A DNA stretch of 64,000 bases from positions 200,595-264,594 of the forward strand of contig CP011214.1 of the NCBI GenBank assembly GCA_001029755.1. The letters run 5' to 3'. This stretch comes from Candidatus Woesebacteria bacterium GW2011_GWF1_31_35 (GTDB lineage Bacteria > Patescibacteriota > Microgenomatia > UBA8517). Of this stretch, positions 1 to 64,000 are shown in pieces. Within the stretch, counting starts at the first letter, position 1. Every line of letters starts with the position of its first letter. Made by a program: the position numbers and the translations under genes. The notes under the pieces are model-generated. The model saw nothing but the letters and a program-made list of their open reading frames with translations, had not been told where the DNA came from and searched no databases.

Positions 1-716
1 ATCATTTCTTCCAACATCCCTCTATAGTATCTTAATGTTGGTATTAAACTTGCATATGATTGTCTAACAGGTCCAATTACTCCTAAAGCTCCGTTTGTAT
101 CTTTAACTCTAAAATGTGCAGCAACTATTCCAACTGGAAAATTTCTAAAACCCATTTCTTCCCCAAACAATACATCAAAAGGAATTTCTAATGGAAACCT
201 TTTAAAAAATAGGTCAATCATCTGGTCGGATTCATCCATAAAACCAAAAACTGAAGCACATACACCCAAATCTGCAAATTCTGGATATAAAAATATATTT
301 GCATGTCCTGCCTGCCAGACTGAACCGTCTTCTGTTGCTGCAATTGCAAGGCCTCCAGTCCTATGAGCCAAGGAATGAGTTATTTCACCTAAAAATTTAT
401 CTAAATTTCCTTTTGAATCCCAAACTTCTTCTTTTGCTTTTACTTCATCGGTTAAACTCATTTGTTTTTCTTCCATAAGTTGATCAACATAGAATTTCAT
501 AGCACCAGATGTTGGAACTCTTCCGGCTGAAGTGTGTGGTTGTTTTAAATAACCTGATTTTGTAAGTAAACTCATCTCATTTCTAATTGTTGCAGGGGAT
601 ACTCCAAGATTATATTTTTTTTCCAACGAATCAGATCCAACAGGTTCTGCTGTTTCTATATATTCATCAATAATTACCTTTAATATTTGTGTTTGACGAG
701 AAGTTAAACTGTTCAT
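1..716 (-). CDS. hrcA: Heat-inducible transcription repressor HrcA (partial; runs off the left window edge)
   Basis: Minus-strand translation starting at the ATG at 714-716 reads [71 protein letters not shown]..., a typical HrcA N-terminal winged helix. A CIRCE element lies immediately upstream. Confidence 0.75.
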
Positions 717-726
717 TTTTATTAAC

Positions 727-753
727 TTAGCAGTACTATACTCTGAGTGCTAA
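727..753. promoter_or_regulatory. CIRCE operator (TTAGCAGTA-N9-GAGTGCTAA) upstream of hrcA
   Basis: Inverted repeat matching the CIRCE consensus TTAGCACTC-N9-GAGTGCTAA. It overlaps the -10 region of a minus-strand TTGACA-N18-TATAGT promoter. Confidence 0.7.
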
Positions 754-764
754 CTATTTGTCAA
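735..764 (-). promoter_or_regulatory. sigma-70-like promoter of hrcA (TTGACA-N18-TATAGT on the minus strand)
   Basis: The minus strand reads cTTGACAaatagttagcactcagagTATAGT; the CIRCE element sits within it. Confidence 0.45.
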
Positions 765-784
765 GAGGCTTTTTTAATTATTTA

Positions 785-2494
785 TTATTCTGAAGGATCA
801 ACTTCAGTATTTGAACTTCCACCAACAAATCTTTTAAATAAAGTTTTGAATGTTTCTAGTTCTTTAGATTTCATTAACACTAAACTAATTAAATAAATTG
901 AAATTCCAATTAGTCCTACAAAGATAGTTAAAATAAGTAAATTTCCAGCATATCTTGTATCTAGTACAAATTTTTCAAAAGGTAAATCAAGTGAAGAAAT
1001 GAAGGAAAGTTTTTTAACCCAAACTGATTTATCAAAAAACTTTAAAATAAAATACATTGTTGATCCAGAAATTAAACTTGAAATAAATATTTTTATTATT
1101 GGAATATATAAACTTTGCTTTGCTCCATTGTGAATTCTTTTTGTAATAAGCAAAAATAAAACAATTGATTGAATAATCGATGAAAAAGAAAAGGCGGCTG
1201 CTAAACTCCAAACCGGTAAATGCAATTTAACTACAAAAATAAAATCTAAAATTATGTTGACAAGTAAAGTAGAAATCGAAACAATTACGGGAGTTTTGGT
1301 ATCAGTTAATGCATAAAAAGATCTTGCTAATATTGAATTTATGGCTTGAGAAAAAATACCAAAAGCAAAAGCTGAAACAACTAATGAAGTTTCAACAGTA
1401 GAATCCCAAGTAAAAATATCTGTTCCAAAAATTAGCCTTACTACAGGAACCCTTGCAACCATTAAAAAAACAACGATTGGTGCCATTAAAAAAATTACTT
1501 GGTTTAAAGTTTCAAAAAGTGTCTTTTTAAAAGCTGGTAAATTATCTGCTTGCCTTGCTAAGGTGGGAAGTGCAGCTTTAGCAATTGAAGTACCAAAAAG
1601 CCCAACAGGAAGAAGTTGTATTGTGTTTCCAAAAGTAAAGAAGGTATAGGCGGGAACTGAAATTAATGAAGCCAATGTTAATTCAACGAATTTAGCAACT
1701 TGCAAAAAAGATACCTCAATTATTCTAGGTAAAGAAAGCTTGGCAATTTTTTTAACTTCTGGTGTAATTTTTAGTGAACTACTAAATCTAAAACCAAGTT
1801 TTACAGCTAAAGGTAGTTGGATTAAAAAATGAGATCCTGCACCAATAACAACACCTATGGTAGGAGCTAATAACCCAAGGTTTTTTGAAAAGAAAAATGT
1901 TGCAATTATTATTCCTAAATTATAAAAAAGAGGTGCTAAAGCAGGTACAAAAAATCGTTTTGAAGATTCCAAAACAGCAGTTAAAACATATGAAATTACA
2001 AAAAAACCCTGAGCTGCAAATAGAATTCTAGCCAAAGTCACTATTTTGTCTTGATCCGAAGGACTAAAACCTGGAGTTATAAGCTTATATAATGGATGTG
2101 CAAAAGTAATTACAACTGTTGCTAATATAACAAATAAAACGCCTCCCCAATTAGCAACCAATCCTGCAACCTCCCAAGCTTTTTTATGACCTTCAAATTT
2201 ATTTTCTTTTAATGTTTTTGTAAAGACTGGTATGAAAGCTGATGCAAAGGTCCCAAAAACCAAAACTTCAAAAATTGTATCCGGTAATCTAAAGGCCGCA
2301 AAAAAAAGACTTAAATTATCAGGAGTAAAAAAATGGGCCAACACCCTTTGACGAACCAATCCCAATAATCTTGAAGCAACTATCATTATCATTATTAAAG
2401 TTGCCGCAGATAAAACAGAATGTTGTTGACCAAAAAATAACGATTTAAATTTCTTTAAAACAAATTTTGTTTTAGTTGTTATTGTTAATTTCAC
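785..2494 (-). CDS. murJ: Lipid II flippase MurJ/MviN
   Basis: 569-aa polytopic protein. The N-terminus SAATLIMIMIVASRLLGLVRQRVLAHFFTPDNLSLFFAAFRLPDTIFEVLVFGTFASAFIPVFTK is the MurJ signature region. Confidence 0.8.
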   Translation of the reverse strand: MKLTITTKTKFVLKKFKSLFFGQQHSVLSAATLIMIMIVASRLLGLVRQRVLAHFFTPDNLSLFFAAFRLPDTIFEVLVFGTFASAFIPVFTKTLKENKFEGHKKAWEVAGLVANWGGVLFVILATVVITFAHPLYKLITPGFSPSDQDKIVTLARILFAAQGFFVISYVLTAVLESSKRFFVPALAPLFYNLGIIIATFFFSKNLGLLAPTIGVVIGAGSHFLIQLPLAVKLGFRFSSSLKITPEVKKIAKLSLPRIIEVSFLQVAKFVELTLASLISVPAYTFFTFGNTIQLLPVGLFGTSIAKAALPTLARQADNLPAFKKTLFETLNQVIFLMAPIVVFLMVARVPVVRLIFGTDIFTWDSTVETSLVVSAFAFGIFSQAINSILARSFYALTDTKTPVIVSISTLLVNIILDFIFVVKLHLPVWSLAAAFSFSSIIQSIVLFLLITKRIHNGAKQSLYIPIIKIFISSLISGSTMYFILKFFDKSVWVKKLSFISSLDLPFEKFVLDTRYAGNLLILTIFVGLIGISIYLISLVLMKSKELETFKTLFKRFVGGSSNTEVDPSE

Positions 2495-2516
2495 TTTTTT
2501 TGATTATACTACCCAC

Positions 2517-2750
2517 ATGCCAGTAACAAAAACAGCCAAAAGAGCATTACGAGGCTCAAGCAAAAAAGAGAAGGTAAATACTTTAATTTTATCTAAGCTT
2601 GGAAAAGCTTTACGTTCTGCCAAAAAGACAAAAACGAAAAAAAATATTGAAACCGCAATTTCTTTAGCTGATAAAGCAGCTAAAAAAAATACAATCCACA
2701 AAAATAAAGCTGCTAGAATCAAATCTCAGCTTTCTAAACTCCTAAAATAA
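2517..2750 (+). CDS. rpsT: 30S ribosomal protein S20
   Basis: 77-aa, very basic, alpha-helical; MPVTKTAKRALRGSSKKEKVN...AARIKSQLSKLLK follows the S20 pattern. Confidence 0.8.
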   Translation: MPVTKTAKRALRGSSKKEKVNTLILSKLGKALRSAKKTKTKKNIETAISLADKAAKKNTIHKNKAARIKSQLSKLLK

Positions 2751-2803
2751 AGATTATTAAATACTAGCTTCTAAGACAGGTTTTCATATGCTATATTTAA
2801 GCT

Positions 2804-3373
2804 ATGCCTGCTAATAAAAGAAATAAGATAAACCTTCTTCCTCAAGAAGAATTTGAAACATCTACTTTCGGTAGAATTTTAAAATGGGCACTTTCTTCTT
2901 TTAGAATAATGGTTATTGTGACCGAACTTGTAGTCATGGGGGCCTTTCTTTCTAGATTTTGGCTTGATGCAAAAAATTCTGATTTAAACGATGAATTAAA
3001 TACTAGTAAAGCTCAAGTTTCAGCATATTCGGATGTAGAATCAACAATAATATCAAATCAAAAAAGACTATCTATCGCAAAATCTCTTTACACACAAAAA
3101 AATATTAGTGAAATTATTGAAAAAATCTCCAAATCAATTCCATCAGATATATCCCTAAATTCAATTTCAATTAGTGAAGGAGTTTTAACACTTAAGGCAT
3201 CTTCCCTTTCAGAAAGATCAATTATGCAATTTTTAGTTAATCTTGACAGTGATGAAGATCTATCTGACGTAAACTTGTCGCAAGTTTCTTCGGGTGTTGA
3301 TAATAGTTACATAACAATTTTTACAATAACAGCCAATGTAAAAAGTTTCACGACACAGAAAGGAGCAAAATAA
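2804..3373 (+). CDS. PilN-like type IV pilus/competence assembly protein
   Basis: N-terminal KINLLPQEE motif followed by a single TM helix and a periplasmic domain, the PilN architecture. Assigned by sequence pattern only. Confidence 0.5.
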   Translation: MPANKRNKINLLPQEEFETSTFGRILKWALSSFRIMVIVTELVVMGAFLSRFWLDAKNSDLNDELNTSKAQVSAYSDVESTIISNQKRLSIAKSLYTQKNISEIIEKISKSIPSDISLNSISISEGVLTLKASSLSERSIMQFLVNLDSDEDLSDVNLSQVSSGVDNSYITIFTITANVKSFTTQKGAK

Positions 3374-3374
3374 T

Positions 3375-4034
3375 ATGGCAGTTGGATGGAAAAAAGATTA
3401 TTTAAGATATAAGGATTTTTTCTTAAATGTATTAAGACTTTATAAAAATAAGCCAAATTTTAAAATTTATTTGGAATTAATACTTTCTCTTTCTGCAATA
3501 GTAATCTTTTCAATTTTTGCAATTCGTCCCACAATCATTACAGTATCTGAATTAAATAAAGAAATTAAAGGAAAAGAGGAAACGGTAGCAAAATTAAAAG
3601 AAAAAATAAAAAATCTCCAAACCGCTAGTGTGAATTTGCAAAAAGAATCTGGTAGACTTCCATTAATTACTCAAGCCGTACCAGCCTTAGCAAGTCCAGA
3701 AATTTTAGTTAAACAAATTGAAACATTAGTTTCTCAAGATGGAGTTACAATACTTAGATTTTCTGCTTCAGATGTTTTATTAGTTGGTAAAAAAGAAGAT
3801 ATTAAAAAATCAAAAGATTTCGTAAGTTTATCCGGAGACGCTGATGAGCTTCCTTTTTCAATATCTGTAACTGGGCCTTACCAAAATCTTTATTCATTTT
3901 TAAAATCTGTTGAAAATTTAAGAAGGCCAGTAAAGGTTGATTCTTTTTCGATTACCTCAAGTGTTACTGATTTATCAAAAGTACTAACTTTAACAATAAC
4001 TGGAAGATTACCATTTTTGTATGAAGAAAAATAA
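3375..4034 (+). CDS. PilO-like bitopic membrane protein
   Basis: Short cytoplasmic N-terminus, one TM, a coiled-coil segment (KEIKGKEETVAKLKEKIKNLQ), then a periplasmic domain. Gene start is adjacent to the PilN-like gene. Confidence 0.4.
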   Translation: MAVGWKKDYLRYKDFFLNVLRLYKNKPNFKIYLELILSLSAIVIFSIFAIRPTIITVSELNKEIKGKEETVAKLKEKIKNLQTASVNLQKESGRLPLITQAVPALASPEILVKQIETLVSQDGVTILRFSASDVLLVGKKEDIKKSKDFVSLSGDADELPFSISVTGPYQNLYSFLKSVENLRRPVKVDSFSITSSVTDLSKVLTLTITGRLPFLYEEK

Positions 4035-4037
4035 AAT

Positions 4038-4238
4038 ATGAAAAATACTAAACTGCCTAGTGTAATAGTTCTTTTAATACTAACTTCGATTACTATTGTT
4101 TTTTGGGTATTTTTTAATATTTATTATGTTGTTTCCAAAAAGACTCCTGCTACAGTATCTGAAGAGATACTTTCTCCAATAAACCCCAAGCTTGATACAG
4201 AAGTAATCAATCAAATGGAGAAAAGAAGTTATCCTTAA
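4038..4238 (+). CDS. Small single-pass membrane protein
   Basis: 66 aa with a hydrophobic N-terminus; sits in a PilP-like position but no family could be assigned. Confidence 0.3.
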   Translation: MKNTKLPSVIVLLILTSITIVFWVFFNIYYVVSKKTPATVSEEILSPINPKLDTEVINQMEKRSYP

Positions 4239-4250
4239 AACTACTTCCCA

Positions 4251-5639
4251 ATGAAGAAAATTAAAAAATTACCAACAATTTTAGGAATATTAATTTTAAT
4301 ATCTGGTTTAGTAGCTGGAATTTTTTTAGTTAATTCTAGACAAGTTTTTAAGTTAGGAGCAAGTGCTGATTTTGCTCCAAAAAATGTAAGGGTAAGTAAT
4401 ATTACCAATAGTTCTTTAACTATTACTTGGACTACTGACAAAATAAGTAAAGGTTTTATCAAATGGGGCAAAAGCGAATCGGCTTTAAGTAAAACTACGT
4501 TGGAGGAAAATGCTGAAAAAGAATTTATTCATTCAGTAAACCTTCCAGCAATAGAACCCAATACTGATGTATTTTTTAAAATTAATTCAGAAGGTGAAGA
4601 TTTTGACAACAGTGGAATACCTTGGCAATCAAAAACATTATTAGAAAAAACAAATCAGACTAGTTCACTAACAGGATCTGGAATAATTCTTTCCCCTGAT
4701 GGGTCCAGCCCAGCAAAGGCAATTGTTTATTTATCAGTTAATGGGATAGCCCTTTCAAATTTAACCTCCCAGGAAGGTACTTGGATAATTCCAATTTCAT
4801 TGTTTATTGAATCAATTCCTGAAACAACAGTTATTGAGATTTCTGTAATTGATGGACAAGGAGGAACCGCACAAGCTGCAATTTATCCTACAACAATTAA
4901 AAATACTCCAACGATTGTTATAGGTAAAACATATGATTTTAGAAATTATGTTCCTACAGTTGACTCAAATCTTCCTGAAAGTAAACTTACAATACCTGAA
5001 ACAATAGAGATTTCATCAAGATTTGAGGTAGATAATTCAAGTCTTACTTTATCTTCAAATAATGTAGTTACATTAGATTCAATTGATGAGGGGGAAATAA
5101 TTACAACAACTGACCCTCAATTCTTCGGAACTGCACCTGCAAAAACTGGGATTGAAATTTCAGTAGAATCAGAACTTCAAACTGATTCCCTAACTTCAAG
5201 TTCAACTGGAAAATGGAGTTGGAGTCCACCTACTAATTTGGATCCAGGTCAACATACAGTGACAATTAAATGGAGAGATTCAAACGGAATTTTAAGAACC
5301 CTGACAAGAAATTTTGTAGTTCAAGCTGGTGAAGCACCCGCATTTGAAGCAACTCCTTCAGCTACACCTAACATAACCGCAACACCTACAAGTAGTGGGA
5401 TAGCAACTCCAATAACATCGCCTACTGGCACTTCTAGGAGTACTAGTATACCAACAACAATTCCATCTACCACCCCTACAATTAAAGCCAGTGGAACACC
5501 AAAAGCAACAATTTCTGCAACACCAACCAATCCTTCGCTTCCGGAATCAGGAAACTTGACACCAACCATTGGTCTATTCATAATGGGTGTAGGAATATTA
5601 ATGTCGAGTATTTTTGTTTGGAAAAGACAAGATGCCTAA
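4251..5639 (+). CDS. Cell-surface protein with Fn3-like domain and C-terminal LPESG sorting signal
   Basis: N-terminal signal/anchor, an Fn3-like segment (SLTITWTTDKISKGFIKWGKSES), Thr/Pro/Ser-rich stalk, then LPESG followed by a hydrophobic helix and a KRQDA tail. This is the LPXTG-type cell wall sorting architecture. Confidence 0.6.
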   Translation: MKKIKKLPTILGILILISGLVAGIFLVNSRQVFKLGASADFAPKNVRVSNITNSSLTITWTTDKISKGFIKWGKSESALSKTTLEENAEKEFIHSVNLPAIEPNTDVFFKINSEGEDFDNSGIPWQSKTLLEKTNQTSSLTGSGIILSPDGSSPAKAIVYLSVNGIALSNLTSQEGTWIIPISLFIESIPETTVIEISVIDGQGGTAQAAIYPTTIKNTPTIVIGKTYDFRNYVPTVDSNLPESKLTIPETIEISSRFEVDNSSLTLSSNNVVTLDSIDEGEIITTTDPQFFGTAPAKTGIEISVESELQTDSLTSSSTGKWSWSPPTNLDPGQHTVTIKWRDSNGILRTLTRNFVVQAGEAPAFEATPSATPNITATPTSSGIATPITSPTGTSRSTSIPTTIPSTTPTIKASGTPKATISATPTNPSLPESGNLTPTIGLFIMGVGILMSSIFVWKRQDA

Positions 5640-6747
5640 AGATAATAATCAAACACCAATTACACCAACCACCAACAGCGATGATCAATCACCTGTTTTC
5701 ATGGAAGAAACCCTTCCTCCAATGCCACAAGAAGCACCTATAACTCAAGATATGGCTCCAGTAGAAAATAAACAGGATACAAAACCAAACGAAACCCCAG
5801 TTGAAACTCCAATTGTGGATTCAGGTTCAGCTGCACCTCAAGACGATGCAATAATGCCTCCAACGGTAACATCAAAAAATAAAAAAAAGTTTGCAGGAGG
5901 AAAAGTAATCGCAACAATTTTAGGGCTTTTTCTTTTAATTGGTGGTATAGGAGCAGGAGTTTTATTAGTTAAACAAAATCAAAATATAAATGAAAAGGCT
6001 TGGACACAGCAAACTTGTGAAAGTCAGGATGCTATTTTATGCCCTCTTCCTGACTATCAAGCTACCTACGAGGCAGGCAGAGCAAATAATGTTGGTATTT
6101 TAGAAGAATGTTATTGCAAATATATTGGTGGAGGTGGAGGTAGTGGAAATACAGATAATCCGACTTCAGGAACATGTCCAAATGGCAATCCTTTTAACAA
6201 TGAATGTGTAATTATTTATTGTCCAAATGGAGACACAAACAATGATGGAGCTTGTGAGGTACCAGATGTTGGTGCATGGTATGGATCAAAACACACATGT
6301 GGAACAAAAACATTTGGAACTAATGAATGTGGACAAGTTGATCCTGTTGATGATAATGGTGTTTATTGCGAATTACCCGGTTGGGATTACGACATAAAAT
6401 TAAGTAATTGTTCTGGACCTTTACCACCAACCACACCACCTACAGACAATTCAGGTACTGCATCATGTTCAGATGTTAAGGCATATACAGAAAGTTGGGT
6501 TTTGATCCCACAGATTAATCTTCCAAGTCTAAATGTTGGGGATAAAATAAATTTATGTGTTACTGGTACTTCAACTGGAGGAAGTTTTGATATGGCAAGA
6601 TTTAAAGTTAATGGAGTTACCCTACCAGATACAACAACTATAAGGCCTGGATCAAATGATTATTGTTATCTTTACACTATTCCAACAGGAACAAGCACAT
6701 TTAACATAATAGGTCAAATCCATCATACAAGTCTAGGATGGAAATAA
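5614..6747 (+). CDS. Membrane-anchored Cys-rich secreted protein
   Basis: Pro-rich N-terminal region, one TM (VIATILGLFLLIGGIGAGVLLV), then about 24 Cys in Gly/Asn-rich repeats. The start may instead be the ATG at 5632. Confidence 0.45.
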   Translation: MFGKDKMPKDNNQTPITPTTNSDDQSPVFMEETLPPMPQEAPITQDMAPVENKQDTKPNETPVETPIVDSGSAAPQDDAIMPPTVTSKNKKKFAGGKVIATILGLFLLIGGIGAGVLLVKQNQNINEKAWTQQTCESQDAILCPLPDYQATYEAGRANNVGILEECYCKYIGGGGGSGNTDNPTSGTCPNGNPFNNECVIIYCPNGDTNNDGACEVPDVGAWYGSKHTCGTKTFGTNECGQVDPVDDNGVYCELPGWDYDIKLSNCSGPLPPTTPPTDNSGTASCSDVKAYTESWVLIPQINLPSLNVGDKINLCVTGTSTGGSFDMARFKVNGVTLPDTTTIRPGSNDYCYLYTIPTGTSTFNIIGQIHHTSLGWK

Positions 6748-6759
6748 ATTATAAATAAT

Positions 6760-7395
6760 ATGAAAAATAAATTATCAACAATAGTAATAATATTAGTAAC
6801 GATAATTTTAGCTGGAGTTGCAATTTTTACTGCCATTAGATTGTATCAAACAAGAAATACTTCTGTTGCACCTAACGCCCCTTCAAGTAAACCAGAAGCA
6901 TATGGAGGGTCTTGTAGTTTATCTTTTACCTTAGCAACACCTACCAGTACAGCCTCAGGTACAGCTATAGCAACTGCTACAAGTACGGCCACATCGACTG
7001 CTACATCAACTTCAAGAGCGACAAGTACTGCTACATCAACTGCTACATCAACTTCAAGAGCGACAAGTACTGCTACATCAACTGCTACAGCTACAGCAAC
7101 AAGTACAGCCTCAGGACAACCAAACTCTTGTAATGGAACTTGTGGATCAAATAGTAATTGTAGTTCTGGACTATTTTGCTATTCAGGTTATTGTAGAAAT
7201 TCTTCTTGTCCTACAGATACAGATTGTGTGTGTAATGGAACAGCTACACCAACAAGTACATCTACTTCTATTGCACAAGGACCAACATCAACATCAGAGC
7301 CACAACTCCCAGAAGCAGGAACATCATGGCCAACAATTCTTGGTACTGGATTTGGAATATTTATTATTCTAGGTGCACTTCTATTGGCACTTTAA
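6760..7395 (+). CDS. Thr/Ser-repeat surface protein with Cys-rich module and C-terminal LPEAG plus hydrophobic anchor
   Basis: N-terminal TM, (ATSTATSTATSTSR)n repeats, Cys-rich block (CNGTCGSNSNCSSGLFCYSGYCRNSSCPTDTDCVC), then LPEAG and a hydrophobic tail. Confidence 0.55.
   Translation: MKNKLSTIVIILVTIILAGVAIFTAIRLYQTRNTSVAPNAPSSKPEAYGGSCSLSFTLATPTSTASGTAIATATSTATSTATSTSRATSTATSTATSTSRATSTATSTATATATSTASGQPNSCNGTCGSNSNCSSGLFCYSGYCRNSSCPTDTDCVCNGTATPTSTSTSIAQGPTSTSEPQLPEAGTSWPTILGTGFGIFIILGALLLAL
6991..7100 (+). repeat. Tandem 42-bp in-frame direct repeat (acaagtactgctacatcaactgctacatcaacttcaagagcg) inside the surface-protein gene
   Basis: Two perfect copies (7021-7062 and 7063 onward) and one partial copy, encoding TSTATSTATSTSRA units. 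Confidence 0.6.
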
Positions 7396-9821
7396 CGCCA
7401 ACTTGGAAACCAATAATAACTTCTATCTAACCATTCAGGAATTTTAAGTCCTATCCAATGTGGATAGAAATAAATAAAAAGAAGTAGTGTAATTGTAAAA
7501 ATAGGAATAATTGTTTTTGGAAAACGGCGCAAGATAAATCCTGTTGCTATTGTCAAAAATGGAATAGATGGTAGGTAATGATATAGAAACATAATTCTAG
7601 GAGATGCAATCCAGGGAACAAAAAAAATAAGGTAAGAAAATATAATAAATCCCAATTTCTTGTTTCTTTCTTTTGCTGAAATGAAAAATGAAAGTATTAT
7701 AGAAAATAATCCAAACCAAAAAACTGCAGGGTTTCCAAAAGCATAAATTCTTGAAACAAATTCCTTAGTTTCAGGGCCATTATAAAGATAAATAGGACGA
7801 ACAAGCATTGGCCAAGTATAAGCAGGCGAAGTATAAGGATGTTCTGCTCTTAAATTAGTGTGATACCACCACATTTGTTTTTGCACTTCAATGAAGTTTT
7901 CCCAACTATGACCCGTTTTAAACATTATTCCATAACTTGCAATATAAATTGCAATTGGAATAATAAGAAAAGATAGATAAGATATTTTTAATTTCTTTTT
8001 AAAAACAAAATGAGAAACAAAAAATATTGGTAATGTATAAATTGCAGACCACTTGGATGCAATTGCTAGACCAAACACAACTGACGAAAGAAAGTTTTTA
8101 TCTTTTAAGAAAAGGAGAATTGAAAGAAGTGAAAAAAACAAAAGGTATGAGTCATTCATTCCTATCCTACTCATTACTAAAACCAAACCATCAAGTGAAA
8201 AAATTGCTGAAGATAAAATTCCTACAAGCCTGTCCTTAAAAACTAAACTTGCAATCAAATAGACTAAAAGTACCGATCCAACACCCAAAATTGCTTGAAC
8301 AATTCTCCACCCAAATGCATTTTCTCCAAAGATAATCATTCCAAGGGTCATTCCTAGTTTTGCAACAGGTGGGTGAGTCCATTCATATGCAAATCCTTCA
8401 GGATGTGGATTCCACCACTCCCAAGCCTTAGGATCACCATGAAGCACTAACCCAGCAGTAAAAGCATGGTAGACTTCGTCAAAGTATTTTTCTTTTGGAA
8501 GATTTAAAGAATAAATTCTTGTAATAATTGAAAAAAATAAAATACCTAAAAGTAAAATCCTAGCTTTTTTACCTGAAATATCTTTTCCAAAATAATTAAT
8601 TTGTGATTTAACTTTATTTAATTTTAGCCTGAATAAGTCTTCGTATTTAAACGAAAATTTAATTTTTTTAAATTGAGAGATGATAAAAAATAATAACAAT
8701 GAGAGATTTGTAATGATAAAAAATTTGATAATTACTGGATTAAAAATTTCTTTAAAATTATCAGTTATCCAATAGTAAGAATAAGATAAATTAGCAAGAT
8801 AAGTAAAGGAAAATCCTGCATATACAACTAATACAACAGGGTTAGCTAATGAGGCTAAAAGAAGTGGTGCCAAGATTGGCAACAAATGTCTTTCATGCAT
8901 CCTAGTTAAAAACAGAAAAGAAACAAGAAGAGAAATTGCTGAAATTGTATACTCTAATCCCCCTTTCTTTCTTAATAAAAAAAGAACAATGACAATTAAT
9001 AAACAACTGATTCCTGCCCCAATCCAAAAAGATATATTATCAGGTTTCCAAAAATCAAAAAGTCCCCAAAAAGAAAATGCATTTACTGACCCATATGGAT
9101 ATTGGCTAGCTGAAACAGAAAGTCTTTTTAGAATAAACTCAAAAATGTTAGAAGTATTATTAAAAGGAATAAATCCAAATATAAAAACTACTAAACCAGA
9201 AATTATAAAGAATATAATTTCTTTTCCTTTCCATTTATTTTTTATAATTAAATATAAAATTCCAGGTAAGATAAATGCCGCCTGTGGTTTAATTAATGTT
9301 CCAATTGCAAGAATAATTGCAGAGAAAACCTTTTTATTTTTAGATGCCAGATAAACTGCCAAAAGTGAGAAAAATGCAGTTAATGAATCAACTTGTCCCC
9401 AAAGAGAAGAATTAGCAAAAACTGCAGGGTTAAAAAGATAAATTAAAGATAGAATTATTCCCCATTTTTTTACACTTAAATTATTGGCAATTTTATAAAT
9501 TAAATAACCAGTTCCCATATCAGCTAAGATTGCAGGTAATTTAAATAAAATAACCTGAAAAGCTGGAATTAGATTTAATTTTCCTAAAAGCCAAAGTATA
9601 TAAAGATACCCTGGTAGATAATCAGACCAACCAGAATAAAAATTATTAAGACCATTTTGTACTAATGAATTACTCCAAGCAACGAATGTTCCATGATCTA
9701 ATTGTAGTGTCCCAAAATTAGCTAAAAATAATCTTAACGCAAAGGCAGAAAAAATTATTAAGATAATGTTAAAATCAATGTAATGAAAATTAATAACAAA
9801 TTTTTTAAAAATATTTTTCAT
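7392..9821 (-). CDS. Tandem-fused GT-C glycosyltransferase (PMT/GT39-like, two modules)
   Basis: 809-aa polytopic protein. The C-terminal module carries the PMT-type motif KYFDEVYHAFTAG and loop NPHPEGFAYEWTHPP. The N-terminal half is a second polytopic GT-C-like module. Confidence 0.6.
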   Translation of the reverse strand: MKNIFKKFVINFHYIDFNIILIIFSAFALRLFLANFGTLQLDHGTFVAWSNSLVQNGLNNFYSGWSDYLPGYLYILWLLGKLNLIPAFQVILFKLPAILADMGTGYLIYKIANNLSVKKWGIILSLIYLFNPAVFANSSLWGQVDSLTAFFSLLAVYLASKNKKVFSAIILAIGTLIKPQAAFILPGILYLIIKNKWKGKEIIFFIISGLVVFIFGFIPFNNTSNIFEFILKRLSVSASQYPYGSVNAFSFWGLFDFWKPDNISFWIGAGISCLLIVIVLFLLRKKGGLEYTISAISLLVSFLFLTRMHERHLLPILAPLLLASLANPVVLVVYAGFSFTYLANLSYSYYWITDNFKEIFNPVIIKFFIITNLSLLLFFIISQFKKIKFSFKYEDLFRLKLNKVKSQINYFGKDISGKKARILLLGILFFSIITRIYSLNLPKEKYFDEVYHAFTAGLVLHGDPKAWEWWNPHPEGFAYEWTHPPVAKLGMTLGMIIFGENAFGWRIVQAILGVGSVLLVYLIASLVFKDRLVGILSSAIFSLDGLVLVMSRIGMNDSYLLFFSLLSILLFLKDKNFLSSVVFGLAIASKWSAIYTLPIFFVSHFVFKKKLKISYLSFLIIPIAIYIASYGIMFKTGHSWENFIEVQKQMWWYHTNLRAEHPYTSPAYTWPMLVRPIYLYNGPETKEFVSRIYAFGNPAVFWFGLFSIILSFFISAKERNKKLGFIIFSYLIFFVPWIASPRIMFLYHYLPSIPFLTIATGFILRRFPKTIIPIFTITLLLFIYFYPHWIGLKIPEWLDRSYYWFPSWR

Positions 9822-11003
9822 AGTTTCTTTTCAAAAAACAATTTTATATTAATTCCATTATTAATATTTTTTGGAATTTTATTAATATACAAAAATATAT
9901 ATCCTAATCCAAGAAATTGGTATGATCATTATTTATATCTATCAAAATCTCTAATACATGGCTGTGTCGATATACCAGATCTACCTGTATTTTATCACGA
10001 TAAATTAGAATTTAATGGTAAAACTTATATCCCTTTTCCACCAGGAGCATCTTTGGTTTTAATCCCGTTTATTTTACTTAAAGAGAGTATCACGCAACAA
10101 CAAGTATCAATATTGATAGGAAGCTTAGACATCTTATTAATATACTTATTACTTTTAAATTTTACCAATAAAAAGAATGCAATTATTCTCTCTATTTTTT
10201 TAGGATTGGGGACCTCATTTTTTTGGTCAGCTGTAGTTGGAACTACATGGTTTTTTGCCCACGTTGTCTCAATATTCTTTATAACAATTTCATTGATTTT
10301 ACATTTCAATAAAAAACATTTTCTCTCAGGAATTTTCTTTGCTCTCGCTGCACTAACCCGTATTCCAATGGTTCTGGCTGGTATATTTTACTTGTTACAA
10401 TTACTTAAACGAAAGAAAGATTTCATTTACTTCTTAATAGGGGCTTTTATTTTTATTCCAATTTTATTTTTCTATAACTGGGCAAGATTTGGTAATTTTT
10501 TAAAAACAGGATATAACGAGGTTTATCTGCAATATGCAAATTCTAATTACCCTTATACAATAAGGCAAATAATAAACCCCAAATCAACTCTTTATGGATA
10601 CTTTGATATCAAAAATATTCCTATGCATCTATACACATTTTTTATTATGCCACCCGATATCAATATATCTGGGAGAATTGTTAAAGAAATAAAACCTTCA
10701 CCTTTTGGAATGGGAATTTTATTTACTTCTCCACTTCTATTTATTGCATTAAAACCAAAATTTAAAAAAGGTTTGGAACTAAATTCAATAATAACAGCCC
10801 TAATTGTGGCTGTCCCAAGTTTTTTACATATTATGCAAGGCTGGGTTCAATTTGGATACAGATTTGTTTTGGATTTTATAGTTTTTTTGATGATTATATT
10901 GGCACTTCGTTTTAAACCAACAAAATTAAATCTACTATTAATATTAATCTCAATTATAGTAAACTTTTGGGGAGTTATATGGGCAATAAATTTAGGTTGG
11001 TAA
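9783..11003 (+). CDS. GT-C family membrane glycosyltransferase (ArnT/PMT_2-like)
   Basis: 406-aa polytopic protein. Shares a C-terminal motif (QFGYRF..DF..FLM...N.WGV) with the next gene. Confidence 0.45.
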   Translation: MKINNKFFKNIFHSFFSKNNFILIPLLIFFGILLIYKNIYPNPRNWYDHYLYLSKSLIHGCVDIPDLPVFYHDKLEFNGKTYIPFPPGASLVLIPFILLKESITQQQVSILIGSLDILLIYLLLLNFTNKKNAIILSIFLGLGTSFFWSAVVGTTWFFAHVVSIFFITISLILHFNKKHFLSGIFFALAALTRIPMVLAGIFYLLQLLKRKKDFIYFLIGAFIFIPILFFYNWARFGNFLKTGYNEVYLQYANSNYPYTIRQIINPKSTLYGYFDIKNIPMHLYTFFIMPPDINISGRIVKEIKPSPFGMGILFTSPLLFIALKPKFKKGLELNSIITALIVAVPSFLHIMQGWVQFGYRFVLDFIVFLMIILALRFKPTKLNLLLILISIIVNFWGVIWAINLGW

Positions 11004-12139
11004 CAATTTTCATTCCACTTATTATTTTAATAATATATTTTCTTTCTTCTGCTGGAAAAACACCATTTAATCACTTTACATTGCTTGCAGATTCTTTCTT
11101 AAAAGGACATTTATATATCGAAGGGGATTATCCTTGGCTCGAAAAAATTCCCATTGGTGACAATAAATTTTATGTAGCTAATCCTCCAATGCCAGCTATT
11201 CTCGCTATACCTTTTGTTTTTTTCTCAAATAAAAATTTCCCTCAACAGTATATTTCTCACATATTAGGTATGGGAATAATCGGATTAACAATGATTATGG
11301 CATATAGAATTAAAAAGAAATTAAGTTTAATGATTTGGTCAGGATTATTAATTGGACTAGGTTCCATAGTATGGTTTTTATCTTCAGTCGGTTCAGTTTG
11401 GTATCTTGGTCAAATTACCTCAGCATTCTTTTTAACTTGGGCATTAGTCGAAATATTAGGTAAATCAAGGCCAATATTACTAGGAATATTATTGGGCGCT
11501 ACCTTTCTTTCAAGAAGTCATGTTGCCTTAACTTTTCCGTTTATTGTCTTTATGAATTGGGAAAAGTTTAAAAATTTAAAACATTTAAACATATTAATTT
11601 TAGTTTTTTCAATCTTTGCCAGTTTTGGATTTTGGTATAACTTTGTAAGACTTGGAAATCCTTTTGACAATGGTTACAATCTGATTCCTGATGTCAGTAT
11701 ATCATCTTGGTTTGCTCAGGGTCTTTGGAACCCAATATATATACCCAAAAACTTTGATATATTATTTCTAAAAATGCCAGTAATTACAAATACTTTTCCT
11801 TATATTGTCCCATCTCTTGCTGGGATGTCTATAATTCTTACTACTCCTGCTTTTATTCACTCTTTCTTTGCTTCAATAAAAGATATCATCACAAAATTAT
11901 CGTGGATTTCCATTTTAATAATATTATTTATAGTATCCTCGCATGGTGGAACAGGATTCACACAATTCGGATATCGCTTTGCGGTTGACTTTTACCCCTT
12001 TTTAATGTTGCTTACAATTAAGGGTGTGGCCGAACACAACGGACCAAAATGGCACCACTGGTTGTTACTTATTATTTGTATAATTGTAAACACTTGGGGA
12101 GTATTATTTATTAATAAATTTGGCTGGGTAGGTTGGTAG
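10967..12139 (+). CDS. GT-C family membrane glycosyltransferase, tandem paralogue
   Basis: 390-aa polytopic protein with TQFGYRFAVDFYPFLM...NTWGVLFINKFGW, paralogous to the preceding ORF. The two overlap by 37 nt in different frames. Confidence 0.45.
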   Translation: MGSYMGNKFRLVTIFIPLIILIIYFLSSAGKTPFNHFTLLADSFLKGHLYIEGDYPWLEKIPIGDNKFYVANPPMPAILAIPFVFFSNKNFPQQYISHILGMGIIGLTMIMAYRIKKKLSLMIWSGLLIGLGSIVWFLSSVGSVWYLGQITSAFFLTWALVEILGKSRPILLGILLGATFLSRSHVALTFPFIVFMNWEKFKNLKHLNILILVFSIFASFGFWYNFVRLGNPFDNGYNLIPDVSISSWFAQGLWNPIYIPKNFDILFLKMPVITNTFPYIVPSLAGMSIILTTPAFIHSFFASIKDIITKLSWISILIILFIVSSHGGTGFTQFGYRFAVDFYPFLMLLTIKGVAEHNGPKWHHWLLLIICIIVNTWGVLFINKFGWVGW

Positions 12140-14003
12140 CGGTTTTTAAAATTAAAATTCCATTCTTATCATAAACAACCGGATAATCAAATCTTAATTT
12201 TTCTTCATTTATTAGATATTCTCTTCTTTCCCATCCACTTATATAAATGTAATTTATCCCAAATTTCTTTATCAGCTCTTTGTATCCATCTCTTGCATCG
12301 AAAATTGCCAAGATCGCCATTTCTTTATCAGTCGTATCAGTAATCCCGTGTGTCCACAAATAACCACCAAATCCTAGAAATATTTTACGACCAGATAAAG
12401 CAGTTATTATATTATTTGAGTTTCTTGCCGTTAGAAAAATCTCATTGGGACGACTGATCTCTCTAATTTCTTCGGCAATTATTAAATCATTTCTTTTAAA
12501 TATTCCACCGAGCATCCTTGGATCATTAATTGAAATTAGAATACCGGTAACGACTGATAAAAATAAAAAGCAGTAACCTAAAATTTTAACTACAATTATT
12601 TTACTTTCAATCAATTTAATTATTAAATATGAAGCTAAAATTGAAATCATTATATAAGGGTACAAAACAAATCTACTGTTGTCCCAAACATATGGCTGAA
12701 AGATAATTATATTAGCTAGAAATATAATAAATACGTTTACTAAAATAATGTTTCTATTTTTAAATATCTTTTTAAAAAACAACATTACTGATATTATTGA
12801 CCCAAACAAAAAAGGAATACCAAAATTAGTCAAATAGAAAAACAATTTATTATAAGTTCCATCAACAGGCGGCCATTCTGAAAAAGAAAATCTAATAAAG
12901 CTTTTAGATCCTAATGAAGTGAATATTACAGGTAAGATAAAGGCTCCGGAAACAATAAATATTAATAAGCCATATTTAATCCAAAAAAATAATTCTGATA
13001 TTTTTTTAGCTTTTATAGTTTCCGATACAACAACAAACAGAAGCGCTAAAGCAAAAACCAAAAAGGCATAAATATTTGCATATGGTAATAAACCTGCTAT
13101 AAATGCGCTTATAGCAAAGATTCTTAAATTTGTCTTATTGTTTATTAAAAGTATTAATAAATATGTAGCAAAAATCCAAAGTGGTACCCCCACAAGCAAA
13201 GTTCTTTGGGCCATAAGCATTTCGGCAAATATACCAGCATACCCAACGCCTAACTGAGGAAGGTAGGAGAAACGGGTCGTGGCATTGATATAAGTAGACA
13301 AAGGTAATTCATCTAATATAGGTTTTGTAAAACCTAATCCGCCATTAAAAAGAAACAAGAATACTGAAAGATAAGATGCCCTATTATTATTTAATATTTT
13401 AAAAGCCAATAAATAGAGGGAATTAACTAAGAGTAAACCAAAAATGGTAGAGGGAATAATTAGTGAATATCGTAATCCAGAACCTAAGACTAATAATTGA
13501 GCTGAAACAAAGTCAGCAACAAAATGATAATTAATGGTTTTAAAAGAAGCAATTGGGTTGATCGGAGGAAAATTATCTCCATAGGCGAAATTACTAATTA
13601 ACCCTAAATGAAAGGGTAAATCACCACTCGTCGAGGGACTACCGCTTAAATAAGATTCACCAGATTTTAAATGAGTTTGACTTATCACCAAACCAAAACA
13701 GATTAGCCAAAAAATATTAAACAATATATATCCTTTATCAAAACTTATTTTTAATTTGTAATTCTTAAACGTAAATAAATAAAGAGATATTCCACTAAGA
13801 AGCGTTATCCAAGTTGACATTTTGATAGAAAAGATATGACTCAAATAAAAAGATAATAATGCGTTTATTAAGATTCCGGTAAGCATAGAAAAAAATAACA
13901 ATTCTTTTGTATTTAAATGCTTTTGTTTAAAAAGTTTAAACAAAACAGTGAAACCTAAACAAAATGAGGATAGAAAATAAATAGATATATATACAAAACT
14001 CAT
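12111..14003 (-). CDS. Large polytopic membrane protein with C-terminal extracytoplasmic domain (putative GT-C glycosyltransferase)
   Basis: 630 aa: about 12 predicted TM helices followed by a roughly 170-aa soluble domain. It sits among the GT-C genes and the LCP gene. Confidence 0.35.
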   Translation of the reverse strand: MSFVYISIYFLSSFCLGFTVLFKLFKQKHLNTKELLFFSMLTGILINALLSFYLSHIFSIKMSTWITLLSGISLYLFTFKNYKLKISFDKGYILFNIFWLICFGLVISQTHLKSGESYLSGSPSTSGDLPFHLGLISNFAYGDNFPPINPIASFKTINYHFVADFVSAQLLVLGSGLRYSLIIPSTIFGLLLVNSLYLLAFKILNNNRASYLSVFLFLFNGGLGFTKPILDELPLSTYINATTRFSYLPQLGVGYAGIFAEMLMAQRTLLVGVPLWIFATYLLILLINNKTNLRIFAISAFIAGLLPYANIYAFLVFALALLFVVVSETIKAKKISELFFWIKYGLLIFIVSGAFILPVIFTSLGSKSFIRFSFSEWPPVDGTYNKLFFYLTNFGIPFLFGSIISVMLFFKKIFKNRNIILVNVFIIFLANIIIFQPYVWDNSRFVLYPYIMISILASYLIIKLIESKIIVVKILGYCFLFLSVVTGILISINDPRMLGGIFKRNDLIIAEEIREISRPNEIFLTARNSNNIITALSGRKIFLGFGGYLWTHGITDTTDKEMAILAIFDARDGYKELIKKFGINYIYISGWERREYLINEEKLRFDYPVVYDKNGILILKTATNLPSQIY

Positions 14004-15052
14004 AAAATATGATTATTTAACCACTCTTGAAAATCTTTCCAACTACCAGACTTTGGAATAAATACATATTGGTAATCATACTTTTTTAAATTTTGAGAGA
14101 TTTCTAAAAACTTTTCTGGGATTGAAAAGAAATTTATTTTGTTTCTAGATTCAAAGACCAATCTTCCCAATATTAGTAAAGACTTATTATCTAAATTAGT
14201 TTCTACATGAGAAAAGGTAATATCATAAATTTCTTTTAATTTTAAGGGGTTTAATATTATTTCTTTTGATAAAACTTTTTCCTTTATAGCACTAATAACT
14301 TTTTGTTGACGAATTTCTCTTGCCAAATCTGTTCCTTCCAGACCTTCTGAATTTCTACTTCTCACAAATTTTAATGCAGTTTCTCCATCCATTTTAGTAA
14401 CACCTTTTTCAAAAGAAACAGTTTCATATCTACAAGCATATGTTTTGGTTAAAGATAAATTTTGCTTATCATCTTCACATAGATCATTCTCTTTACCCGC
14501 AATTGGATACTTTGAATCTGTAAAGGAATTTTCAACCATCACATTTATTCCACCCAATGTATTTATCAAGTCTTTAAACAAAGAAAAATCTACAACTACT
14601 GTGTATGAAATTGGTATACTTGTTATTTCCTCTATACTTGTATTAACAAGTTCGAAATTATTATTAGATTTTTGTTTTCCCCAATAGTAAGCACTATTTA
14701 ATTTAGCGCGAATTGCAGGTACCCAAACATCTCTAGGAAGAGATAGTATATTTACTTTTTTTGAATTTTGGGAAAGAAATGCAATCATCATTGTATCTGT
14801 TAAATCAGGAGCCGTGTGGCCTTCTCCACCTTTACCTAAAATTAAAATTGATGTGATTCCATTTGAAGATTTAATATTTCCATAATCAAATTTAGAAAAA
14901 AAGATTGATCTTAAAACTAAGAAAAAGATAATTGGCAAAACTACCAAAATGACTAAAAATACCAGGACAACTTTATACTTACCCATGTTACTATTGTATT
15001 TGTTATGAACAACACAAGCAATATTATCAAAAGAGCCAATCAATTCACTCAC
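14000..15052 (-). CDS. LytR-CpsA-Psr (LCP) family cell-wall glycopolymer ligase
   Basis: N-terminal TM then ILILGKGGEGHTAPDLTDTMMIAFL...NILSLPRDVWV...DFSLFKDLINTLGGINV...DGETALKFVRSR, the LCP catalytic-domain pattern. The real start is probably the internal MGKYKVV. Confidence 0.8.
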   Translation of the reverse strand: MSELIGSFDNIACVVHNKYNSNMGKYKVVLVFLVILVVLPIIFFLVLRSIFFSKFDYGNIKSSNGITSILILGKGGEGHTAPDLTDTMMIAFLSQNSKKVNILSLPRDVWVPAIRAKLNSAYYWGKQKSNNNFELVNTSIEEITSIPISYTVVVDFSLFKDLINTLGGINVMVENSFTDSKYPIAGKENDLCEDDKQNLSLTKTYACRYETVSFEKGVTKMDGETALKFVRSRNSEGLEGTDLAREIRQQKVISAIKEKVLSKEIILNPLKLKEIYDITFSHVETNLDNKSLLILGRLVFESRNKINFFSIPEKFLEISQNLKKYDYQYVFIPKSGSWKDFQEWLNNHIL

Positions 15053-15100
15053 CTGTGGACCAAAAATGAAATTGAGTTTGTTACAAACAATATAAAGAAA

Positions 15101-15856
15101 ATGAGTTACAAAGAAATGGGTGCATTTATATCAAGAACTTCTCCATCAATTCAATCAAAGGTTCGATTTCTACCAATCCAACAAAAGGTTAATAAATATA
15201 AAATAAATCAAAAATTTTTTACCAAATGGTCTGAACCAATGGCTTATATATTAGGATTCATAACAGCAGATGGAAATATATGCAGGACAGGAAATTCACA
15301 CATGATCCAAATTGCCTGTGATGACAAAGATATAATAGAAAAAATCAAAATTGAATTATCTTGTGATACACCAATACAGATACGATCAAGACTAAATGGA
15401 AAATCATCCTATCAACTTAGATTTTCAGATAAACATATTTATCAAAATTTAATTAAACTTGGAATAACACCGAGAAAAAGTTTAACTATTAAACCACCTA
15501 TTAAAATACCTCATGTGTTTATTAATGATTATATTAGAGGTTTTTTTGATGGGGATGGTAGTGTTTGGATATCGAAGAGAACCAGACAAGAAAGGCTTGT
15601 TAGTGTTTTTTATACTGCAAGCATAAAAATGATTAAATTTATATTTGAAATAATAAAAAATAACTTTCCATTATTTACCGGAAAAATACAAAGAATACTC
15701 ACACCAAAGAAAAATAGATTCTATTATTCTATAACATTGGGACACAGGGATTCATTACTTTTGTATAAGTATATGTATAAAGGATCAAAAATATTTTCAA
15801 ACAGGAAACATAATATTTTCAAAAAAATATATGACAATCAATTTATCAGAGCTTAA
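15101..15856 (+). CDS. Free-standing double-motif LAGLIDADG homing endonuclease
   Basis: Two LAGLIDADG motifs (AYILGFITADGNI and IRGFFDGDGSVWI) in one chain. The ORF is open from 15005, but that start overlaps the convergent LCP gene, so the ATG at 15101 is preferred. The 3' end overlaps the pcrA start by 26 nt in another frame. Confidence 0.7.
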   Translation: MSYKEMGAFISRTSPSIQSKVRFLPIQQKVNKYKINQKFFTKWSEPMAYILGFITADGNICRTGNSHMIQIACDDKDIIEKIKIELSCDTPIQIRSRLNGKSSYQLRFSDKHIYQNLIKLGITPRKSLTIKPPIKIPHVFINDYIRGFFDGDGSVWISKRTRQERLVSVFYTASIKMIKFIFEIIKNNFPLFTGKIQRILTPKKNRFYYSITLGHRDSLLLYKYMYKGSKIFSNRKHNIFKKIYDNQFIRA

Positions 15857-17684
15857 TAAAGAACAATTAAGAGCAGTAACTTACACCAGCGGACCCCTAC
15901 TGGTCCTTGCTGGAGCCGGAAGTGGAAAAACAAAATGTCTAACATATCGGGTAGCTTTTTTTATATCTAAGCTAAAAGTACTTCCTGAAAATGTTTTATT
16001 AACCACCTTTACTAACAAAGCAGCCAAAGAAATGAAAGAAAGAATGAATGTTCTTTTAAACGAAGCAGGGCTACCTACTGATTCGGTTCAATCATTACAA
16101 GCTGGTACGTTTCATTCATTTTGCGCAAAAGTTCTAAGAATTGATGGAGAAGAAATAGGAATTTTTCCAAATTTTTTAATATATGATGAATCGGATCAAA
16201 AAGATTTGGTTAAAGAAATTATTAATGAATTAGGATTAAAGGAAAGTACTAAACCTTCTTCAATTTTATATGCTATTTCTGAAGCAAAAAACCAGATGCT
16301 TAACCCAGATGCCTATTTTGAAATAGCAAGGGGAGATATAGCCCAAACAGTTTTTCAAGTTTATAAATTATATGAAAAACGCCTTAAAGAAATAAATGCC
16401 TTGGATTTTGATGATTTACTTTTAAAAACAGTAAAACTTTTTGAAGTTCCCAAAGTTATTAATAAATGGAAAGAGAGAATAACCCAAATTTTTGTTGATG
16501 AATGGCAAGATACTAATAAAATTCAATATAGATTAATTAAATTATTAGATGGAAAAAGAGGTTGTATTACAGCTGTGGGAGATGCATCTCAAAGTATTTA
16601 TTCATGGAGGGGAGCAGATTTTAGAAATATTAATTATTTAATAAAAGATTATCCTACTATAAAGATTATTAATCTTGAACAAAACTATAGATCAACACAA
16701 AATATTTTAGATGCTGCAAATTCAGTTATACTTAAAAATACCTCACATCCAATATTGAGGCTTTGGACAGAAAAAAGCGGTGGAGAAAAAATTGTACTTT
16801 ATCCTGCCAGAAATGGGTTTGACGAAGCAGATTTTGTAGTAAAACAAATAAATAAACTCATTAAAAACGTAAAATATTCTGATATTGCGATTCTTTACAG
16901 AACTAACGCTCAATCCCGTGTTCTAGAAGAAGCCTTTCTTCATGCGGCAATTCCATATACCTTAGTAGGGGGAGTAAGATTTTATGACAGAAAAGAAATT
17001 AAAGACATACTTTGCTACTTAAGACTTTTGTTTAATCCAAAAGATTCAGTTTCAGAGAAAAGAGCCGTGGCACTAGGAAAAAGAAGATATGAAAGTTTTA
17101 AAGAAATTAGAGATATTGATAAAAAAACAACTTTAGAAATATTAGATGAAATTATTCAAAAAACTGAGTATTTAACAAAATTTAAAGAAGATGACCCAGA
17201 GGATTTGCCAAGACTTGAAAACATTAAAGAATTAAGGTCTGTTGCGTTAGAATTTCCTGAACTTTTAGAATTTTTAGAAAATGTATCTTTAGTTGAAGCT
17301 GGTCCAATTAATGAAAATGGTAATGCGGTTACTTTAATGACCCTACATTCTGCTAAGGGGTTAGAATTTCCTGTTGTTTTTATTGTTGGCATGGAAGAAG
17401 GACTTTTCCCTCATTCAAGAGCTCTTTGGGAGAAAGAACAACTTGAAGAGGAAAGACGTTTAGCCTACGTTGGTATAACAAGAGCTAAAGATACACTTTT
17501 TTTAACATATGCCAGTAAACGACTTTACTTTGGAGAAAAAATCAGTAATCCTCCTTCAAGATTTATTTCAGACATCCCAGAACATTTATTAGATGGAAAA
17601 ATAATAAGGTTTGAGGAAGAAAGGGTAGAAATATCAAATGATGACCTTAACTTTGATGATATATTGGATAAATATTTAAAATGA
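15831..17684 (+). CDS. pcrA: UvrD/PcrA-type ATP-dependent DNA helicase (short form)
   Basis: N-terminal LNKEQLRAVTYTSGPLLVLAGAGSGKTKCLTYRVAFF (Walker A), DEWQDTN (motif II) and the later UvrD motifs. At 617 aa it lacks the C-terminal extension. Confidence 0.85.
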   Translation: MTINLSELNKEQLRAVTYTSGPLLVLAGAGSGKTKCLTYRVAFFISKLKVLPENVLLTTFTNKAAKEMKERMNVLLNEAGLPTDSVQSLQAGTFHSFCAKVLRIDGEEIGIFPNFLIYDESDQKDLVKEIINELGLKESTKPSSILYAISEAKNQMLNPDAYFEIARGDIAQTVFQVYKLYEKRLKEINALDFDDLLLKTVKLFEVPKVINKWKERITQIFVDEWQDTNKIQYRLIKLLDGKRGCITAVGDASQSIYSWRGADFRNINYLIKDYPTIKIINLEQNYRSTQNILDAANSVILKNTSHPILRLWTEKSGGEKIVLYPARNGFDEADFVVKQINKLIKNVKYSDIAILYRTNAQSRVLEEAFLHAAIPYTLVGGVRFYDRKEIKDILCYLRLLFNPKDSVSEKRAVALGKRRYESFKEIRDIDKKTTLEILDEIIQKTEYLTKFKEDDPEDLPRLENIKELRSVALEFPELLEFLENVSLVEAGPINENGNAVTLMTLHSAKGLEFPVVFIVGMEEGLFPHSRALWEKEQLEEERRLAYVGITRAKDTLFLTYASKRLYFGEKISNPPSRFISDIPEHLLDGKIIRFEEERVEISNDDLNFDDILDKYLK

Positions 17685-17729
17685 ACCTTTTTTAAAGAAT
17701 TACTCATTAGGTAAATGTATAATTAAGAA

Positions 17730-18644
17730 ATGACACATCCATTACAAACTAAAGAGTGGGGAGAATTTAGAAAAGATTGGGGAAATAATATCTCACATTA
17801 TGAAAATGGTTTAATAATTTTTAGTAAAATTCCACACACAAGACTAACTATTGGTACAGTCATTAAAGGTTCGGATCCCACTAAAAAAGATATCGAAGAA
17901 ATATCAAAGATAGCTAAAGTTAATAATGCCATATTTGTAAAATTAGAACCTAATGTGTTACATCGTGAAGATTTAGAAAAAAAACTTATTTCTTGGGGTT
18001 TAGTTAAAGGAAAAACACTTTTTACCCCAACTTCTTTTTGGATTGATTTAACATTATCTGAAGAAGAACTATTGAAAAGTTTTTCTAGTAAAACTAGATA
18101 TAACATAAGGCTTGCCCAAAAACATGGTGTAGTCATTAAGGAGGATAATTCAGATAAGGCGTTTGAAAAATATTTAGAATTGACTTTTGAAACTGCAAAA
18201 AGACAAGGATTTTATGCCCACACCCAAAAATACCATAAATTAATGTGGGAGCATTTAAAGGAAAAAATTGCTCATTTAATCACAGCTACTTATAAAGGAG
18301 AGATTATTTCAGCTTGGATTTTATTTTCTAATGATGGATTTCTATATTATCCATATGGAGCTTCAACTGATAAATACAAGGAAGTAATGGCCAACAACCT
18401 AATGATGTGGGAGGCTATTAAACTAGGTAAGAAACTAGGTCTAACTACATTTGATTTGTGGGGGAGAGAAGAAGGAAAAGGGTTTACTAAATTTAAAGAA
18501 GGTTATAATCCTAAAATTGTAGGATTTATTGGCTCTTGGGATCTTGTTATTAATAAACAACTTTATGCAATTTATAAAAACTTAGAAGAAATTAGATGGT
18601 TTGTATTAAGATTTAAGAAGAAAATTATTAATCCTAAATTTTAA
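17730..18644 (+). CDS. FemAB/FemX-family peptidoglycan interpeptide-bridge aminoacyltransferase
   Basis: KEWGEFRKDWGN, KTRYNIRLAQKHGVVIKE, YYPYGAS and TFDLWG match conserved FemX/FemAB blocks. About 300 aa, FemX-like, with no coiled-coil insert. Confidence 0.65.
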   Translation: MTHPLQTKEWGEFRKDWGNNISHYENGLIIFSKIPHTRLTIGTVIKGSDPTKKDIEEISKIAKVNNAIFVKLEPNVLHREDLEKKLISWGLVKGKTLFTPTSFWIDLTLSEEELLKSFSSKTRYNIRLAQKHGVVIKEDNSDKAFEKYLELTFETAKRQGFYAHTQKYHKLMWEHLKEKIAHLITATYKGEIISAWILFSNDGFLYYPYGASTDKYKEVMANNLMMWEAIKLGKKLGLTTFDLWGREEGKGFTKFKEGYNPKIVGFIGSWDLVINKQLYAIYKNLEEIRWFVLRFKKKIINPKF

Positions 18645-19543
18645 TGACAGATATTCGTCAAACTCTTGAGTATGCCAATTATTTAAAATCTAATGGTTGG
18701 ATAGTAGAAAGAATTAATGGAATTAACTATTTTATTAAAAAATTACCCTTACTGGGAAGTATATTAAAACTTCAAAGGCCAAAAGAAATTGATTTTAAAA
18801 TAATAAAAAAATTATCCAAAAAGTATGGAGTATTTCAAACAATTATTGAACCCGATTTAGGAATTACCGTCTCCCTGAAGGGTAACCCCTCCAACACTAG
18901 GCCCTTCACTAAGAACAAATCCATCCATGATTTAATGTTATCACGCGGCTTTAAATTGTCAAAAAGTCCATATCTACCCACAAAAACACTGCAAATTGAT
19001 TTATCTCAAACTCAAAAACAAATTTTTGAAAAATTTAGTAAAGACTGCCGATACAGCATCCGAAAGGGAAGTGGTCTTATTATTAAAGAATACTCGACCC
19101 CAGAAGAAATAAAAAAATTTAGAAATGCATGGAAAAATTCTGTTAATTTTAAAAGATTTGTACCATCCGTAAAACAACTAATAAACTTAAAGAAATGTTT
19201 TCCTCGTAATTACTCTACTTTCTTAGCGTCGCACAATAATCTTGGCAATATTATAGGAGGAGCGATTTTCACGCGCTCTGCTAGAGATTTTTCATACTAT
19301 TGGCAAGCATTTACTAACTATGAGGGTAGGACATCCCTATCACAATACCCACTTCTCTATCATGGAATACTATGGGCAAAAAAACAAGGTTGTAAAGTTT
19401 TTGACTTTGAAGGAATATATGATTTCAGGTTTCCAAATAAAAATTGGCTGGGTTTTACTCATTTTAAAAAATCATTTAGTGGAAGTGAAATTCTCTACCC
19501 TGGCTGTTATACTAAATTTAATCTACTAAAAGATGGGGAATAA
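18644..19543 (+). CDS. FemAB/FemX-family aminoacyltransferase, tandem paralogue
   Basis: CRYSIRKGSGLIIKEY, FSYYWQAF and FDFEGIYD blocks parallel the preceding gene. Its start overlaps the upstream stop (ATGA). Confidence 0.6.
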   Translation: MTDIRQTLEYANYLKSNGWIVERINGINYFIKKLPLLGSILKLQRPKEIDFKIIKKLSKKYGVFQTIIEPDLGITVSLKGNPSNTRPFTKNKSIHDLMLSRGFKLSKSPYLPTKTLQIDLSQTQKQIFEKFSKDCRYSIRKGSGLIIKEYSTPEEIKKFRNAWKNSVNFKRFVPSVKQLINLKKCFPRNYSTFLASHNNLGNIIGGAIFTRSARDFSYYWQAFTNYEGRTSLSQYPLLYHGILWAKKQGCKVFDFEGIYDFRFPNKNWLGFTHFKKSFSGSEILYPGCYTKFNLLKDGE

Positions 19544-19835
19544 AATAAAATTAATCATATTTACTATTTTGATTCCGGCTGTCTTATTGGAAATTATTTT
19601 TATTGCCTTTTTTGTCTGGGGTCAAGATTATATATTTAACACAAATATATTACCTATCATTGTAGGAATATCCTCTATATTATGTGGAATATTTGTAAGC
19701 ATAAAAATAAGTGAAAATGTTTTGGGTAAAATTGCATATGCCATCTTAACAAGCATAATCGCCACTATTATTTTTGGATTGCTGTCAATTCTACCACTTA
19801 TTTTTTTAGCTTTTATCTTTACTAAAACCGGATAA
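19533..19835 (+). CDS. Small three-TM membrane protein
   Basis: 100-aa hydrophobic ORF with a start overlapping the FemAB paralogue. Confidence 0.35.
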   Translation: MGNKIKLIIFTILIPAVLLEIIFIAFFVWGQDYIFNTNILPIIVGISSILCGIFVSIKISENVLGKIAYAILTSIIATIIFGLLSILPLIFLAFIFTKTG

Positions 19836-19857
19836 GTTGAAATTTCTTATCTGGCCA

Positions 19858-19883
19858 ATTATTATCTTTAATAAGATAATAAT
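19858..19883. promoter_or_regulatory. Perfect 11-bp inverted repeat (attattatctt-taat-aagataataat)
   Basis: Seen directly in the sequence, 25 bp upstream of the ASCH-like gene and downstream of the membrane-protein gene. Candidate operator or weak terminator. Confidence 0.3.
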
Positions 19884-19907
19884 ATTCTATAAATTAAAAT
19901 AAGACGC

Positions 19908-20171
19908 ATGAAAATAATCGAAAAGAAAACTTGGCCTGATAGTTTTAATAAAATTTTATCGAGTCAGAAAACTTTTGACGCAAGACTAGATGATTTTAAA
20001 ATTAAAAATGGAGATATTTTAGTTCTTCGTGAATATGATCCTACTAAAAAAGAATATACAGGAAGAATTATTGAGAAAAAGGTTTCCTTTATATTAAAAA
20101 CTAAAGATCAAAAATATTGGACTACGAAAGAAATTCAAAAATACGGTCTACAAATAATTGGTTTCAAATAA
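19908..20171 (+). CDS. ASCH/DUF3850-like small protein
   Basis: 87 aa; KTFDARLDDFKIKNGDILVLREYD...YTGRII resembles the ASCH beta-barrel fold pattern. Assigned from memory of the family. Confidence 0.35.
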   Translation: MKIIEKKTWPDSFNKILSSQKTFDARLDDFKIKNGDILVLREYDPTKKEYTGRIIEKKVSFILKTKDQKYWTTKEIQKYGLQIIGFK

Positions 20172-20173
20172 GT

Positions 20174-23086
20174 TTATTCACTTTTACAAAACATTGAATA
20201 TTCACATTTTCCTTGACAGAAAAAATGATTACTACATTTAAAATCTGATTTACAAATTTCATCCCGTACTTTAAATATTTCTTGAGTAGCTTTATCTAAA
20301 TCTTTTTGTGTTCTAGTTGTAGTAATTTTTTCTTGGCTATCTAAGTAGTAAAGAGACAATTTTATTTCTTCTGGTTTTCTGTTAAATGGTTTTGATAATA
20401 TTTTTGTTGCAGCTAATGCGTAAAAGGAAAGTTGCAAATTATTATCAACTTCCTTTTGAGTTGGAATCGTAGCTCCTGTTTTATAATCCATAATTTCCAG
20501 ACTTCCATCTTTTAATTGATCTATTCTATCTATTGTTCCTCCTATTTTTAATGTTTTATCCAAGGGAATTGTAAATTTTTGCTCTAATAATATTGGCAAT
20601 TTTTTGGGGTTAAAAGATTCTTTCAAAAATCCTGATAAATATACCTTTCCTTTTTCAAAAAATTTTCTTTCGTGTTCTTTCGAACTAAACCCATCATCAA
20701 TCCAATTATTTTTTAAAATTTCACAAATTAATTTTTCAGTGGGTTTAGCTCCATCTTTAACTTTTCTATAAAATTCATTAAATGTCGAGTGAATACTTAT
20801 TCCAAAACTAATTGATGCTGAAGTCGGTGTTGGAATTTTATAGATATACCTTAATTTATAATGCATTGGGCAGGTTTTAAAAGTTTCAATTTGAGAATAA
20901 GATAAATAATTAATATCTAATAATTTATTATTTATAGGTAAATTAACCTGTTCACTTCTTTTATTATCTGAAAAATCTATATTTTTATTATTTTTCTTTA
21001 ATTTTGAGTCATTTAATTTTAAATCTTCTAATGCCTCAAATATAAATGGGGATAATTTCTTCTCTCTTTTCCCTTCTCCATAATAATCGGCTGCAGTTAG
21101 AAAAAGCCTTTCTTTAGCTCTTGTCATGCCAACATAGAAAAGTCTTCTTTCTTCCTGTAAATGAAAATCACCTTGAGGTAAAACTTCTTTTATCAATTCT
21201 TCAGGAATTGGAATTTGCTCTTTTCTTTCAGTCGATGGAAATCTTTGAGCAACTAGGTTAACCAAAAACACAACAGGAAACTCCAATCCCTTGGAAGAAT
21301 GTATCGTTAAAATATTAACTGCGTCATTTTCTGTCCAATCAGTGTCAGTTGCTAAAGGTGACTCTCCTAGTTCTTGTAAGAGTTCAATCCAGTCAACAAT
21401 TTGGTTAACACCAACTTTTTCATGATCTACTTCATATGATTTTATTTTGTCAAAAAATTTAGCAATATTTTTAGCTTTCTTTTCCCCATCAGAGTCCTTC
21501 GGATTTAATAGATTTTGCAAAAGCCCTGAAGAAAGTAAAAAATCATATAAAATCTCGCCAGCTGTTTGTTTATTTATTATTCCTAAGTGTTTATTAATTA
21601 AAATAACTATTTTTTCGATCTTTTCTTTAGTGTCTTTTCTTAACTCTAATTGATCTAATTTCCCACATGCATCAAAAAAAGACTTATTTTTCTTTCTTGC
21701 CAAGTTTCCGATTTTTATTAAGTCTAATGGGTTAATGTCAAATAATTCAATAGATAATAGTCTATAAAAAGATTCCGAATCTTCAAGATTATAAAGTACT
21801 TTAAAGTAAGAAATTAGATCGATAATTTCATCCTGTTTAAATAATTTTGCAGGACCTAAAAACTGATGATGGATACCTTTTCTTTCAAAAGCCCTGATAA
21901 ATGGGTCTGCATGATTATTAGCTCTTATTAATATTGCAAAATCTTTATATGTTAATTTGTTAGTTTTCTTTTTTACTAATTTGATTATTTCTTCAGAAAC
22001 CAAGTCTGCTTCATTTTCAACTCTATCTGCATGAATAAACTTCAATTTTTGATTTCCCCCTTTTTTAATAGCTACAAGTTTTTTTTCAATTTTTTCAACA
22101 ACCTCAAGTCTATCGGGATTATTATGTTGAATTAAACTATAACTTCTATTTAAGATTTCCTGGGTGCTTCTATAATTTTTAGTTAAAACAATTATTTCTG
22201 TTTTTGGAAAATTTGATCTAAATTGTATGACATTTGAAACAGCAGCCCCTCTCCAACGATAAATGGCTTGATCATCATCAGCAACAACAGTAATATTTTG
22301 TCTCTTTCCGGAAAGTAATATTGTTAATTCATTTTGAGCATAATTAGTATCTTGAAATTCATCAACCAAAATATATTTAAACTTTTCCTGATATTGCCTT
22401 AAAACATTTGGTCTTTTGTTAAATAATTCTAAGGTTTTAGTTATTAAATCTCCGAAATCAAACATACTTTTATTTATTTTTAATTCATCATATTTTTTGT
22501 AAGCATTAGAAAGTTCTAAGGTTTTTTGTATTTCTAGTTTTTCTTCCTCAGAAACTTTTGTACTTTTTGATTTAACTTTAGATTTCGCCCAAATAAGGTA
22601 TTCTGTGGGAGTAATATTCTCATCTTGAAGTCTTGAAAAATGATTCAACATTCCTTGTATAAATTTGTTGGGATTTCCTAAAGGTCTAAAATAATCTAAA
22701 TCAAATTCAAATAAGTTAGTTCTAATAAATTGAATTGAGGTAGCCTCCGTCATTAACTTAAATTTAGGGTCAAGTCCTATGTGAATTGCGTTATCTCTTA
22801 AAACTCTGTCGCAAAAGGAATGGAATGTCATCACCCACATCTGTGTATAACCATATGGAAGTGCTAAATCAATTCTTTCTTCCATTTCTTTAGCAGCTTT
22901 TTCAGTAAAAGTTAAAGCAAGTATCTCTTCAGGTTTTGCAAGATCTTTTAATATTAAATTTTTAACTCTTTCTGTTATTACAGTAGTTTTCCCAGTCCCT
23001 GCCCCTGCAATGATTAAAAGCGGACCATCTTTGTGATTAATTGCTTGAAGTTGTTCTTTGTTTAGTTTTTTATCTTGTATACCCAC
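20174..23086 (-). CDS. UvrD-family helicase fused to a C-terminal PD-(D/E)XK (RecB/Cas4-like, Cys-cluster) nuclease; AddA-like
   Basis: 970 aa. N-terminal Walker A AGAGTGKTTV, DEFQDTN, and later UvrD motifs. The C-terminal roughly 250 aa contain a PD-(D/E)XK core (IDRIDQL...EIMDYKTG) and four Cys (CPMHY...CQGKCEYSMFC). Confidence 0.8.
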   Translation of the reverse strand: MGIQDKKLNKEQLQAINHKDGPLLIIAGAGTGKTTVITERVKNLILKDLAKPEEILALTFTEKAAKEMEERIDLALPYGYTQMWVMTFHSFCDRVLRDNAIHIGLDPKFKLMTEATSIQFIRTNLFEFDLDYFRPLGNPNKFIQGMLNHFSRLQDENITPTEYLIWAKSKVKSKSTKVSEEEKLEIQKTLELSNAYKKYDELKINKSMFDFGDLITKTLELFNKRPNVLRQYQEKFKYILVDEFQDTNYAQNELTILLSGKRQNITVVADDDQAIYRWRGAAVSNVIQFRSNFPKTEIIVLTKNYRSTQEILNRSYSLIQHNNPDRLEVVEKIEKKLVAIKKGGNQKLKFIHADRVENEADLVSEEIIKLVKKKTNKLTYKDFAILIRANNHADPFIRAFERKGIHHQFLGPAKLFKQDEIIDLISYFKVLYNLEDSESFYRLLSIELFDINPLDLIKIGNLARKKNKSFFDACGKLDQLELRKDTKEKIEKIVILINKHLGIINKQTAGEILYDFLLSSGLLQNLLNPKDSDGEKKAKNIAKFFDKIKSYEVDHEKVGVNQIVDWIELLQELGESPLATDTDWTENDAVNILTIHSSKGLEFPVVFLVNLVAQRFPSTERKEQIPIPEELIKEVLPQGDFHLQEERRLFYVGMTRAKERLFLTAADYYGEGKREKKLSPFIFEALEDLKLNDSKLKKNNKNIDFSDNKRSEQVNLPINNKLLDINYLSYSQIETFKTCPMHYKLRYIYKIPTPTSASISFGISIHSTFNEFYRKVKDGAKPTEKLICEILKNNWIDDGFSSKEHERKFFEKGKVYLSGFLKESFNPKKLPILLEQKFTIPLDKTLKIGGTIDRIDQLKDGSLEIMDYKTGATIPTQKEVDNNLQLSFYALAATKILSKPFNRKPEEIKLSLYYLDSQEKITTTRTQKDLDKATQEIFKVRDEICKSDFKCSNHFFCQGKCEYSMFCKSE

Positions 23087-23129
23087 AAATGCATTGTAAC
23101 ATGAAGTTTTTCTTTTGAATTATCTTTTT

Positions 23130-24041
23130 TTAACTTAATTTTTTCTTTTCTTTTTCATCACCAAACCCTTGTGTATTAGTGATTTTTTGACCCAAATTAG
23201 TAAATGACGATGAAACACTCCCCATCATATTTGTAGCATTTACTAAATGTTTTTGAAGTTTATTTAAATTTTCTTCTACTTTCCCATAATCTTTCTTTAT
23301 GGCACGTAAAGAAGAAAGTATTTCTTGAGCTTGTTTTTCAATCTTTTGTCCTTCAAAACTCATAAGTATTGCTTTTATGTAAGCATAAAAAGTTGTTGGA
23401 GAAACAGGTAAGATTCTTTTACTTTGGGCATAATCAAAAAGAGTTTGACTATTAACTATTTCATAGTAAACAGATTCTGATGGAATATACATTAAAGCAT
23501 AATCTAATGTTCCTTCATCAGTTAAAATATATTTCCTACTTATATCATCTATGTGTTTTTTAACATCATTTTCAAATGGTTTGGCAAAATTTTTATCTGT
23601 TTGCATTTTTCTAAAGTTTTCCATTGGAAATTTTGAATCAACAGGAATAATCCCGGCTGAAGTTTTTATCGCTGCATCAACTTTCTCCCCAGATTTAAAA
23701 GTATATTGAAGATTAAACGATTCTTTAGGAAGAAATTGTTTTAAAAGCTCTTTTAATACTTGCTCTCCAATATTTCCTCTTAATTTGGGAGATGAGAGAA
23801 ACTCTTGCAAATCTTTCATTCCCCTACCTATTTCACTAAACTCCCCAATATTTTTATTTACATCCCCAATTACGCGAGCTGCATTATCAAGTCTTTCATT
23901 AAAAGATTTATTTTGAACTTCTAAGCGTTGCCCTGTGCTTCTTAGCCATTCAACTAAATCATTTGATGGTTTTTGACGAATTATTAAAACACATAAAAAG
24001 ATAATTGCAATTAATACTATAATTAAAAGGAAAGTTTCCAT
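23130..24041 (-). CDS. rmuC: DNA recombination protein RmuC
   Basis: N-terminal TM, coiled coil, then the conserved block DYALMYIPSESVYYEI typical of RmuC. Confidence 0.7.
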   Translation of the reverse strand: METFLLIIVLIAIIFLCVLIIRQKPSNDLVEWLRSTGQRLEVQNKSFNERLDNAARVIGDVNKNIGEFSEIGRGMKDLQEFLSSPKLRGNIGEQVLKELLKQFLPKESFNLQYTFKSGEKVDAAIKTSAGIIPVDSKFPMENFRKMQTDKNFAKPFENDVKKHIDDISRKYILTDEGTLDYALMYIPSESVYYEIVNSQTLFDYAQSKRILPVSPTTFYAYIKAILMSFEGQKIEKQAQEILSSLRAIKKDYGKVEENLNKLQKHLVNATNMMGSVSSSFTNLGQKITNTQGFGDEKEKKKLS

Positions 24042-24092
24042 AAACTAACATTATATGCCATAAGCATAACTTGTAAAAGATTAAAGCATTGC

Positions 24093-24440
24093 TTGTACAT
24101 AATTATGAAAAAAGATTTACGAAAGAAAAACATACTAAAAAGAAAAAACTTCATGCCAGCCTTGATTGCCACACTTTTTCTTTGGCTAATTTTGACTTTA
24201 ATTGTTTATTTTTTAAGTCCTAGTTCCCTATTTATTCTTCCTCTTTTTTTCTTCGTTTTTTTTCTTTCCTGTCTTTTTACATTTTCTTTGATTTTAGGAA
24301 ATAAAAGACGAGGCTTACTAATTTCTATTCTTTTATCTATCTTTTTAATATTTAGATATTTAGGAATAGGTAATCTTTTGAACTTCTTTCTACTTTCTGG
24401 TCTCCTAGTTGCCATCGAAGTGTATTTTTGCTATCGTTAG
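24093..24440 (+). CDS. Small polytopic membrane protein
   Basis: 115-aa hydrophobic ORF with no recognisable family. Confidence 0.3.
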   Translation: MYIIMKKDLRKKNILKRKNFMPALIATLFLWLILTLIVYFLSPSSLFILPLFFFVFFLSCLFTFSLILGNKRRGLLISILLSIFLIFRYLGIGNLLNFFLLSGLLVAIEVYFCYR

Positions 24441-24446
24441 GGCAAA

Positions 24447-24797
24447 ATGAGAGTATCCAAAAAAGCTTTAAATCCATATCTTCAAAAAGAAATTATAAAT
24501 ACATTTTTTCAAACAATTTCTGATCTTAGTAACCCTGAGGAAATTAAAATTTTTTTAACTGATTTCTTAAACGATGCCGAACTTGAAACATTTTCTAAAA
24601 GACTGGCAATTGCTTACTATTTAAAAAAAGGAAGAAGTTATTCAAATATAAAGGATAATTTAAAAGTTTCTTCAGCCACTGTTGCTGTAATTGAAAAATT
24701 ATTAGACACAAATGGTTTTAAGCTTGCGTTAAAGAAGATGGAAGCTGAGGAATGGGCAAACCAATGGGCTGAAAAAATTAAAAATATTGTTAAATAA
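24447..24797 (+). CDS. TrpR/YerC-like small DNA-binding protein
   Basis: 116 aa; FSKRLAIAYYLKKGRSYSNIKDNLKVSSATVAV resembles the Trp-repressor/YerC helix-turn-helix. Confidence 0.4.
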   Translation: MRVSKKALNPYLQKEIINTFFQTISDLSNPEEIKIFLTDFLNDAELETFSKRLAIAYYLKKGRSYSNIKDNLKVSSATVAVIEKLLDTNGFKLALKKMEAEEWANQWAEKIKNIVK

Positions 24798-24818
24798 TTA
24801 GATAGTATTTGACAAAAT

Positions 24819-24853
24819 ATAAAAATATATCTATATTACCCATAGTTTAGTTA
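24819..24853 (+). promoter_or_regulatory. sigma-70-like promoter TTGACA-N17-TATATT
   Basis: Near-consensus -35 and -10 hexamers with 17-bp spacing, upstream of a 56-aa ORF (24876-25046) and of metG. Confidence 0.35.
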
Positions 24854-25087
24854 AATCAACTATAAAATTAAAAATATGTTTAAAGAATTACAAAAAATAG
24901 CACACATTCTCTCGGCAGAGAATCTGAGAGAAATTGCAGTCGGACATGTTCCATTAGGAAATACTGAGGAATTAGAAAGAACTCAACCTACTAAACTCGA
25001 TTTAAAAGTGATTGTTCCCCAGGAAAAAGCTAAGGAAAGTAATTAAAAAAGGTAATAAAAAATCTTTATATCACACATTTTTTCTGT

Positions 25088-26521
25088 TTGGTCAAAATAC
25101 TTACTTCGAGTTATACTACAAGTATGAACAAGAAAAAATATTATGTAACCACAGCCATTGACTATACTAATGACGTTATTCATATTGGTCATGCCTACCA
25201 AAAATTATTAGCAGATGTATTGGCTCGTTATCATCGTCAAGTTGGAGATAAAACCTATTTTTTAACAGGTACTGATGAACATGGACAAAAAGTTGAAAAG
25301 AGTGCCAAAGAAAAAGGAATACAACCCAAAGAATTTGTCGACAAAATTGCAATTGAGAATAAAAATGAGTGGAACAAGTTAAATATTTCATTTGACAGAT
25401 TTATTAGAACCACAGACGAAGATCATATTAAGTTTGCTCAAGAATTCTACTTGAAGGCAAAGGCTAATGGAGATATTTATAAAGCTAAATATGAAGGTTT
25501 TTATTGTGAAGGTTGTGAATCGTTTAAAGATGAATCTGAATTAATCAACAAGAGATGCGAATTTCACTCCAATAAAGAAATTCAAGAAGTTGTAGAGGAA
25601 AATTATTTTTTCGCTCTTTCAAAATATCAAAAATTTTTAGAAAATCATTTCAAAGAACATCCTGAATTTGTTTGGCCAGAGTCAAAGAGAAAAGAGATTT
25701 TATCTTTTATCAAATCTGGTTTAAAAGATTTTTCAGTAAGTCGTCAGAATGTATCATGGGGAATTCCAGTTCCTGATGACCCAACTCACACAATTTATGT
25801 TTGGTTTGATGCTTTGATCAATTATTTAACATATGGTATTGAAGAGAATTGCTGGCCAGCAGACGTTCACGTTCTTGGTAAAGACAATCAAAGATTCCAT
25901 GCTATTTATTGGCCAGCAATGTTAAAGTCCGCGGGGTATGAACTTCCAAAAACAATCTTGGTACATGATTTCATTTCACTTAATGGTCAAAAGGTAAGCA
26001 AGTCACTTGGAAACGTTATTCTTCCGACAGAATTGATAAATAAATTTGGAATCGATGGAACTAGATACTTTTTTCTAAGATATGGGCCACTGACAAATGA
26101 TATTGACATAACACTAGAAAAAATAACTGAAAGTTATAACGCTGATCTTGCCAACGGTCTTGGAAATTTAGTCTCAAGAGTTGCCAAACTTTGTGAGAAA
26201 ATTGGGTTTGGAGGCATAAGTAAATCTACTAAATTTATTGGAAAGGTTGATGATTCTATTGAAAGTTTTCGATTTGATAACGCATTGGCAATTATTTGGG
26301 ACAAGATTAAAGAAATTGATGTATCAATCAATAAAGTTGAACCATGGAAAATAACAGATGAGAAAAAACTAACGGGTTTTCTACAAAAAACTTGCAGCCA
26401 AATTATTTCAATTGCCTATTCCCTTACGCCCTTTTTACCAGACACATCTAAAAAAATGCTAGATATCTTTTATCTTGATAAAATAAAATCTTCAGAAGGA
26501 TTATTTCCTAGACTAGGATGA
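25088..26521 (+). CDS. metG: Methionyl-tRNA synthetase (minimal form, no C-terminal tRNA-binding domain)
   Basis: HIGH motif TNDVIHIGHAYQ, zinc knuckle CEGCESF...CEFHSN, KMSKS variant KVSKSLGN. The likely start is the internal ATG at 25124 (MNKKKYYVTT). Confidence 0.85.
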   Translation: MVKILTSSYTTSMNKKKYYVTTAIDYTNDVIHIGHAYQKLLADVLARYHRQVGDKTYFLTGTDEHGQKVEKSAKEKGIQPKEFVDKIAIENKNEWNKLNISFDRFIRTTDEDHIKFAQEFYLKAKANGDIYKAKYEGFYCEGCESFKDESELINKRCEFHSNKEIQEVVEENYFFALSKYQKFLENHFKEHPEFVWPESKRKEILSFIKSGLKDFSVSRQNVSWGIPVPDDPTHTIYVWFDALINYLTYGIEENCWPADVHVLGKDNQRFHAIYWPAMLKSAGYELPKTILVHDFISLNGQKVSKSLGNVILPTELINKFGIDGTRYFFLRYGPLTNDIDITLEKITESYNADLANGLGNLVSRVAKLCEKIGFGGISKSTKFIGKVDDSIESFRFDNALAIIWDKIKEIDVSINKVEPWKITDEKKLTGFLQKTCSQIISIAYSLTPFLPDTSKKMLDIFYLDKIKSSEGLFPRLG

Positions 26522-28020
26522 TTAAAAAAATGAGAAAGTACATTTTAAGACACGAAAAAGGAGTTTTAAGAGCTCTTGAGATTTTACCTGGTTTTTTTTC
26601 TTGGAATGTTATTTTATTTCCTTATTGGGGAATATTAGTAATTCCTAATGTTGTAGCCTATTTTATTCTCCTTTTTAATATTTATTGGTTTTATCAATCT
26701 TTTTTAATAGCAATTACATCAATTATTTCACATATCAGAATTCAGGCATCTATTGATTATGATTGGATGGAAGATTTAAAAAGTTTTCCTGACTGGAAAG
26801 AAGTTAATCATGTAATAATAATTCCAACTTATAAAGAACCTCTTCATATTTTAGAAAGAACAATCAATTCTTTAATTAATCAAACATTTCCCACAAAACA
26901 AATAAGTGTAATTTTGGCAATGGAAGAAAAAGAAGATATAAATGTTCGGAACTCTAAGTTCGAAACTTTAAATTCCAAATTTGGAGGAAATTTTAATCAT
27001 TTTTTGACAACAGTGCACAAATTGAAAAAGGGTGAAATATCTGGTAAGGCTTCAAATGAAAGATTTGCGGCAGTTTGGTTTAAAAAACGCTTCATTGATG
27101 AAGCTAAATTAAATATAGATTATTTTACAGTTACTAGTTGTGATGCAGATCATAAATATCACCCAAATCATTTTGCTTGTCTTACTTTTAAATTTTTAGA
27201 TAATCCCAAAAGGTTTCGTATGTTTTGGCAACCCGCAGTAATGTTTTACAACAACATTTGGGAACTACCAGCAATAACCAGAGTTCCTAATACGTTTGGA
27301 TCAATTTGGAATTTATCACAACTCCCCCGTAAGGACAGACTAATTAATGCACAAAATTATTCTCTTTCATACAAACTTTTAGACGAAGTTGATTATTGGG
27401 ATGCAGACAAAATTCCTGAGGATTGGGGTATATTTTTTAAAGCTTATTACAAAGTTAAAGGAGGCTTAGAAGTTGAACCTATTTATCTTCCACTTCATGC
27501 GGACGCTGCCCAATCTACATCTTTTTGGAAAACAATTAAGGTTCAATATGAACAATTTAAAAGATGGGCTTGGGGGGCATCTGATGATTCTTGGATTATT
27601 AAAAATTATTTAATAGATAGTGAGATTCCTTTTTGGGATAAAACAACAAGATTAATGCACGTTATCTCATCTCATTTTTTGTGGCCTGTTAATTGGTTTA
27701 TGATAACTATTGGTCTTACTATTCCGACACTTCTAAATCCAGCATTCGGTAGAACTACTTTGGGTTATATGGTTCCAAAATTATCATCCCTAATTCTAAC
27801 CATTGCTCTTTCATTTCTAATTGTTTTACTTTTTATAGATTATGTTTACAGACCAAAAAGAACACAAAAAGTTTCAATTTGGAGAATAATAATTTCTCCT
27901 TTTGAATTCGTCTTAATGCCTATTGCAGGATTTATCTTTACTGCTCTACCAGGAATTGATGCACATACAAGACTTATGCTTGGAAAATATATTGAATATA
28001 AAGTTACCGAAAAAGTATAG
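26518..28020 (+). CDS. Membrane-bound family-2 glycosyltransferase (processive synthase-like)
   Basis: N-terminal TMs, then IIIPTYKEPLHILERTINSLINQTFP and a DxD motif (TSCDADHKYHP), then a C-terminal TM bundle. Confidence 0.6.
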   Translation: MIKKMRKYILRHEKGVLRALEILPGFFSWNVILFPYWGILVIPNVVAYFILLFNIYWFYQSFLIAITSIISHIRIQASIDYDWMEDLKSFPDWKEVNHVIIIPTYKEPLHILERTINSLINQTFPTKQISVILAMEEKEDINVRNSKFETLNSKFGGNFNHFLTTVHKLKKGEISGKASNERFAAVWFKKRFIDEAKLNIDYFTVTSCDADHKYHPNHFACLTFKFLDNPKRFRMFWQPAVMFYNNIWELPAITRVPNTFGSIWNLSQLPRKDRLINAQNYSLSYKLLDEVDYWDADKIPEDWGIFFKAYYKVKGGLEVEPIYLPLHADAAQSTSFWKTIKVQYEQFKRWAWGASDDSWIIKNYLIDSEIPFWDKTTRLMHVISSHFLWPVNWFMITIGLTIPTLLNPAFGRTTLGYMVPKLSSLILTIALSFLIVLLFIDYVYRPKRTQKVSIWRIIISPFEFVLMPIAGFIFTALPGIDAHTRLMLGKYIEYKVTEKV

Positions 28021-28023
28021 TTT

Positions 28024-28968
28024 TTATTTCAAATCTTTATAATACTCAATAGTCTTTTGAAGCCCATCAATTAAATCAACTTTTGGTTCCCATTTTAAAA
28101 TACCTTTTGCTTTTGTAATATCAGGACATCTTTGCATTGGGTCATCGGGTCTAAATGAATTTGAGAAAATTACTTCAGATTTTGAATCAGTAAGTTCAAT
28201 AATTTTATTAGAAAGGTCACCAATCTTAAATTCATCTGGATTACCTAAATTAAATATTTCTCCCCTAGTTCCATCCGTAAACATCGCCTTCTTAATCCCG
28301 CTAACCAAATCCGTAATATAACAAAACGACCTTGTTTGGCTTCCGTCACCATCAATTTTTATTGGTAATCCATTAATTGCCCAGTTAATAAAATTGCTAA
28401 TTACTCTCCCATCATCTTTTCTCATATTTGGTCCATATGTATTAAAAATTCTAATTATTCTTGCATCAATTCCATATTTATTTAAAAATACATAAGTTGC
28501 AGCTTCTGCAAACCTTTTGCTCTCATCATAACAACTTCTTGGTCCAAATGAATTTGCATTTCCCCAATAGATTTCTTTTTGAGGATGTTCAAGTGGATCA
28601 CCATAGATTTCTGATGTTGAAGCAATTAATACTTTAGCTTTAATTTCTTTTGCTATATTTAATATATTTAAAGTCCCCAAAGAATTAGCTAAAAGTGTTT
28701 CTTCAGAATTGTTTTGATAATCAATAGGTGAAGCTGGAGAAGCTAAATGAAAAATATATTTTAAGTTTAAATAATCAAATGTTAAAGGTTTGATAACATC
28801 AGCCTCAATAAATTCAAAGTTTGGATTAGTTAATAGACTTTTAATGTTTCCCCTATTTCCAGTAATTAAGTTGTCAAGGCAAACTACTGCAAAACCATCA
28901 CTGAGTAAACTATTACAAAGATGGCTTCCAATAAACCCCACCCCACCTGTTACCAAGATTTTTTCCAT
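28024..28968 (-). CDS. UDP-glucuronate decarboxylase (UDP-xylose synthase), SDR family
   Basis: ILVTGGVGFIGSHL Rossmann motif; catalytic SCYDESKRFAEA (YxxxK); overall UXS-like. Confidence 0.75.
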   Translation of the reverse strand: MEKILVTGGVGFIGSHLCNSLLSDGFAVVCLDNLITGNRGNIKSLLTNPNFEFIEADVIKPLTFDYLNLKYIFHLASPASPIDYQNNSEETLLANSLGTLNILNIAKEIKAKVLIASTSEIYGDPLEHPQKEIYWGNANSFGPRSCYDESKRFAEAATYVFLNKYGIDARIIRIFNTYGPNMRKDDGRVISNFINWAINGLPIKIDGDGSQTRSFCYITDLVSGIKKAMFTDGTRGEIFNLGNPDEFKIGDLSNKIIELTDSKSEVIFSNSFRPDDPMQRCPDITKAKGILKWEPKVDLIDGLQKTIEYYKDLK

Positions 28969-30465
28969 ATGTTAGAATTATATAGCATGAACAGAATTAA
29001 AAAAATAATCGCTAAAATTGATACTCCACTTTGGCTTGAAATTCTTTTTGCAGTATTACTTATTCTTCGTATTCCATCATTTTTTGAACCCTATTATTAT
29101 GGCGATGAAATGATTTATTTGACACTAGGAGAAGGAGTAAGACAGGGTGTTCCACTTTATCTTGGTCTTCACGACAATAAGCCTCCCCTACTTTATTTAA
29201 CTGCAGCTGTAGCTGGAAACCTATTTTTCTTTAAAGTAATTTTAGCTTTCTGGTCTCTTATTACGGTTTACGGTTTTTGGAAATTAATAAGTTCAATTTT
29301 TCCCGAGAAAAAAACTCTACATAAAATTTCAACTATTATATTTGGGCTTCTTACTACTTTACCACTTTTAGAAGGAAATACAGTAAATGCGGAATTATTT
29401 ATGATAGGACCAATTATTTTTGCATTTTGGATACTTTTAACCAAAAAAAATAACTTTAAAAACGTATTTATTTCAGGAGGCTTAATTTCAATAGCAGCAC
29501 TTTTTAAAATTCCAGCTGCTTTTGATATTTTAGGAATAGTTGCCTTCTGGGCTATATTTGTTAAAAAAGATACTTTTTTTGAGTTTATTAAAAAATGTAT
29601 TTACTTAAGTTTAGGATTCATTGTTCCAATTGGCCTTACATTTATTTGGTATTATTTTGCTGGAGCATTGAAAGTATATTTAGTTGCGGCGTTCTTACAA
29701 AACTTTGGCTACGTTTCAAGTTGGAGACCGACAGATATCGCTAAACCATTTTTAGTTAAAAATGCCCCTCTTCTAATCCGGGCTGGAATTTTCGTTTTAG
29801 GTATTGGGGTATTATTTATTTCCAAGAAAAAATTTTCCAAAAACTTTATATTTGTTTCAGCTTGGCTTCTGGCTACTCTTTTCGCAGTCACCTTATCAGA
29901 GCGCCCTTACCCACATTATTTTGTACAATCAATTGCCCCTGTATCAATTTTATTGGGCATGTTGATAACCCTAAAAACAATTGAGCAAAGTTTGGTTGTA
30001 ATTCCATTAACTCTAGTTTTTTTCGTACCTTTTTATTACAAATTTTGGTATTACCCCACAAGTACTTATTATTTACGATTTATCGACTTTGTAAGTGGAA
30101 AAATTACAAAGGATGTATATTTTTCTAAGTTTTCTCCAAATGTAAATATGAATTATAAATTAGCTGATTTTTTAATTAAGTCATCAAATAAAGACGATAA
30201 AATATTTATTTGGAGTAACGATGCCCCTGCAATTTATTCTCTTTCTAGAAGGTTGCCTCCTACTAAATATGTTGCAGATTACCACTTTTTAGATTTTTCA
30301 AATAAAGAATATGTATTTGATGTTCTTTCAAAAAATAAACCTAAATTTATAATAATCACACCAAACTCTTTTAGATTTCCAGAACTTTCTGATTTTGTCC
30401 AAAAAAATTACTATTTAATTTCTGAGGTTGATTCCTCCCAAATATGGCTTTATATAAAAAAATAA
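28921..30465 (+). CDS. GT-C family glycosyltransferase (ArnT/PMT_2-like) with C-terminal soluble domain
   Basis: Polytopic N-terminal half containing the YYYGDEMIYLTLGEG loop (a DE motif typical of lipid-linked-donor GT-C enzymes), followed by a roughly 130-aa C-terminal domain. Confidence 0.5.
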   Translation: MASNKPHPTCYQDFFHMLELYSMNRIKKIIAKIDTPLWLEILFAVLLILRIPSFFEPYYYGDEMIYLTLGEGVRQGVPLYLGLHDNKPPLLYLTAAVAGNLFFFKVILAFWSLITVYGFWKLISSIFPEKKTLHKISTIIFGLLTTLPLLEGNTVNAELFMIGPIIFAFWILLTKKNNFKNVFISGGLISIAALFKIPAAFDILGIVAFWAIFVKKDTFFEFIKKCIYLSLGFIVPIGLTFIWYYFAGALKVYLVAAFLQNFGYVSSWRPTDIAKPFLVKNAPLLIRAGIFVLGIGVLFISKKKFSKNFIFVSAWLLATLFAVTLSERPYPHYFVQSIAPVSILLGMLITLKTIEQSLVVIPLTLVFFVPFYYKFWYYPTSTYYLRFIDFVSGKITKDVYFSKFSPNVNMNYKLADFLIKSSNKDDKIFIWSNDAPAIYSLSRRLPPTKYVADYHFLDFSNKEYVFDVLSKNKPKFIIITPNSFRFPELSDFVQKNYYLISEVDSSQIWLYIKK

Positions 30466-30809
30466 AATTTGGACCAGAATTTGAGAGGCTTCCTTTAAAA
30501 AAGCTTTTTGTTTATTCATTTGTTATTAACTTGATTACAATTCTGTTAGGATTATTGGCAAAGTTAATACTTCCTCCTGAAATTCCACTTTTTTATGGGC
30601 TACCTCAAACATCAGAACAATTAGCCAAATCAATTTTTATAATTCTTCCAGCAACAACCGCGCTTTTGTTAACCTTGGTTAATGCAATTTTATCAATTAA
30701 TATTGGGGGGGCATATTTGAAGAAAACTTTGGCGTTTACATCAATTGCAATAAGTTTACTTGCATTAATTGGAACATTTAAAATTATCTTTTTAGTAGGA
30801 TCAATTTAA
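30444..30809 (+). CDS. Small membrane protein
   Basis: 121 aa with three or four TM helices. Confidence 0.3.
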   Translation: MALYKKIKFGPEFERLPLKKLFVYSFVINLITILLGLLAKLILPPEIPLFYGLPQTSEQLAKSIFIILPATTALLLTLVNAILSINIGGAYLKKTLAFTSIAISLLALIGTFKIIFLVGSI

Positions 30810-30816
30810 TTTAATA

Positions 30817-31842
30817 ATGGCTAAACTAATTAGTCTTCTTTTTATACCACTTTTCTTTTCATTTTTGATTTCATATTTTATTACTCCAATAGTAATTAGG
30901 TTTGCAAAGAAACTTAAAATTATGGATGACCCAAGAGGAAAAACTCATCCTAAAATAATTCATGATAAACCCACTCCAAGAGGTGGTGGAATTCCTGTAT
31001 TTATCGCAATTTTAATTGCATCACTTGTTTTTATCCCAATAGATAAACATCTAATTGCAATTTTAATTGGAGCATTTGTCATCTTTGTAATGGGATTTTT
31101 AGATGATAGATATAACCTAAACCCATATTTAAGACTTGCAATTGGAATGGTTGCTGCTTTAATTCCAATATTATCAGGTATAGGAATATCATTTTTAACT
31201 AATCCTTTTGGAGGAATACTTGATCTATCAAATCCCCTTATTTCTGACCTTTTCGCTCTTATTTGGATAGTTTTTATGATGAACATGTTAAATATGGGGG
31301 CTAAAGGAATTGATGGGCAACTTTCAGGAGTTACAGTTATTTCGGCAATTACAATAGCAGCCCTTTCTTTTTATTATTCAGCAGACATTACCCAATGGCC
31401 AGTAATAATTTTAACAGCAGTAACTGCTGGGGCATTTTTAGGTTTTTTCCCTTGGCATAAATTCCCTCAAAAAATTATGCCAGGATATGGTGGCGCAACA
31501 CTTGCTGGATATATGCTAGCTATTGCATCAATTCTTTCTACAACTAAAGTGGGGACATTAATTGTAGTTTTAGGTATTCCACTAATTGACACGGGTTATT
31601 CAATTATTAGAAGAATTCTTTCAGGAAAATCTCCTGTTTGGGGAGATAGAGGCCATCTTCATCATAAACTTTTAGATTCTGGTCTTTCTAAAAAACAGGT
31701 TTCACAAGTCTATTGGTCACTAACAGCAATCCTTGGAATTTTAGCTTTAAATTTGAATGCTACTAATAAGTTATATACAATTGTGGGTGTTGTGTTTCTA
31801 ATAGGAGGAATTATTATATGGTTAACATATCGCTCCAAATAA
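30817..31842 (+). CDS. Polyprenyl-phosphate HexNAc-1-phosphate transferase (MraY/WecA family)
   Basis: FLDDRYNLNP (the DD motif) and NMLNMGAKGIDGQLSG (the N..N..DG.DGL motif) are hallmarks of the WecA/MraY superfamily. At 341 aa it is WecA-sized. Confidence 0.7.
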   Translation: MAKLISLLFIPLFFSFLISYFITPIVIRFAKKLKIMDDPRGKTHPKIIHDKPTPRGGGIPVFIAILIASLVFIPIDKHLIAILIGAFVIFVMGFLDDRYNLNPYLRLAIGMVAALIPILSGIGISFLTNPFGGILDLSNPLISDLFALIWIVFMMNMLNMGAKGIDGQLSGVTVISAITIAALSFYYSADITQWPVIILTAVTAGAFLGFFPWHKFPQKIMPGYGGATLAGYMLAIASILSTTKVGTLIVVLGIPLIDTGYSIIRRILSGKSPVWGDRGHLHHKLLDSGLSKKQVSQVYWSLTAILGILALNLNATNKLYTIVGVVFLIGGIIIWLTYRSK

Positions 31843-32756
31843 TCCGTATAGCAAGACCAGTCCATTGGATTAAAAATTTTGCCCTCTTTGCTGCTTTATT
31901 TTTAACTGGAACATTATTTGAAAAGGGATTATTTTTAAATGTTATTTATGCTTTTATTGCTTTTTCATTAGCAACCTCAGCAACTTATATCTTTAACGAT
32001 ATCATGGATGCTAAAAAGGACAAACTTCATCCAATAAAAAGATTAAGACCAATTGCCTCAGGTAAGCTTCCTATCCCTATTGCAATTTTGGAATTTATAT
32101 TTTTAGTTTTTTTATCTTTAACAATAGCTTCATCTTTAAATCATCTTTTGTTTGTATTAATAGTAAGTTATTTGATAATTCAAACTCTTTATAGTTTGGG
32201 TCTAAAAAATATTCACGTAATTGATATTTTAATAATTGCTACAGGTTTTATAATGCGCGTTTATGCAGGAGCATTTGTAATAAACGCCCACCTTTCAGTT
32301 TGGTTTCTGCTTTGTGTAGTTTCGGCTTCCCTATTTCTTGCAGCTGGAAAAAGAAGAGCAGAAATTAACCTTTTGGAAGCAGTTGATGGAGGAACAAGAA
32401 AAAGTCTTTCTAAATACTCTAAAGAACTTCTTAATTCCTATGTAACCATGTTTGGAAATGCTACTTGGATGAGTTGGAGTCTTTATACTTTTTTTGAGAG
32501 TCCAAAAGCTTCATTAAATTTTTGGCTGGTATTAGCAGAACTTTCAAGAGCAACAACTATCAGTAAACTTATGATGTTAACCATTCCCGTTGTAATTTTT
32601 GGAATTATGCGTTATGAAGCCTTAATCTTTGAAGGGAAATCAGAAGCACCCGAAAAACTTCTTTTAACTGATAAGGGACTCTTAATTGGAGTAACACTTT
32701 GGATAGTTTTAATTTACTGGATTATTTACTCAGGAGTGTCAGTTGCTGGAATCTAA
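31818..32756 (+). CDS. UbiA-family polyprenyl-phosphate phosphoribosyltransferase-like enzyme (DPPR-synthase-like)
   Basis: NDIMDAKKDKLHPIKRLRPIASG matches the NDxxDxxxD motif and the downstream HP.KR.RPIASG block of decaprenyl-phosphate 5-phosphoribosyltransferase-type UbiA enzymes. Second Asp-rich region AGKRRAEIN. Confidence 0.6.
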   Translation: MVNISLQIIRIARPVHWIKNFALFAALFLTGTLFEKGLFLNVIYAFIAFSLATSATYIFNDIMDAKKDKLHPIKRLRPIASGKLPIPIAILEFIFLVFLSLTIASSLNHLLFVLIVSYLIIQTLYSLGLKNIHVIDILIIATGFIMRVYAGAFVINAHLSVWFLLCVVSASLFLAAGKRRAEINLLEAVDGGTRKSLSKYSKELLNSYVTMFGNATWMSWSLYTFFESPKASLNFWLVLAELSRATTISKLMMLTIPVVIFGIMRYEALIFEGKSEAPEKLLLTDKGLLIGVTLWIVLIYWIIYSGVSVAGI

Positions 32757-33563
32757 AATTTTCTTTGTAAATTCTCCTAAAATCCAACCTCCAATATTGT
32801 TTATATTAATTTTATACCACTTTCCCGTTTCATCAGTTTCTAATATTTCATATATTTCACCCGTCTTAACTTGAGTGACTTCCGGAAAATTAAGTCCAGG
32901 CTTTTCTCTAACTCTCAAAAATCCAGTTCCTGTATCTAATATTTCAATTTTTTCTTTTGGGACAGGGATTTCTGTTGGTATAGGAACAATTGATTTGGCC
33001 AACTTTATCGAAGCAGTTAATTTATAACCCTTAACAACTCTAATTGGAAGTGATTTTTCAAGGTATTTTTCAGCCGAAATAACTAAATTATGATCCCCTG
33101 CTGGAATTTTAATTCTTAAAGGTGTGTAACCATACACTTTACCATCAATTATTACTTGAGCATTATCAGGAACTGAAACAACAGTGACAAGACCATCTTC
33201 TCCATTAATTTTTTCAAATGAAACAACCACCCCACTTGAATATTCTTCTGTTTCTTTAAAAGTTCTTTTTATTATTGTTTTAATTCCAGATTCTAAATTA
33301 ATTTTTGTTTCATAATCATCCAAAACCTGCCCTTCAATTTGAACAGGTTTAACTCTAATTGTTATTTCTCCAGGTTCTAGGTTTGCTTCATATGGGGTTT
33401 TTCCTACTTCTTTACCATCTATATAAACTATGGAGGTAGGTTCTGATTCAACTAAAATACCTGCTTCTTGAGGTTTAAAAGCTCCTAAAAAGAGAAGGAT
33501 AGAAGCTCCAATTATTGATAATCCAATCAAAGCTAAAAAGATTACAATTATTTTTCTCTTCAT
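32739..33563 (-). CDS. PEGA-domain secreted protein
   Basis: Signal/anchor, then repeated LEPGEITIRV and IPAGDHNLVISAEKY beta-sandwich PEGA-like motifs. Confidence 0.4.
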   Translation of the reverse strand: MKRKIIVIFLALIGLSIIGASILLFLGAFKPQEAGILVESEPTSIVYIDGKEVGKTPYEANLEPGEITIRVKPVQIEGQVLDDYETKINLESGIKTIIKRTFKETEEYSSGVVVSFEKINGEDGLVTVVSVPDNAQVIIDGKVYGYTPLRIKIPAGDHNLVISAEKYLEKSLPIRVVKGYKLTASIKLAKSIVPIPTEIPVPKEKIEILDTGTGFLRVREKPGLNFPEVTQVKTGEIYEILETDETGKWYKININNIGGWILGEFTKKILDSSN

Positions 33564-33639
33564 AATAATTTTTATAGTTTACCAGAAAAGACTTAGCTTG
33601 GTCATTTATAAACTAAATGGTAGAATAAAGCTACCTTTT

Positions 33640-33712
33640 GACCAGGTGGTGAAGTGGCTAACACGGCGGTCTGCAAAACCGCTACTCGTGGGTTCAAATC
33701 CCACCCTGGTCT
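33640..33712 (+). tRNA. tRNA-Cys (anticodon GCA)
   Basis: Cloverleaf: acceptor GACCAGG/CCTGGTC, anticodon stem GCGGT/ACCGC with loop CTGCAAA, T-arm GTGGG-TTCAAAT-CCCAC. CCA is not encoded. Confidence 0.8.
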
Positions 33713-33773
33713 CACTATCATAAAAATCTCCTAAAATTTGACTTTTGGGTACTTCATGGTATAGAATAGCCAC

Positions 33774-33803
33774 ATCTCGCAAGAAATTGCGGGATTTTTA
33801 TTT
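33774..33803 (+). terminator. Hairpin (ctcgcaa-gaaa-ttgcggg) plus T-run downstream of tRNA-Cys
   Basis: A 6-7 bp GC-containing stem followed by ATTTTTATTTG. Could terminate the tRNA transcript or act as a 5' attenuator for the M23 peptidase gene. Confidence 0.3.
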
Positions 33804-33826
33804 GCTTTAAGCTCCCTCTTAAATAT

Positions 33827-34510
33827 ATGCAAAAACTTATTATACATTTGCCTAAGTATCGCCTTACTGTTAACTACAAGTTATCAAAAAGGCGCAGATC
33901 TTCTTTGGATGAACCTATTATTCCTACTATCAAAACCCTGAACCTAAAATATCGTGTTGGAGGCTTGACTAGAAAATTTTTCAGACACATATTTGAACAT
34001 AGGAAAATTAAAACTATTTTAGGCTCAAACATAGCCTTAATGTTAATTGCCACTTCCTTTATTCCAAGTAATGCAATTGGAAGCATTAATCCTCCTACAA
34101 ACGAGGTTTTAATTGTAAACGAAGCTGAAGCACCTATTTCTACAAAAGTAGCTATTCAACTTCCTGTGGAAGTAAAAAGGGTTACTCAAGGATATGGCTT
34201 CTTCCATCCAGGCATAGATCTTGACGGAACAACCGGGGATCCAATTAAGCCTATGAAAAATGGAAAAGTTATTAAAATTGACCATTCAAAGTTTGCATAT
34301 GGAAATTCAATTATTGTCGACCATGGAAGCAATTTAACTTCTTTATATGCTCATTTATCAAAGATATATGTAAAAGAAGGTCAAGAGATCACAACTGATA
34401 CTATTTTGGGTGAAATGGGATCAACAGGAAGATCAACAGGAGATCATTTACATTTAGAAGTTAGAGATCATGGAATTCCAATAAATCCTCTATCTGTTTT
34501 GCCTAAATAA
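33827..34510 (+). CDS. M23/LytM family metallo-endopeptidase
   Basis: FHPGIDLDG (HxxxD) and GDHLHLEV (HxH) zinc ligand motifs with a signal/anchor N-terminus. Confidence 0.8.
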   Translation: MQKLIIHLPKYRLTVNYKLSKRRRSSLDEPIIPTIKTLNLKYRVGGLTRKFFRHIFEHRKIKTILGSNIALMLIATSFIPSNAIGSINPPTNEVLIVNEAEAPISTKVAIQLPVEVKRVTQGYGFFHPGIDLDGTTGDPIKPMKNGKVIKIDHSKFAYGNSIIVDHGSNLTSLYAHLSKIYVKEGQEITTDTILGEMGSTGRSTGDHLHLEVRDHGIPINPLSVLPK

Positions 34511-34936
34511 AATCTTCTTACATTTATAATTGTCGATTATTCGTTTTGAAGGTGGAAAAATGTTTTCTGGTAAATTTTCTATGTCGTACCATTTCCAATT
34601 GCCTATTCCTTCACCAACAATTTCTTTCGGTTCACTTTCTGTTCTTGCTAATATACCAACAGTAAGACCATCTAAACCAAATATGTTCTCATAAGCTACA
34701 GATATATATTTTCCGAATAAAATTACAGAACCACAAAGACCTGTTTCCTCAAATAATTCTCTCTCTGCAGATTTAACAAATATTTCATCTTTTTCTACCT
34801 TACCACCAGGTAATGCATTCATACCTTTACCAAAATCTGAAAATCTTTCACCGAGTAATATTTTATTATCTGAATTGAATATTAAAACACCTACAGCAAT
34901 TATTGGTCTGTTGCTTTCTCTAATTTCCTTTGACAT
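34490..34936 (-). CDS. NUDIX hydrolase
   Basis: Nudix box GGKVEKDEIFVKSAERELFEETGL. Confidence 0.75.
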   Translation of the reverse strand: MSKEIRESNRPIIAVGVLIFNSDNKILLGERFSDFGKGMNALPGGKVEKDEIFVKSAERELFEETGLCGSVILFGKYISVAYENIFGLDGLTVGILARTESEPKEIVGEGIGNWKWYDIENLPENIFPPSKRIIDNYKCKKILFRQNR

Positions 34937-34957
34937 GGGGAAATGATTGCATGAAAA

Positions 34958-35554
34958 TTATATTTTTTCAAGAGATCTCCAAAGATACCAAGAAGCAACT
35001 GTTCTATAAGGCTTCCACTGTTTCTCGGCAAACTTTACAGATTTTATCTTATCCCATTTTTTACCAGTTACCTTTTCAAATCCTTTTTTAATTCCTAAAT
35101 CATTTGTGGGAAAAATATCTGCTCTTCCTAAAGTAAACATTAAAAACATTTGCGCTGTCCAAGGTCCAATTCCTTTCACATTTGTTAATTCTTTTTCAAC
35201 TATTTCATCTGATAACTCATTTAGTTTTCTAATATGAAGTTTTTTTTCTTTAATTTTTAAAGTCAAATCTTTAATTGCCCTTACTTTTGACCAAGCCATA
35301 CCACAATTTCTTAATTCATCATCGGGTAAAAATAATATTTTATTAACAGTTAATATTCCCCTTATCTTTAATTTAAGTCTTTTATAAATTACGCCTGCCA
35401 CCTTACCTGAAAGCTGTTGACCAATAATTTCTCCTACTAGTCCTTGAAAATAGTCTGTATGGATTCTAGGTTTAATTGCACAATGTCCCCATTTATTAAC
35501 TAAAGGACCAACATATTTATCTTTTAAAAGTTTTTCTTCTGCTTTTTTCCACAT
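34958..35554 (-). CDS. HhH-GPD DNA glycosylase (AlkA-like 3-methyladenine glycosylase II)
   Basis: Helix-hairpin-helix plus Gly/Pro loop VKGIGPWTAQMF with the catalytic Asp in FPTNDLGI. Confidence 0.7.
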   Translation of the reverse strand: MWKKAEEKLLKDKYVGPLVNKWGHCAIKPRIHTDYFQGLVGEIIGQQLSGKVAGVIYKRLKLKIRGILTVNKILFLPDDELRNCGMAWSKVRAIKDLTLKIKEKKLHIRKLNELSDEIVEKELTNVKGIGPWTAQMFLMFTLGRADIFPTNDLGIKKGFEKVTGKKWDKIKSVKFAEKQWKPYRTVASWYLWRSLEKI

Positions 35555-35571
35555 TACAAAATTATAACTTA

Positions 35572-37662
<2,091 letters not shown>

Positions 37663-37664
37663 AA

Positions 37665-37973
37665 TTAAATTTGGACGGCCAGCACATCTTCAAACTTTAC
37701 AAATAAATATTCCTTGCCTTCAATTTTGACCTCATTTCCCCCCCATTTTTTATAAAGAACTATGTCCCCAACTTTACATGGAGAAGATTTTTTACAAGCC
37801 ATACAACCTTTACAATCAACACATTCATCATCTCCGGTAGCTAAAACTTTCCCTTTTAATGGCTTTTCTCCTGCATTATCAGGAAGATAAATACCCGACG
37901 CGGTCTTAACCTCTTTTTCCAGAGGCTCAATTAGAAGATATCCTGCAGTTGGTTTTAAATTTACTTTTGACAT
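37665..37973 (-). CDS. groS: Co-chaperonin GroES with Cys-rich insertion in the roof-hairpin region
   Basis: LKPTAGYLLIEPLEKEVKTASGIYLPDNAGEKPLKGKVLATGDD...GDIVLYKKWGGNEVKIEGKEYLFVKFEDVLA is GroES. The roof loop is replaced by ECVDCKGCMACKKSSPC. Confidence 0.85.
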   Translation of the reverse strand: MSKVNLKPTAGYLLIEPLEKEVKTASGIYLPDNAGEKPLKGKVLATGDDECVDCKGCMACKKSSPCKVGDIVLYKKWGGNEVKIEGKEYLFVKFEDVLAVQI

Positions 37974-37982
37974 TTTAATTAA

Positions 37983-38009
37983 TTAGCATTTAAAGGATAC
38001 GAGTGCTAT
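37983..38009. promoter_or_regulatory. CIRCE operator (TTAGCATTT-N9-GAGTGCTAT) upstream of groES
   Basis: On the minus strand it reads TAGCACTC-N9-AAATGCTAA, placed just downstream of a minus-strand TTGACA-N17-TAGAAT promoter (38008-38036). Confidence 0.7.
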
Positions 38010-38032
38010 TCTACGCACACCAGGTTCGTATG

Positions 38033-38839
38033 TCAAGAGGTCAATCTAGATATAACTACTTTACTCCAATTGTTTGGATGAAATATTGCTTGTGTTGGAG
38101 TTACAACCTCTCTAGAAATTTTATTCTTCATATAAAGATACTGTAATTTAAAAGTTAATTTTTCTACAAAAGAGAATGTTTTAGACGATATCACTTTTTT
38201 AAATTTTAAATTTTTATTTAATTTAACTGCCTTTGGCCAATAATCTAATATCCATGAATTTCTATTTAATAATTTTTCATAAGTATTATCTTTATTTATG
38301 AGTGGTACTATTTGGGCTATTTCATGGGATGAATAGATATTTCTGTTTTCATTTTTCCAAACTAAATCCTCTTCATCTAACCACATATTAAGACATAATT
38401 TATCCCTCTGATTATTATCCTTAGGCTTTCTTACTTTAAAACCATAAATATTAATTAATAGATAACTAATAAGTCTTGTCGTCCAAAGAGTTTTATTTTT
38501 AGTAATAATCATTAAATCTATATCAGAACCTTTATCTGCATTGTTCATCGCAAGTGCTCCTGTTATAGCTACTAATTTAATTGTTGGAATTTTACCCAAA
38601 ACTAAATTTACTTTTTTTGCAATTTTAAATTTATTTTTTGAATACTTTTTTCTTTTTAATCTTTTTTTAATTATTTCTTCTCTCCCTTTTAAAAAATAGA
38701 AACTATTTTTTTCGACTATAACTTTTTTTGTTTTTATATTTTTACTTAACTTCCATTTTTTAAGTTCAAGAGGCGTCAATGGATAATCAAAAATGTCATG
38801 ATAAATTACTGAAGAGATTTCACTGGATCTTAATTCCAT
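38033..38839 (-). CDS. Pol-beta-superfamily nucleotidyltransferase domain protein
   Basis: GALAMNNADKGSDIDLMII matches the G[SG]...DxD nucleotidyltransferase motif. Confidence 0.45.
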   Translation of the reverse strand: MELRSSEISSVIYHDIFDYPLTPLELKKWKLSKNIKTKKVIVEKNSFYFLKGREEIIKKRLKRKKYSKNKFKIAKKVNLVLGKIPTIKLVAITGALAMNNADKGSDIDLMIITKNKTLWTTRLISYLLINIYGFKVRKPKDNNQRDKLCLNMWLDEEDLVWKNENRNIYSSHEIAQIVPLINKDNTYEKLLNRNSWILDYWPKAVKLNKNLKFKKVISSKTFSFVEKLTFKLQYLYMKNKISREVVTPTQAIFHPNNWSKVVISRLTS

Positions 38840-40190
38840 ACTGTGATAATACCTGAATTACACCAGAAGAAACAGTTTCTAAGGCTTTTTCAGGTTCCAT
38901 TCCAGTATTAACAGCATTTACTGCATCTTTAAAGTATTTATTAATTTGAGTATTTATTCCAGTTGGACCATCCCAAGTATTACTTTGTAAAAACCATGTT
39001 TGAGCAAACCTCCCTTGCATCACCGTTGATCCTATTATTGGATGATTTACTAATAGAGATTCCATATCAGTACGTGGATATGGTTCCCCAAATAATCTAG
39101 TTTTTGAGGCTTGGTTATAGAATTTTTCCAAAGACTCCTTGCTTGATATAAATTTCAAAAAGTCCCAAGCTACATCCTTTTTCTTACTCCTTGCCCAAAC
39201 ACCTTCCACCCAATATGATCCATAAGATACATCGGCTTCATTTGCAGATGTTTTAGGTAATTGAGGCACGGGAACAGTTCTAAATTTTAAATTTGGATTT
39301 TGTAATCTTATCTCAAATGCTCTCCAGCTTGGTCCAAAATACATAGCAGATTTTCCAGCTGCAAAAGAAACAGTAGATGAAGGTAGTGTTGCATCCCAAA
39401 CTCCATCAAATAAAGAAAATGTTGTAAAAAACTGCAAAGCATCTTCAGCAAGTTTCCCTGTTGGTCTTGCTAAATCTGCTCCATTTTGAAGCATCATCAA
39501 AGCTAATATTTCAGGCCAGTGGTCTACGTTTTCAGTTCTTCCTAGCGCAACTCCAGCTTGAGTAATTGTTCCATTTTGATCTTTAATTGTGAACTCTCGT
39601 GCAAGTTGTCTTAACTCATTCCAAGTCGTCGGAGGATTTTTTCCAGATTTTGTAAAAATTTCTTCATTTATATATAAAGAAAGTCCATCATATTCTAAAG
39701 GAATCCCAACAATTGATGGACCAACTGTTAAATCAGATGTGGCAACAGGATAAAATATTTGAGAAAATTCAGCAGCTGAATAAACAGTTACAGGCATTTT
39801 ATCTAACTCACTTTTAAACATTGGTACCCAACTATTATGAAATCTGAAAATATCAGGCCCAGTTCCCTTGGCAAGAGCGTTTGTAAGTCTTTCTCTATAA
39901 TCTTCCTTTGATTGTCTAACATACTTAATTTTTACCTTTGGATTTTTTGCTTGATACTCAGAGATAAGTGTCGAAACAGAGCTTTCATCTTCCCACATCC
40001 CCCACCAAATTACCTCGTTTGAAGATAGAATCGAAGATTTACCTGAAATTAAAAATTTAACTGCAAAAAAAACAGCAATTAAAGCTAACAAAATTCCGAT
40101 TACAATAAAAATTATTTTTTTTGAAAACTTTTTCTTAGGTTCAATAGTTGTTTGTGGAACTTGAATTTGTGGTGTCTGGTTCTCTTGCAT
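38820..40190 (-). CDS. ABC transporter extracellular solute-binding protein (family 1, sugar-type), membrane-anchored
   Basis: N-terminal TM anchor, then the roughly 400-aa two-lobed SBP pattern (WGMWEDESS...GPDIFRFHNSW...). Confidence 0.55.
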   Translation of the reverse strand: MQENQTPQIQVPQTTIEPKKKFSKKIIFIVIGILLALIAVFFAVKFLISGKSSILSSNEVIWWGMWEDESSVSTLISEYQAKNPKVKIKYVRQSKEDYRERLTNALAKGTGPDIFRFHNSWVPMFKSELDKMPVTVYSAAEFSQIFYPVATSDLTVGPSIVGIPLEYDGLSLYINEEIFTKSGKNPPTTWNELRQLAREFTIKDQNGTITQAGVALGRTENVDHWPEILALMMLQNGADLARPTGKLAEDALQFFTTFSLFDGVWDATLPSSTVSFAAGKSAMYFGPSWRAFEIRLQNPNLKFRTVPVPQLPKTSANEADVSYGSYWVEGVWARSKKKDVAWDFLKFISSKESLEKFYNQASKTRLFGEPYPRTDMESLLVNHPIIGSTVMQGRFAQTWFLQSNTWDGPTGINTQINKYFKDAVNAVNTGMEPEKALETVSSGVIQVLSQYGIKIQ

Positions 40191-40215
40191 ATACCTTTAA
40201 TGTTATCATACAACT

Positions 40216-41988
40216 ATGGCCAAACTAAAGAAACAGAAAAGACTTAAAAAGATATTTTTATTAGTGTTTGTTCCATTATTTTTTATAAGTCTATTAATTG
40301 CAATAATTTTTATTCCTTTTAATAAAAGGGTTTTTCCAAATATTTTTGTTGCAGGTCAATATGTTGGAGATAAAAGCAAAAGCGACGCAGTTAGTATATT
40401 AGAGAAAAATATATTAGTTCCAGACAAAATTAATCTTTACGTTAAAGGAACTAAATATGAAATATTAACATCTGAAATTTCTCTTGAACTAGATTATCCA
40501 AAAACAGTTGATAGGGCATATAACTATTCAAATTCAGGTAACCTTATAAATGACCTAATTACTAAAATTAAACTAATAATTAAACCTGTCAATTTAAGTT
40601 TAACTTTAAAACTAGATGAAGATAAATTATTAGAATCACTTCTTATCATTTCAGATAAGGTTGGAACAAAACCAATTAAATCTTCTGTAACAATTATTAA
40701 CAACGAAGTAATTGCTGATCCTGGAAAAAATGGGGTTGAAGTAGATATTCAAAAATTAAGATCTGATATAGGGAAAGTATTTTCTTTGTCACTAGATAAT
40801 AATATTCAAGTTGATTTAAAAGAAGTAAACTCTTCTCTTAATACATTTGAATTGGAAAATTACAAATCAAAAGCTATTAAACTAATTGGTAAAAAAATTG
40901 AACTAAAAATTACCAACAGTAATCCTGGCGATACGTTTGAAAACATAACTCTAAAAGATACTACTTTAGTATCTTTTCTTGACGCAAAAAAAGATTTTGA
41001 TGAAGAAGTAATAATCGAAGAAATAATGAAGGTCTCCAGAACTATTAATAGAAATCCTCAAGATTCAGTATTTATTGTTGAGAATGAGAAAGTATCTGAA
41101 TTTATTCCATCAAAAGATGGTATTACGGTTGATGAAAAAAAATTATTAGAGGAAATAAAACAAAAAACGATTGATCTTGAAACAGGAACAGAAACTACAG
41201 TAGTTATCGATATTCCAATTGCTAAATCAGAAGCAAAAATTAAAAATGAGGATGTCAATAATTTAGGTATTAAGACTCTTTTGGGTAAAGGTGTGTCTCA
41301 CTTTAGAGGTTCAATTACAAACAGAATTTATAATGTAAACTTAGCATCATCAAAATTTAAAGGAATCCTGGTTCCTCCAGGGGAAACATTTTCTTTTAAT
41401 AATGTATTAGGTGATGTATCAGCTTACACAGGATATAAAGCTGCTTATGTTATTAAAGATGGTAGAACTGTTTTAGGTGATGGTGGTGGAGTTTGTCAAG
41501 TTTCAACAACACTTTTTAGAGCCCTTCTTGCAGCTGGCTTGCCAATAATTGAAAGGAAACCGCATTCATATAGAGTCGGATATTATGAGCAGGGATTTCC
41601 ACCAGGTCTTGACGCAACAGTTTATGCTCCAACAGCAGACCTTAAATTTCTAAATGACACGCCAGCCTACATTTTAATACAATCGTCAATTGATAATCCT
41701 AGTTTTACTTTAACTTTTGAAGTATATGGCACTAGTGATGGAAGGGTTGCAACAACATCAAAACCAATAATTGCATCATCAACTGCTCCAGCAGAAGATC
41801 TTTATGTTGACGACCCAACGCTCCCTCTTGGAATAATTAAGCAAATAGAACATAAGGCTTGGGGTGCAAAAGTAATTTTTGATTATAAAGTAGTAAGAAA
41901 TGGAGAAACATTAATTGATCAAAAATTTATAAGTAACTATAGACCTTGGCAAGCTGTTTATTTAAGAGGCACTGGTGTTGTCAATTAA
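40216..41988 (+). CDS. VanW-family protein
   Basis: C-terminal VanW signature VLGDGGGVCQVSTTLFRALLAAGLPIIERKPHSYRV; N-terminal TM and repeat domains. Confidence 0.7.
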   Translation: MAKLKKQKRLKKIFLLVFVPLFFISLLIAIIFIPFNKRVFPNIFVAGQYVGDKSKSDAVSILEKNILVPDKINLYVKGTKYEILTSEISLELDYPKTVDRAYNYSNSGNLINDLITKIKLIIKPVNLSLTLKLDEDKLLESLLIISDKVGTKPIKSSVTIINNEVIADPGKNGVEVDIQKLRSDIGKVFSLSLDNNIQVDLKEVNSSLNTFELENYKSKAIKLIGKKIELKITNSNPGDTFENITLKDTTLVSFLDAKKDFDEEVIIEEIMKVSRTINRNPQDSVFIVENEKVSEFIPSKDGITVDEKKLLEEIKQKTIDLETGTETTVVIDIPIAKSEAKIKNEDVNNLGIKTLLGKGVSHFRGSITNRIYNVNLASSKFKGILVPPGETFSFNNVLGDVSAYTGYKAAYVIKDGRTVLGDGGGVCQVSTTLFRALLAAGLPIIERKPHSYRVGYYEQGFPPGLDATVYAPTADLKFLNDTPAYILIQSSIDNPSFTLTFEVYGTSDGRVATTSKPIIASSTAPAEDLYVDDPTLPLGIIKQIEHKAWGAKVIFDYKVVRNGETLIDQKFISNYRPWQAVYLRGTGVVN

Positions 41989-42210
41989 TTTTGGTTTTTT
42001 GCCTTTTTTGAGAAATTCCACAATTTCTTCATTAGTAAATTTATTATCAAAACGTATTATTATTGGCGGTCGATTTACATTAAAAGTATGAGTAGGTTTT
42101 AAACTATACCAAATTTCGAGTTCTTTCATTCCATCAAAATTTGGATCAACTAATCTAGAATTTGCCAGTTTTTTGGAAAATGATTCCGGCATATTGGTAT
42201 AATACTATAA

Positions 42211-42849
42211 ATGGAGTTGGTAAACCTACTAAATATCATTTCAGTAATTTTTGAAAAATGGGGCATTTTAATTATTTTTTTTGGATCTTTAATAGAGATT
42301 ACCCCTTTTGGTTGGGCCGTTCCTGGAGGAGTAATTTTAGCAGTTGCAGGTTTTCTTTCAAATAATAATCAAAATTTATCAATTATTCCAATTATTATGA
42401 CTGGAACATTTGGAGCCTGGATAGCTTTGATGCTTGCCTATATCTTTGGATTAAAATCTGGCATGTGGTTAGTTAAAAAACTTCATCAAGAAAATAATGC
42501 AAGGTTTGCAAAATCATTATTACAAAAAAATGGAGGTGTAATACTTACAACCTCAATGCTAGCTAACTTAACCAGGTTTTGGATTTCATATATCGCTGGA
42601 GTTGAAAAATATAGTTTTCTAAAATTTAATATTTATGCTTTCTTAGCTTCATTAGGGTGGGTTTCTGTAATGACACTTTTGGGATTTTTTGCAGGTTACG
42701 AAAAAGAAAATTTGATAAATATTACAAAAAGTATTGGGATAATAACTTGGATATTACTTTTAATTGCTATTTTTGTAATTTATAAAGCTATCAAAAAAGA
42801 ATATAAACACTTCAAAAAAGACCTTCCTCATGATGAAATAGTCAAATAA
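42211..42849 (+). CDS. DedA/SNARE-associated family membrane protein
   Basis: Polytopic; LIEITPFGWAVPGGVIL resembles the DedA re-entrant loop motif. Confidence 0.5.
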   Translation: MELVNLLNIISVIFEKWGILIIFFGSLIEITPFGWAVPGGVILAVAGFLSNNNQNLSIIPIIMTGTFGAWIALMLAYIFGLKSGMWLVKKLHQENNARFAKSLLQKNGGVILTTSMLANLTRFWISYIAGVEKYSFLKFNIYAFLASLGWVSVMTLLGFFAGYEKENLINITKSIGIITWILLLIAIFVIYKAIKKEYKHFKKDLPHDEIVK

Positions 42850-42850
42850 T

Positions 42851-43023
42851 TATTTTTGACGAATTCCTGTACAACCACATTCCCCTTCTTTATTAATTAA
42901 CACACAACCTGGAGGACAAGCATTTATCTTGACATTTATTACTAACCAAAATATTAAATAAATTACTAAAATTACAAAGACTGATGCTAAAAAATATTTG
43001 TATATTTTTCTAGACTTGCTCAT
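42851..43023 (-). CDS. Unannotated 57-aa single-TM Cys-containing peptide
   Basis: Minus-strand ORF MSKSRKIYKYFLASVFVILVIYLIFWLVINVKINACPPGCVLINKEGECGCTGIRQK. It is below the ORF-track cutoff and weakly supported. Confidence 0.2.
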
Positions 43024-43038
43024 GTGTAAAATTATATC

Positions 43039-44130
43039 ATGAATGATAAAATACCCATTGTAATGAAAATAATTAAAGAAAATAAAAAAGCAACTAATAT
43101 TGTAGTTAAATCCCTATCTGAAGGAAAGCTTGTTTTTATGGCTTCAGAAACTGTTTATATTGCTGCAGTTGATGCTACAAATTTAGAAGCTGTAAAAAAG
43201 TTGGTTTTATTTAAAAACAGACCCTTTGGAAAACCTTTTTCAATTGGAGTAATTGATATTAGTATGGCAAAGAATTATGTAGAAATTAACAACACAGCAA
43301 ATAAAATTTATAAAAGGTTTTTACCAGGTCCTGTAACTGTTATTTCCAAAGGAAAACATAAAGTAGCTAGTGGAGTTGAGGCGGAAAATGGAACTTTAGG
43401 AATAAGGATTCCAGATTATAAATTTTTTCAAGAAGTAATTAAAAAATTTAAAAAACCCATTACAACAACTTCTGCTAATGCTTCTTATCAAAAGCGTCCT
43501 TATAAATTAACTGATATTTTAGATAATATTTCTGAAAAACAAAAAGGGTTAATTGATTTAATGATTGATGCTGGTGAATTACCCCATAATGAACCATCAA
43601 CAGTAATTGACACAACAATCGATGATACACCTATAGTTCTAAGACAAGGGGATATTAAATTAAAGGATAAAAATGAAATACTATCAAGAAGTGAAGAAAA
43701 TACACAAAATTTAGCCAAAGAACTTTGGCAAAAATATGAGGATTTCAAAGGTAAACGCGCACTTATATTTGCACTTGAAGGAAAAATGGGAGTTGGCAAA
43801 ACCCAGTTTGTAAAAGGACTAGCGAGAGCCATGGGAATTGATGAAATAATAACTTCCCCGTCATATGACCTTGAGTATGTTTATGAATCAAAAATTAAAA
43901 AAAATAAACTAGTACATATGGATACATGGAGGATGATAAACCCAACAGAAGAAATTATAAATTTAGATACAAAAAAACTTATAAACGATAAATCTATTAT
44001 TGCAATTGAATGGGCTGATAGGATAGTTGATACAATCCGTACTTTTGCTGAGGATGCAATAGTAGTTTGGGTAAAAATTAATTATGGAAATAACACTAAC
44101 GATCGCATAATTAGTTGGGGGGTTATATAA
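43039..44130 (+). CDS. Fused TsaC/YrdC (threonylcarbamoyl-AMP synthase) and TsaE (YjeE P-loop ATPase) protein
   Basis: The N-terminal roughly 200 aa show YrdC blocks (ETVYIAAVDATNLEAVKKL, LPGPVTVI, TLGIRIPD, TTSANASYQ). The C-terminal roughly 150 aa show TsaE blocks (LEGKMGVGKTQFVKGLARAMGI, SPSYDLEYVY, LVHMDTWRM, IAIEW). Confidence 0.7.
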   Translation: MNDKIPIVMKIIKENKKATNIVVKSLSEGKLVFMASETVYIAAVDATNLEAVKKLVLFKNRPFGKPFSIGVIDISMAKNYVEINNTANKIYKRFLPGPVTVISKGKHKVASGVEAENGTLGIRIPDYKFFQEVIKKFKKPITTTSANASYQKRPYKLTDILDNISEKQKGLIDLMIDAGELPHNEPSTVIDTTIDDTPIVLRQGDIKLKDKNEILSRSEENTQNLAKELWQKYEDFKGKRALIFALEGKMGVGKTQFVKGLARAMGIDEIITSPSYDLEYVYESKIKKNKLVHMDTWRMINPTEEIINLDTKKLINDKSIIAIEWADRIVDTIRTFAEDAIVVWVKINYGNNTNDRIISWGVI

Positions 44131-44131
44131 A

Positions 44132-45190
44132 TTGATAATTTTAAGCCTTGATACATCTTGCGACGAGACTGCTGTTGCCATAACCTGTAATACGAAAGTT
44201 CTTTCGAATGCGGTTTGGAGTCAAATTTCGCTTCATTCCAAGTTTGGTGGAGTAATGCCATCTCTTGCTCAAAGAGCTCACGAAGAAAGAATTGATTTTA
44301 TTACTAATAAAGCCATTAAAAAATCTGGAATTAATATTAAAGACGTTGATGCAATTGCTGTTACTATTGGTCCAGGCCTAGCAATTGCCTTAGGAGTAGG
44401 TATTAATAAAGCTAAAAAGTTAGCTAAACAATACAATAAACCATTAATCCCAATTAACCACGTTGAAGCCCATCTTTTAAGTTCCTTTGCAACTTCTTCA
44501 CCTAATACTATTCTAAAAATTTCATTTCCTGCATTAGGGCTTGTTATCTCAGGTGGAACCACTGAGCTCATTCTAATTAATGATATTGGTAAATATGAAG
44601 TACTGGCAGAAACAGTAGATGATGCTCTAGGAGAAGCACTTGATAAAGCAGCAAGACTATTAGGATTTGGTTACCCTGGTGGAGCAATATTAGAAAAAAT
44701 TGCTAAAAATGGGAAAGTTACTAAATATTCACTCCCCTTGCCTTTAGTTAATGATAAAGAAAAAAATAGATTTAGTTATTCTGGGTTAAAAACTGCTTTT
44801 GTGAGACTTTACGAAAAGGAAAAGAAATTAAATAAACAAGATATCTCCGATCTTGCAAGTACTTTTCAAGATACAGCTTTTGAACACATTATTAATGTTT
44901 TGAAATATCAGATAATAAAAATTCAAAATCAAAAAATCGATATTAAAGATTTACTATTAGGAGGAGGGGTTGCTAATAATGTTGTCATCAAAAATAAACT
45001 AAGAAAATTATGTAGAGAAAAAAATTTAAAACTGCATATTCCTTATACTAAAAAACTTAATGAAGATAATGCAGCAATGATTGGAGTATGTGCTTACTTA
45101 AAAACAAAAGATGAGAGCCTAATAAAATATCTGAAATTTGAAAGAGTTGATAGAAATCCAAAACTTAATTTGAGGGACAAAAGTTCTTAA
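44132..45190 (+). CDS. tsaD: tRNA N6-threonylcarbamoyladenosine synthase TsaD (Kae1/Gcp family)
   Basis: LSLDTSCDETAVAI N-terminus, metal-binding INHVEAHL, GGGVANN block. Its start is adjacent to the tsaC-tsaE fusion. Confidence 0.75.
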   Translation: MIILSLDTSCDETAVAITCNTKVLSNAVWSQISLHSKFGGVMPSLAQRAHEERIDFITNKAIKKSGINIKDVDAIAVTIGPGLAIALGVGINKAKKLAKQYNKPLIPINHVEAHLLSSFATSSPNTILKISFPALGLVISGGTTELILINDIGKYEVLAETVDDALGEALDKAARLLGFGYPGGAILEKIAKNGKVTKYSLPLPLVNDKEKNRFSYSGLKTAFVRLYEKEKKLNKQDISDLASTFQDTAFEHIINVLKYQIIKIQNQKIDIKDLLLGGGVANNVVIKNKLRKLCREKNLKLHIPYTKKLNEDNAAMIGVCAYLKTKDESLIKYLKFERVDRNPKLNLRDKSS

Positions 45191-45425
45191 TAACACATAT
45201 CTTACAATTGTTTGTATTTGAGGATAAACAAACTTCACTAATCATTACTCCATTTTTTGAATGTCTCAAAGGATCTGAACCAACAAAAACTAACCTTTCT
45301 CCTGACCCAAGATTTAGGTTTGAGGAAGATCTTTCTATAATTGTAGGACTGAATTTTTCTTGCATAAGTGGGTATATTAACTTTTTTGTCTGCAAAATGC
45401 AAATTAGGATGCTACAATAATAGGC

Positions 45426-47621
45426 ATGGAGCCACAATACGATCATAATAAATATGAAGGGGAAATATACAACTTATGGGAAAAGTCTGAAAGTTTTAAA
45501 CCTTCTTTAAAGGGAGAGCCGTATACAATATTGATGCCTCCACCAAATGCTAACGCCTCACTACATGCCGGTCACGCAATGTACACAGTTGATGATATTT
45601 TAATTCGTTTTAAAAGGATGCGGGGTTATTCAACTTCTTGGATACCAGGAATGGACCATGCGGGTTTTGAAACACAATTTGTATATGAAAAACATTTAGC
45701 TAAAGATAATAAGTCTAGAATGGATTTTGACAGAGAAACACTTTACAAAAACATTTTTGATTTCGTCAAAGAAAATTCAGGACTTATTTACAAACAATTC
45801 AAAAGACTAGGGTTTTCAGCTGATTGGAGTAAAAGTATTTTTACACTTGATGATAATGTTGTTAAGTATGTTAATAAAACCTTTGAGAAAATGGAGAAGG
45901 AAGGTTTGGTTTATAGAGACAGTTATATTGTTAATTTTTGTACTCACTGTGGAACATCTCTCGCGGAACTTGAAGTAAAACACGTAGAAAGAATCGATCC
46001 TCTTTATTATATTAAATATGGTCCATTCGTACTGGCAACAGTCAGACCTGAAACAAAATTTGGCGATACTGCTGTGGCGGTTCACCCAAATGACCAAAGG
46101 TATAAAAATTTTATCGGTAAAGAAATTGAGGTCGAAGGACTGCTTGGTAAATTTACTCTTAAAGTTGTTGCAGATAAAGCAGTTGATCCAGAATTTGGAA
46201 CAGGGGTTGTAAAAGTTACTCCAGGACATGACCCAGTAGATTGGGAAATCGGAAAAAGACATAATCTTGAAATAAAAAGTGTCATAGATTTAAGAGGAAA
46301 ATTAACTTCTTTAGCTGGAAAATATGAAGGTCTAAACGTAAAAGATGCAAGGATAAAAGTAGCTGAGGATCTTCAAAAAATCAATTTAATTGAAAAAATT
46401 GATAAAAATTATCTTCACAGTGTTATTACTTGTTATAAGTGCGGAAGGGATTTAGAACCTTTAACTGTTCCAAATTGGTTTATAAAAGTTAAGGATCTAA
46501 AAAATGAAGTTAAAAAAGTAGTTGAAAATGAAAAAATAAAATTTTATCCTAAAAGATTTAAAAAACATATGTTAGCTTGGCTTAGCGTTATGCATGATTG
46601 GCCAATCAGTCGTCAAATTGTTTGGGGTATTAGAATTCCTGTTTGGTATGATATTGACAAAAATAAAGACATTATCGTCTCATTTATAGACAAACGTGGT
46701 AATAAAAAATTTGGAAATATACACGATTTTGATTTTTCAGAAGTTGAAAAAGGTCTTCAAACAGTAAGGGCTTCAGTTAATTCTAATTATATAATTAGTA
46801 CTACAAAACCTAACGGTAAATTTTTGCCAGAAACAGATACGTTTGATACTTGGTTTTCATCGGGACAGTGGCCACTTGTTGTAATTCCTGAAAACGAATT
46901 AAGTTCTCGTTTCCCTACTGATTTTATCGGAACTCTATCAGATATATTAAAATTCTGGATTTCAAGAATGATAATGTTTTCAATCTATCTTAAAAAAGAT
47001 ATTCCTTTTAAAGATGTATACCTTTGGAGTATGGTTGCAGATTCTAAGGGAATGAAAATGAGTAAATCTAAAGGTAATGTTATTAGCCCAATTGATTTAA
47101 TTGATAAATACGGCGCAGATTCCTTAAGAATGTCTTTAATTTATGGAACTCCCGCGGGAAGTAAGGTAATTTTATCTGACGAAAAAGTAAAAGCTATGAG
47201 AAACTTTTCTAATAAAATATGGAATTTAGGAAGATATTTACAACTTTCTTTTGAAAAAAATAAAGAAATTTCGTTTGAAAAACCAAAATCTATAGAAAAG
47301 GAAGATGAAAAAATAATTAGAGAATTAGACACATTAACTTTAAGTGTCACCAAATCATTAGATAAATATAATCTAAATACAGCACTTGAAAATATTTATG
47401 AATTCGCTTGGCATAATTTCGCTGACATTTATATAGAAAGAACAAAAGAAAGAATTGAAAACAAAAACATTAGTGGATTATATACTTTAAAACATGTTTA
47501 TCTCACAATTCTTAAACTTCTTCATCCTTTTGCCCCGTTTGTTACCGAAGCTGTTTGGTTAGAACTAAGATATTTAAAAGACTCTAATAAAAATTTAATT
47601 AATACTTCTTGGCCTTTATAA
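45426..47621 (+). CDS. valS: Valyl-tRNA synthetase (short, no C-terminal coiled coil)
   Basis: PPPNANASLHAGHAM (HIGH), GFSADWSKSIFTLDD, GLVYRD, VNFCTHCGT, RPETKFGDTAVAVHPNDQRY, KMSKSKGN. Confidence 0.85.
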   Translation: MEPQYDHNKYEGEIYNLWEKSESFKPSLKGEPYTILMPPPNANASLHAGHAMYTVDDILIRFKRMRGYSTSWIPGMDHAGFETQFVYEKHLAKDNKSRMDFDRETLYKNIFDFVKENSGLIYKQFKRLGFSADWSKSIFTLDDNVVKYVNKTFEKMEKEGLVYRDSYIVNFCTHCGTSLAELEVKHVERIDPLYYIKYGPFVLATVRPETKFGDTAVAVHPNDQRYKNFIGKEIEVEGLLGKFTLKVVADKAVDPEFGTGVVKVTPGHDPVDWEIGKRHNLEIKSVIDLRGKLTSLAGKYEGLNVKDARIKVAEDLQKINLIEKIDKNYLHSVITCYKCGRDLEPLTVPNWFIKVKDLKNEVKKVVENEKIKFYPKRFKKHMLAWLSVMHDWPISRQIVWGIRIPVWYDIDKNKDIIVSFIDKRGNKKFGNIHDFDFSEVEKGLQTVRASVNSNYIISTTKPNGKFLPETDTFDTWFSSGQWPLVVIPENELSSRFPTDFIGTLSDILKFWISRMIMFSIYLKKDIPFKDVYLWSMVADSKGMKMSKSKGNVISPIDLIDKYGADSLRMSLIYGTPAGSKVILSDEKVKAMRNFSNKIWNLGRYLQLSFEKNKEISFEKPKSIEKEDEKIIRELDTLTLSVTKSLDKYNLNTALENIYEFAWHNFADIYIERTKERIENKNISGLYTLKHVYLTILKLLHPFAPFVTEAVWLELRYLKDSNKNLINTSWPL

Positions 47622-47672
47622 AACCTTCTTGTCATAATTATTAAAATAGCCTAATCTTAATTTATATTAAAT

Positions 47673-47954
47673 ATGATAAAGAAGAAAAATTATAATAAGG
47701 ATTTTTATTATTTTTTATATATTACTTTTGCAGTATTAATTATTTTACTTTCAATTTTTAACCTACAAAATATTTCTCAGAAAAAAAATAAAGTCCTTGG
47801 AGCAACAACAGTAATAAGTAAAATTGAATTAGAAAATGAAAAATTCTTTTGGGAGGAGTTTCAAAAAATAAACCCAACTTATATAGACGGATGGATAGAG
47901 TTAGGAAGATTAGATAAAGTTAAAGAAATTGATCCAAACTATTTTATTTATTAA
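47673..47954 (+). CDS. Hypothetical small membrane protein
   Basis: 93 aa with an N-terminal TM helix. Confidence 0.3.
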   Translation: MIKKKNYNKDFYYFLYITFAVLIILLSIFNLQNISQKKNKVLGATTVISKIELENEKFFWEEFQKINPTYIDGWIELGRLDKVKEIDPNYFIY

Positions 47955-48159
47955 TTCCTTCATCAATAAATTTATCAATTAAATTATCAAAAAGAGATTG
48001 TATCTTAAAAGGAGTTTTATTAATCCCCTTTTGAACTATATTGGAAATAATTTCTAATAACTTTCTTTCTTTTTGTAAAGAGAATACAAATTTATCTGAA
48101 TCAACTGGACTACCATCTTCCATAAAATCTAATTCTGGTGACATATTTTTTTACTAATT

Positions 48160-48837
48160 TTATTCCGTCTTTGAAGCTTCAGAGGGTTTTGCTTCAGCAA
48201 CTACCTCACCTTCAGCAGGAACTTCACCTTCAACTGTTGCACCTTCAGCAGGAACTTCACCTTCAACTGGAACAGGAGCTTCAACAACTTCTTCTTTAGT
48301 AGGAGGTTCAACTTTAACAACAATTGATTCCAAATCGGTTAATATTGTAACTTTTTTATCTACTTTCAAATCTTTAACATATATAGCTTGATCAACTTCT
48401 ATTAAGGTAGACGCATCAATAATAATTTTTTCTGGTAAATCAGTTGGAAGGGCTTCTACTTCTATTTCACTAATTTGTTGTACAACTGTACCTAAGTTTT
48501 GTTTTTCAGCTGGAGACTCCCCTTCTACTTCAACTGGAACTTTAGCAGAAATTTTTTCTGTTAAGTCTACTTGTCTAAAATCAATATGAAGATAAGATCC
48601 AGAAACAGGATCGATTTGAATATTTGAAATTAATACAGACTTTCCATCAATATCAATTAATTGAGTCTCCCCTGCTTTTTTAAATATTTCATCAAATTCT
48701 TTTGCATTAACTGTTAAAGCATGTGATTTTATTTTCTTACCAAAAATATTAGCAGGAATTAAACCTTCTTTTCTTAATCTTTTTACTTTTCTTCCAAAAT
48801 CTTCTCTTTTAGTTGATTTAAGTGTAATTTTTGTCAT
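48160..48837 (-). CDS. rplY: 50S ribosomal protein L25/Ctc with acidic repeat tail
   Basis: ITLKSTKREDFGRKVKRLRKEGLIPANIFGK...SVLISNIQIDPVSGSYLHIDF is L25/Ctc; the C-terminus carries EGEVPAEG repeats. Confidence 0.75.
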   Translation of the reverse strand: MTKITLKSTKREDFGRKVKRLRKEGLIPANIFGKKIKSHALTVNAKEFDEIFKKAGETQLIDIDGKSVLISNIQIDPVSGSYLHIDFRQVDLTEKISAKVPVEVEGESPAEKQNLGTVVQQISEIEVEALPTDLPEKIIIDASTLIEVDQAIYVKDLKVDKKVTILTDLESIVVKVEPPTKEEVVEAPVPVEGEVPAEGATVEGEVPAEGEVVAEAKPSEASKTE

Positions 48838-48853
48838 TCAATTAATGTTTAAC

Positions 48854-51172
48854 TTATTTAAAAAATAATCTGGCTGAAAAATCTTTAGCCAGAGTTGTAT
48901 TATAAACTGGAAGTGCCTTACCCGTCAAGGTAAGATCTTTACTACTAATATTTACCCTTAAACCATCATTTTCGGTACCAGCTTGTTTTCTTACTAATAA
49001 TCTAAATTCACCACCCTGGTTTAATTTATTATTCGGTAAAATCCAAACGATTTGAATCTTGCTGGAAGTACTTGGAAGAAGCTCAAATAAAAAACCAATT
49101 TCTTTTCTATTATTTATTTCAGTTGTATCAAATTCTAAATCCTTGTAGTTATTATTTGAATCAAAAATTCTAAGACTAACAACAGAAGCTTCTTGAGGAA
49201 TTAATAATCTAGTGTAGCTTTTATAATTTCCTGGTGCTCCAATTAATTTCCCTGCGTTATTTTCATAATTTATTGATAATTCATGATTAATATATTCTTT
49301 GTTAATCTGTAACTTTATGTCTTGAGATCTTTTAATAAAGAGGTTCGCCTTATTAACTCCAAGGTTTGCATCAATTAAAGAATAATTATCAGAAAAACAT
49401 CTTGATCCACAACTCGTATTTGTGTCTATTTGTCCTGAAAAACCAAGAGAAGATATTGCTTCTTGAGAATTTTGATCATGTAAAAATACTTGTATATGTC
49501 TTTCTTCTAAACTTTTATATATTTCTTTAAAAAGTAAAAAATATTTACTACTTGGTAAATTCTCTAATTCTATTATTAAGTTTTTAGAAAGAGATGTTAA
49601 AAAACTTGCCTTTTTAATTGATCCTGGGAAAAATTCGCTTTCTACTTCACTTTGTGTTGTTTGATAAAGATTTTTATCATCTATTGTCTTTTTAAAATCA
49701 ACAAGATTAATAGGCCCTGTAATTTTAAGTAAACTTTGTATGAAATAAAGATCAATTGCAACAACTCCATCTACCTGTTGATCAGTTTCTTTATCTAAAA
49801 ACCATTCAACTTTTTGTGATGATGTTTTAAAATCTGGGTCCCAATTAGAATCTCTCAAAAACCAACCTCCTTCACCTAAATATTTAAGGATTGGTCCTGG
49901 TGGATCAACATGACCCTTAAGTTGTCCGTCTGCACTATATACATCATTTACTACAATTTCGGTTAGACGTCCCTTATCAAAAGTAATAATTGCAAATGAT
50001 CCAATAAACCCTCCGGTTGGTCTTAATTCCATGTTGTTTTGAAAAAGTATTAAATATTTTTTCGGTTTATCAAGTCCTAATAAATTTGAGATTCTCGAAG
50101 TTAAATTTTTAAATTCATATATTTTATTTTTTAATACCCCAATATCTATATTTTCTTTTAATAATTTATTTCTAATATAATTTCCAATAAACCCCTCTTG
50201 TTCATTAATATCACTTTGTAAAAATCCAATGTCAGTATGGATTTTATCTAAACTCGCAGAGATTCCATTTGAGTAAAATTCAAAATCATAAATTTCATCC
50301 CCCATAATTTTTGATACAAAATCTTTTGTTAAAATTAAAAGTGACAAACTTTCTTCGCCCAAATTAGTAGTTTTAATTAACAAATTTGAAGTGTTATAAA
50401 AAATCGGAATTCCAAAACTTAAAGATTTTGAAGAATAAGAAAAAAAAGTAGAGGCTTTTATTAATTTACTTGATAATTCACTATTCTTAGTCACCAACTT
50501 TAAGGATAAAAGTGAAGTGCTTAATGATAAAAAAATTAATACAAGAGGAATTAAAAACACTAAAAGGATTGTTATAAACAAAAGGGTAAGTTTTTTATAA
50601 AACTTTTTGTTTGAAAAATAACTTTTTTTCTTATTTGTAATTGTATTTGACTTAGTACTAGTATTTACTGGCAATAAAATTGCATTATTATTTTTTATTT
50701 TGATTTCTTTTTGTTCAGGCAAAGATTTATTAAGATTTATAAAATTCTTTAAAGAAAGTGTTTGACCAGATATACCAAACGACAATGTCTCTTTTACAAT
50801 TCTTTGAGAAACCTTTTCTAAATTAACCGTGTTGGAAAAATCAACCTCTTTTGGAATTAAAATTACTCCGAGATTAAGATTTAGGTCTAACAATTTTTGT
50901 TCGTTTTTATCATCTAGGGGGTAAAGAACAATAATTCTGCAATTTAAATTATCTATTAATCCTTTAATATTTTCGATAGAATCAAAGTCATCCAATAAAT
51001 TAATTATCAAATAACCAAAATTTTTTAAATCATTTCTTTTTAAATCATTAAAAATGATTGCATCAATATATTTTTCTTTAAATATGTTTTTTAATTTTTC
51101 TGATAAGAGGTTTTCTTTTGAATAAATTCCAAGCTTTAGACTATTGTCTTCCATATCTATTAATCCTATCAC
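48854..51172 (-). CDS. Large membrane-anchored extracytoplasmic protein (possibly DUF4012-type)
   Basis: 772 aa: a roughly 190-aa cytoplasmic N-terminus, one TM (LTLLFITILLVFLIPLVLIFLSL), then a large outside domain. The family assignment is tentative. Confidence 0.4.
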   Translation of the reverse strand: MIGLIDMEDNSLKLGIYSKENLLSEKLKNIFKEKYIDAIIFNDLKRNDLKNFGYLIINLLDDFDSIENIKGLIDNLNCRIIVLYPLDDKNEQKLLDLNLNLGVILIPKEVDFSNTVNLEKVSQRIVKETLSFGISGQTLSLKNFINLNKSLPEQKEIKIKNNNAILLPVNTSTKSNTITNKKKSYFSNKKFYKKLTLLFITILLVFLIPLVLIFLSLSTSLLSLKLVTKNSELSSKLIKASTFFSYSSKSLSFGIPIFYNTSNLLIKTTNLGEESLSLLILTKDFVSKIMGDEIYDFEFYSNGISASLDKIHTDIGFLQSDINEQEGFIGNYIRNKLLKENIDIGVLKNKIYEFKNLTSRISNLLGLDKPKKYLILFQNNMELRPTGGFIGSFAIITFDKGRLTEIVVNDVYSADGQLKGHVDPPGPILKYLGEGGWFLRDSNWDPDFKTSSQKVEWFLDKETDQQVDGVVAIDLYFIQSLLKITGPINLVDFKKTIDDKNLYQTTQSEVESEFFPGSIKKASFLTSLSKNLIIELENLPSSKYFLLFKEIYKSLEERHIQVFLHDQNSQEAISSLGFSGQIDTNTSCGSRCFSDNYSLIDANLGVNKANLFIKRSQDIKLQINKEYINHELSINYENNAGKLIGAPGNYKSYTRLLIPQEASVVSLRIFDSNNNYKDLEFDTTEINNRKEIGFLFELLPSTSSKIQIVWILPNNKLNQGGEFRLLVRKQAGTENDGLRVNISSKDLTLTGKALPVYNTTLAKDFSARLFFK

Positions 51173-51239
51173 AACTAATAGGATGAGACTATTTTAAAAT
51201 TTTCCGTAAACTTAAAGATTTAAAAGTAATTATTAAAAT

Positions 51240-51650
51240 TTATTTTCCCGTTGAAGCTGATGCGTCTAATTCCTCATTAACTAAAGTGTCTGCTAATTCA
51301 TTGTCTGATCTATAAGCCCAAATAAACTTAATTTTTAAATTATTGTTAGTTAAAATATCTAAAATCTTCTTGTGAAACTTTTTAAGTTTTTCACTCTTCA
51401 CCTTATATTTCCCATTAATTTGTCTTTCAACTAATTGAGAATCTAAATTAACAATTAGCTCTCCTTTTAAATTACTATCAATTATCCAATTAAGTGCCAT
51501 CAAAACTGCTTGATACTCAGCAATATTGTTAGTTTCAGTTCCTAAAAATTTACTTTCTTTGTAAACTATTTCATTATCTTTCACTGCAACAAAGGCAGAA
51601 GCTGCTGGTCCTGGATTTCCACGAGACCCTCCATCACAATAAATAATCAT
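51240..51650 (-). CDS. rnhA: Ribonuclease HI
   Basis: IIYCDGGSRGNPGPAASAFV, TNNIAEYQAVLMAL, and the DSQLVERQING catalytic blocks. Confidence 0.8.
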   Translation of the reverse strand: MIIYCDGGSRGNPGPAASAFVAVKDNEIVYKESKFLGTETNNIAEYQAVLMALNWIIDSNLKGELIVNLDSQLVERQINGKYKVKSEKLKKFHKKILDILTNNNLKIKFIWAYRSDNELADTLVNEELDASASTGK

Positions 51651-51661
51651 ATATTAGTATT

Positions 51662-52789
51662 TTACTTTTTTTTAGAAGTTAGTGACAGGGCTAAAACAAA
51701 AGTGAATAATAAAATATTTTGTTGAAGGGTTATCCAATAATGATCAGATAAACCTGTGATTAATATTGCGTATAAGGAAAATATATAAACCTTAATTCCT
51801 TTAGAAAAAATAAAAGAGCGAATTAATAAGTAGACGAATAACATTAACCCAATAATTCCAGTTTCAGAAAAGATAAGCAGATAAATATTATGAACGGGTT
51901 GAAGTTCCCAAGAGTTTAAAAACCCATTAGAAACTTTTACTAAATTAGGAATAAAATTATTTAGACCAACTCCAACAAAAAAGTTTTGTTTAATCAAATG
52001 AAGTGATGATTTTAACAATTCTATCCTATGTGAAAATGTCCTTGATCCAAAATCAATAAATAAAAATGTGTAATTTAAGTAAGGATTTACATAAATTAAA
52101 ATCAAAATAAATATTGTTAAAAATACATTCAAAGAAAATGTGAGTAATAAATTTGTGATAATTAAAATTGATAAGATATAAAAATATTTTTTATTAAATA
52201 GATTTTTAAATTTTATAAAAAATATCGAGAAAACTAATAGAAAACCGGCAAAGGAATTAGGATGAGAGAAAAAAGCATAAGGCCTTAGCATTTCTGTTCC
52301 TAACATATTAAACGCAGATATACCCGGATCCCCTAGTCTAAAACTTCTTTCGCCTAACAAATAAAATGGTCCACCAATGGTTTTTCCTAAAAGCCATTGC
52401 ACTATTCCTAAAAAACATGCAATAAAAATAGAATATGAAAGTGGTTTAATAAAATTATCAAAAACTTTAAAATTTTTAGATTTAATAATTAATAGACCAA
52501 GAAGAATCATTTCAGATACCTTTATCCATTTATATATACTGGGTATTTTATATTGGGACACTAAAACATTGATAATAATAAAGGATACAAATAACAAAGT
52601 TGTGAATAACTTAAACTTAATTTTTTTAATATTAAAAAATAATAATAAAAATATAATGATATCTGTTAAATATATTGTTGGAATTAAATAATCAATTTTA
52701 AAACCAAATACTGTCGAGGTTAAAAAATTTAAATGAAATCCTAATTGGGTGGGGATTAAAAAAGATAATAAATTAAATAAAAATACCAC
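51662..52789 (-). CDS. O-antigen ligase/Wzy_C-like polytopic membrane protein
   Basis: About 10 TM helices with a central extracytoplasmic loop; weak family-level call. Confidence 0.4.
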   Translation of the reverse strand: MVFLFNLLSFLIPTQLGFHLNFLTSTVFGFKIDYLIPTIYLTDIIIFLLLFFNIKKIKFKLFTTLLFVSFIIINVLVSQYKIPSIYKWIKVSEMILLGLLIIKSKNFKVFDNFIKPLSYSIFIACFLGIVQWLLGKTIGGPFYLLGERSFRLGDPGISAFNMLGTEMLRPYAFFSHPNSFAGFLLVFSIFFIKFKNLFNKKYFYILSILIITNLLLTFSLNVFLTIFILILIYVNPYLNYTFLFIDFGSRTFSHRIELLKSSLHLIKQNFFVGVGLNNFIPNLVKVSNGFLNSWELQPVHNIYLLIFSETGIIGLMLFVYLLIRSFIFSKGIKVYIFSLYAILITGLSDHYWITLQQNILLFTFVLALSLTSKKK

Positions 52790-53250
52790 TATTTAGATTT
52801 TACTACTAAATATCTTTCTGGTTCTTCTCCTTGAGATTCACTTAAAACATCTCCTCTTTCTGCTAAGTGCATATGAACAACTCTTCGTTGAGATGCATTT
52901 AAATTATAAATAGGTTGTGGTTCGTTTGTTTCAATCGCCCTATCTGCTGAAATATTTGCAAGTTCTTTTAATTTCTCTTCTTGTTTTTGTCTATAATCTC
53001 CTACATTAACAATTATTCTAAACCACTCACCTGTTACTCCTTTTAACATAATTCCTAATACTGTCTGAATAGCGTTTATGTTTTCTCCTCTAAACCCAAT
53101 CAGAAGTCCTGTTTCGTCAGGAGTTGAAAGATTAACTTCAAATGTATCTTCCTCTTTTTCAACCACTTCAATTTCTGCATTTACTCCAGCTAAGGATAAT
53201 AATTTTTCAGTTAACTCCTTTATTTGATCTGTTGTTTTTACTTTAGTCAT
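52789..53250 (-). CDS. jag: Jag/KhpB-like KH + R3H RNA-binding protein
   Basis: Jag-N, KH (LLIGFRGENINAIQTVLGIMLK), R3H (LNASQRRVVHMHLAER). Conserved position after yidC. Confidence 0.7.
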   Translation of the reverse strand: MTKVKTTDQIKELTEKLLSLAGVNAEIEVVEKEEDTFEVNLSTPDETGLLIGFRGENINAIQTVLGIMLKGVTGEWFRIIVNVGDYRQKQEEKLKELANISADRAIETNEPQPIYNLNASQRRVVHMHLAERGDVLSESQGEEPERYLVVKSK

Positions 53251-53256
53251 AATTAT

Positions 53257-54075
53257 TTAAGTTTTTGATTTTAACAAACCAACTCTATTAATTAAAGGGG
53301 TAAGCCCTCCCCAACCTGATGTTTTATATTGTTGATAAATTTGAAATATAGAAAAAAGTAACCAATAAAGAGCAAGACCTGATGGAAATTTAATGCCAAA
53401 AAGAATAGTCATAGCAGGGAATGTGTAAATCATTGATGATTGCATTGCAGTTGCCATATCATCAGCCTGTCCTTTTGTTTTTTTGGCAAGTTGTTCTTCT
53501 TTCTTGACCAAAGGAGAAGTCATTTTTGCAGAGAAAAACTGCAATAGTCCTGCTAATATTAAAATTGGGCCTGGAATTGGAAAAGGAAGACCTGGAACAT
53601 TAAATACATCAGGCTTCCTAACATCAAGGTACAAAAATCCTGTATTTATTGTTTGTTCTTGGCTAAATTTTAATGGTTTGTATAAAAGTTCATTAAGTTT
53701 TGTCATTGCATCACCATTAACTGAAAGTGCTTTAGTAAAAACAGTAAAGAGAGAGATTAAGATAACAATTTGTAATATATAAGGCAAACATCCTGCTCCA
53801 GGATTAATTCCCTTTTGTTTATAAAGTTCAGTCTGAGCAGCCATTAAGGCTTTTTTGTCACTTCCATATTTATTTTTTAACTTATTGACCAAAGGTTCAA
53901 CCTCTTTTATCTTCTTCATTGAATTCATATAAGGAGCTGTTAGGGGATTTAAAATGACCCTTAAGAATAAACTAAAACCAATTATGGCAAGACCCATATT
54001 TTGGCCCAAGACTTTATAAAATAAAATAAGACCGTTTGTTAAGGGTTGAATCAAACCAACTGTAAAAATATTCAT
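53257..54075 (-). CDS. yidC: Membrane protein insertase YidC (short Gram-positive/CPR form)
   Basis: PLTAPYMNSMKKIKEVEPLVNKLKNKYG...LYKQKGINPGAGCLPYILQIVIL matches the YidC/Oxa1 conserved core. Confidence 0.85.
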   Translation of the reverse strand: MNIFTVGLIQPLTNGLILFYKVLGQNMGLAIIGFSLFLRVILNPLTAPYMNSMKKIKEVEPLVNKLKNKYGSDKKALMAAQTELYKQKGINPGAGCLPYILQIVILISLFTVFTKALSVNGDAMTKLNELLYKPLKFSQEQTINTGFLYLDVRKPDVFNVPGLPFPIPGPILILAGLLQFFSAKMTSPLVKKEEQLAKKTKGQADDMATAMQSSMIYTFPAMTILFGIKFPSGLALYWLLFSIFQIYQQYKTSGWGGLTPLINRVGLLKSKT

Positions 54076-54087
54076 ATATTTATTTTT

Positions 54088-54354
54088 TTAAACTTTAAAA
54101 AAATTATTGCAGCTTAAAATTCTTTTAAAAGAAAGCAAACCACCCTTGATGATACCATATTTTTCGATTACGACAACAGAGTATTCAGAACATGTTGGTT
54201 TATATCTACAGCCTCCTCCAAATAGATACTTTAGAATAGGGGAAAAGGTAGCCTTGTAACAAACAAGAATAATTTTAAGAAAAAATATAAATATTTTTCT
54301 TAAATACTTAAAAATAGCTTTAATAAATTCATAAATTCTTTGAAATAGCTTCAT
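54088..54354 (-). CDS. yidD: Membrane protein insertion efficiency factor YidD
   Basis: GGGCRYKPTCSEYSVVVIEKYGIIKG matches the YidD CRF.PSCS.Y motif. Confidence 0.7.
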   Translation of the reverse strand: MKLFQRIYEFIKAIFKYLRKIFIFFLKIILVCYKATFSPILKYLFGGGCRYKPTCSEYSVVVIEKYGIIKGGLLSFKRILSCNNFFKV

Positions 54355-54664
54355 TGATTTCCTTTTCTATTAATTCTCTATCAATTTTTAAAATTGATGG
54401 TTTAATCAAAAATATTACATCTAATCCAGGTTTAATCTTTTCAAAATTTAATCTAATATGGTCAGAAAAAAATCTTTTAATTCTATTTCTAACCACGGCT
54501 CTCTTTGATATTTTAGTTGAGATAACAAAACCAAAAAGAGAAGGGTCTTCGTCTTTTCGATCATAAACTCCTAACCCAAAATATTTAAATTGAGAAAGTT
54601 TTCCATCAATTTCAACCCTAACAAATGAGGATTTATATTTAAGTCTGTATTTTGAAGCAAGCAT
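54329..54664 (-). CDS. rnpA: RNase P protein component
   Basis: 111-aa basic protein with RAVVRNRIKRFFSDHIR (RNR motif). Its position lies between rpmH and yidD. Confidence 0.8.
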   Translation of the reverse strand: MLASKYRLKYKSSFVRVEIDGKLSQFKYFGLGVYDRKDEDPSLFGFVISTKISKRAVVRNRIKRFFSDHIRLNFEKIKPGLDVIFLIKPSILKIDRELIEKEINEAISKNL

Positions 54665-54688
54665 TAAAAAAATTAAGTAATAAAAAGG

Positions 54689-54832
54689 TTATGCGTTAAC
54701 TATTTTCTTTCTACCCTTTAAAATTCTTCTTTTCAAAACTTTCCTTCCGTTTATCGAGGAATTTCTTGACATGAAACCAAACTTTTTAATTCTTTTTAAT
54801 TTGTGTGGTTGATACGTTCTTTTTGTTGACAT
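54689..54832 (-). CDS. rpmH: 50S ribosomal protein L34
   Basis: Not in the ORF track because it is only 47 aa. Minus-strand translation gives [47 protein letters not shown], the L34 pattern. Confidence 0.85.
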
Positions 54833-54918
54833 GAGGTGATTATAGCAAAGATAATAGATATTTACCAAGCCTTAAAATAAATATTTATTAATATAGTAAC
54901 TTTTTGCCACTTGACCAA

Positions 54919-54927
54919 TGTGGATAA
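54919..54927 (-). promoter_or_regulatory. Perfect DnaA box (TTATCCACA on the minus strand) upstream of dnaA
   Basis: tgtggataa at 54919-54927, in the rpmH-dnaA intergenic region. Confidence 0.6.
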
Positions 54928-54994
54928 CTTTTTTACTATGTGCAAGATACACAAGCTACGCTTATGCATCTTGCTCCTGCCTTTTTAATTACTC

Positions 54995-56368
54995 ATGGAA
55001 ACTGTTGATAAAGACAAGGTTTGGAAAGACACACTCGAGGTTCTCCGAGTATCTGTTTCTGATGCCACTTTTGGGACATGGTTAACCCACACACATCTTT
55101 CTGATGTAAAAGAAACTGGGGGTAGGGTAGTTTGTGAAATTGGATGTAACTCTATTTTTGTTAAATCCCAAGTAGAACAAAGGTATTTTGGTCTAATTCA
55201 AGATACCTTAACAAAACAATTTGAAAAACCCACTGATTTAACTTTTATAGTCAAGCCAAGACATGAAGAAAAACAAGTAACCACAAATACACCATCTCCT
55301 CTTTTTGATCAACCTAAAATAAATCAAGAGGAAATAAATTTAGCCACAAGAAGATCAAACGTAAGACCTAGTTTTACTTTTGAAAAATTTGCAGTTTCAG
55401 GTTCTAACCAACTAGCACACGCAGCTGCCGAAGCTATTGCTCAAAGTCCAGGAAATGCTTATAACCCATTATTTATTTGGGGTGGGGTAGGGGTGGGGAA
55501 AAGCCATTTAATGCATGCTGTTGGAAACTCAATGATTTCAAAAGATACAAGTTCAAAGATTATTGCCTGTACTGCAGAAGATTTTACTAATGATATTGTT
55601 GATGGAATTAGAAACAAAACAACAGCAGAAGTAAGAAAAAAATATAGGAAATTAGATGCTTTGTTTATTGATGATATTCAATTTATTGCTGGTAAAGATA
55701 CGGCTCAGGAAGAATTTTTCCACACCTTTAATGCTGTAACCTCAGCTGGGGGACAAGTAATATTAACTTCCGATAGGCCTCCTTCTGAAATTAGCAAGCT
55801 TGAAGAAAGACTTAAAAGTCGTTTTGAGGCTGGCTTAATTGTAGATATTGCACCACCTGATTTTGAGTTAAGGTGTGCAATTGTGCAAATTAAGGCAGAG
55901 GAAAGGGGAATTAAAATTGATTCAGAGATAGTACAGCTTATTGCCGGAAACATTGATTCGGCAAGAGCAATACAAGGATTTATTGTAAATTTATTTACGC
56001 AGGTTAATTTCAAGAAATTAGAATTAACATATGATGCAGTTCAGTCTATTCTAGGTAAAGGTAATGAGAAAAATGAAAGAGTAATTAAATCAAATCCTGA
56101 GGATGTTATTAATATTGTTTCAAAATACTATTCTGTTGGCAAAAAACAACTTTTAGGGGAATCAAGGGCAAGACCAATTGCAAGGCCTAGACAAATGTTA
56201 ATGTATTTACTTAAAACTCAATTAGGGATTCCTTACCAAGAAGTGGGTAGACTTATTGGAGGAAGGGATCATACAACAGTGATGCACGCTGTTAATAAAA
56301 TACAAGAATTGGCTTCAAGTAGTGTGGATATTCAAGAGGATATAAGGGGGATTAAAAAGTCACTTTGA
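54995..56368 (+). CDS. dnaA: Chromosomal replication initiator DnaA
   Basis: Walker A GGVGVGKSHLMHAVGN, AAA+ core, and the C-terminal DNA-binding signature GGRDHTTVMHAVNKI. Confidence 0.95.
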   Translation: METVDKDKVWKDTLEVLRVSVSDATFGTWLTHTHLSDVKETGGRVVCEIGCNSIFVKSQVEQRYFGLIQDTLTKQFEKPTDLTFIVKPRHEEKQVTTNTPSPLFDQPKINQEEINLATRRSNVRPSFTFEKFAVSGSNQLAHAAAEAIAQSPGNAYNPLFIWGGVGVGKSHLMHAVGNSMISKDTSSKIIACTAEDFTNDIVDGIRNKTTAEVRKKYRKLDALFIDDIQFIAGKDTAQEEFFHTFNAVTSAGGQVILTSDRPPSEISKLEERLKSRFEAGLIVDIAPPDFELRCAIVQIKAEERGIKIDSEIVQLIAGNIDSARAIQGFIVNLFTQVNFKKLELTYDAVQSILGKGNEKNERVIKSNPEDVINIVSKYYSVGKKQLLGESRARPIARPRQMLMYLLKTQLGIPYQEVGRLIGGRDHTTVMHAVNKIQELASSSVDIQEDIRGIKKSL

Positions 56369-56436
56369 GGATAAGATTTGAAAGTTCTCCACTTATCCAC
56401 AAATTAGATTAATTTATACACAAATCTATCCACAAC
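56367..56436. promoter_or_regulatory. oriC DnaA-box cluster between dnaA and dnaN
   Basis: ttatcctca (reverse, 1 mismatch) at 56367-56375; TTATCCACA (perfect) at 56393-56401; TTATACACA (1 mismatch) at 56413-56421; CTATCCACA (1 mismatch) at 56427-56435. An AT-rich stretch follows (attaatcttaattgattaatt). Confidence 0.65.
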
Positions 56437-56558
56437 AGGTTAGCCATAGTTATTAACACGAAATTATGACGAACATTAATCTTAATTGATTAATTCCTTA
56501 CACATATATACCGTCCCTACTACTAGTACTACTAGTTAAAATATGATAAAAACAAACT

Positions 56559-57668
56559 ATGAAATTAACTGTTTTACAAGAAAATTTAAAAAATGCAGTA
56601 ACTATAACTTCTCATTTTATTTCTCCTAAAGCACAACTTCCAATATTGGGAAATATCTTAATTAAAACTGATAAATCTAAACTTATATTATCTTCTACTA
56701 ATTTGGAAACATCTGTTTCAACTTCAATTGGAGCTAAAGTTGAAAAGGAAGGAGAAATTACAGTTCCTGGAAGAATATTCAGTGATGTTATTTCAAATCT
56801 TTCTTCTGGAACGATTGAAATAGAAGTAGAGAAAGAACAAATAAAAATTACTTCAGGAACATTTAAATCAAACATCTTAGGTGTTAATTCTTCCGATTTT
56901 CCAATAATTCCTAATTCAATTGGAAAAAATTCATTAACTCTACCCAAAAATAAATTTTTAGAAGGATTAAATAAAACTCTTTTTGCTGTTTCAACTGACG
57001 AAACAAGACCTGTTTTAACTGGAATCCTTTTTGTATTTAAAGGCAAAAATTTACATTTAGTATCAACAGATGGTTTTAGACTTTCTCAAAAGACAATCAA
57101 ACTAGAAAAGGAATTTGAAGATCAAAAAATTATTGTGCCTAAAACAATACTTCTTGAAATTTCAAAACTAGGAAGTAGTGATGATATTTCATTTTCGTTT
57201 AGTAAAAAAGATAATCAAATTGTTTTTGTAAGTGGGGAAACAGTATTCTCTTCAAGAGTAATAGAAGGGGAATATCCAGATTTTGAAAAGATATTACCAA
57301 AGTCATCAGTTTTAAATGTCTTAATTGATAAAGAAGATTTTGAAAAAGCAGTTAAACTAGCATCAGTCTTTTCTAGAGACGCCGGAAACATATTAAAATT
57401 GTCAATTGATAAAAATACTTTAAAAGTGATTGCAGAAAGTTCAACTTCAGGAAACCAAGAAACTAATTTGGAGGTTAAGGTTGAAAAGAAATCTGAATTT
57501 GATGGGGGAGTAGAAATATCCTTTAATTATAGATTTATTGAAGAAGTATTAAGAGTAATATCATCTGATGATATATTAATTGAATTTGGAGGGCCCAATA
57601 CTCCAGGAAAGTTTATTGATAATAAAGATACAGATTTTCTTCATTTAATAATGCCTATTAAGACTTGA
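56559..57668 (+). CDS. dnaN: DNA polymerase III beta sliding clamp
   Basis: 369 aa with three-domain beta-clamp organisation; MKLTVLQENLKNAVTITSHFIS N-terminus. Confidence 0.9.
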   Translation: MKLTVLQENLKNAVTITSHFISPKAQLPILGNILIKTDKSKLILSSTNLETSVSTSIGAKVEKEGEITVPGRIFSDVISNLSSGTIEIEVEKEQIKITSGTFKSNILGVNSSDFPIIPNSIGKNSLTLPKNKFLEGLNKTLFAVSTDETRPVLTGILFVFKGKNLHLVSTDGFRLSQKTIKLEKEFEDQKIIVPKTILLEISKLGSSDDISFSFSKKDNQIVFVSGETVFSSRVIEGEYPDFEKILPKSSVLNVLIDKEDFEKAVKLASVFSRDAGNILKLSIDKNTLKVIAESSTSGNQETNLEVKVEKKSEFDGGVEISFNYRFIEEVLRVISSDDILIEFGGPNTPGKFIDNKDTDFLHLIMPIKT

Positions 57669-57691
57669 TTTAAAAAAATAAATAATTAACT

Positions 57692-58762
57692 CTATTTTTT
57701 AGAATATGCCGATAAATAAAGTGAGGCTGTTATTTCTTTATCAAATCCTTTAACAGAAGCCATTCCTTCTAGAAGAAATACTGGTTGTATTATTTCAGAA
57801 GTTAAGCTTTCTTGTAAATACACTAAAGATACCTTGCCTATTGTGATATTTTTTATATCTTCAGACTTTAAGTCTGGAAGATTAACATTTGAGTCATTTA
57901 AACTAACTAGCACGGAATCATTAATTGTTTCTATTACTTCTTTATAATCCTTTATCTTATATTCAATTTCTCCTAGCTTATATTCTGAATACAAGGAGGC
58001 TTCTAAGTTTAAAATCTCTCCGTCTTTGGTAAATTGAACATATATCTGTGAATTTTGAGGATTGGTTGTAAATATAGGCAATGTTCCAGAAGATGAATAT
58101 AAATTAACTTGTGTTATTTCTGCATCTTCTTTAGTAGTTTTTCTAAAATTTTCTAATCCGTCCTCTGTTTTTAAATAGGCAAAATTAGAGAACTTAAGTG
58201 AATCTTTGTTTATATTTAATTTTTCAGACAAAAGATTTATTGCAATATTTTTATAATCTTCATCTGACAATTGTTTATTAATAGCGTTGTCAATCATAGA
58301 TTTAGGATTAACAGCTGGGGTAACTTCAATTTTTCTTATTTTTGAATAAATAATTAAACTATATTTGTCACCGTTCCATATATAAATTTTTCCATTTTTA
58401 ATATCATTGAATTCTAAAGGACTAATTGTAAATCCAAAATTTTTAGAAATTTTATCCATCTCTACTTGTGTAAAAGAATTTAAAGAAGATTGCTTAAGAT
58501 AAGAAATATTTTTTGGAAAATTGTCAAAATTCTCCTTTTTTAAAGAATGGGTTATTTTTAAATTATTTCCAAAATAGTTCTCAATCTTAGGAGGAGTAAT
58601 AAACTGTTGTTTTGAGGTATCTACTTTATTTTTACTTGAAAAAATAACATAAACAGAACTGGCGATAGAAATAATTATTAACAATATAATTAATTTAGAT
58701 TTAAGATTTAATTTTCTCATCTTTATAATTCTACGGTATAGACCCACAACCAATACCATCAT
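57692..58762 (-). CDS. Secreted/anchored hypothetical protein downstream of the M23 membrane protein
   Basis: N-terminal signal anchor (likely true start MRKLNLKSKLIILLIII at 58720). No recognisable family; co-directional with the T4SS-like genes. Confidence 0.4.
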   Translation of the reverse strand: MMVLVVGLYRRIIKMRKLNLKSKLIILLIIISIASSVYVIFSSKNKVDTSKQQFITPPKIENYFGNNLKITHSLKKENFDNFPKNISYLKQSSLNSFTQVEMDKISKNFGFTISPLEFNDIKNGKIYIWNGDKYSLIIYSKIRKIEVTPAVNPKSMIDNAINKQLSDEDYKNIAINLLSEKLNINKDSLKFSNFAYLKTEDGLENFRKTTKEDAEITQVNLYSSSGTLPIFTTNPQNSQIYVQFTKDGEILNLEASLYSEYKLGEIEYKIKDYKEVIETINDSVLVSLNDSNVNLPDLKSEDIKNITIGKVSLVYLQESLTSEIIQPVFLLEGMASVKGFDKEITASLYLSAYSKK

Positions 58763-61526
58763 TAGAACAACCCCTTATTATTGATTTAGGAATAAAAGGT
58801 GGAATCATTTGCAAACCACCCTTAAATTCATAATGTAAATGGGGACCAGTCGAATTTCCCGTATCCCCGCTTGCTCCAATCATTTGTCCTAATAATACTT
58901 CTTTTCCGTTTGGTATAGAAAAACCAAGTAGATGAGCATATGTTGTTGTAATTATTTTACCACCACAACTTGAAGTAATAACCACGTGGTTTCCGTAACC
59001 CCCAGAATCCTCATAAGTAGTAGCTATCCCTGAATGAGTAGCTTTTACTTTTGTTCCTGTTGGTAAAATAACATCAATTGCCTCTACTTCTCTATGACTA
59101 TAACTACCGTCAGGAGTCTGGGTAATTTTTCCACTATCAACCGGCCAAATACTAGGGCAATCGTCAGGTGGGTTTCCAATCTTGACTCCGGCTGATGCAC
59201 TTGATTTAATTCCACTTTGACCCGCAGTATCTGCTGTAACTGTAATAATGTCTACAATTAAAGAATCTTCAAAAGTTCCTTTTGAATATTCTTGTTTATA
59301 TGAAAAAGAAAAAGTTTCTCCTGGCTGTATGTCTTCAAGTGTTGTGGGTATATTAGGACTCGTTGGAGGACAATTTATTTTTGGTCCAGTTTTAACAACT
59401 CCACATTCATAGGTTAAACGAATGTTTTTTAAAACATCCTTTTTAGCTTTAATTGTAATTTTATACTCAACAGTTAGTGGTAATTCAGAATTTTCAAAAG
59501 GTCCCGGTGGAACCGGAGTTTTGGTCACTTCAATGTAAGGGTTAATAATGTTTGCAAATGTTAAAGCGCTTGGTGGAACCATATACGCTCCAGAATTAAT
59601 AATGAACATAAAAAAAGCAACTGTTGGAGGGATAACCAAAAGAGTAACTATTATTGGTGTAGCTATTGTAACAGCAATACTTCCAAAGATAGCTCCTAAT
59701 TTTCCAAAAAAAATACTTACCCTAGCAACACTCTTTAATGCCCCTATTGCATATAATCCTCCACCTGCAATCATAGTTAAACCAATCGGACCGCCTATTA
59801 AAAGTCCTCCTCCGACTATGGCTGTTGGTAATAAATTTTCTTTAACCTTTTTCCAATTAATTTTTTCGACTATTTTTCCCAAGATCCACCCAACTGCTAT
59901 TGATATTCCAAGTGTTACCCAACCAGCAAGTGTAGATAAAGACGCAAAAATTGTTGGCAATAAACCACCCGCAACTTTTGTTGTAGTTTGAACAACAGCT
60001 TGACCAGCTAGTTGTGCACCTGTTTGTGTAGCTACTTCAGTCGTTATTGTACCAATAACAGGTGCCGCCCCAGTAGAAACAGTACTTATAATCGGGGCTG
60101 TTTCAATTACAACTGATGCTGTGGGGGCAAGACCGAAATTAATCCCAGTTAATTTGCTTATTCCGCTTAAAATTGGAGCTGAATCCGGAGCAAATTTTAA
60201 AGCCATTCCTCCAAACCAATTTGTTGATTCCCATGTAACAGGAGAACCAACCCCAAAAGTTGAATAAAAAAGGCTTTTTGCTTCTATTGATTGGAATATT
60301 TTTCCTGCTGCTGATTCTGGTGCAAAACTTGCAATTTTTCCTTCTAAATAAGTTCCAGCCTTGTTTAAAAGAAAACCCTTTGTTTTATCTGTTCCAAAAT
60401 CCTTTATAGTTTCCAGAGTTGAATTTTGATCTTCTAATGTTTTTTGGTGGTTTTGATTAATTTCGCTTAAATTAACAGTGTTTATAAATCCTTCTTTCGG
60501 GCTTTCAGAAAAAGTAACTTCTATTTGACTCGGATCCGCCCCGAAGATGGTTGAGGCAAACTGTTTTCCAAAAGCTATTGTTGTAATTTCTTTGGCAATT
60601 TGATCAGGAACAATTCTATTTACAGCAGTTGAATTTACAGTGTTTTTTAAAATATTAAGAGTTTCTTTATTTGTAATAACTTTAGGGATTATATTTTTGT
60701 CGTTTACAATTCCAGTTAATATTGCAGACTGTGTTATTGGGGAAATATAACTCGGATTATCTAGTTGAACAATGTTTTCAATAATTTTTGTTGCTGTTTG
60801 TTTTGAAATTAGTTTTATTTCTTCGTTTGTTACTCCTTGTCCTTTAAAAACAGGTGAAACTCTCTCTTCTATTACTTTTGATAAATCTTCTAATGTTTCT
60901 TTAGGTTTTGTTTTTGCTTCATTTTTGTAAATATCGAATGCTTTTTGTTCTTCTTCTGTAAATTTGGGTAAGTCTTTAATCTTTACTTTTGCATAGATTT
61001 TTTTATCTTGATTGCTTGAATCTTTAAGGTCTGAAGCAATTTTTTGTGATTCCTCTATTTTTCTTTTTAACAAATCCTGCTGATCTTTTATTTCTTGTTT
61101 TCTTTTTATCGTTTCTCTAACCTCTTTATTTGATTTTTCAATTATTTCTTTCCTTTTCGTCTCACGTGCAACTTGTTCTTCTTGAAGTTGTTTTGATTCA
61201 TCTTTATTTAAGGTTGTTTTTGTTTGCTCTTCAGGTCTTGGAGCTTCCTTTGGCGCTATTTTTCTACTCTCAATCTCTTCATAAATTTTTGCATATGCGG
61301 GTCTTATATTTTTTGTATCTGTTAAAGTTTCAACAAAATTTAATAGATCTTTTTTACTTGTTGTGTTTTTGTAAATAATTCCAATTTCAGGAATTGACCA
61401 TGTGGTTTGGCCTTCACCATAAAACTCTTCAAGACTTAGTTCTTTGGGAAACGATTTCTCACAAGCCTCAAGAATCTTTTGAAGTGTTTTTGTTTCAATT
61501 TTATTAATATCATTTACTGTTGCCAT
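58731..61526 (-). CDS. Polytopic membrane protein with cytoplasmic coiled-coil N-terminus and C-terminal extracytoplasmic M23 peptidase domain
   Basis: 931 aa: charged coiled-coil N-terminal roughly 180 aa, soluble middle, Gly-rich TM bundle (WVTLGISIAVGWILG...IVGGGLLIGGPIGLTMIAGGGLYAIG...), then an M23 catalytic core (GYGNHVVI...GASGDTGNSTGPHLHYEF). Confidence 0.7.
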   Translation of the reverse strand: MATVNDINKIETKTLQKILEACEKSFPKELSLEEFYGEGQTTWSIPEIGIIYKNTTSKKDLLNFVETLTDTKNIRPAYAKIYEEIESRKIAPKEAPRPEEQTKTTLNKDESKQLQEEQVARETKRKEIIEKSNKEVRETIKRKQEIKDQQDLLKRKIEESQKIASDLKDSSNQDKKIYAKVKIKDLPKFTEEEQKAFDIYKNEAKTKPKETLEDLSKVIEERVSPVFKGQGVTNEEIKLISKQTATKIIENIVQLDNPSYISPITQSAILTGIVNDKNIIPKVITNKETLNILKNTVNSTAVNRIVPDQIAKEITTIAFGKQFASTIFGADPSQIEVTFSESPKEGFINTVNLSEINQNHQKTLEDQNSTLETIKDFGTDKTKGFLLNKAGTYLEGKIASFAPESAAGKIFQSIEAKSLFYSTFGVGSPVTWESTNWFGGMALKFAPDSAPILSGISKLTGINFGLAPTASVVIETAPIISTVSTGAAPVIGTITTEVATQTGAQLAGQAVVQTTTKVAGGLLPTIFASLSTLAGWVTLGISIAVGWILGKIVEKINWKKVKENLLPTAIVGGGLLIGGPIGLTMIAGGGLYAIGALKSVARVSIFFGKLGAIFGSIAVTIATPIIVTLLVIPPTVAFFMFIINSGAYMVPPSALTFANIINPYIEVTKTPVPPGPFENSELPLTVEYKITIKAKKDVLKNIRLTYECGVVKTGPKINCPPTSPNIPTTLEDIQPGETFSFSYKQEYSKGTFEDSLIVDIITVTADTAGQSGIKSSASAGVKIGNPPDDCPSIWPVDSGKITQTPDGSYSHREVEAIDVILPTGTKVKATHSGIATTYEDSGGYGNHVVITSSCGGKIITTTYAHLLGFSIPNGKEVLLGQMIGASGDTGNSTGPHLHYEFKGGLQMIPPFIPKSIIRGCSNDGIGCGSIP

Positions 61527-61533
61527 TTTTTAG

Positions 61534-63447
61534 TTATTCTTGTTTATTCCAGGGTTTAACATTTGGAACTGTGGGTACTAAAGTTTCAAGAGGCTTTGTT
61601 GTAATTAATTTATGTTCATCGGCAGATGCAACAACTCTAATTGGTGCATGGTGTTGTCCTGCAAAAAAGATTCCTTCACCAATGTTTGCAGCCAAAAGAA
61701 GTTGTTTTTCTCCTTCGGAAAGATAAAAAGTTTCCCCAATTTTATCTATTGCCGCAGGTGACTGCTTTAATAGAAGCCTTAATGCAGAGTTTGTAACAAT
61801 TGCTTTCCCAATGTCTTGACTTAGGAAGTCTTCGATGTCCTGAGTGATTGTAGTAAGTCCCAGATAGTATTTTCTAGCTCTCTTGACAACACTCCAAAGA
61901 AATTGTGCAGTGTCAGGATATTTCATCATTTGCCATGCTTCTTCAACAACTAGTATTCTTCTTTTTATATCCTTTTTAACCCTGGTCCAGATGTAGTCTA
62001 AAATCATAAACATAGCAATTGGTCTTAAGGCATCTTGCATATCTTTTACAGAAAAAACAGTAAATGGATTATTAAGGTTTATATTTGTTTGTTTGTCAAA
62101 AATCCCAACAAAACTTCCTCTTACAAACTTTTCAATTCTAGCAGCAAGGTCCAATGCTTCTGGGGACTCCATCCCTATTAATGTTTTATAAAGATCTTCA
62201 ATCAAAGGAGGTTCCTTGGTTTGGGTTATTGGATCAGTTGTAATACCTTTTGCTTTATAAGTCATAATTATTGCTCTATCAAGTAAAGCTTCTTGAATAG
62301 GGGAAATTTTACCCATGATAATTGCAAAGAGTGAGTGGAGCGACAAAACCTTAAGTCCTAATTGGTTTTCTCCCTCTTCTTGAATTTGTGCTAAATCAAA
62401 AGGATTAATTTTTGAAGGAGAATTATATGAAAAAGAAATATACTGTCCTCCAACAGCATCACAAAGTTGTTTATATTCAGCTTCTGGGTCTAAAATTATT
62501 ACCTCTGTCCCAATCATTAAAGACCTGACCGCCTCCGTTTTAACGAAATATGATTTTCCACCTCCAGATGTAGCCAGCACTGTGAAGTTGGCATTCTCTA
62601 AAGAAAATCTATCAAAAATAATGAAAGATTCATTTTGTGAATTTATTCCATACAAAACTCCTTTGTCTGAGGAAAGTTCCGCTGAAGTAAACGGAAAAGT
62701 GGTAGCAACTGAGGTGGTATCCATATTTCTAGTAATAGAAAGACTATCTCTACCATATGGAATTGTTGAAAGAAATCCTAACCTTTGGTCAAGCATTGCG
62801 TGTTTTGCAATAATTAATAAAGATCCTAAAGTGGATTCAATTTGTTTTGTAATGTTATTTAATTCATCTAATGTGTTTGCCGATATTGTTATATAGAAAG
62901 AAAACTCATAATATCTTTCAATTCCTTTTACCAGTTGTTCTTGTAAAGACCTTGCATCTTCAAGTTTTGCTGTGGTTGATGGGTCAACAATTTTCCCCCT
63001 TTCAATGTCTGTTGAAAGTTCAGCTTCCATTTCTGCAATTTTACGTCGAAGATCATCAAGAACAGATTTTCCGGCAACAGGATAAACGTAAAAACTAATA
63101 TCAAGTGAGCTATTAAAGTTAATTATTGGTTCAAGCCAACCGGGAGCTACAAATCTTGGATATCCTGCAACGAATAGTGTTTTATAGTAAACGTTATTTA
63201 CTTTAATAAAATCAAAATCAACTTCAACATGCTCTGACGCTATTGCATCACAAAGGCTTAGTTCTTTGTTTTCAATAGCAAGGTTTGGATCAGTTACCTT
63301 CGGTTTAATAATTGTGTTTGGTTCTGAAATGTTAGTACCAGTAATAGATTGAATAGGTTGCTGTTCTGGTGTTTTAACATCAGGAACAGGTGAGACAGGC
63401 ATATTAATGTTTTTGTCTAGTTTTGTATTGTTTGTTGTGTTATCCAT
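61534..63447 (-). CDS. VirB4/TrbE/TraC-family type IV secretion ATPase (C-terminal, ATPase-containing part)
   Basis: Walker A VLATSGGGKSYFVK, Walker B RRILVVEEAWQMM, LGLTTITQDIEDF, plus the upstream N-domain block DFDFIKVNNVYYKTLFVAGYPRFVAPGWLEPIINFNSSLDISFYVYP typical of Gram-positive-type VirB4. Confidence 0.8.
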   Translation of the reverse strand: MDNTTNNTKLDKNINMPVSPVPDVKTPEQQPIQSITGTNISEPNTIIKPKVTDPNLAIENKELSLCDAIASEHVEVDFDFIKVNNVYYKTLFVAGYPRFVAPGWLEPIINFNSSLDISFYVYPVAGKSVLDDLRRKIAEMEAELSTDIERGKIVDPSTTAKLEDARSLQEQLVKGIERYYEFSFYITISANTLDELNNITKQIESTLGSLLIIAKHAMLDQRLGFLSTIPYGRDSLSITRNMDTTSVATTFPFTSAELSSDKGVLYGINSQNESFIIFDRFSLENANFTVLATSGGGKSYFVKTEAVRSLMIGTEVIILDPEAEYKQLCDAVGGQYISFSYNSPSKINPFDLAQIQEEGENQLGLKVLSLHSLFAIIMGKISPIQEALLDRAIIMTYKAKGITTDPITQTKEPPLIEDLYKTLIGMESPEALDLAARIEKFVRGSFVGIFDKQTNINLNNPFTVFSVKDMQDALRPIAMFMILDYIWTRVKKDIKRRILVVEEAWQMMKYPDTAQFLWSVVKRARKYYLGLTTITQDIEDFLSQDIGKAIVTNSALRLLLKQSPAAIDKIGETFYLSEGEKQLLLAANIGEGIFFAGQHHAPIRVVASADEHKLITTKPLETLVPTVPNVKPWNKQE

Positions 63448-63456
63448 ATTTTTTTA

Positions 63457-64000
63457 TTAAATATCTTTTTTAACAGCTGGTGGTTCAGGATTATTAATTT
63501 GCCAGTAAAGATCTATTAGTTCATGTGTTGTTAGTTGCTTAAGTTTTAAACCAAGCCTTCCTGCTTGTCTTACTAAATGATCCCTTTTAGGAAAAAGCGT
63601 AACCTTAGCTTTTTTTAACACATAACCTTTAGGAAAAGGAAGTGGACCACTTTTAAGAATAGTTTGGGCTGATTTAGTAACACCTAATTCTAATTGATTA
63701 AATGGAATTACAATAAAAAATCTTTTACCAAGAACAGTTTTTTTCTTAATAGATTCTGTAATGAAATCTCTGTAGCTTTGAGTAATTGCAATAAGTTTAG
63801 GGTTAGTAATTTTACTAGCAGCTTCATCAAAAAAATTAATATATCCTGAAATATCTTTCCTTTGTGTTCTAATCATTATTTGTATTGAAAAAGACAAAGA
63901 ATTTATTAAAGCTGCAAAAGCAGCTACAACCGCACCCTGTTCTTTTTCTGACAAAAGTCCAAAGTTTAAAGATGATGTTTCTAAAACAATTGCAGCCCCA
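63457..64000 (-). CDS. VirB4 N-terminal-domain-like protein (partial; ORF stays open to the right window edge)
   Basis: The reading frame is open from the window edge to the stop (…LNFGLLSEKEQGAVVAAFAALINSLSFSIQIMIRTQRKDISGY…KRFFIVIPFNQLE…LIDLYWQINNP). This resembles the extreme N-terminal region of conjugative VirB4 proteins. It ends with TAA TAA, then AAAAAT, then the ATG of the ATPase ORF, all in one frame. Confidence 0.5.
   Translation of the reverse strand, partial: GAAIVLETSSLNFGLLSEKEQGAVVAAFAALINSLSFSIQIMIRTQRKDISGYINFFDEAASKITNPKLIAITQSYRDFITESIKKKTVLGKRFFIVIPFNQLELGVTKSAQTILKSGPLPFPKGYVLKKAKVTLFPKRDHLVRQAGRLGLKLKQLTTHELIDLYWQINNPEPPAVKKDI

Follow-up and report, generated by a model that had tools for sequence, protein, structure and literature searches.

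The six genes at positions 2804-7395 of the window, by which we mean the whole 64-kb stretch of DNA from an uncultivated, ultra-small Candidatus Woesebacteria member (Microgenomates, candidate phyla radiation) that was analyzed, form a tight plus-strand operon. This operon is probably a conserved envelope module, in which PilN and PilO are accompanied by four envelope proteins, two of them with sortase-type sorting signals, and which may serve as a wall-linked part of the pilus envelope complex. The six open reading frames (ORFs) that the original prediction placed in this interval are all present there on the plus strand, and they are listed below with their features and with the gene that follows them.

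2804..3373, +, PilN, 189 aa (Pfam PF05137, 6.2e-12, 45.8 bits versus a cutoff of 22.8)
2825-2842, +, KINLLP of PilN, residues 8-13, a PilM-binding-type N-terminal motif (from the sequence)
2876-2962, +, single transmembrane helix (TM) of PilN
3375..4034, +, PilO, 219 aa (Pfam PF04350, 5.7e-10, 39.9 bits versus a cutoff of 22)
3465-3524, +, single TM of PilO
4038..4238, +, 66-aa single-pass membrane protein of no known family
4251..5639, +, 462-aa surface protein with fn3, Pur_ac_phosph_N and Big_13 matches (Pfam)
residues 7-27 of the 462-aa protein, +, N-terminal TM
residues about 44-128, 142-229 and 282-357, +, its three beta-sandwich domains
residues 364-429, +, its disordered Thr/Ser/Pro linker
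5538-5552, +, its LPESG, 28 residues from the end
5553-5621, +, its hydrophobic helix, 23 residues
5622-5636, +, its KRQDA tail
5614/5632..6747, +, Cys-rich type II membrane protein, 377 aa if begun at the TTG (5614), 371 aa if begun at the ATG (5632)
5905-5970, +, its internal TM, residues 98-119
from 6466, +, its conserved C-terminal domain of ~95 aa, ending HHTSLGWK
6760..7395, +, 211-aa stalked surface protein
6772-6837, +, its conserved N-terminal TM
6937-7113, +, its Thr/Ser/Ala repeat, including a 42-nt tandem repeat at 6979-7089
7129-7233, +, its 8-Cys module, CNGTC...DCVC
7306-7320, +, its LPEAG, 24 residues from the end
7321-7392, +, its hydrophobic C terminus, 24 residues, without a basic tail
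7392..9821, -, protein O-mannosyltransferase (PMT)-family membrane enzyme, 809 aa, GT87 + PMT (Pfam PMT_4TMC 3.9e-20, PMT_2, PMT)

Composition and conservation of the operon

In the type IV pilus machine, PilN and PilO serve as membrane "alignment" proteins. In the window proteins both domains exceed the curated thresholds and each protein has one N-terminal TM; PilO also gives a weak GspM match in NCBIfam, and the INLLP of PilN is retained in all syntenic homologs. The 66-aa protein has a conserved helix, KLP[SN]..ILT.IT..FWV, and an ILSPI[ND]P.LD motif, and counterparts of 65-127 aa occupy the same position in L004, L007, L008, L018, L019, and L021. The 462-aa protein has generic FnIII folds, and neither sequence nor structure comparison revealed a resemblance to PilP or to secretin domains. 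In the Cys-rich protein, a Pro-rich N-terminal tail of ~95 aa, presumably cytoplasmic, precedes the TM, and the conserved C-terminal domain follows a variable middle region rich in Cys (the protein has 15 Cys in all); it matches no Pfam family, carries neither a sorting signal nor a C-terminal anchor, and has syntenic homologs in L004, L007, L008, L019, and L021. In the AlphaFold2 model of the 211-aa protein the Cys module has a pLDDT of about 95 and the remainder is disordered, the top Foldseek matches being knottins at nonsignificant values (E of at least 0.56). The original description of three large secreted proteins thus needs amending, since the Cys-rich protein is membrane anchored on its N-terminal side and the 211-aa protein is not large.

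The intergenic gaps are 1-12 nt, or the genes overlap, and a scan of 2400-7700 gave no terminator-like site. The association of PilN/PilO with the surface proteins, for which the original prediction proposed a comparison with related genomes, is conserved: the order MurJ (minus strand), rpsT, PilN, PilO, small TM protein, protein with three Fn3 domains, Cys-rich protein, and Thr/Ser-Cys protein recurs in seven of eight related contigs that were examined (L004, L006/L007, L008, L019/L020, and L021), the eighth, L018, stopping upstream of the later operon genes. This order is kept at identities as low as 35-44%, with three additional genes ahead of the Cys-rich gene in L008. The surface-protein genes are single copy in most loci examined, the exception being an expanded 211-aa family in L021, and between the window and the three closer loci (L004, L007, and L008) their products show 51-64% identity, compared with 49-56% for PilN/PilO. 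Such strict synteny of surface-protein genes with PilN/PilO across distant relatives is new and suggests that the module is a wall-anchored envelope component rather than a set of variable adhesins.

It is less probable, if still worth weighing, that these proteins are ordinary wall-anchored adhesins for attachment to a host or surface, which have only a promoter in common with pilN/pilO and play no mechanical part in the pilus machine. This was the view of the original prediction. A Thr/Ser/Pro stalk that bears Ig/FnIII-like domains and ends in a sorting signal is a typical Gram-positive adhesin architecture, the best structural matches include bacterial repeat adhesins (4p99, 5irb, and SiiE), there is a weak Ca_tandemer match in NCBIfam, and adhesin families often show the kind of paralog expansion seen in L021. 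However, the genes are mostly single copy in a fixed order with PilN/PilO, the surface proteins have diverged as much as PilN/PilO and not faster, and both TM helices are strongly conserved. Moreover, pilN/pilO lie apart from the other pilus genes yet still beside these four: the pilus locus of a complete Microgenomates genome comprises PilM, B, C, D, T, and pilins, with PilN/O unlisted (PMC7143001), and our 64-kb window contains no pilM, pilB, pilC, or pilin genes (45 ORFs, Pfam) and no class III (prepilin) signal in any frame. Because the genes are mostly single copy, strictly syntenic, and similar to PilN/PilO in divergence, a conserved envelope component fits better than a variable adhesin.

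Sorting signals of the 462-aa and 211-aa proteins

The proposal that the LPESG and LPEAG tails are sortase-type sorting signals is supported by their conservation in register in 118 of 120 homologs of the 462-aa family and in 141 of 150 homologs of the 211-aa family. Each protein has a single N-terminal hydrophobic helix as a candidate export signal, although these helices are conserved to the same degree as the folded domains, more than is usual for a signal peptide that is cleaved. AlphaFold2 places the C-terminal helices at residues 436-458 and 190-210, respectively, and a Kyte-Doolittle scan is also hydrophobic after the motif. The helix that was said to follow the motif immediately is indeed present, but a 5-residue spacer (NLTPT / TSWPT) lies between the two. 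The motif exceeds what chance would give. Among 62 candidate window ORFs, selected by length and not by gene prediction, only these two combine a single-pass topology with xPxxG and a C-terminal helix. Among 687 six-frame ORFs from the window and related loci, the combination was limited to the two families and one antisense artifact, with a filter that missed a small protein encoded next to the sortase gene, the tail of which after the G exceeds the limit used. Of the curated models, Pfam PF00746 (Gram_pos_anchor) matched the 211-aa protein only, below its cutoff (E = 0.062, 13.7 bits versus 20), and no NCBIfam LPXTG or CTERM anchor model matched either protein at an E of ≤1.

Homologs of the 462-aa protein share xPxxG, a hydrophobic helix, and a basic tail (118/120), with K or R in the tail of all 118 motif-bearing sequences; the charged KRQDA tail reported for the window protein is present. 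TPETG (73 sequences) is far ahead of VPETG (16) and LPESG (6). T occupies position 4 in 104 (88%), and roughly 85% have T or V at position 1, the latter preference being new. The motif and spacer form the best-conserved stretch of the family (0.81-0.84 versus 0.64-0.73 for the folded domains), and we regard the 462-aa protein as a likely sortase substrate.

The 211-aa family is large (934 representative clusters at an E of ≤1e-3). Among 150 representatives chosen at ≤50% mutual identity, 141 bear [LIV]Px[ASTV]G, followed in 120 of them by exactly 24 residues beyond the G. Position 4 of these 141 motifs is A in 69, S in 51, T in 16, and V in 5 (A/S, 85%), and K or R occurs within the last 8 residues of only 8 members; the window protein ends in LLLAL. 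A signal dominated by A/S and devoid of a tail is new, and the balance tips slightly toward the 211-aa protein being a sortase substrate as well.

LPETG is the classical sorting signal of Staphylococcus aureus protein A, and the X position of LPXTG is free. The original prediction called the E at X noncanonical, which it is not because X is free. The S or A that it noted at the T position is real, but S is a minority in the 462-aa family, where T prevails, and LPxAG and LPxSG are rare natural variants in staphylococci (PMC3436756, PMC7137321).

A sortase in the same genome and the wall context

As the original prediction had remarked, no sortase gene is visible in the 64-kb window, either by Pfam scans of the 45 largest ORFs, which left out 17 small ORFs under about 125 aa, or by tblastn of the whole window with a C-terminal sortase fragment. 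A sortase is encoded outside the window, P0242 (227 aa), which matches positions 1-123 of the 125 in Pfam PF04203 (3.7e-10, 40.1 bits versus a cutoff of 26.6) and has an N-terminal hydrophobic segment. The exact P0242 sequence and the exact window proteins occur in the same NCBI genome records (AKM83244.1 with AKM83041.1, and UR17_C0001G0453 with G0233), and therefore the objection that the genome might lack a sortase falls away. The catalytic residues H146, C209 (within LILYTCE), and R217 are invariant in 27 sequences. The gene is about 220 genes from the operon in the complete genome and about 8 kb downstream in a 778-kb contig that matches the operon at 100% identity; L002 carries both operon and sortase gene. 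P0242 reached none of the curated sortase classes A-F of NCBIfam (best SrtD, 22.8 bits versus a cutoff of 140; classes C, D, and E, 14-19 bits versus cutoffs of 160-165), and no sortase relative in the PDB was detectable by sequence or profile.

The MurJ gene adjoins the operon, and an LCP gene and two FemAB-family genes lie 7-12 kb downstream (Pfam), with which a Gram-positive-like wall is consistent. The sortase and the Gram-positive-like wall inferred by the original prediction thus agree with the genome, but both are already published for this group: sortase is "near ubiquitous in Microgenomates" (PMC6744442), a complete Microgenomates genome with a separate pilus locus also has one (PMC7143001), and sorted proteins had been predicted in other candidate phyla (PMC3812714). 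Since the enzyme that would read the tag is encoded elsewhere in the same genome, the overall system is a variant of a known one and not a new one. The PMT-family gene, convergent with the operon, is a conserved neighbor in L004, L006/L007, L008, and L019, and its product is a candidate for glycosylating the Thr/Ser stalks.

We think it unlikely that the tail-less LPx[A/S]G signal with 24 residues is a separate class read by a second sortase or another enzyme. The contrast within one operon is marked (T 88% at position 4 and a basic tail versus A/S 85%, no tail, and a fixed 24 residues), and a few distant matches of the 211-aa search bear a canonical LPKTG with KKFKLI. Yet all 886 matches to the sortase query belong to one sortase family, a count that does not enumerate paralogs per genome, and the sortase has as its genomic neighbor a gene for a small secreted protein with PV[EN][TA]G, a helix, and a basic tail at its end. 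Position 4 of this likely dedicated substrate therefore switches between A and T, and one relaxed enzyme could read both signals.

Still less probable is that the C-terminal helices are plain membrane anchors and that xPxxG is a helix-capping or turn motif left unprocessed by sortase. Such anchors would suit the lack of a basic tail and the scarcity of T at position 4 in the 211-aa family, the curated sorting-signal models, none of which attains its threshold, and the position of the sortase gene, which is not adjacent to the operon. Nevertheless, the pentapeptide is in a fixed register and is the best-conserved part of the protein, a disordered linker resembling a wall spanner always precedes it, and a sortase with an intact triad is found in the same genomes, near ubiquitously in Microgenomates (PMC6744442), next to a gene whose product bears a similar motif with T and A alternating. 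Lastly, the 462-aa protein is very unlikely to be a subunit of a Gram-positive-type, sortase-polymerized pilus: Ig-like domains, the sorting signal, and, in some homologs, a YPK-like string (A[VI]IYPK) in domain 2 speak for it, but Lys follows YP in only 30/69 homologs and is T in the window protein, the 64 kb contain no sortase, NCBIfam class C scores are far under the cutoff, the ~65-residue disordered linker ahead of the motif is unlike pilins, and the pili of these phyla are of type IV and not of the sortase type (PMC3812714).

Relation to known systems

The Woesebacteria signals resemble those of Firmicutes sortase A in having a pentapeptide followed by a ~20-residue helix near the C terminus, a Pro/Thr/Ser-rich wall-spanning linker upstream, an N-terminal export segment, and, on the 462-aa protein, a basic tail; likewise, the genome encodes a His/Cys/Arg Cys-transpeptidase and FemAB-type cross-bridge enzymes. 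They differ by the T or V at position 1 in about 85% of the 462-aa family and by the A/S (85%) at position 4, the missing basic tail, and the fixed 24-residue end of the 211-aa family, while the enzyme carries ILYTC in place of TLxTC and matches none of the curated classes. Substrates of Clostridioides difficile sortase B carry (S/P)PXTG motifs and, like TPETG and VPETG here, keep P-x-T-G behind a non-Leu position 1; the sortase lineages are nevertheless unrelated, and the Woesebacteria motif strongly prefers E at position 3. The sortase substrate GspA of Actinomyces oris (Wu et al. 2014) is reportedly glycosylated, with an LCP-family enzyme taking part in its processing. Both neighborhoods combine a sortase-anchored protein with LCP-family and glycosylation enzymes, and the Thr/Ser-rich regions would suit O-glycosylation, but there is no homology, and it is the neighboring PMT-family and LCP genes that suggest glycosylation in Woesebacteria.

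In diderm pilMNOPQ systems, PilP and the secretin PilQ link the inner-membrane platform to the outer layers and to peptidoglycan. The Woesebacteria operon is similar to the type IVa version in that pilN-pilO is followed by envelope-protein genes in one operon and in that PilN keeps INLLP. It lacks an upstream pilM, however, the proteins encoded downstream resemble PilP/PilQ in neither sequence nor fold, the organism has no outer membrane, and any connection to the wall would be covalent, via sortase.

Proposed mechanism and implications

We infer that both signals are cleaved by one sortase, that the two proteins become attached to the wall, and that their stalks are glycosylated. Our current working model is that Sec would export each protein via its N-terminal hydrophobic segment and that the C-terminal helix would retain it in the membrane. 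The divergent sortase (His146, Cys209 in LILYTCE, and Arg217) would then cut between position 4 (T/S/A) and Gly and move the protein onto the peptide cross-bridge of lipid II, presumably built by the FemAB-family enzymes encoded 10 kb downstream, which would result in covalent attachment to peptidoglycan. The disordered Thr/Ser/Pro linker just ahead of the motif would span the wall and is a possible O-glycosylation target of the neighboring PMT-family enzyme.

We likewise infer that the four proteins form, with PilN/PilO, the wall-linked part of a pilus envelope complex and are not free-standing adhesins. Judged on gene order, a functional link between the surface proteins and the PilN/PilO machine has about an even chance of being real. 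A bolder and rather improbable reading is that the four genes supply the missing outer envelope part of the type IV pilus in wall-bearing, single-membrane bacteria of the candidate phyla, with the 462-aa protein as a strut, and at the same time reveal a distinct sorting class. If this were true, the 462-aa protein, held in the membrane by its unusually conserved N-terminal helix and fixed by sortase to peptidoglycan at its other end, would do the job of PilP, PilQ, and the peptidoglycan-binding domains of diderms, and the tail-less LPx[A/S]G signal with its 24 residues would represent a distinct and widespread sorting class, present in 934 representative clusters.

The operon in the window and in other records

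Six plus-strand open reading frames (ORFs), spaced by 1-12 nt or overlapping, occupy positions 2804-7395 of the window, and no terminator-like site was found within positions 2400-7700.

Genes of the operon, in order (window 2804-7395)
PilN, 189 aa, +; Pfam PF05137 (6e-12), with the KINLLP motif at residues 8-13
PilO, 219 aa, +; Pfam PF04350 (6e-10)
Small membrane protein, 66 aa, +; single-pass, no family in Pfam and NCBIfam searches
462-aa protein, +; fn3, Pur_ac_phosph_N and Big_13 matches; C-terminus LPESG, 23 hydrophobic residues, KRQDA
Cys-rich protein, 371/377 aa, +; no family in Pfam and NCBIfam searches
211-aa protein, +; Thr/Ser-repeat; C-terminus LPEAG, 24 hydrophobic residues, charged tail absent

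The ORFs, the Pfam matches and the tail sequences confirm, with small corrections, what had first been read from the DNA, namely a PilN/PilO-like pair followed by three large secreted proteins, two of them with LPE[S/A]G tails. The Cys-rich protein is not simply secreted: by sequence, a Pro-rich N-terminal tail of ∼95 residues precedes a membrane helix, a Cys-rich part and a conserved C-terminal domain, and the protein has no C-terminal anchor.

The window has a G+C content of ∼30% and includes dnaA and dnaN. An identical 462-aa protein is encoded on many contigs, among them GCA_000989325.1 and a 778-kb JGI contig, under the source names Candidatus Woesebacteria bacterium GW2011_GWC2_31_9 and RIFOXYC1_FULL_31_51. 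The 778-kb contig (L002) is 100% identical to the window across the whole operon, up to and including the stop of the 211-aa gene (window 7394/7395; L002 13145 onward), after which it carries genes for a LysM-M23 peptidase, AAA_14, Rho, a 918-aa membrane protein and a sortase in the place where the window has a PMT gene. Either the strains differ by a rearrangement that breaks precisely where the operon ends, or an assembly is chimeric. In GCA_000989325.1 (LBOE01000003.1), 113 nt are absent from the 211-aa gene (window 7162-7274; positions 12911-12913 of that record), between the Cys module and the LPEAG motif, so that this record leaves the gene unannotated and has an antisense ORF of 106 aa in its stead; the cause is probably either a collapsed assembly or a true difference in length. 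The exact 211-aa sequence does not occur in a 15-billion-protein collection, but JGI does call the gene on the 778-kb contig.

Conserved C-terminal signals

A search with the 462-aa protein returned 376 matches, and in 118 of the best 120 xPxxG precedes a closely similar helix (sLTPTiGLFIMGIGiLlSS) and a basic tail. Among these 118, TPETG (73) predominates, ahead of VPETG (16), LPESG (6), TPVTG (4), LPDSG (3), LPETG (2) and others; T occupies position 4 in 104 of them, S in 13 and A in 1, and E occupies position 3 in 99. This glutamate, at the X position, had been called non-canonical, wrongly, as it is that of the classical LPETG of protein A. The motif and the next five residues form the best-conserved stretch of the protein, with a majority fraction of 0.81-0.84, compared to 0.64-0.73 in the folded domains and 0.35 in the linker.

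The 211-aa family comprises 934 representative clusters in an exhaustive HMMER search (E<=1e-3). Among the best 150, [LIV]Px[ASTV]G is present in 141, with A (69), S (51), T (16) or V (5) at position 4; exactly 24 residues follow the glycine in 120, and only 8 have Lys or Arg near the C-terminus. Where the spacer contains WP (64 sequences), LLLAL is the commonest ending (28/64). Within the window, only the 462-aa and 211-aa proteins bear such a tail on a single-pass protein, and among 687 six-frame ORFs from the window and related loci it is likewise restricted to these two families. Given the homologue counts and this restriction, both tails are conserved and stereotyped C-terminal signals rather than chance strings. 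Signals of the exosortase, archaeosortase or rhombosortase type were considered and dropped, the motif being LPxxG-like, no such NCBIfam model matching and a true sortase being present.

A divergent sortase in the same genomes

A Pfam match revealed a sortase gene ∼8 kb downstream of the operon on the 778-kb contig, and the full 227-aa protein was recovered from a metagenome contig through an exact DNA match. The protein covers the whole PF04203 domain (3.7e-10, 40 bits against a cutoff of 26.6), and 27 aligned homologues all retain His146 (AAHR), Cys209 (LILYTCE) and Arg217. The 64-kb window itself yielded no sortase in Pfam searches of its 45 largest ORFs or in tblastn with the C-terminal fragment of the enzyme; a search of the window for the TLxTC pattern gave no match either, which is uninformative because the sortase of this lineage has ILYTC. 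Exact-sequence look-ups placed the sortase in the same NCBI genome records as proteins of the window, by accession (AKM83244.1 with AKM83041.1 and AKM83038.1; KKP23075.1 with KKP23270.1) and by locus tag (UR17_C0001G0453 with G0233 and G0230; A2422_00170 with A2422_03635); it is further present on GCA_000989165.1 and GCA_003508925.1. Because these records are shared, the case that would have told against the original prediction, a genome without any sortase, is not what was found.

The enzyme is divergent in sequence. The strict TLxTC pattern of sortases is replaced by ILYTC, the curated NCBIfam class A-F models all scored far under their cutoffs, and PDB sequence and profile searches detected no relative of solved structure. 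A 60-aa fragment of the sortase used as query returned only a 70%-identical fragment. Scanning a genome collection with the full sortase gave six related loci, the window's own assembly not among them. Two are titled Woesebacteria and four (L012, L014, L015 and L016) are titled as "uncultured Gammaproteobacteria" or "Pseudomonadales" metagenome-assembled genomes, titles that probably result from mislabelled or contaminated binning.

The immediate neighbor of the sortase, in the window's species and in three of the six related loci, is a small secreted two-Cys protein that ends in PVNTG, PVETG or PVEAG, a helix and a basic tail, and that is probably a dedicated sortase substrate. It has 87-130 aa and a conserved C.QV.QYGG.VG.VCG segment, and its gene directly follows that of the sortase.

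Genes of the sortase-neighbor protein on four sortase contigs
L010, 1502-1810
L012, 6735-6998
L013, 4539-4931
L014, 4954-5295

Predicted structures of the surface proteins

The AlphaFold2 model of the 462-aa protein (mean pLDDT 79, domains >90) runs from an N-terminal helix through three beta-sandwich domains and a disordered Thr/Ser/Pro stretch (∼65 residues) to the motif and a C-terminal helix. Fold searches for PilP-, secretin- or pilin-like domains in this model gave only generic FnIII/Ig matches. In the 211-aa model, a confident Cys module of ∼40 residues (pLDDT ∼95) is flanked on either side by disordered Thr/Ser stalks, and its top fold matches are inhibitor cystine knots such as EETI-II, a likeness that is a hint only, since these matches are not significant (E>=0.56). 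The module has eight cysteines (window 7129-7233; C-x3-C-x5-C-x5-C-x4-C-x4-C-x5-C-x-C) and hundreds of candidate-phyla proteins contain one or two copies of it; its best matches, plant and spider knottins, are non-significant. It may be a bacterial surface-displayed cystine-knot domain.

The N-terminal helix regions of the three surface proteins (window 4251-4380, 5905-5990 and 6760-6900) are conserved like folded domains, a degree of conservation uncommon in signal peptides that are cleaved, and in each protein a Gln-rich stretch and a conserved Ala follow the helix (LVNSRQVFKLGA, LVKQNQNINEKA, LYQTRNTSVAPNA). A similar ILG..LLI.G..AGV helix is common to the 462-aa and Cys-rich proteins.

Gene neighborhood and synteny

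A MurJ gene lies shortly upstream of the operon, and one LCP-family and two FemAB-family genes follow 7-12 kb downstream of it; together they are the set of genes expected for a Gram-positive-like wall that has peptide cross-bridges. The original prediction of such a wall, and of a sortase, was correct, and neither is new since sortases were already reported in this group: they are reported from over half of candidate phyla radiation genomes and as "near ubiquitous in Microgenomates" (PMC6744442), and other candidate phyla were described in 2013 as having sortases and predicted LPXTG proteins (PMC3812714). The original interpretation as a whole is partly supported, and the kind of system was already known.

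Related loci, obtained via homologues of the 462-aa and 211-aa proteins, share the order MurJ(-), rpsT, PilN, PilO, small membrane protein, triple beta-sandwich protein, Cys-rich protein and at least one member of the 211-aa family. Of eight related contigs examined, seven (L004, L006/L007, L008, L019/L020 and L021) have the full order, and L018 ends before the downstream genes. A gene for a PMT-family O-mannosyltransferase is the conserved convergent neighbor of the operon and closes the set on the minus strand where the contig reaches that far (L004, L006/L007, L008 and L019/L020; L021 and L018 end earlier); putative O-glycosylation of the stalks by this enzyme is a reasonable proposal. The order is kept down to 35-44% identity, the deviations being three inserted genes in one locus and a paralogue expansion in another. 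Compared with the window, PilN is 51-56% identical in the three closer loci (L004, L007 and L008), PilO 49-51%, the 462-aa protein 51-58%, the 211-aa protein 56-64% and the Cys-rich protein 44-45%; the surface proteins, with values near those of PilN and PilO, are thus not hypervariable. Both membrane helices of the 462-aa protein are conserved to the same degree as its folded domains.

Between the PMT-family and LCP genes, window 9783-14003 encodes three large polytopic membrane proteins (406, 390 and 630 aa) with no Pfam family, the first two of which are kept in place across related loci; all three may represent envelope enzymes, similar to glycosyltransferases, that have not been described before. 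A free-standing LAGLIDADG-family ORF (window 15005-15856, +, 283 aa, PF14528 8.6e-9) lies between the LCP gene and that of a UvrD-type helicase and overlaps both. In L004, L006/L007 and L019 the helicase gene directly follows the LCP gene with no such ORF between, and the ORF has the appearance of a homing-endonuclease insertion particular to the strain; a further two LAGLIDADG_1 ORFs are located upstream of the sortase locus (L023 and L024). Just past dnaA/dnaN, on the minus strand (57692-63954), a possible type IV secretion/conjugation-like cluster encodes a 637-aa VirB4/TraG-type ATPase (P-loop_TraG 8.7e-32, AAA_10), a 931-aa protein that carries an M23 peptidase domain at its C-terminus and two membrane proteins that match no family.

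A possible link to type IV pili

Type IV pili are believed to play a central part in how candidate phyla radiation bacteria attach to hosts. Pfam searches of the 45 largest ORFs found no pilM, pilB, pilC, pilT or pilD in the 64 kb, and a six-frame pattern search of the window found no prepilin-type signal. A complete Microgenomates genome has a sortase and a pilus locus for which PilM, B, C, D, T and pilins are listed, but not PilN/O (PMC7143001), which fits PilN/O being encoded apart from the pilus locus, with the four envelope genes. The fixed gene order and the matched evolutionary rates suggest that the four envelope proteins work with PilN/PilO in a pilus envelope complex, a proposal to which we give an even chance, and in which the 462-aa protein may be a membrane-to-wall tether. 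That the surface proteins are instead free-standing adhesins, as was first suggested, is less likely in our view.

Proposed attachment to the cell wall

We consider it likely that the 462-aa protein is a sortase substrate attached to peptidoglycan, and lean slightly toward the same reading for the 211-aa protein, for which our confidence is lower because its tail departs further from the classical signal. The disordered linkers of both proteins would span the wall. Proteins with LPxAG and LPxSG are known in staphylococci (PMC3436756; PMC7137321). A separate enzyme for the tail-less signal would match the missing basic residues of the 211-aa family and is unlikely; the PV[EN][TA]G tails of the sortase-neighbor protein show T and A alternating at position 4 in a likely dedicated substrate. 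Plain membrane anchoring appears improbable: conservation in the 462-aa protein peaks at the motif itself. Sortase-polymerised pili of the Gram-positive kind are rejected as highly improbable, because the lysine of YPK is not conserved.

What is new lies in the motif and in the genomic association alike. We found no description in the literature of the A/S-dominated position 4, lost basic tail and fixed 24-residue end of the 211-aa family, of T/V at position 1 in the 462-aa family, or of the linkage of these surface-protein genes to pilN-pilO. A strict LPXTG search, as in earlier surveys (PMC3812714), would miss most of both families, and [T/V/L]PE[T/S]G together with LPx[A/S]G provides a defined sorting motif to be used in its place. 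The specificity of the divergent sortase could be measured, and the enzyme might serve protein ligation. Should the pilus link be wrong, these would be ordinary sortase-anchored surface proteins in a lineage already known for sortases; if it holds, the conserved genes that accompany PilN/PilO could account for the anchoring of a pilus machine in a thick wall where no secretin is present. The locus thereby gives testable material on the way in which ultra-small, host-dependent members of the candidate phyla radiation make their surface and pili.

Follow-up and report, generated by a model that had tools for sequence, protein, structure and literature searches.

The locus lies in a 64,000-nucleotide stretch of contig CP011214.1 from Candidatus Woesebacteria bacterium GW2011_GWF1_31_35, referred to here as the window. 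The open reading frames A, B, C, D and LCP (LytR-CpsA-Psr) are found where a first-pass annotation had placed them (Table 1). That annotation had counted five GT-C glycosyltransferase genes in addition to LCP, whereas the locus consists of four polytopic genes with five GT-C modules, and the LCP gene. The first outer loop of each module contains an acidic residue that is highly conserved; it does not vary in the GT87-like, PMT and D modules, and in 83 of 94 B-family alignments it is Asp or Glu.

Table 1. Features of the GT-C locus and of the second glycan cluster in the window
Feature	Position	Strand	Description
S1	4251..5639	+	462 aa; surface protein; N-terminal TM, fn3/Big_13, Thr/Ser/Pro-rich stalk, LPESG + TM + KRQDA
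S2	5614..6747	+	377 aa; single-TM, Cys-rich and Pro/Thr-rich exported protein; TM 101-119
S3	6760..7395	+	211 aa; N-terminal TM, (A/S)T repeats, Cys-rich knot, LPEAG + C-terminal TM
A	7392..9821	-	809 aa; GT87/ALG6-like + PMT (GT39) fusion
B	9783..11003	+	406 aa; GT-C family without characterized member; divergent from A
C	10967..12139	+	390 aa; tandem paralogue of B
D	12111..14003	-	630 aa; rare GT-C
LCP	14000..15052	-	maximal ORF; glycopolymer transferase, one N-terminal TM anchor
Sixth GT-C candidate	28921..30465	+	514-aa ORF (annotated 498 aa); YYGDE in first loop
WecA-like	30817..31842	+	polyprenyl-phosphate GlcNAc-1-P transferase (GT4/MraY superfamily); PF00953 2.7e-23
DPPR synthase-like	31818..32756	+	UbiA-family polyprenyl-phosphate phosphoribosyltransferase; NF008978 (decaprenyl-phosphate phosphoribosyltransferase equivalog) 226.8 bits, above cutoff 207

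Gene A encodes the two-module fusion with a PMT-type DE motif that had been described previously. A GT87/ALG6-like module (residues 1 to ~385, positions 8667-9821) is connected to a bacterial-type PMT (GT39) module (residues ~415-809, positions 7392-8579) through a Lys-rich linker that presumably lies in the cytoplasm. The former matches Pfam GT87 over residues 68-303 (38.4 bits, cutoff 25, E = 1.5e-9), and its profile matches PIG-M (1.6e-6) and ALG6 (3.6e-6) in the PDB. The latter exceeds the cutoffs of three Pfam PMT models (PMT_4TMC, E = 3.9e-20; PMT_2, 2.6e-14; PMT, 3.4e-12; residues 483-808, 72.6 bits against a cutoff of 32.4), and the NCBIfam actinobacterial Pmt equivalog gives 69.9 bits, far under its cutoff of 800. 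The stretch KYFDEVYHAFTAG holds an intact FDE (residues 447-449) that lines up with FDEV in yeast Pmt1, and the module aligns, FDEV included, with both yeast Pmt1 and the PMT in 9i5k. For the DE motif and C-terminal 4-TM region, the alignment reaches E = 3e-8 to 9i5k and 7.9e-5 to 6p25. D42 of the N-terminal module and D448-E449 of the FDE are kept in 67 of 67 homologous stretches. Across 16 sequences from several phyla, D42, W49, D101, WGQxD, KP and R311 of the GT87-like module are invariant, and besides Asp42 there are about 20 further positions invariant across phyla. Since it keeps these conserved polar residues, the GT87-like module looks catalytically active and probably also adds a sugar.

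Genes B and C are indeed tandem paralogues (29% identity over 373 aa, E = 7e-26) that share the block QFGYRF..DF and belong to the same operon, their maximal ORFs overlapping by 37 nt. There is no Pfam model for the B family, which has the hallmarks H49, D73, PFPP and QFGYRF..D, and B is the founding member here of an uncharacterized GT-C family. By its likeness to B, C would have the same fold; its orthologues (47-78% identity) come after B in most Microgenomates loci. The only library model touching B and C is NF047440 (LA_3751/LA_3752 putative glycosyltransferase, Leptospira), itself an uncharacterized family, which aligns over nearly the full length of both; at 27 and 24 bits, under the cutoff of 200, they are not members of it. 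The predicted structure of D, a confident model (pLDDT 88), has three additional N-terminal helices and includes the extra soluble C-terminal domain that had been proposed (residues ~497-622, ~125 residues). Its best structural match is AftA, a polysaccharide arabinosyltransferase to which it is 10% identical. The slot between B/C and LCP varies by genome and may hold D, DUF2298, PMT_2, PIG-V-like or other polytopic proteins, which is the pattern expected for variable glycan decoration.

The GT87-like module, the PMT module and the B family behave as one evolutionary unit. Loci were found with the B family alone, and the 80 that we analyzed are the best-scoring of 536 and not a random sample; within these best 80, homologues of both modules lie at most 6 kb from the B-family gene in 64, and the median gap in B-family loci is 318 bp. 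The unit spans CPR, Chloroflexota, Binatia, Myxococcota-like and other lineages. The GT87-like and PMT modules form one fused protein in most loci and are separate genes in some, and a 2,012-aa protein from two sources carries the GT87-like module (hhalign E 2.6e-53), PMT and B family in a single chain. An operon from Chloroflexia includes an extra 276-aa GT2 whose size and type match those of polyprenyl-P-sugar synthases.

We favor, with about even confidence, the hypothesis that the locus is an extracytoplasmic protein O-glycosylation machine whose GT-C enzymes would use polyprenyl-phosphate-linked sugars. The first-pass annotation had left the choice between heavy protein O-glycosylation and a wall-attached glycopolymer; the former fits the evidence better, and the latter, made through LCP, does not hold up as well. 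For PMT-family enzymes whose DE motif is intact, the only activity known to us is mannosyl transfer to Ser/Thr of proteins. In the order of action that we infer, the PMT module would take a hexose, presumably mannose, from polyprenyl-P-hexose and attach it as the first sugar to Ser/Thr of proteins emerging from Sec, the GT87-like module would pair with PMT as Pmt2 does with Pmt1 and Rv0051 with mycobacterial Pmt, and B, its paralogue C and accessory D would extend or branch the glycan. Against this reading, neither a polyprenyl-P-mannose synthase (small GT2) nor a sortase was found among the ORFs of the window, and the PMT module falls far short of the actinobacterial Pmt equivalog cutoff. The elongating enzymes of actinobacterial O-mannoglycans are not known (PMC11727336).

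Among the known systems closest to this arrangement are the actinobacterial and eukaryotic protein O-mannosyltransferases. Mycobacterial Pmt is found in complex with a GT87-like protein, Rv0051, and in Paenibacillus a fusion of GT39 with GT87 is on record (bioRxiv 10.64898/2026.07.15.738315). Like actinobacterial Pmt (M. tuberculosis Rv1002c), A has no MIR domain and possesses the first-outer-loop Asp-Glu and the PMT_4TMC C-terminal block; the GT39-GT87 pairing with Rv0051/ML2687c is common to both but is a covalent fusion in A. The mycobacterial GT87-like partner is reported to be without catalytic residues, whereas the module of A has the invariant Asp42. Furthermore, the window encodes nothing that corresponds to the beta-propeller (Rv3212) or DivIVA-like (Rv1209) subunit of mycobacteria, and the B family, a third GT-C tightly linked here, is outside the described mycobacterial complex. 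The eukaryotic Pmt1-Pmt2 heterodimer (GT39) also pairs GT-C modules and aligns in the DE motif and C-terminal 4-TM region, but A is without a MIR domain, its partner module is GT87/ALG6-like instead of a second GT39, and bacterial polyprenyl phosphate would serve in place of dolichyl phosphate.

The likeliest substrates of such a machine would be S1-S3, whose genes lie immediately upstream and which are rich in Thr/Ser/Pro and have LPXTG-type signals; S1 and S3 are each candidate substrates. S1 matches Pfam Big_13 and fn3, reaches 70% S/T/P over 40 aa and ends in a sortase-type sorting signal with the tail KRQDA; its orthologues have LPETG or VPETG followed by a TM and a basic tail, and in relatives it always lies between pilN/pilO and gene A. 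S3 is 43% S/T/P overall and 70% over 40 aa, has orthologues with LPDAG + TM, and is convergent with A, which it overlaps by 4 nt. S2, with 25% S/T/P and no Pfam match, is conserved between the two, with orthologues in syntenic loci. Together with pilN/pilO, S1-S3 form a conserved operon, and the features of S1 and S3 are conserved beside A in all Microgenomates loci. This adjacency, seen in Microgenomates, may reflect only strong regional synteny.

The LCP assignment is borne out by PF03816 (105.9 bits, 2.7e-30) and TIGR00350 (92.3 bits, cutoff 62.3), and the protein aligns with TagV, TagT, TagU and Cps2A. As homologues are 302-329 aa long, the true start is likely the ATG at 14986 and not that of the maximal ORF. 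The domain is not degenerate: the pyrophosphate-binding motif is kept, and the spacing R-x8-D-x2-R-x3-Q, equal to that of Cps2A R362/D371/R374/Q378, is conserved clade-wide (residue roles from PMC7831098). The Arg of the 'RSD' motif is Leu in the entire clade. We take LCP to be a functional glycopolymer transferase.

A second glycan cluster in the window includes a WecA-like enzyme (TIGR02380 wecA, 102.7 bits, below the cutoff of 326, versus 52.8 bits for mraY) that would initiate a glycan linked to polyprenyl-PP, the kind of substrate that LCP enzymes take, and a DPPR synthase-like enzyme whose predicted product is a lipid-linked pentose donor for GT-C enzymes. The sixth GT-C candidate has no Pfam match, but several of its >1,300 homologues match PMT_2 and bear the JGI name 'ArnT-like glycosyltransferase'; its C-terminal domain bears a weak resemblance to the one in D (hhalign E 4.6e-4, probability 33%). 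A doubtful alternative is a wall-attached glycopolymer, in which the GT-Cs would polymerize or branch a polysaccharide on a polyprenyl-PP primer on the outer side of the membrane and LCP would ligate it to peptidoglycan, after the model of mycobacterial arabinogalactan (WecA, DPPR synthase, Aft/Emb GT-Cs, Lcp1). The window likewise has a WecA-like GT4, a DPPR synthase, several GT-Cs and an LCP, as well as a Wzy_C protein, MurJ and a DedA/UptA-like carrier recycler. The adjacent LCP is intact, and D overlaps its stop by 4 nt and is probably co-transcribed downstream of it, which links at least D to LCP. The fold closest to D is that of AftA, at 10% identity, and not that of a protein glycosyltransferase, which counts against the favored reading. 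On the other hand, the WecA-like and DPPR genes are 12-18 kb away from the GT-C cluster, with DNA-repair and tRNA-synthetase genes in between. A link between the two clusters is conjecture, and the window shows no DprE1/DprE2, no galactofuranosyl transferase and no Emb-type protein. UbiA and LCP are absent from D-family neighborhoods elsewhere, where PMT/PMT_2 and GT2 genes do occur, and in most relatives LCP is monocistronic and convergent with C. LCP lies near the B family in 10 of the best 80 of 536 loci, all in Microgenomates, and the A-B core is without it in all 70 of those 80 that are from other lineages. Hence the array proposed earlier, a single pathway ending in LCP, is not supported in that form; what recurs across phyla is the GT87-like/PMT/B-family unit, and the LCP adjacency is lineage-specific. 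In Microgenomates synteny extends over all of the MurJ-to-RmuC region, and the adjacency there is accordingly of little weight. The established function of DE-intact PMT, on proteins, is a further point against the glycopolymer, and the donor for LCP more likely comes from the WecA-like/DPPR-synthase/ArnT-like cluster at 26.5-32.8 kb.

It is improbable that the GT87-like module, B, C and D elongate an outer-leaflet glycolipid, such as a lipomannan- or LAM-like molecule or a glycosylated lipid anchor, acting as PimE, MptA/B and PIG-M/PIG-V do, with a lipid or lipoprotein as the acceptor of the PMT-like module. The N-terminal module does fall in Pfam GT87, the PimE family, with a profile that matches GPI mannosyltransferase 1, and PIG-V-like mannosyltransferases occur in the same cluster of relatives. 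ALG6/ALG8 (GT57), PIG-M (GT50) and PimE (GT87) are ALG6-like GT-Cs that use lipid-linked monosaccharide donors, but sequence identity is ~10%, their acceptors are lipid-linked glycans and not proteins, and the B family has its own hallmark QFGYRF..D. The strict coupling and fusion to a canonical DE-motif PMT speak for a protein as the acceptor in the first step, and the window shows no cytoplasmic GT4 priming enzyme of the PimA/PimB type. Finally, it is likewise improbable that LCP itself transfers a lipid-PP-linked glycan, decorated by the GT-Cs, to the neighboring LPXTG proteins before sortase anchoring, as modeled on Actinomyces oris LcpA and GspA: LPXTG-type, S/T-rich proteins are encoded <7 kb from LCP and the clade-wide Arg-to-Leu change might mean an altered acceptor, but the one precedent is from another phylum, the linkage is confounded by region-wide synteny, and PMT already accounts for Ser/Thr glycosylation without LCP.

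We therefore retain protein O-glycosylation as the preferred reading. What is new here is the GT87-like module, the PMT module and the B-family gene as a conserved unit, in a Woesebacterium with a tiny genome that has four adjacent genes, with five modules, for extracellular membrane sugar-transferases.

The best-supported reading of this locus, drawn from sequence, is that it would encode machinery for protein O-glycosylation, in which a conserved core of three modules is joined by accessory GT-Cs that differ between lineages. The core, which we call the trio, comprises a GT87-like module and a PMT module, both carried here by the fusion gene A, and a GT-C of the family that includes gene B and its neighbor C; D is an accessory GT-C gene next to a LytR-CpsA-Psr (LCP) gene. 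The first-pass annotation had described five GT-C genes ending in an LCP enzyme. The GT-C and LCP assignments stand, but the genes are four polytopic ones plus one LCP, and a total of five holds for GT-C modules because A contains two. That annotation had also named two ways in which it could fail, namely that the GT-Cs are really transporters or that the LCP domain is degenerate; both were examined and neither describes these proteins. Of its two proposed functions, protein O-glycosylation fits better than an LCP-dependent wall-glycopolymer pathway.

Features of the 64,000-nt Woesebacteria window, in window coordinates
Feature	Position	Strand	Description
MurJ flippase	785-2494	-	
pilN, pilO, small ORF, S1-S3	2804-7395	+	conserved operon
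S1	4251-5639	+	fn3/Big_13; 70% Ser/Thr/Pro stretch; C-terminal LPESG + TM + KRQDA
S3	6760-7395	+	43% Ser/Thr/Pro; (A/S)T repeats; ends LPEAG + TM
A	7392-9821	-	809 aa, long ORF
B	9783-11003	+	406 aa, long ORF
C	10967-12139	+	390 aa, long ORF
D	12111-14003	-	630 aa, long ORF
LCP	14000-15052	-	350 aa as maximal ORF
LAGLIDADG-type ORF	15005-15856	+	283 aa, free-standing; PF14528 8.6e-9
Second glycan cluster	26518-32756		500-aa GT2; SDR sugar dehydratase/epimerase; 514-aa ArnT-like GT-C; 121-aa ORF without family; WecA-like GT4; DPPR synthase
DedA-family protein	42211-42849	+	
DUF4012 and Wzy_C proteins	48854-52789	-	772 aa; 375 aa (O-antigen ligase/polymerase-like)
dnaA, dnaN	54995-57668	+	probable replication origin region
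M23-peptidase and TraG/VirB4-like proteins	58731-63447	-	931 aa; 637-aa P-loop ATPase

The window has a GC content of ~30%. The D protein is 100% identical to UR11_C0001G0238 of Candidatus Woesebacteria bacterium GW2011_GWC1_30_29, encoded on a 598-kb contig. The maximal ORFs of A and B overlap head-to-head by 39 nt (9783-9821), whereas a spacing of ~20 nt separates the two starts in relatives. Either the divergent promoters are therefore within coding sequence, or one of the starts has been annotated too far upstream. The LCP start is probably the ATG at 14986, since its homologues are 302-329 aa long. The LAGLIDADG-type ORF between LCP and UvrD overlaps the maximal LCP ORF and looks like a recent homing-endonuclease-like insertion, because LCP and UvrD are directly adjacent in the syntenic loci L002-L010.

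The C-terminal module of A (aa 483-808) has both the PMT/PMT_2 N-terminal core and the PMT_4TMC C-terminal block of GT39 enzymes above the Pfam gathering scores (PMT 46.9 bits, cutoff 22.7; PMT_2 54.2, cutoff 26.1; PMT_4TMC 72.6, cutoff 32.4). A phmmer comparison with the PDB aligns this module to fungal PMTs and places the FDE of FDEVYHAF (aa 447-449; D448-E449) on the FDEV of yeast Pmt1. The Asp-Glu motif of the first extracytoplasmic loop is thus present, and FDE is kept in all 67 homologous stretches from other genomes. There is no equivalog-level match to the actinobacterial Pmt model NF058602 (69.9 bits against a cutoff of 800), and on these scores the module is a distant superfamily member, not an orthologue-level match of actinobacterial Pmt. 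The N-terminal module matches Pfam GT87 over aa 68-303 (38.4 bits, cutoff 25), although the boundary between GT87 and ALG6_ALG8 is soft, since the orthologue at the Chloroflexia locus L018 scores 1.6e-5 with ALG6_ALG8 and 4.8e-4 with GT87. D42, an acidic residue in the first outer loop, is kept in 67 of 67 homologous stretches and in all 16 sequences of a cross-phylum alignment, where 21 N-module columns are invariant, including D42, W49, D101, W141-G-Q-x-D145, K178-P179, and R311. The N-module profile further matches GPI mannosyltransferase 1 (E = 1.6e-6) and ALG6 (E = 3.6e-6), with the DYPP-like and HE[KR] motifs aligned. With these invariant columns and profile matches, the N-module looks like a catalytically active ALG6-like/GT87-like GT-C and not a decayed one. 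A Lys-rich linker, read from the sequence, joins the two modules and would suit placement in the cytoplasm ahead of the first PMT helix.

B and C had been proposed to be tandem paralogues with a common QFGYRF..DF block, and their 29% identity over 373 residues (E = 7e-26) bears this out. Neither these two proteins, nor D, nor the 514-aa protein of the second glycan cluster has a Pfam match even at E <= 10, and NCBIfam gives B and C a faint match to LA_3751/LA_3752, an uncharacterised 'putative glycosyltransferase' model (27 and 24 bits against a cutoff of 200). Because searches of PDB sequences with the B- and D-family profiles returned chance matches only (ATG3 and triosephosphate isomerase), both families were placed by fold comparison. 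B has a polytopic GT-C architecture in a confident model whose best structural matches are GT-C enzymes, and C is assigned by paralogy. Across 94 family alignments the block G353..Q-F-G-Y-R..D364 is invariant (94/94), H49 is kept in 89, position 73, the candidate acidic residue of the first outer loop, is Asp (as in B) or Glu in 83, and PFPP, W156, and R193 are conserved. An exhaustive profile search recovered 3,729 cluster representatives at a threshold of E <= 1e-3, of which 2,112 also pass E <= 1e-10. The B family is a real, sizeable, unnamed GT-C family. Further fusions of B-family proteins are found among P0341/P0422, P0284, P0382, and P0404; they include two proteins, of 925 aa and 2,504 aa, that fall in one cluster, a fusion to an N-terminal YfhO fragment, and two cases with N-terminal CBM_4_9 carbohydrate-binding domains.

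Synteny extends over the entire region in other Woesebacteria and Microgenomates (MurJ - (S20) - PilN - PilO - small ORF - S1 - S2 - S3 - A - B - C - LCP - UvrD - two FemAB - AddA-like - RmuC), and gene adjacency there consequently says little about function. A survey used the B family as bait, with one genome per species, and the best 80 of 536 loci were scored. GT87-like and PMT homologues both lie within 6 kb of the B homologue in 64 of these 80 loci, with a median gap of 318 bp; seven loci have one of the two and nine have neither, including three in which B is too near a contig end to tell. The loci come from Patescibacteria, Chloroflexota (Dehalococcoidia, Chloroflexia, Limnocylindrales, and Anaerolineae), Binatia, Polyangiaceae and 'Deltaproteobacteria', Thermodesulfobacteriota, a Propionibacteriaceae MAG, and a Sulfotelmatobacter MAG. 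At most loci one ORF spans both the GT87-like and the PMT module, with a length of ~800 aa in Microgenomates, ~1,170-1,270 aa in the delta/Binatia group, and ~1,700-1,800 aa in Chloroflexia, which rules out a Woesebacteria-specific fusion; at some (L013, L016, L018, and L028) they are separate adjacent genes. The L018 operon reads GT87/ALG6-like - PMT - B-like - methyltransferase - 276-aa GT2, the last being of the size and type expected of a putative polyprenyl-phosphate sugar synthase. All three modules are joined in the 2,012-aa protein P0393 (GT87-like at 23-487, hhalign E 2.6e-53; PMT at ~1005-1400; B family at 1605-2008), a triple fusion present on two contigs, one from JGI and one from NCBI. 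That the modules of the trio act together is strongly supported by their linkage across phyla and by their fusion in pairs and as a threesome.

In contrast to this constant core, the position occupied by D varies. D is rare, with only 29 homologues, four of which touch DUF6798, and BLASTP detects no relationship between D and A. It has a GT-C architecture with a conserved loop Asp: every family member keeps D128 and H132 of the loop STxGDLxLHLG, and by the positive-inside rule this loop would face outward, after three extra N-terminal helices. The fold of D is most like that of AftA. An identity as an oligosaccharyltransferase of the STT3/PglB/AglB type was rejected, the likeness being at the level of fold and the WWDxG motif being absent from both D and its family consensus. 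In most syntenic relatives D is absent and C abuts LCP; elsewhere the same slot holds a DUF2298 protein 25% identical to D (L001), a PMT_2 protein (L011), a PIG-V-like mannosyltransferase (L012), or an unassigned 10-TM protein (L009), and in a Dehalococcoidia locus a PIG-V-like gene follows the B homologue. Surface glycans whose details vary among lineages usually show this pattern, in which the core stays constant and the periphery is exchanged.

The LCP domain is sound. It passes both curated cutoffs (PF03816, 105.9 bits against 24.6; TIGR00350, 92.3 against 62.3), follows a single N-terminal TM (aa 28-46), and keeps the pyrophosphate-binding cluster VRSR-x8-D-x2-R-x3-Q, conserved in 13 clade members with spacing identical to that of R362/D371/R374/Q378 in Cps2A, the residues that bind lipid pyrophosphate (PMC7831098). 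The Asp of its LTD aligns with the Mg-binding Asp of the TagV 'RSD' motif (PMC7831098); the Arg of that motif is Leu in 13 of 13 clade members, so that the substitution is a lineage feature and not decay. An overlap of 4 nt between D and the LCP stop codon makes a shared transcript of the two genes probable. An LCP gene accompanies the B family at only 10 of the best 80 loci, all from Microgenomates, where the entire region is syntenic. This argues against the earlier view of the array and LCP as a single pathway, and the best-supported reading is that LCP is linked to the GT-C array loosely, if at all.

The second glycan cluster keeps a wall-polymer function alive for D with its AftA-like fold, for which an arabinogalactan-like pathway would be the model. 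In this cluster a UbiA-family enzyme passes the equivalog cutoff for decaprenyl-phosphate phosphoribosyltransferase (DPPR synthase; 226.8 bits against 207). The homologues of its 514-aa membrane protein match PMT_2 and are named ArnT-like, and the WecA-like GT4 scores 102.7 bits with TIGR02380 against 52.8 with mraY. LCP enzymes transfer polyprenyl-PP-linked primers of the kind that WecA-type enzymes produce, which makes the second cluster a more natural supplier for LCP than the PMT-centred array. The genes of an arabinogalactan-like pathway lie in two separate clusters, the WecA-like score is below the TIGR02380 cutoff, and D resembles AftA by fold only. No DprE1/E2 epimerase is present in the window, and three D-family neighborhoods elsewhere have no UbiA/DPPR or LCP association; PMT/PMT_2 and GT2 genes adjoin the D-family members in two of them. 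A pathway to lipid-linked pentose donors would be worth separate study in a CPR genome.

Other envelope genes lie in the same window. The DedA-family protein, whose UptA match is weak (47.9 bits against a cutoff of 250), and the MurJ flippase are relevant to the lipid-carrier recycling that many lipid-linked glycosylation steps involve. The DUF4012 and Wzy_C proteins, near the YidC/dnaA origin region, are further envelope-glycan candidates. Just past dnaA/dnaN, the M23-peptidase and TraG/VirB4-like proteins suggest a type IV secretion- or conjugation-like module.

Returning to the O-glycosylation machine, potential substrates are encoded beside it, as the three genes between pilO and A (S1, S2, and S3) all encode exported proteins. 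In Actinobacteria, PMTs classically act on the Thr/Ser/Pro-rich regions of proteins exported by Sec (PMC11727336), which makes S1-S3 attractive candidate substrates, although their adjacency to A is confounded by synteny. S1 ends in a complete sortase signal, with an LPXTG-type motif, a hydrophobic segment, and a basic tail, and its orthologues have LPETG or VPETG. The S3 signal, LP[DE]AG plus TM with no basic tail, is weaker than that of S1, and its orthologues have LPDAG. The Ser/Thr/Pro-rich stretches, too, are strongest in these two proteins. A scan of the window ORFs, down to a length of 120 aa for the sortase domain, detected neither such a domain nor a small Ppm1-type GT2. S1-S3 may be wall-anchored parts or cargo of a CPR type IV pilus apparatus; pilM and pilQ were not seen beside pilN/pilO in the window.

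The closest known system is actinobacterial protein O-mannosylation, with which this locus shares the pairing of a GT39 enzyme and a GT87-like protein. The mycobacterial Pmt complex contains the GT87-like Rv0051/ML2687c, a β-propeller protein, and a DivIVA-like protein, and its GT87-like partner is read as non-catalytic and Pmt2-like (bioRxiv 10.64898/2026.07.15.738315), in contrast to the catalytic-looking N-module found here. GSDH-type beta-propeller genes adjoin the trio in two Chloroflexota loci (L013:12661-15026 and L018:5379-6902); they echo the β-propeller subunit Rv3212 of the mycobacterial complex, and an analogous role in gating acceptors is conceivable for them. Fusions of the kind seen in A have been described before, with GT39 enzymes of Paenibacillus joined to a GT87 enzyme (bioRxiv 10.64898/2026.07.15.738315). 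What appears new is the breadth of the GT87/GT39 pairing across phyla, the catalytic-looking partner, and the third GT-C family, whose linkage is tight and reaches as far as fusion; we found no literature on GT-C glycosyltransferases in Patescibacteria.

Work on bacterial protein O-mannosylation has centered almost wholly on Actinobacteria, in which the enzymes that act after the first mannose are stated to be unknown (PMC11727336). Since elongation must happen outside the membrane, GT-C enzymes would be logical candidates. All of these functions are inferred from fold, motifs, synteny, and fusions. We tentatively put forward an extended proposal that, taken as a whole, we regard as less likely than not: the trio might be an obligate three-part O-glycosylation holoenzyme, present in at least six bacterial phyla and sometimes a single polypeptide of ~2,000 aa, in which the B family (QFGYRF..D), and perhaps the catalytically intact GT87-like module too, would be the extracytoplasmic enzymes that extend O-mannosyl glycans past the first mannose. 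The Woesebacteria machine would then coat the wall-anchored proteins of the type IV pilus operon, with D and other lineage-specific accessory GT-Cs diversifying the glycan.

This locus and the 64 like it extend the Pmt/GT87-like pairing to the CPR, Chloroflexota, Binatia, and delta-/Myxococcota-like lineages, and the trio provides concrete candidates for O-glycan elongation, among them a B family of ~3,700 clusters that is still nameless. For CPR biology, our results suggest that ~1% of a CPR genome of roughly 0.6 Mb or more is devoted to glycosylating a few wall-anchored surface proteins near pilus genes, and surface proteins in that position could matter for host attachment.

Follow-up and report, generated by a model that had tools for sequence, protein, structure and literature searches.

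What is a homing endonuclease gene doing directly in front of a bacterial helicase gene, and how is it kept there? We examined a window of 64,000 nucleotides from Candidatus Woesebacteria bacterium GW2011_GWF1_31_35 (contig CP011214.1), in which a LAGLIDADG homing endonuclease (HE) gene is wedged between an LCP gene and pcrA. The original prediction for this locus proposed either domestication or a selfish element exploiting pcrA expression.

A free-standing LAGLIDADG gene at the pcrA start

The HE gene (15005..15856, forward strand) begins with ATG and encodes a single-chain, two-domain protein of 283 amino acids, in agreement with the predicted independent double-motif gene except that the end had been placed at 15900, 44 nt beyond the actual stop at 15856. 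An HMM search, recommended at the outset, identified LAGLIDADG_3 in Pfam (E=8.6e-9) above the gathering score, and a PDB sequence search matched the protein to 2dch (I-Tsp061I; E=4e-7). The AlphaFold model (pLDDT 88.6) has the order of secondary structures expected of a two-domain LAGLIDADG protein, and its best Foldseek matches are I-Tsp061I, I-AniI, the bI3 maturase, I-OnuI, and I-SceI, each with a probability of 1.00. Membership in the LAGLIDADG superfamily is far beyond chance.

Motif 1 (AYILGFITADGNI, aa 80-92, 15242..15280, forward strand) includes Asp89 (codon 15269-15271), and motif 2 (IRGFFDGDGSVWI, aa 177-189, 15533..15571, forward strand) includes Asp184 (codon 15554-15556). To judge these residues we aligned 26 homologs (45-67% identity) of a family with ~70 full-length members. 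D89 and G90 of motif 1 and D182, G183, D184, and G185 of motif 2 are invariant in 26/26, so the metal-binding acidic residue that ends each LAGLIDADG helix (D89, D184) is present throughout. The catalytic acids had been singled out for a check for inactivating substitutions, and they are intact. It is thus very improbable that the protein is a catalytically dead remnant, or one that merely binds DNA, hitch-hiking with recombination at the variable 5' end of pcrA; such a reading is at odds with the conservation of these and many other positions in 26 sequences down to 45% identity, and an open reading frame without drive or function would decay.

A three-helix helix-turn-helix (HTH) module precedes the LAGLIDADG domains (aa 12-60, NQFTHxWT...SIQSKVRFL, 15038..15184, forward strand; helices at aa 20-29, 35-42, and 46-55) and is common to the ~70 full-length homologs, with N12, Q13, W18, E22, Y35, Q50, S51, and R54 invariant. 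It is probably an extra DNA-binding domain, named HTH from its modelled fold and residue pattern. We could not assign it to a family, since Pfam at E<=10 gave sub-threshold matches only (Sigma70_r4_2, Myb, HTH_38), a PDB profile search gave a non-significant match to the HTH of LrpC, and Foldseek with a separate model of the module returned Myb, Tc3, GcrA, and homeodomain folds, all with E>0.8. The GenBank model of the HE (P0001) is 251 aa long and starts at M33. We favour the start at 15005 because the NQFTHPW block at aa 12-18 is conserved; judged from this conservation, the GenBank annotation cuts off part of the N-terminal module.

An Rfam scan of the whole window at the gathering threshold found no group I or group II intron, its sole match being one tRNA at 33640, and a Pfam scan found no Hint/intein domain. 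This rules out an intron or intein setting, as the original prediction had stated, and since the HE is also a separate open reading frame in a frame different from that of pcrA, the gene is free-standing. A search for further HE copies within the window found none. Codon usage had been proposed as a check on insertion; it gave no signal, and neither did GC content, the values being ordinary (GC 0.274 versus 0.307±0.032, GC3 0.212 versus 0.180±0.035, codon distance 0.449 versus 0.424±0.112 for genes of similar size).

Probable promoter takeover and overlap with the helicase gene

The genes flanking the HE are cellular (LCP, pcrA, and FemAB). To its left is the LytR_cpsA_psr glycopolymer transferase gene (14000..14986, reverse strand; Pfam PF03816, E=2.7e-30), part of the host backbone and the divergent neighbour of pcrA in ~75 empty-site loci. 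Its likely start, MGKYK at 14986, lies 18 nt from the HE ATG, and the two genes are divergent. To the right is the host gene of the element, a pcrA/uvrD-family SF1 helicase of 617 aa (15831..17684, forward strand), identified with Pfam (UvrD-helicase 2.3e-81, UvrD_C 1.8e-70) and NCBIfam. The best NCBIfam model is TIGR01073 pcrA, whose 715 bits fall below the equivalog cut-off of 911, and we therefore refer to a short PcrA-like helicase.

The predicted position between the LCP gene and pcrA, with a 26-nt overlap in a different frame, is borne out. The overlap (15831..15856, forward strand) encodes a replacement pcrA start and the first 8 codons (MTINLSEL), and a stop/start arrangement of this kind would permit translational coupling from the HE to pcrA. 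Coupling to pcrA had been called unusual; it is real but not peculiar to this genome, as all 12 of 12 filled loci have an overlap of 1-26 nt (1-25 nt outside the window).

Upstream, the HE ATG is preceded by what appears from comparative conservation to be the native promoter-proximal segment of pcrA (14986..15004, forward strand). This segment contains an extended -10-like TGtTACTAT at 14986-14994, 10 nt ahead of the HE ATG, and from this position the HE mRNA would be leaderless or nearly so. The sequence CATGTTACTATTGTA...ATG lies directly before the pcrA ATG in the empty loci L081, L083, L085-L087, and L091-L093, and directly before the HE ATG in the filled window, L161, L163, and L088. The first ~6 HE codons (ATGAACAACACAAGCAAT, 15005..15022, forward strand) also resemble, in a DNA alignment, the native pcrA start of empty alleles (L081, ATGGATACAAGCAAG), and the HE start of L161 (ATGGACAATACAAGCAAT) is likewise similar to the pcrA start ATGGATACAAGCAAG of L081 and L092. 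The HE reading frame thus appears to be joined to what was once the initiation region of pcrA. Our statement on the promoter is based solely on this comparative conservation, because a generic sigma-70 scan was uninformative (15 sites versus 15.2 expected). A terminator scan found none between the HE and pcrA reading frames, and the HE is probably a promoter-less cassette within the pcrA transcription unit. This arrangement matches the proposal of a selfish element that exploits pcrA expression, the HE standing behind native pcrA promoter-proximal sequence while its 3' end supplies the pcrA start.

Filled and empty sites

The first five genome hits all had the same synteny, which suggested strict orthology or domestication, although they had been picked by the HE search itself. 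That interpretation was dropped after sampling centred on pcrA showed most sites to be empty. Three of the 80 closest metagenomic pcrA loci (PcrA identity 62-90%) contain the HE (L088, L122, and L141), and ~96% lack it; after dereplication, 68 distinct empty alleles remain. In L081, the closest relative, the site is empty and clean, and the surrounding backbone is 86-99% identical to the window at the nucleotide level. Uniform orthologous presence at the lytR-pcrA junction, the comparison first proposed for this locus, was thus not found. Filled loci with context are L001-L005, L088, L122, L141, and L161-L166, and all 12 of 12 close HE homologs directly precede pcrA and overlap it in a stop/start arrangement. 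In a PcrA phylogenetic tree the filled loci are scattered: the window is sister to the empty L081, L088 falls among empty loci, and L122 and L141 fall within another empty clade. A profile search with --max found no HE remnants at the empty sites. The classical life cycle of homing endonuclease genes (HEGs) predicts some degenerate copies, and none were seen.

By these comparisons the HE gene is not conserved at the pcrA site. The sampled loci describe an apparent LAGLIDADG_3 subfamily tied to a single site, the pcrA 5' end, in Microgenomates (Woesebacteria, Levybacteria, Daviesbacteria, and relatives). The polymorphism supports the predicted mobility of the gene, and the insertion can be called recent only relative to the ~5-7% by which the backbones of the window and L081 have diverged.

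The same distribution makes it improbable that the protein has been domesticated, in the sense of a LAGLIDADG and HTH protein that acts with or regulates PcrA and is kept by host selection, for example by serving the helicase as a nuclease partner or by autoregulating the operon in the manner of WhiA or I-TevI. The gene is dispensable, being absent even from a relative with 95% identity in the backbone part of PcrA, and its occurrence is scattered rather than clade-wide. The catalytic acidic residues are retained, unlike those of WhiA (PMC3384342). Consistent with a host function are the constant placement of the HE in what is probably one transcription unit with pcrA, with probable translational coupling, the strong purifying selection along its full length including the HTH module, and a pseudogene search that found none. 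Domestication, one of the two original possibilities, accordingly fits the locus poorly.

A recombination tract linked to the endonuclease

Comparison of the window with L081 reveals a mosaic. To the left of the HE, on the LCP side, nucleotide identity is 86-98% right up to the HE start; it is 57-74%, with indels, over pcrA nt 1-270, and 90-99% from ~16100 on. In the PcrA protein, identity is 63% over aa 10-90 and 95% over aa 95-600. The first ~90 codons of pcrA (15831..16100, forward strand) are thus foreign to the backbone shared with L081, as expected of a co-conversion tract, and the HE would move in or out of the site along with them. A comparable 5' dip of ~180 nt is present in L088 versus L085, L087, and L092 and in L122 versus L112 and L134, and was not seen in empty/empty control pairs.

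HE-linked pcrA alleles from independent host clades have a common 5' haplotype (MxI[ND]LSxLN, Y39, EN[VI]LLTTF) that their empty sisters are without. Every HE-linked allele has Y at residue 39, where 57 empty alleles have H, and residue 55 is I or V with LLTTFTNKA in HE-linked alleles versus A or C with LLLTFTNKA in empties. The HE-linked substitutions Y39, V55, and T58 (15945-15947, 15993-15995, and 16002-16004, forward strand) mark a candidate target and immunity region at the codons of pcrA motifs I-Ia (15921..16020, forward strand), which falls within the minimal ~180-nt tract common to three lineages. We infer that the HE target site may lie at these codons.

Tract and HE are not always one inherited block, because L161 and L088 have 5' tracts that are 91% identical and HEs that are only 67% identical. 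The nearest homolog of the window HE is 67% identical, and the 5' tract of the window pcrA is about equally far (71-75%) from all sampled alleles. A donor search, for which the nearest HE homologs P0002, P0003, and P0005 were fetched with context, identified none, and a transfer has thus not been caught between sampled genomes.

HE divergence follows the divergence of the host backbone PcrA (Spearman 0.75), and no HE pair among the sampled loci exceeds 74% identity. These two observations also fit long vertical residence with losses. An HE could have been upstream of pcrA in the common Microgenomates ancestor, with vertical descent, many losses, and an end to homing; fully ameliorated codon usage and the failure of the donor search are consistent with this history as well. 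We nevertheless consider it unlikely. It requires no fewer than about 8-10 independent losses in the sampled tree, all of them perfectly clean, and it leaves unexplained both the derived pcrA 5' residues of filled alleles in three separate host clades, which the empty sisters are without, and the sharp step in identity from 57-74% to 90-99% at ~16100. A HEG that no longer homes would also be expected to decay, whereas every copy is intact and the catalytic residues do not vary. If losses came about by conversion from empty alleles, this would mirror homing, and on that point the two models cannot be separated.

Proposed intronless homing at pcrA

We conclude that the HE is probably an active or recently active selfish free-standing HEG specialised for the 5' end of pcrA in Microgenomates. 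The cassette occupies the exact position of the normal pcrA start, its ATG behind native promoter-proximal sequence and its last codons giving a replacement pcrA start (M-x-I-[ND]-L-S-x-L-N), so that the helicase would still be made from the same transcript as a second, translationally coupled cistron. By analogy with the intronless homing of T4 seg and mob genes, the enzyme may cleave pcrA alleles that lack the HE, within their first ~180 nt, at the codons of motifs I-Ia; the recombination tract and linked haplotype point indirectly to site-specific double-strand cleavage of this kind. After resection, the break would be repaired from an HE-carrying allele, for example on DNA taken up from a related cell, and repair would copy the HEG together with the adjoining 180-270 nt of donor pcrA. 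Substitutions in the donor tract (Y39, [VI]55, T58, and linked silent changes) would then make the filled allele immune. For the window lineage, a single gain after the split from L081 is proposed, reverse conversion in L081 being less parsimonious. The window/L081 pattern supports, at the level of sequence comparison, intronless homing with co-conversion by a LAGLIDADG enzyme in a bacterial chromosome.

Comparison with known homing systems

Free-standing HEGs are cassettes that have no promoter of their own and are often translationally coupled; they cleave away from the position they occupy, and flanking DNA is co-converted as they spread (PMC2988022). The T4 seg (GIY-YIG) and mob (HNH) genes share with the pcrA-linked HE a stand-alone position between conserved genes, the promoter-less cassette, the start/stop overlap, a sporadic occurrence among relatives, and flanking host sequence that travels along (PMC2988022). 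They are GIY-YIG or HNH enzymes of a phage, whereas the pcrA-linked HE is a LAGLIDADG_3 protein of a CPR bacterial chromosome. The T4 genes are located in intergenic spacers and cut hundreds to thousands of bp away, while the pcrA-linked HE replaces the start and first codons of an essential-type neighbour and would cut within ~180 nt.

Among LAGLIDADG enzymes, I-Tsp061I (2dch), I-DmoI, I-AniI, I-SceI, and I-OnuI are encoded in introns and cleave where the intron inserts, in contrast to the free-standing HE, which carries an additional N-terminal HTH and is 12-21% identical to archaeal and organellar single-chain LAGLIDADG enzymes. A variable N-terminal non-domain region has been described in LAGLIDADG_3 proteins (Tsurumaki et al. 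2024, PMC11270868). The LAGLIDADG enzymes of CPR rRNA insertion sequences (for example, I-ShaI) share the host group, the superfamily, and a patchy, site-specific distribution that was read as homing (PMC11270868). Those enzymes are mostly single-domain (homodimeric) LAGLIDADG_1/_2 proteins in group I/II-like introns of 16S and 23S rRNA (PMC11270868), whereas the pcrA-linked HE is a double-domain LAGLIDADG_3 protein outside introns and linked to a protein-coding gene.

WhiA/DUF199 proteins also combine a LAGLIDADG scaffold with an HTH, and WhiA structures are at Foldseek ranks 39-43 for the HE. The HTH of WhiA-like proteins is C-terminal and their occurrence lineage-wide; in the pcrA-linked HE it is N-terminal, the distribution is sporadic, and the acidic residues, which WhiA-like domesticated regulators have lost (PMC3384342), are invariant. 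In Pfam, no WhiA model matches the HE protein of the window.

LAGLIDADG genes of a sister clade adjoin genes for tRNA-Cys/Leu, tRNA-Asp, and tRNA-Met in Parcubacteria and Saccharibacteria. An origin of these nearest non-family relatives from rRNA introns was rejected, as Rfam found no rRNA at 12 sister loci, only tRNAs and two group I introns ~3 kb away.

Implications

To our knowledge, nearly everything established about free-standing HEGs and intronless homing comes from the GIY-YIG and HNH enzymes of T-even phages, and LAGLIDADG genes of CPR bacteria have so far been described only inside rRNA introns. The locus would represent a LAGLIDADG enzyme that uses the free-standing strategy in a cellular chromosome. 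Its design is unusually economical, in that host promoter and initiation region would be taken over and a new pcrA start given through the overlapping stop and start.

We tentatively raise the possibility that the pcrA-linked subfamily and the tRNA-adjacent sister clade together form an unrecognised CPR radiation of chromosomal, intron-less LAGLIDADG gene-drive cassettes. If so, each cassette would have adapted to a neighbouring gene that is highly conserved and would spread between cells by DNA uptake and recombination. At pcrA we would then have the first HEG in nature seen to take over both the promoter and the start codon of an essential-type gene and to rewrite the 5' end of that gene. 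An extension of this reading, in which the nuclease also gained a role with PcrA as a helicase-nuclease pair, is less likely still.

The analysis corrects a truncated HE gene model and would explain the mosaic 5' ends of pcrA in these genomes. For a candidate meganuclease it predicts a target within ~180 bp, at pcrA motifs I-Ia. The window and L081 provide a natural pair of filled and empty sites with a mapped recombination tract, which directly indicates that uncultivated, ultra-small bacteria exchange genes by homologous recombination.

The endonuclease gene and its protein family

In this genome of about 30% GC, the ORF at 15005..15856 (+) encodes a 283-aa protein whose translation carries two LAGLIDADG motifs, AYILGFITADGNI (aa 80-92) and IRGFFDGDGSVWI (aa 177-189). 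A database protein 100% identical to it comes from Candidatus Woesebacteria bacterium RIFOXYC1_FULL_31_51. In Pfam the protein exceeds the gathering threshold of LAGLIDADG_3 (E=8.6e-9), and its sequence also matches the intron-encoded endonuclease I-Tsp061I (2dch, E=4e-7). Foldseek returns I-Tsp061I, I-AniI, the bI3 maturase, I-OnuI, and I-SceI with probability 1.00, and WhiA only far down the list. Rfam detects no intron in the window and the protein contains no intein domain, and the homing endonuclease (HE) gene is thus free-standing. All particulars of the original prediction of such a gene, wedged between the LytR_cpsA_psr (LCP) gene and pcrA, hold except for its end coordinate, which lies at 15856. 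At window 15005-15100, the GenBank model ('hypothetical protein A2422_04385', 251 aa) starts only at Met33, which removes half of a conserved N-terminal helix-turn-helix (HTH) module. Since a block conserved in the family alignment (NQFTHPW, aa 12-18) precedes that start, the ATG at 15005 is supported.

A protein search with the HE recovered 677 relatives. About 70 full-length clusters (260-285 aa) are 45-67% identical to it, and their sources are all CPR/Patescibacteria. The catalytic residues are intact; D89 and D184, the acidic ends of both LAGLIDADG helices, are invariant together with their glycines in a 26-sequence alignment, as are approximately 30 further positions. The N-terminal module (aa ~12-60) folds into three helices. 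Its matches to HTH-type Pfam domains (Sigma70_r4_2, Myb, and HTH_38) and to the LrpC HTH are all sub-threshold, and structural comparisons with Myb-like, Tc3 transposase, GcrA, and homeodomain folds all gave E>0.8. The module is probably an accessory DNA-binding HTH, without family assignment.

Archaeal relatives with 32-35% identity are present in Woesearchaeota, Methanobrevibacter, and Heimdallarchaeota (loci L013 5977-6807, L030 5887-6729, and L078 4289-5215). These are free-standing genes that retain a Myb-like N-terminal module and the double LAGLIDADG architecture. The Methanobrevibacter gene has putative virus or provirus structural genes as neighbours, and the Heimdallarchaeota protein has an additional Cys-rich C-terminal tail.

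Occurrence upstream of pcrA

The gene downstream of the HE (15831..17684, +) encodes a UvrD/PcrA-family helicase; the two ORFs overlap by 26 nt in different frames, and the LCP transferase gene is the divergent upstream neighbour. All five close relatives in a species-representative genome collection (L001-L005; Levybacteria and other Patescibacteria, 46-52% identity to the HE) likewise lie directly upstream of pcrA, with the HE stop running over the pcrA start by 1-11 nt, femAB downstream, and the LCP and a tpiA-like gene upstream. The nearest homologs by sequence (P0002, P0003, and P0005, 63-67%) share this arrangement with overlaps of 11-25 nt, so coupling to pcrA is a constant of this site-specific family and no quirk of the window genome.

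The window's helicase is short for PcrA (617 aa versus a 725-position model), and its 715 bits against TIGR01073 fall under the equivalog cut-off of 911. The name PcrA/UvrD-family helicase suits it best. Related loci also encode a separate AddA-like UvrD+PDDEXK_1 protein (936 aa) a few kilobases downstream on the opposite strand. In two Hainich groundwater assemblies carrying the same HE as L088 and L166 (L164 and L165, 4794-7328; compare L166, 4827-7614), a deletion of ~286 nt joins pcrA and the first femAB gene in one frame, producing a single 844-aa ORF, and the gene calls of the source include no pcrA at this place. The fusion may truly exist in the population or may be an assembly artefact common to both.

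Because L001-L005 and the loci of P0002, P0003, and P0005 had been picked via the HE, sampling was also done in reverse, centred on pcrA. Among 80 metagenomic pcrA loci retrieved with the window PcrA (62-90% identity), only three are filled, with the HE upstream of pcrA (L088, L122, and L141); in the others the LCP gene is directly adjacent to pcrA. Within 1.6 kb upstream of pcrA, a sensitive profile search detected no HE remnants at the empty sites, which dereplicate to 68 distinct alleles. A PcrA tree that omits the first 20 residues scatters the filled loci: the window's sister and closest relative is the empty L081, L088 sits among empty loci, and L122 and L141 form a pair within another empty clade. 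This presence/absence polymorphism supports mobility, and the patchy occurrence contradicts a conserved, domesticated gene, the alternative originally raised. A host function of the HE is unlikely, given its absence from ~96% of the nearest relatives.

Exchange of the HE together with the 5' end of pcrA

Comparison of the window with L081, which lacks the HE, delimits the exchanged segment. Their backbones are closely similar (LCP 89%, FemAB 94%, and PcrA residues 95-600 95% identical), and nucleotide identity is 86-98% across the LCP gene up to the HE start codon. From pcrA nt 1 to ~270, identity is only 57-74%, with several indels, and at ~16100 (codons for AGTFHSFC) it steps up to 90-99% for the following 2.7 kb. 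Since identity drops within it and is high outside, a segment of ~1.1 kb, comprising the HE and ~90 pcrA codons, is of other origin than its surroundings. The same dip in 5' pcrA, over ~180 nt, separates L088 from its nearest empty relatives (L085, L087, and L092) and L122 from L112 and L134, and is not seen in empty/empty control pairs.

Filled alleles of every host clade share the PcrA N-terminus M-x-[IVLF]-[ND]-L-x-x-L-[ND]. At residue 39 all have Tyr, against His in 57 empty alleles, and they carry EN[VI]LL[TS]TFTNKA where the empties have EN[CA]LLLTFTNKA. As these derived states are shared in independent clades, the HE and the pcrA 5' end form a linked unit exchanged between backbones, which is the pattern of co-conversion known from homing (PMC2988022). 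The linkage is not absolute, since L161 and L088 are 91% identical in the tract and only 67% in their HEs.

Parsimony on the tree and the HE-linked haplotype favour a gain in the window as the event separating it from L081; had an empty allele instead converted L081, the pattern would be the same. Two other discontinuities with L081 are further recombination mosaics in the neighbourhood. Homology ends abruptly at the LCP 3' end (~14000; window 12111-14003 versus L081 1-2970), where the window's 630-aa multi-pass membrane protein is not found at the corresponding L081 position, and the second femAB gene contains another short divergent patch (18825-18945, 42-60% identity).

Architecture of the cassette

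Empty sites in the window's clade have CATGTTACTATTGTA(n5-8)ATG ahead of pcrA, with the CAT marking where LCP starts on the opposite strand and TGtTACTAT, ~10 nt from the ATG, resembling an extended -10 element. The same string stands before the HE ATG, rather than that of pcrA, in the window, L161, L163, and L088. The first HE codons (ATG-AAC-AAC-ACA-AGC-AAT in the window's clade; in L161, ATG-GAC-AAT-ACA-AGC-AAT) are similar to those with which pcrA begins in the empty L081 and L092 (ATG-GAT-ACA-AGC-AAG), and the HE ORF therefore appears to be fused to the original pcrA initiation region. The 3' end of the HE overlaps the new ATG and first codons of pcrA, and no terminator-like structure was found between the two genes. 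Because the native upstream string is reused and the overlap lacks a terminator, the cassette would need no promoter or ribosome-loading site of its own; the HE probably uses the native promoter, with pcrA expressed as a coupled second cistron. A second HE clade (L001-L003 and L005) has a conserved TTGTTATAATACTATA right before the HE ATG, a putatively similar leaderless-type arrangement.

Extended -10-like elements (TGnTAGAAT or TGnTACTAT) occur 7-12 nt before the pcrA or HE ATG in most Microgenomates compared, including the sites ahead of pcrA in L094-L154 (e.g., gTGtTAGAATgatcaagcATG) and window 14986-15007. These starts have no Shine-Dalgarno sequence, suggesting that the mRNAs are leaderless.

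Probable intronless homing and the age of the element

Intronless homing is the best-supported reading of the pcrA-linked HE, and the proposal of a mobile selfish gene exploiting pcrA expression is both supported and sharpened. The nuclease would cut HE-less pcrA alleles within the first ~180 nt, the shortest tract that three lineages have in common. Prime candidates for the cut site are the codons for KTKVLTHR and ENCLLLTFTNKA. The break would be resected and then repaired from a filled allele, possibly on DNA taken up from a related cell, and this would copy in the HE gene along with 180-270 nt of the donor's pcrA. Copied substitutions in the motif I-Ia codons would protect the new filled allele.

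The element is old. Divergence of the HE correlates with that of the backbone (Spearman 0.75), none of the sampled HE pairs exceeds 74% identity, no donor of the window's 5' tract was found, and HE codon usage is ordinary, with no insertion signal. These same observations also fit vertical inheritance with losses, which may have contributed but as the model for the locus is unlikely. Exchange is probably mainly among related hosts, in line with a process dependent on flanking homology.

Relation to known systems

The HE resembles the free-standing seg/mob endonucleases of phage T4, whose promoter-less cassettes are translationally coupled, move with co-conversion, and are sporadically distributed (PMC2988022); in the HE the coupling is predicted. 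It does not belong to those families, because its nuclease is LAGLIDADG and its replicon a bacterial chromosome. Its fold and catalytic residues place it in the LAGLIDADG endonuclease superfamily, but without the usual intron or intein host. It differs from WhiA (PMC3384342) in keeping the catalytic residues, in the placement of the HTH, and in its sporadic distribution. In the CPR literature consulted, LAGLIDADG genes are reported only within rRNA insertion sequences and are mostly single-domain (PMC11270868), and tRNA introns of Patescibacteria, when surveyed, yielded few homing endonuclease genes (PMC13011429); neither study mentions free-standing copies or pcrA.

Free-standing LAGLIDADG genes of Parcubacteria, Paceibacterota, and Saccharibacteria make up a sister family (L006-L080). 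They share 30-39% identity with the HE core, and most have no N-terminal module. They typically lie beside tRNA genes, as in L006 (6001-6657, followed by tRNA-Cys at +6 nt) and in L011, L012, L037, L050, L061, and L077 (tRNA-Asp at +2 to +16 nt). A same-strand tRNA is present within 300 nt downstream in 34 of 75 loci (first tRNA Leu in 17, Cys in 8, and Asp in 7) and one, mostly tRNA-Met, within 400 nt upstream in 29 of 75; none of the loci is in rRNA. By analogy with T4 SegB, these genes may be further intronless-homing cassettes that target tRNA genes.

In its mechanism, the free-standing LAGLIDADG HE at pcrA extends homing biology that is already known. As a natural example it is a clean one from a little-studied phylum, with its tract mapped and its target open to testing.
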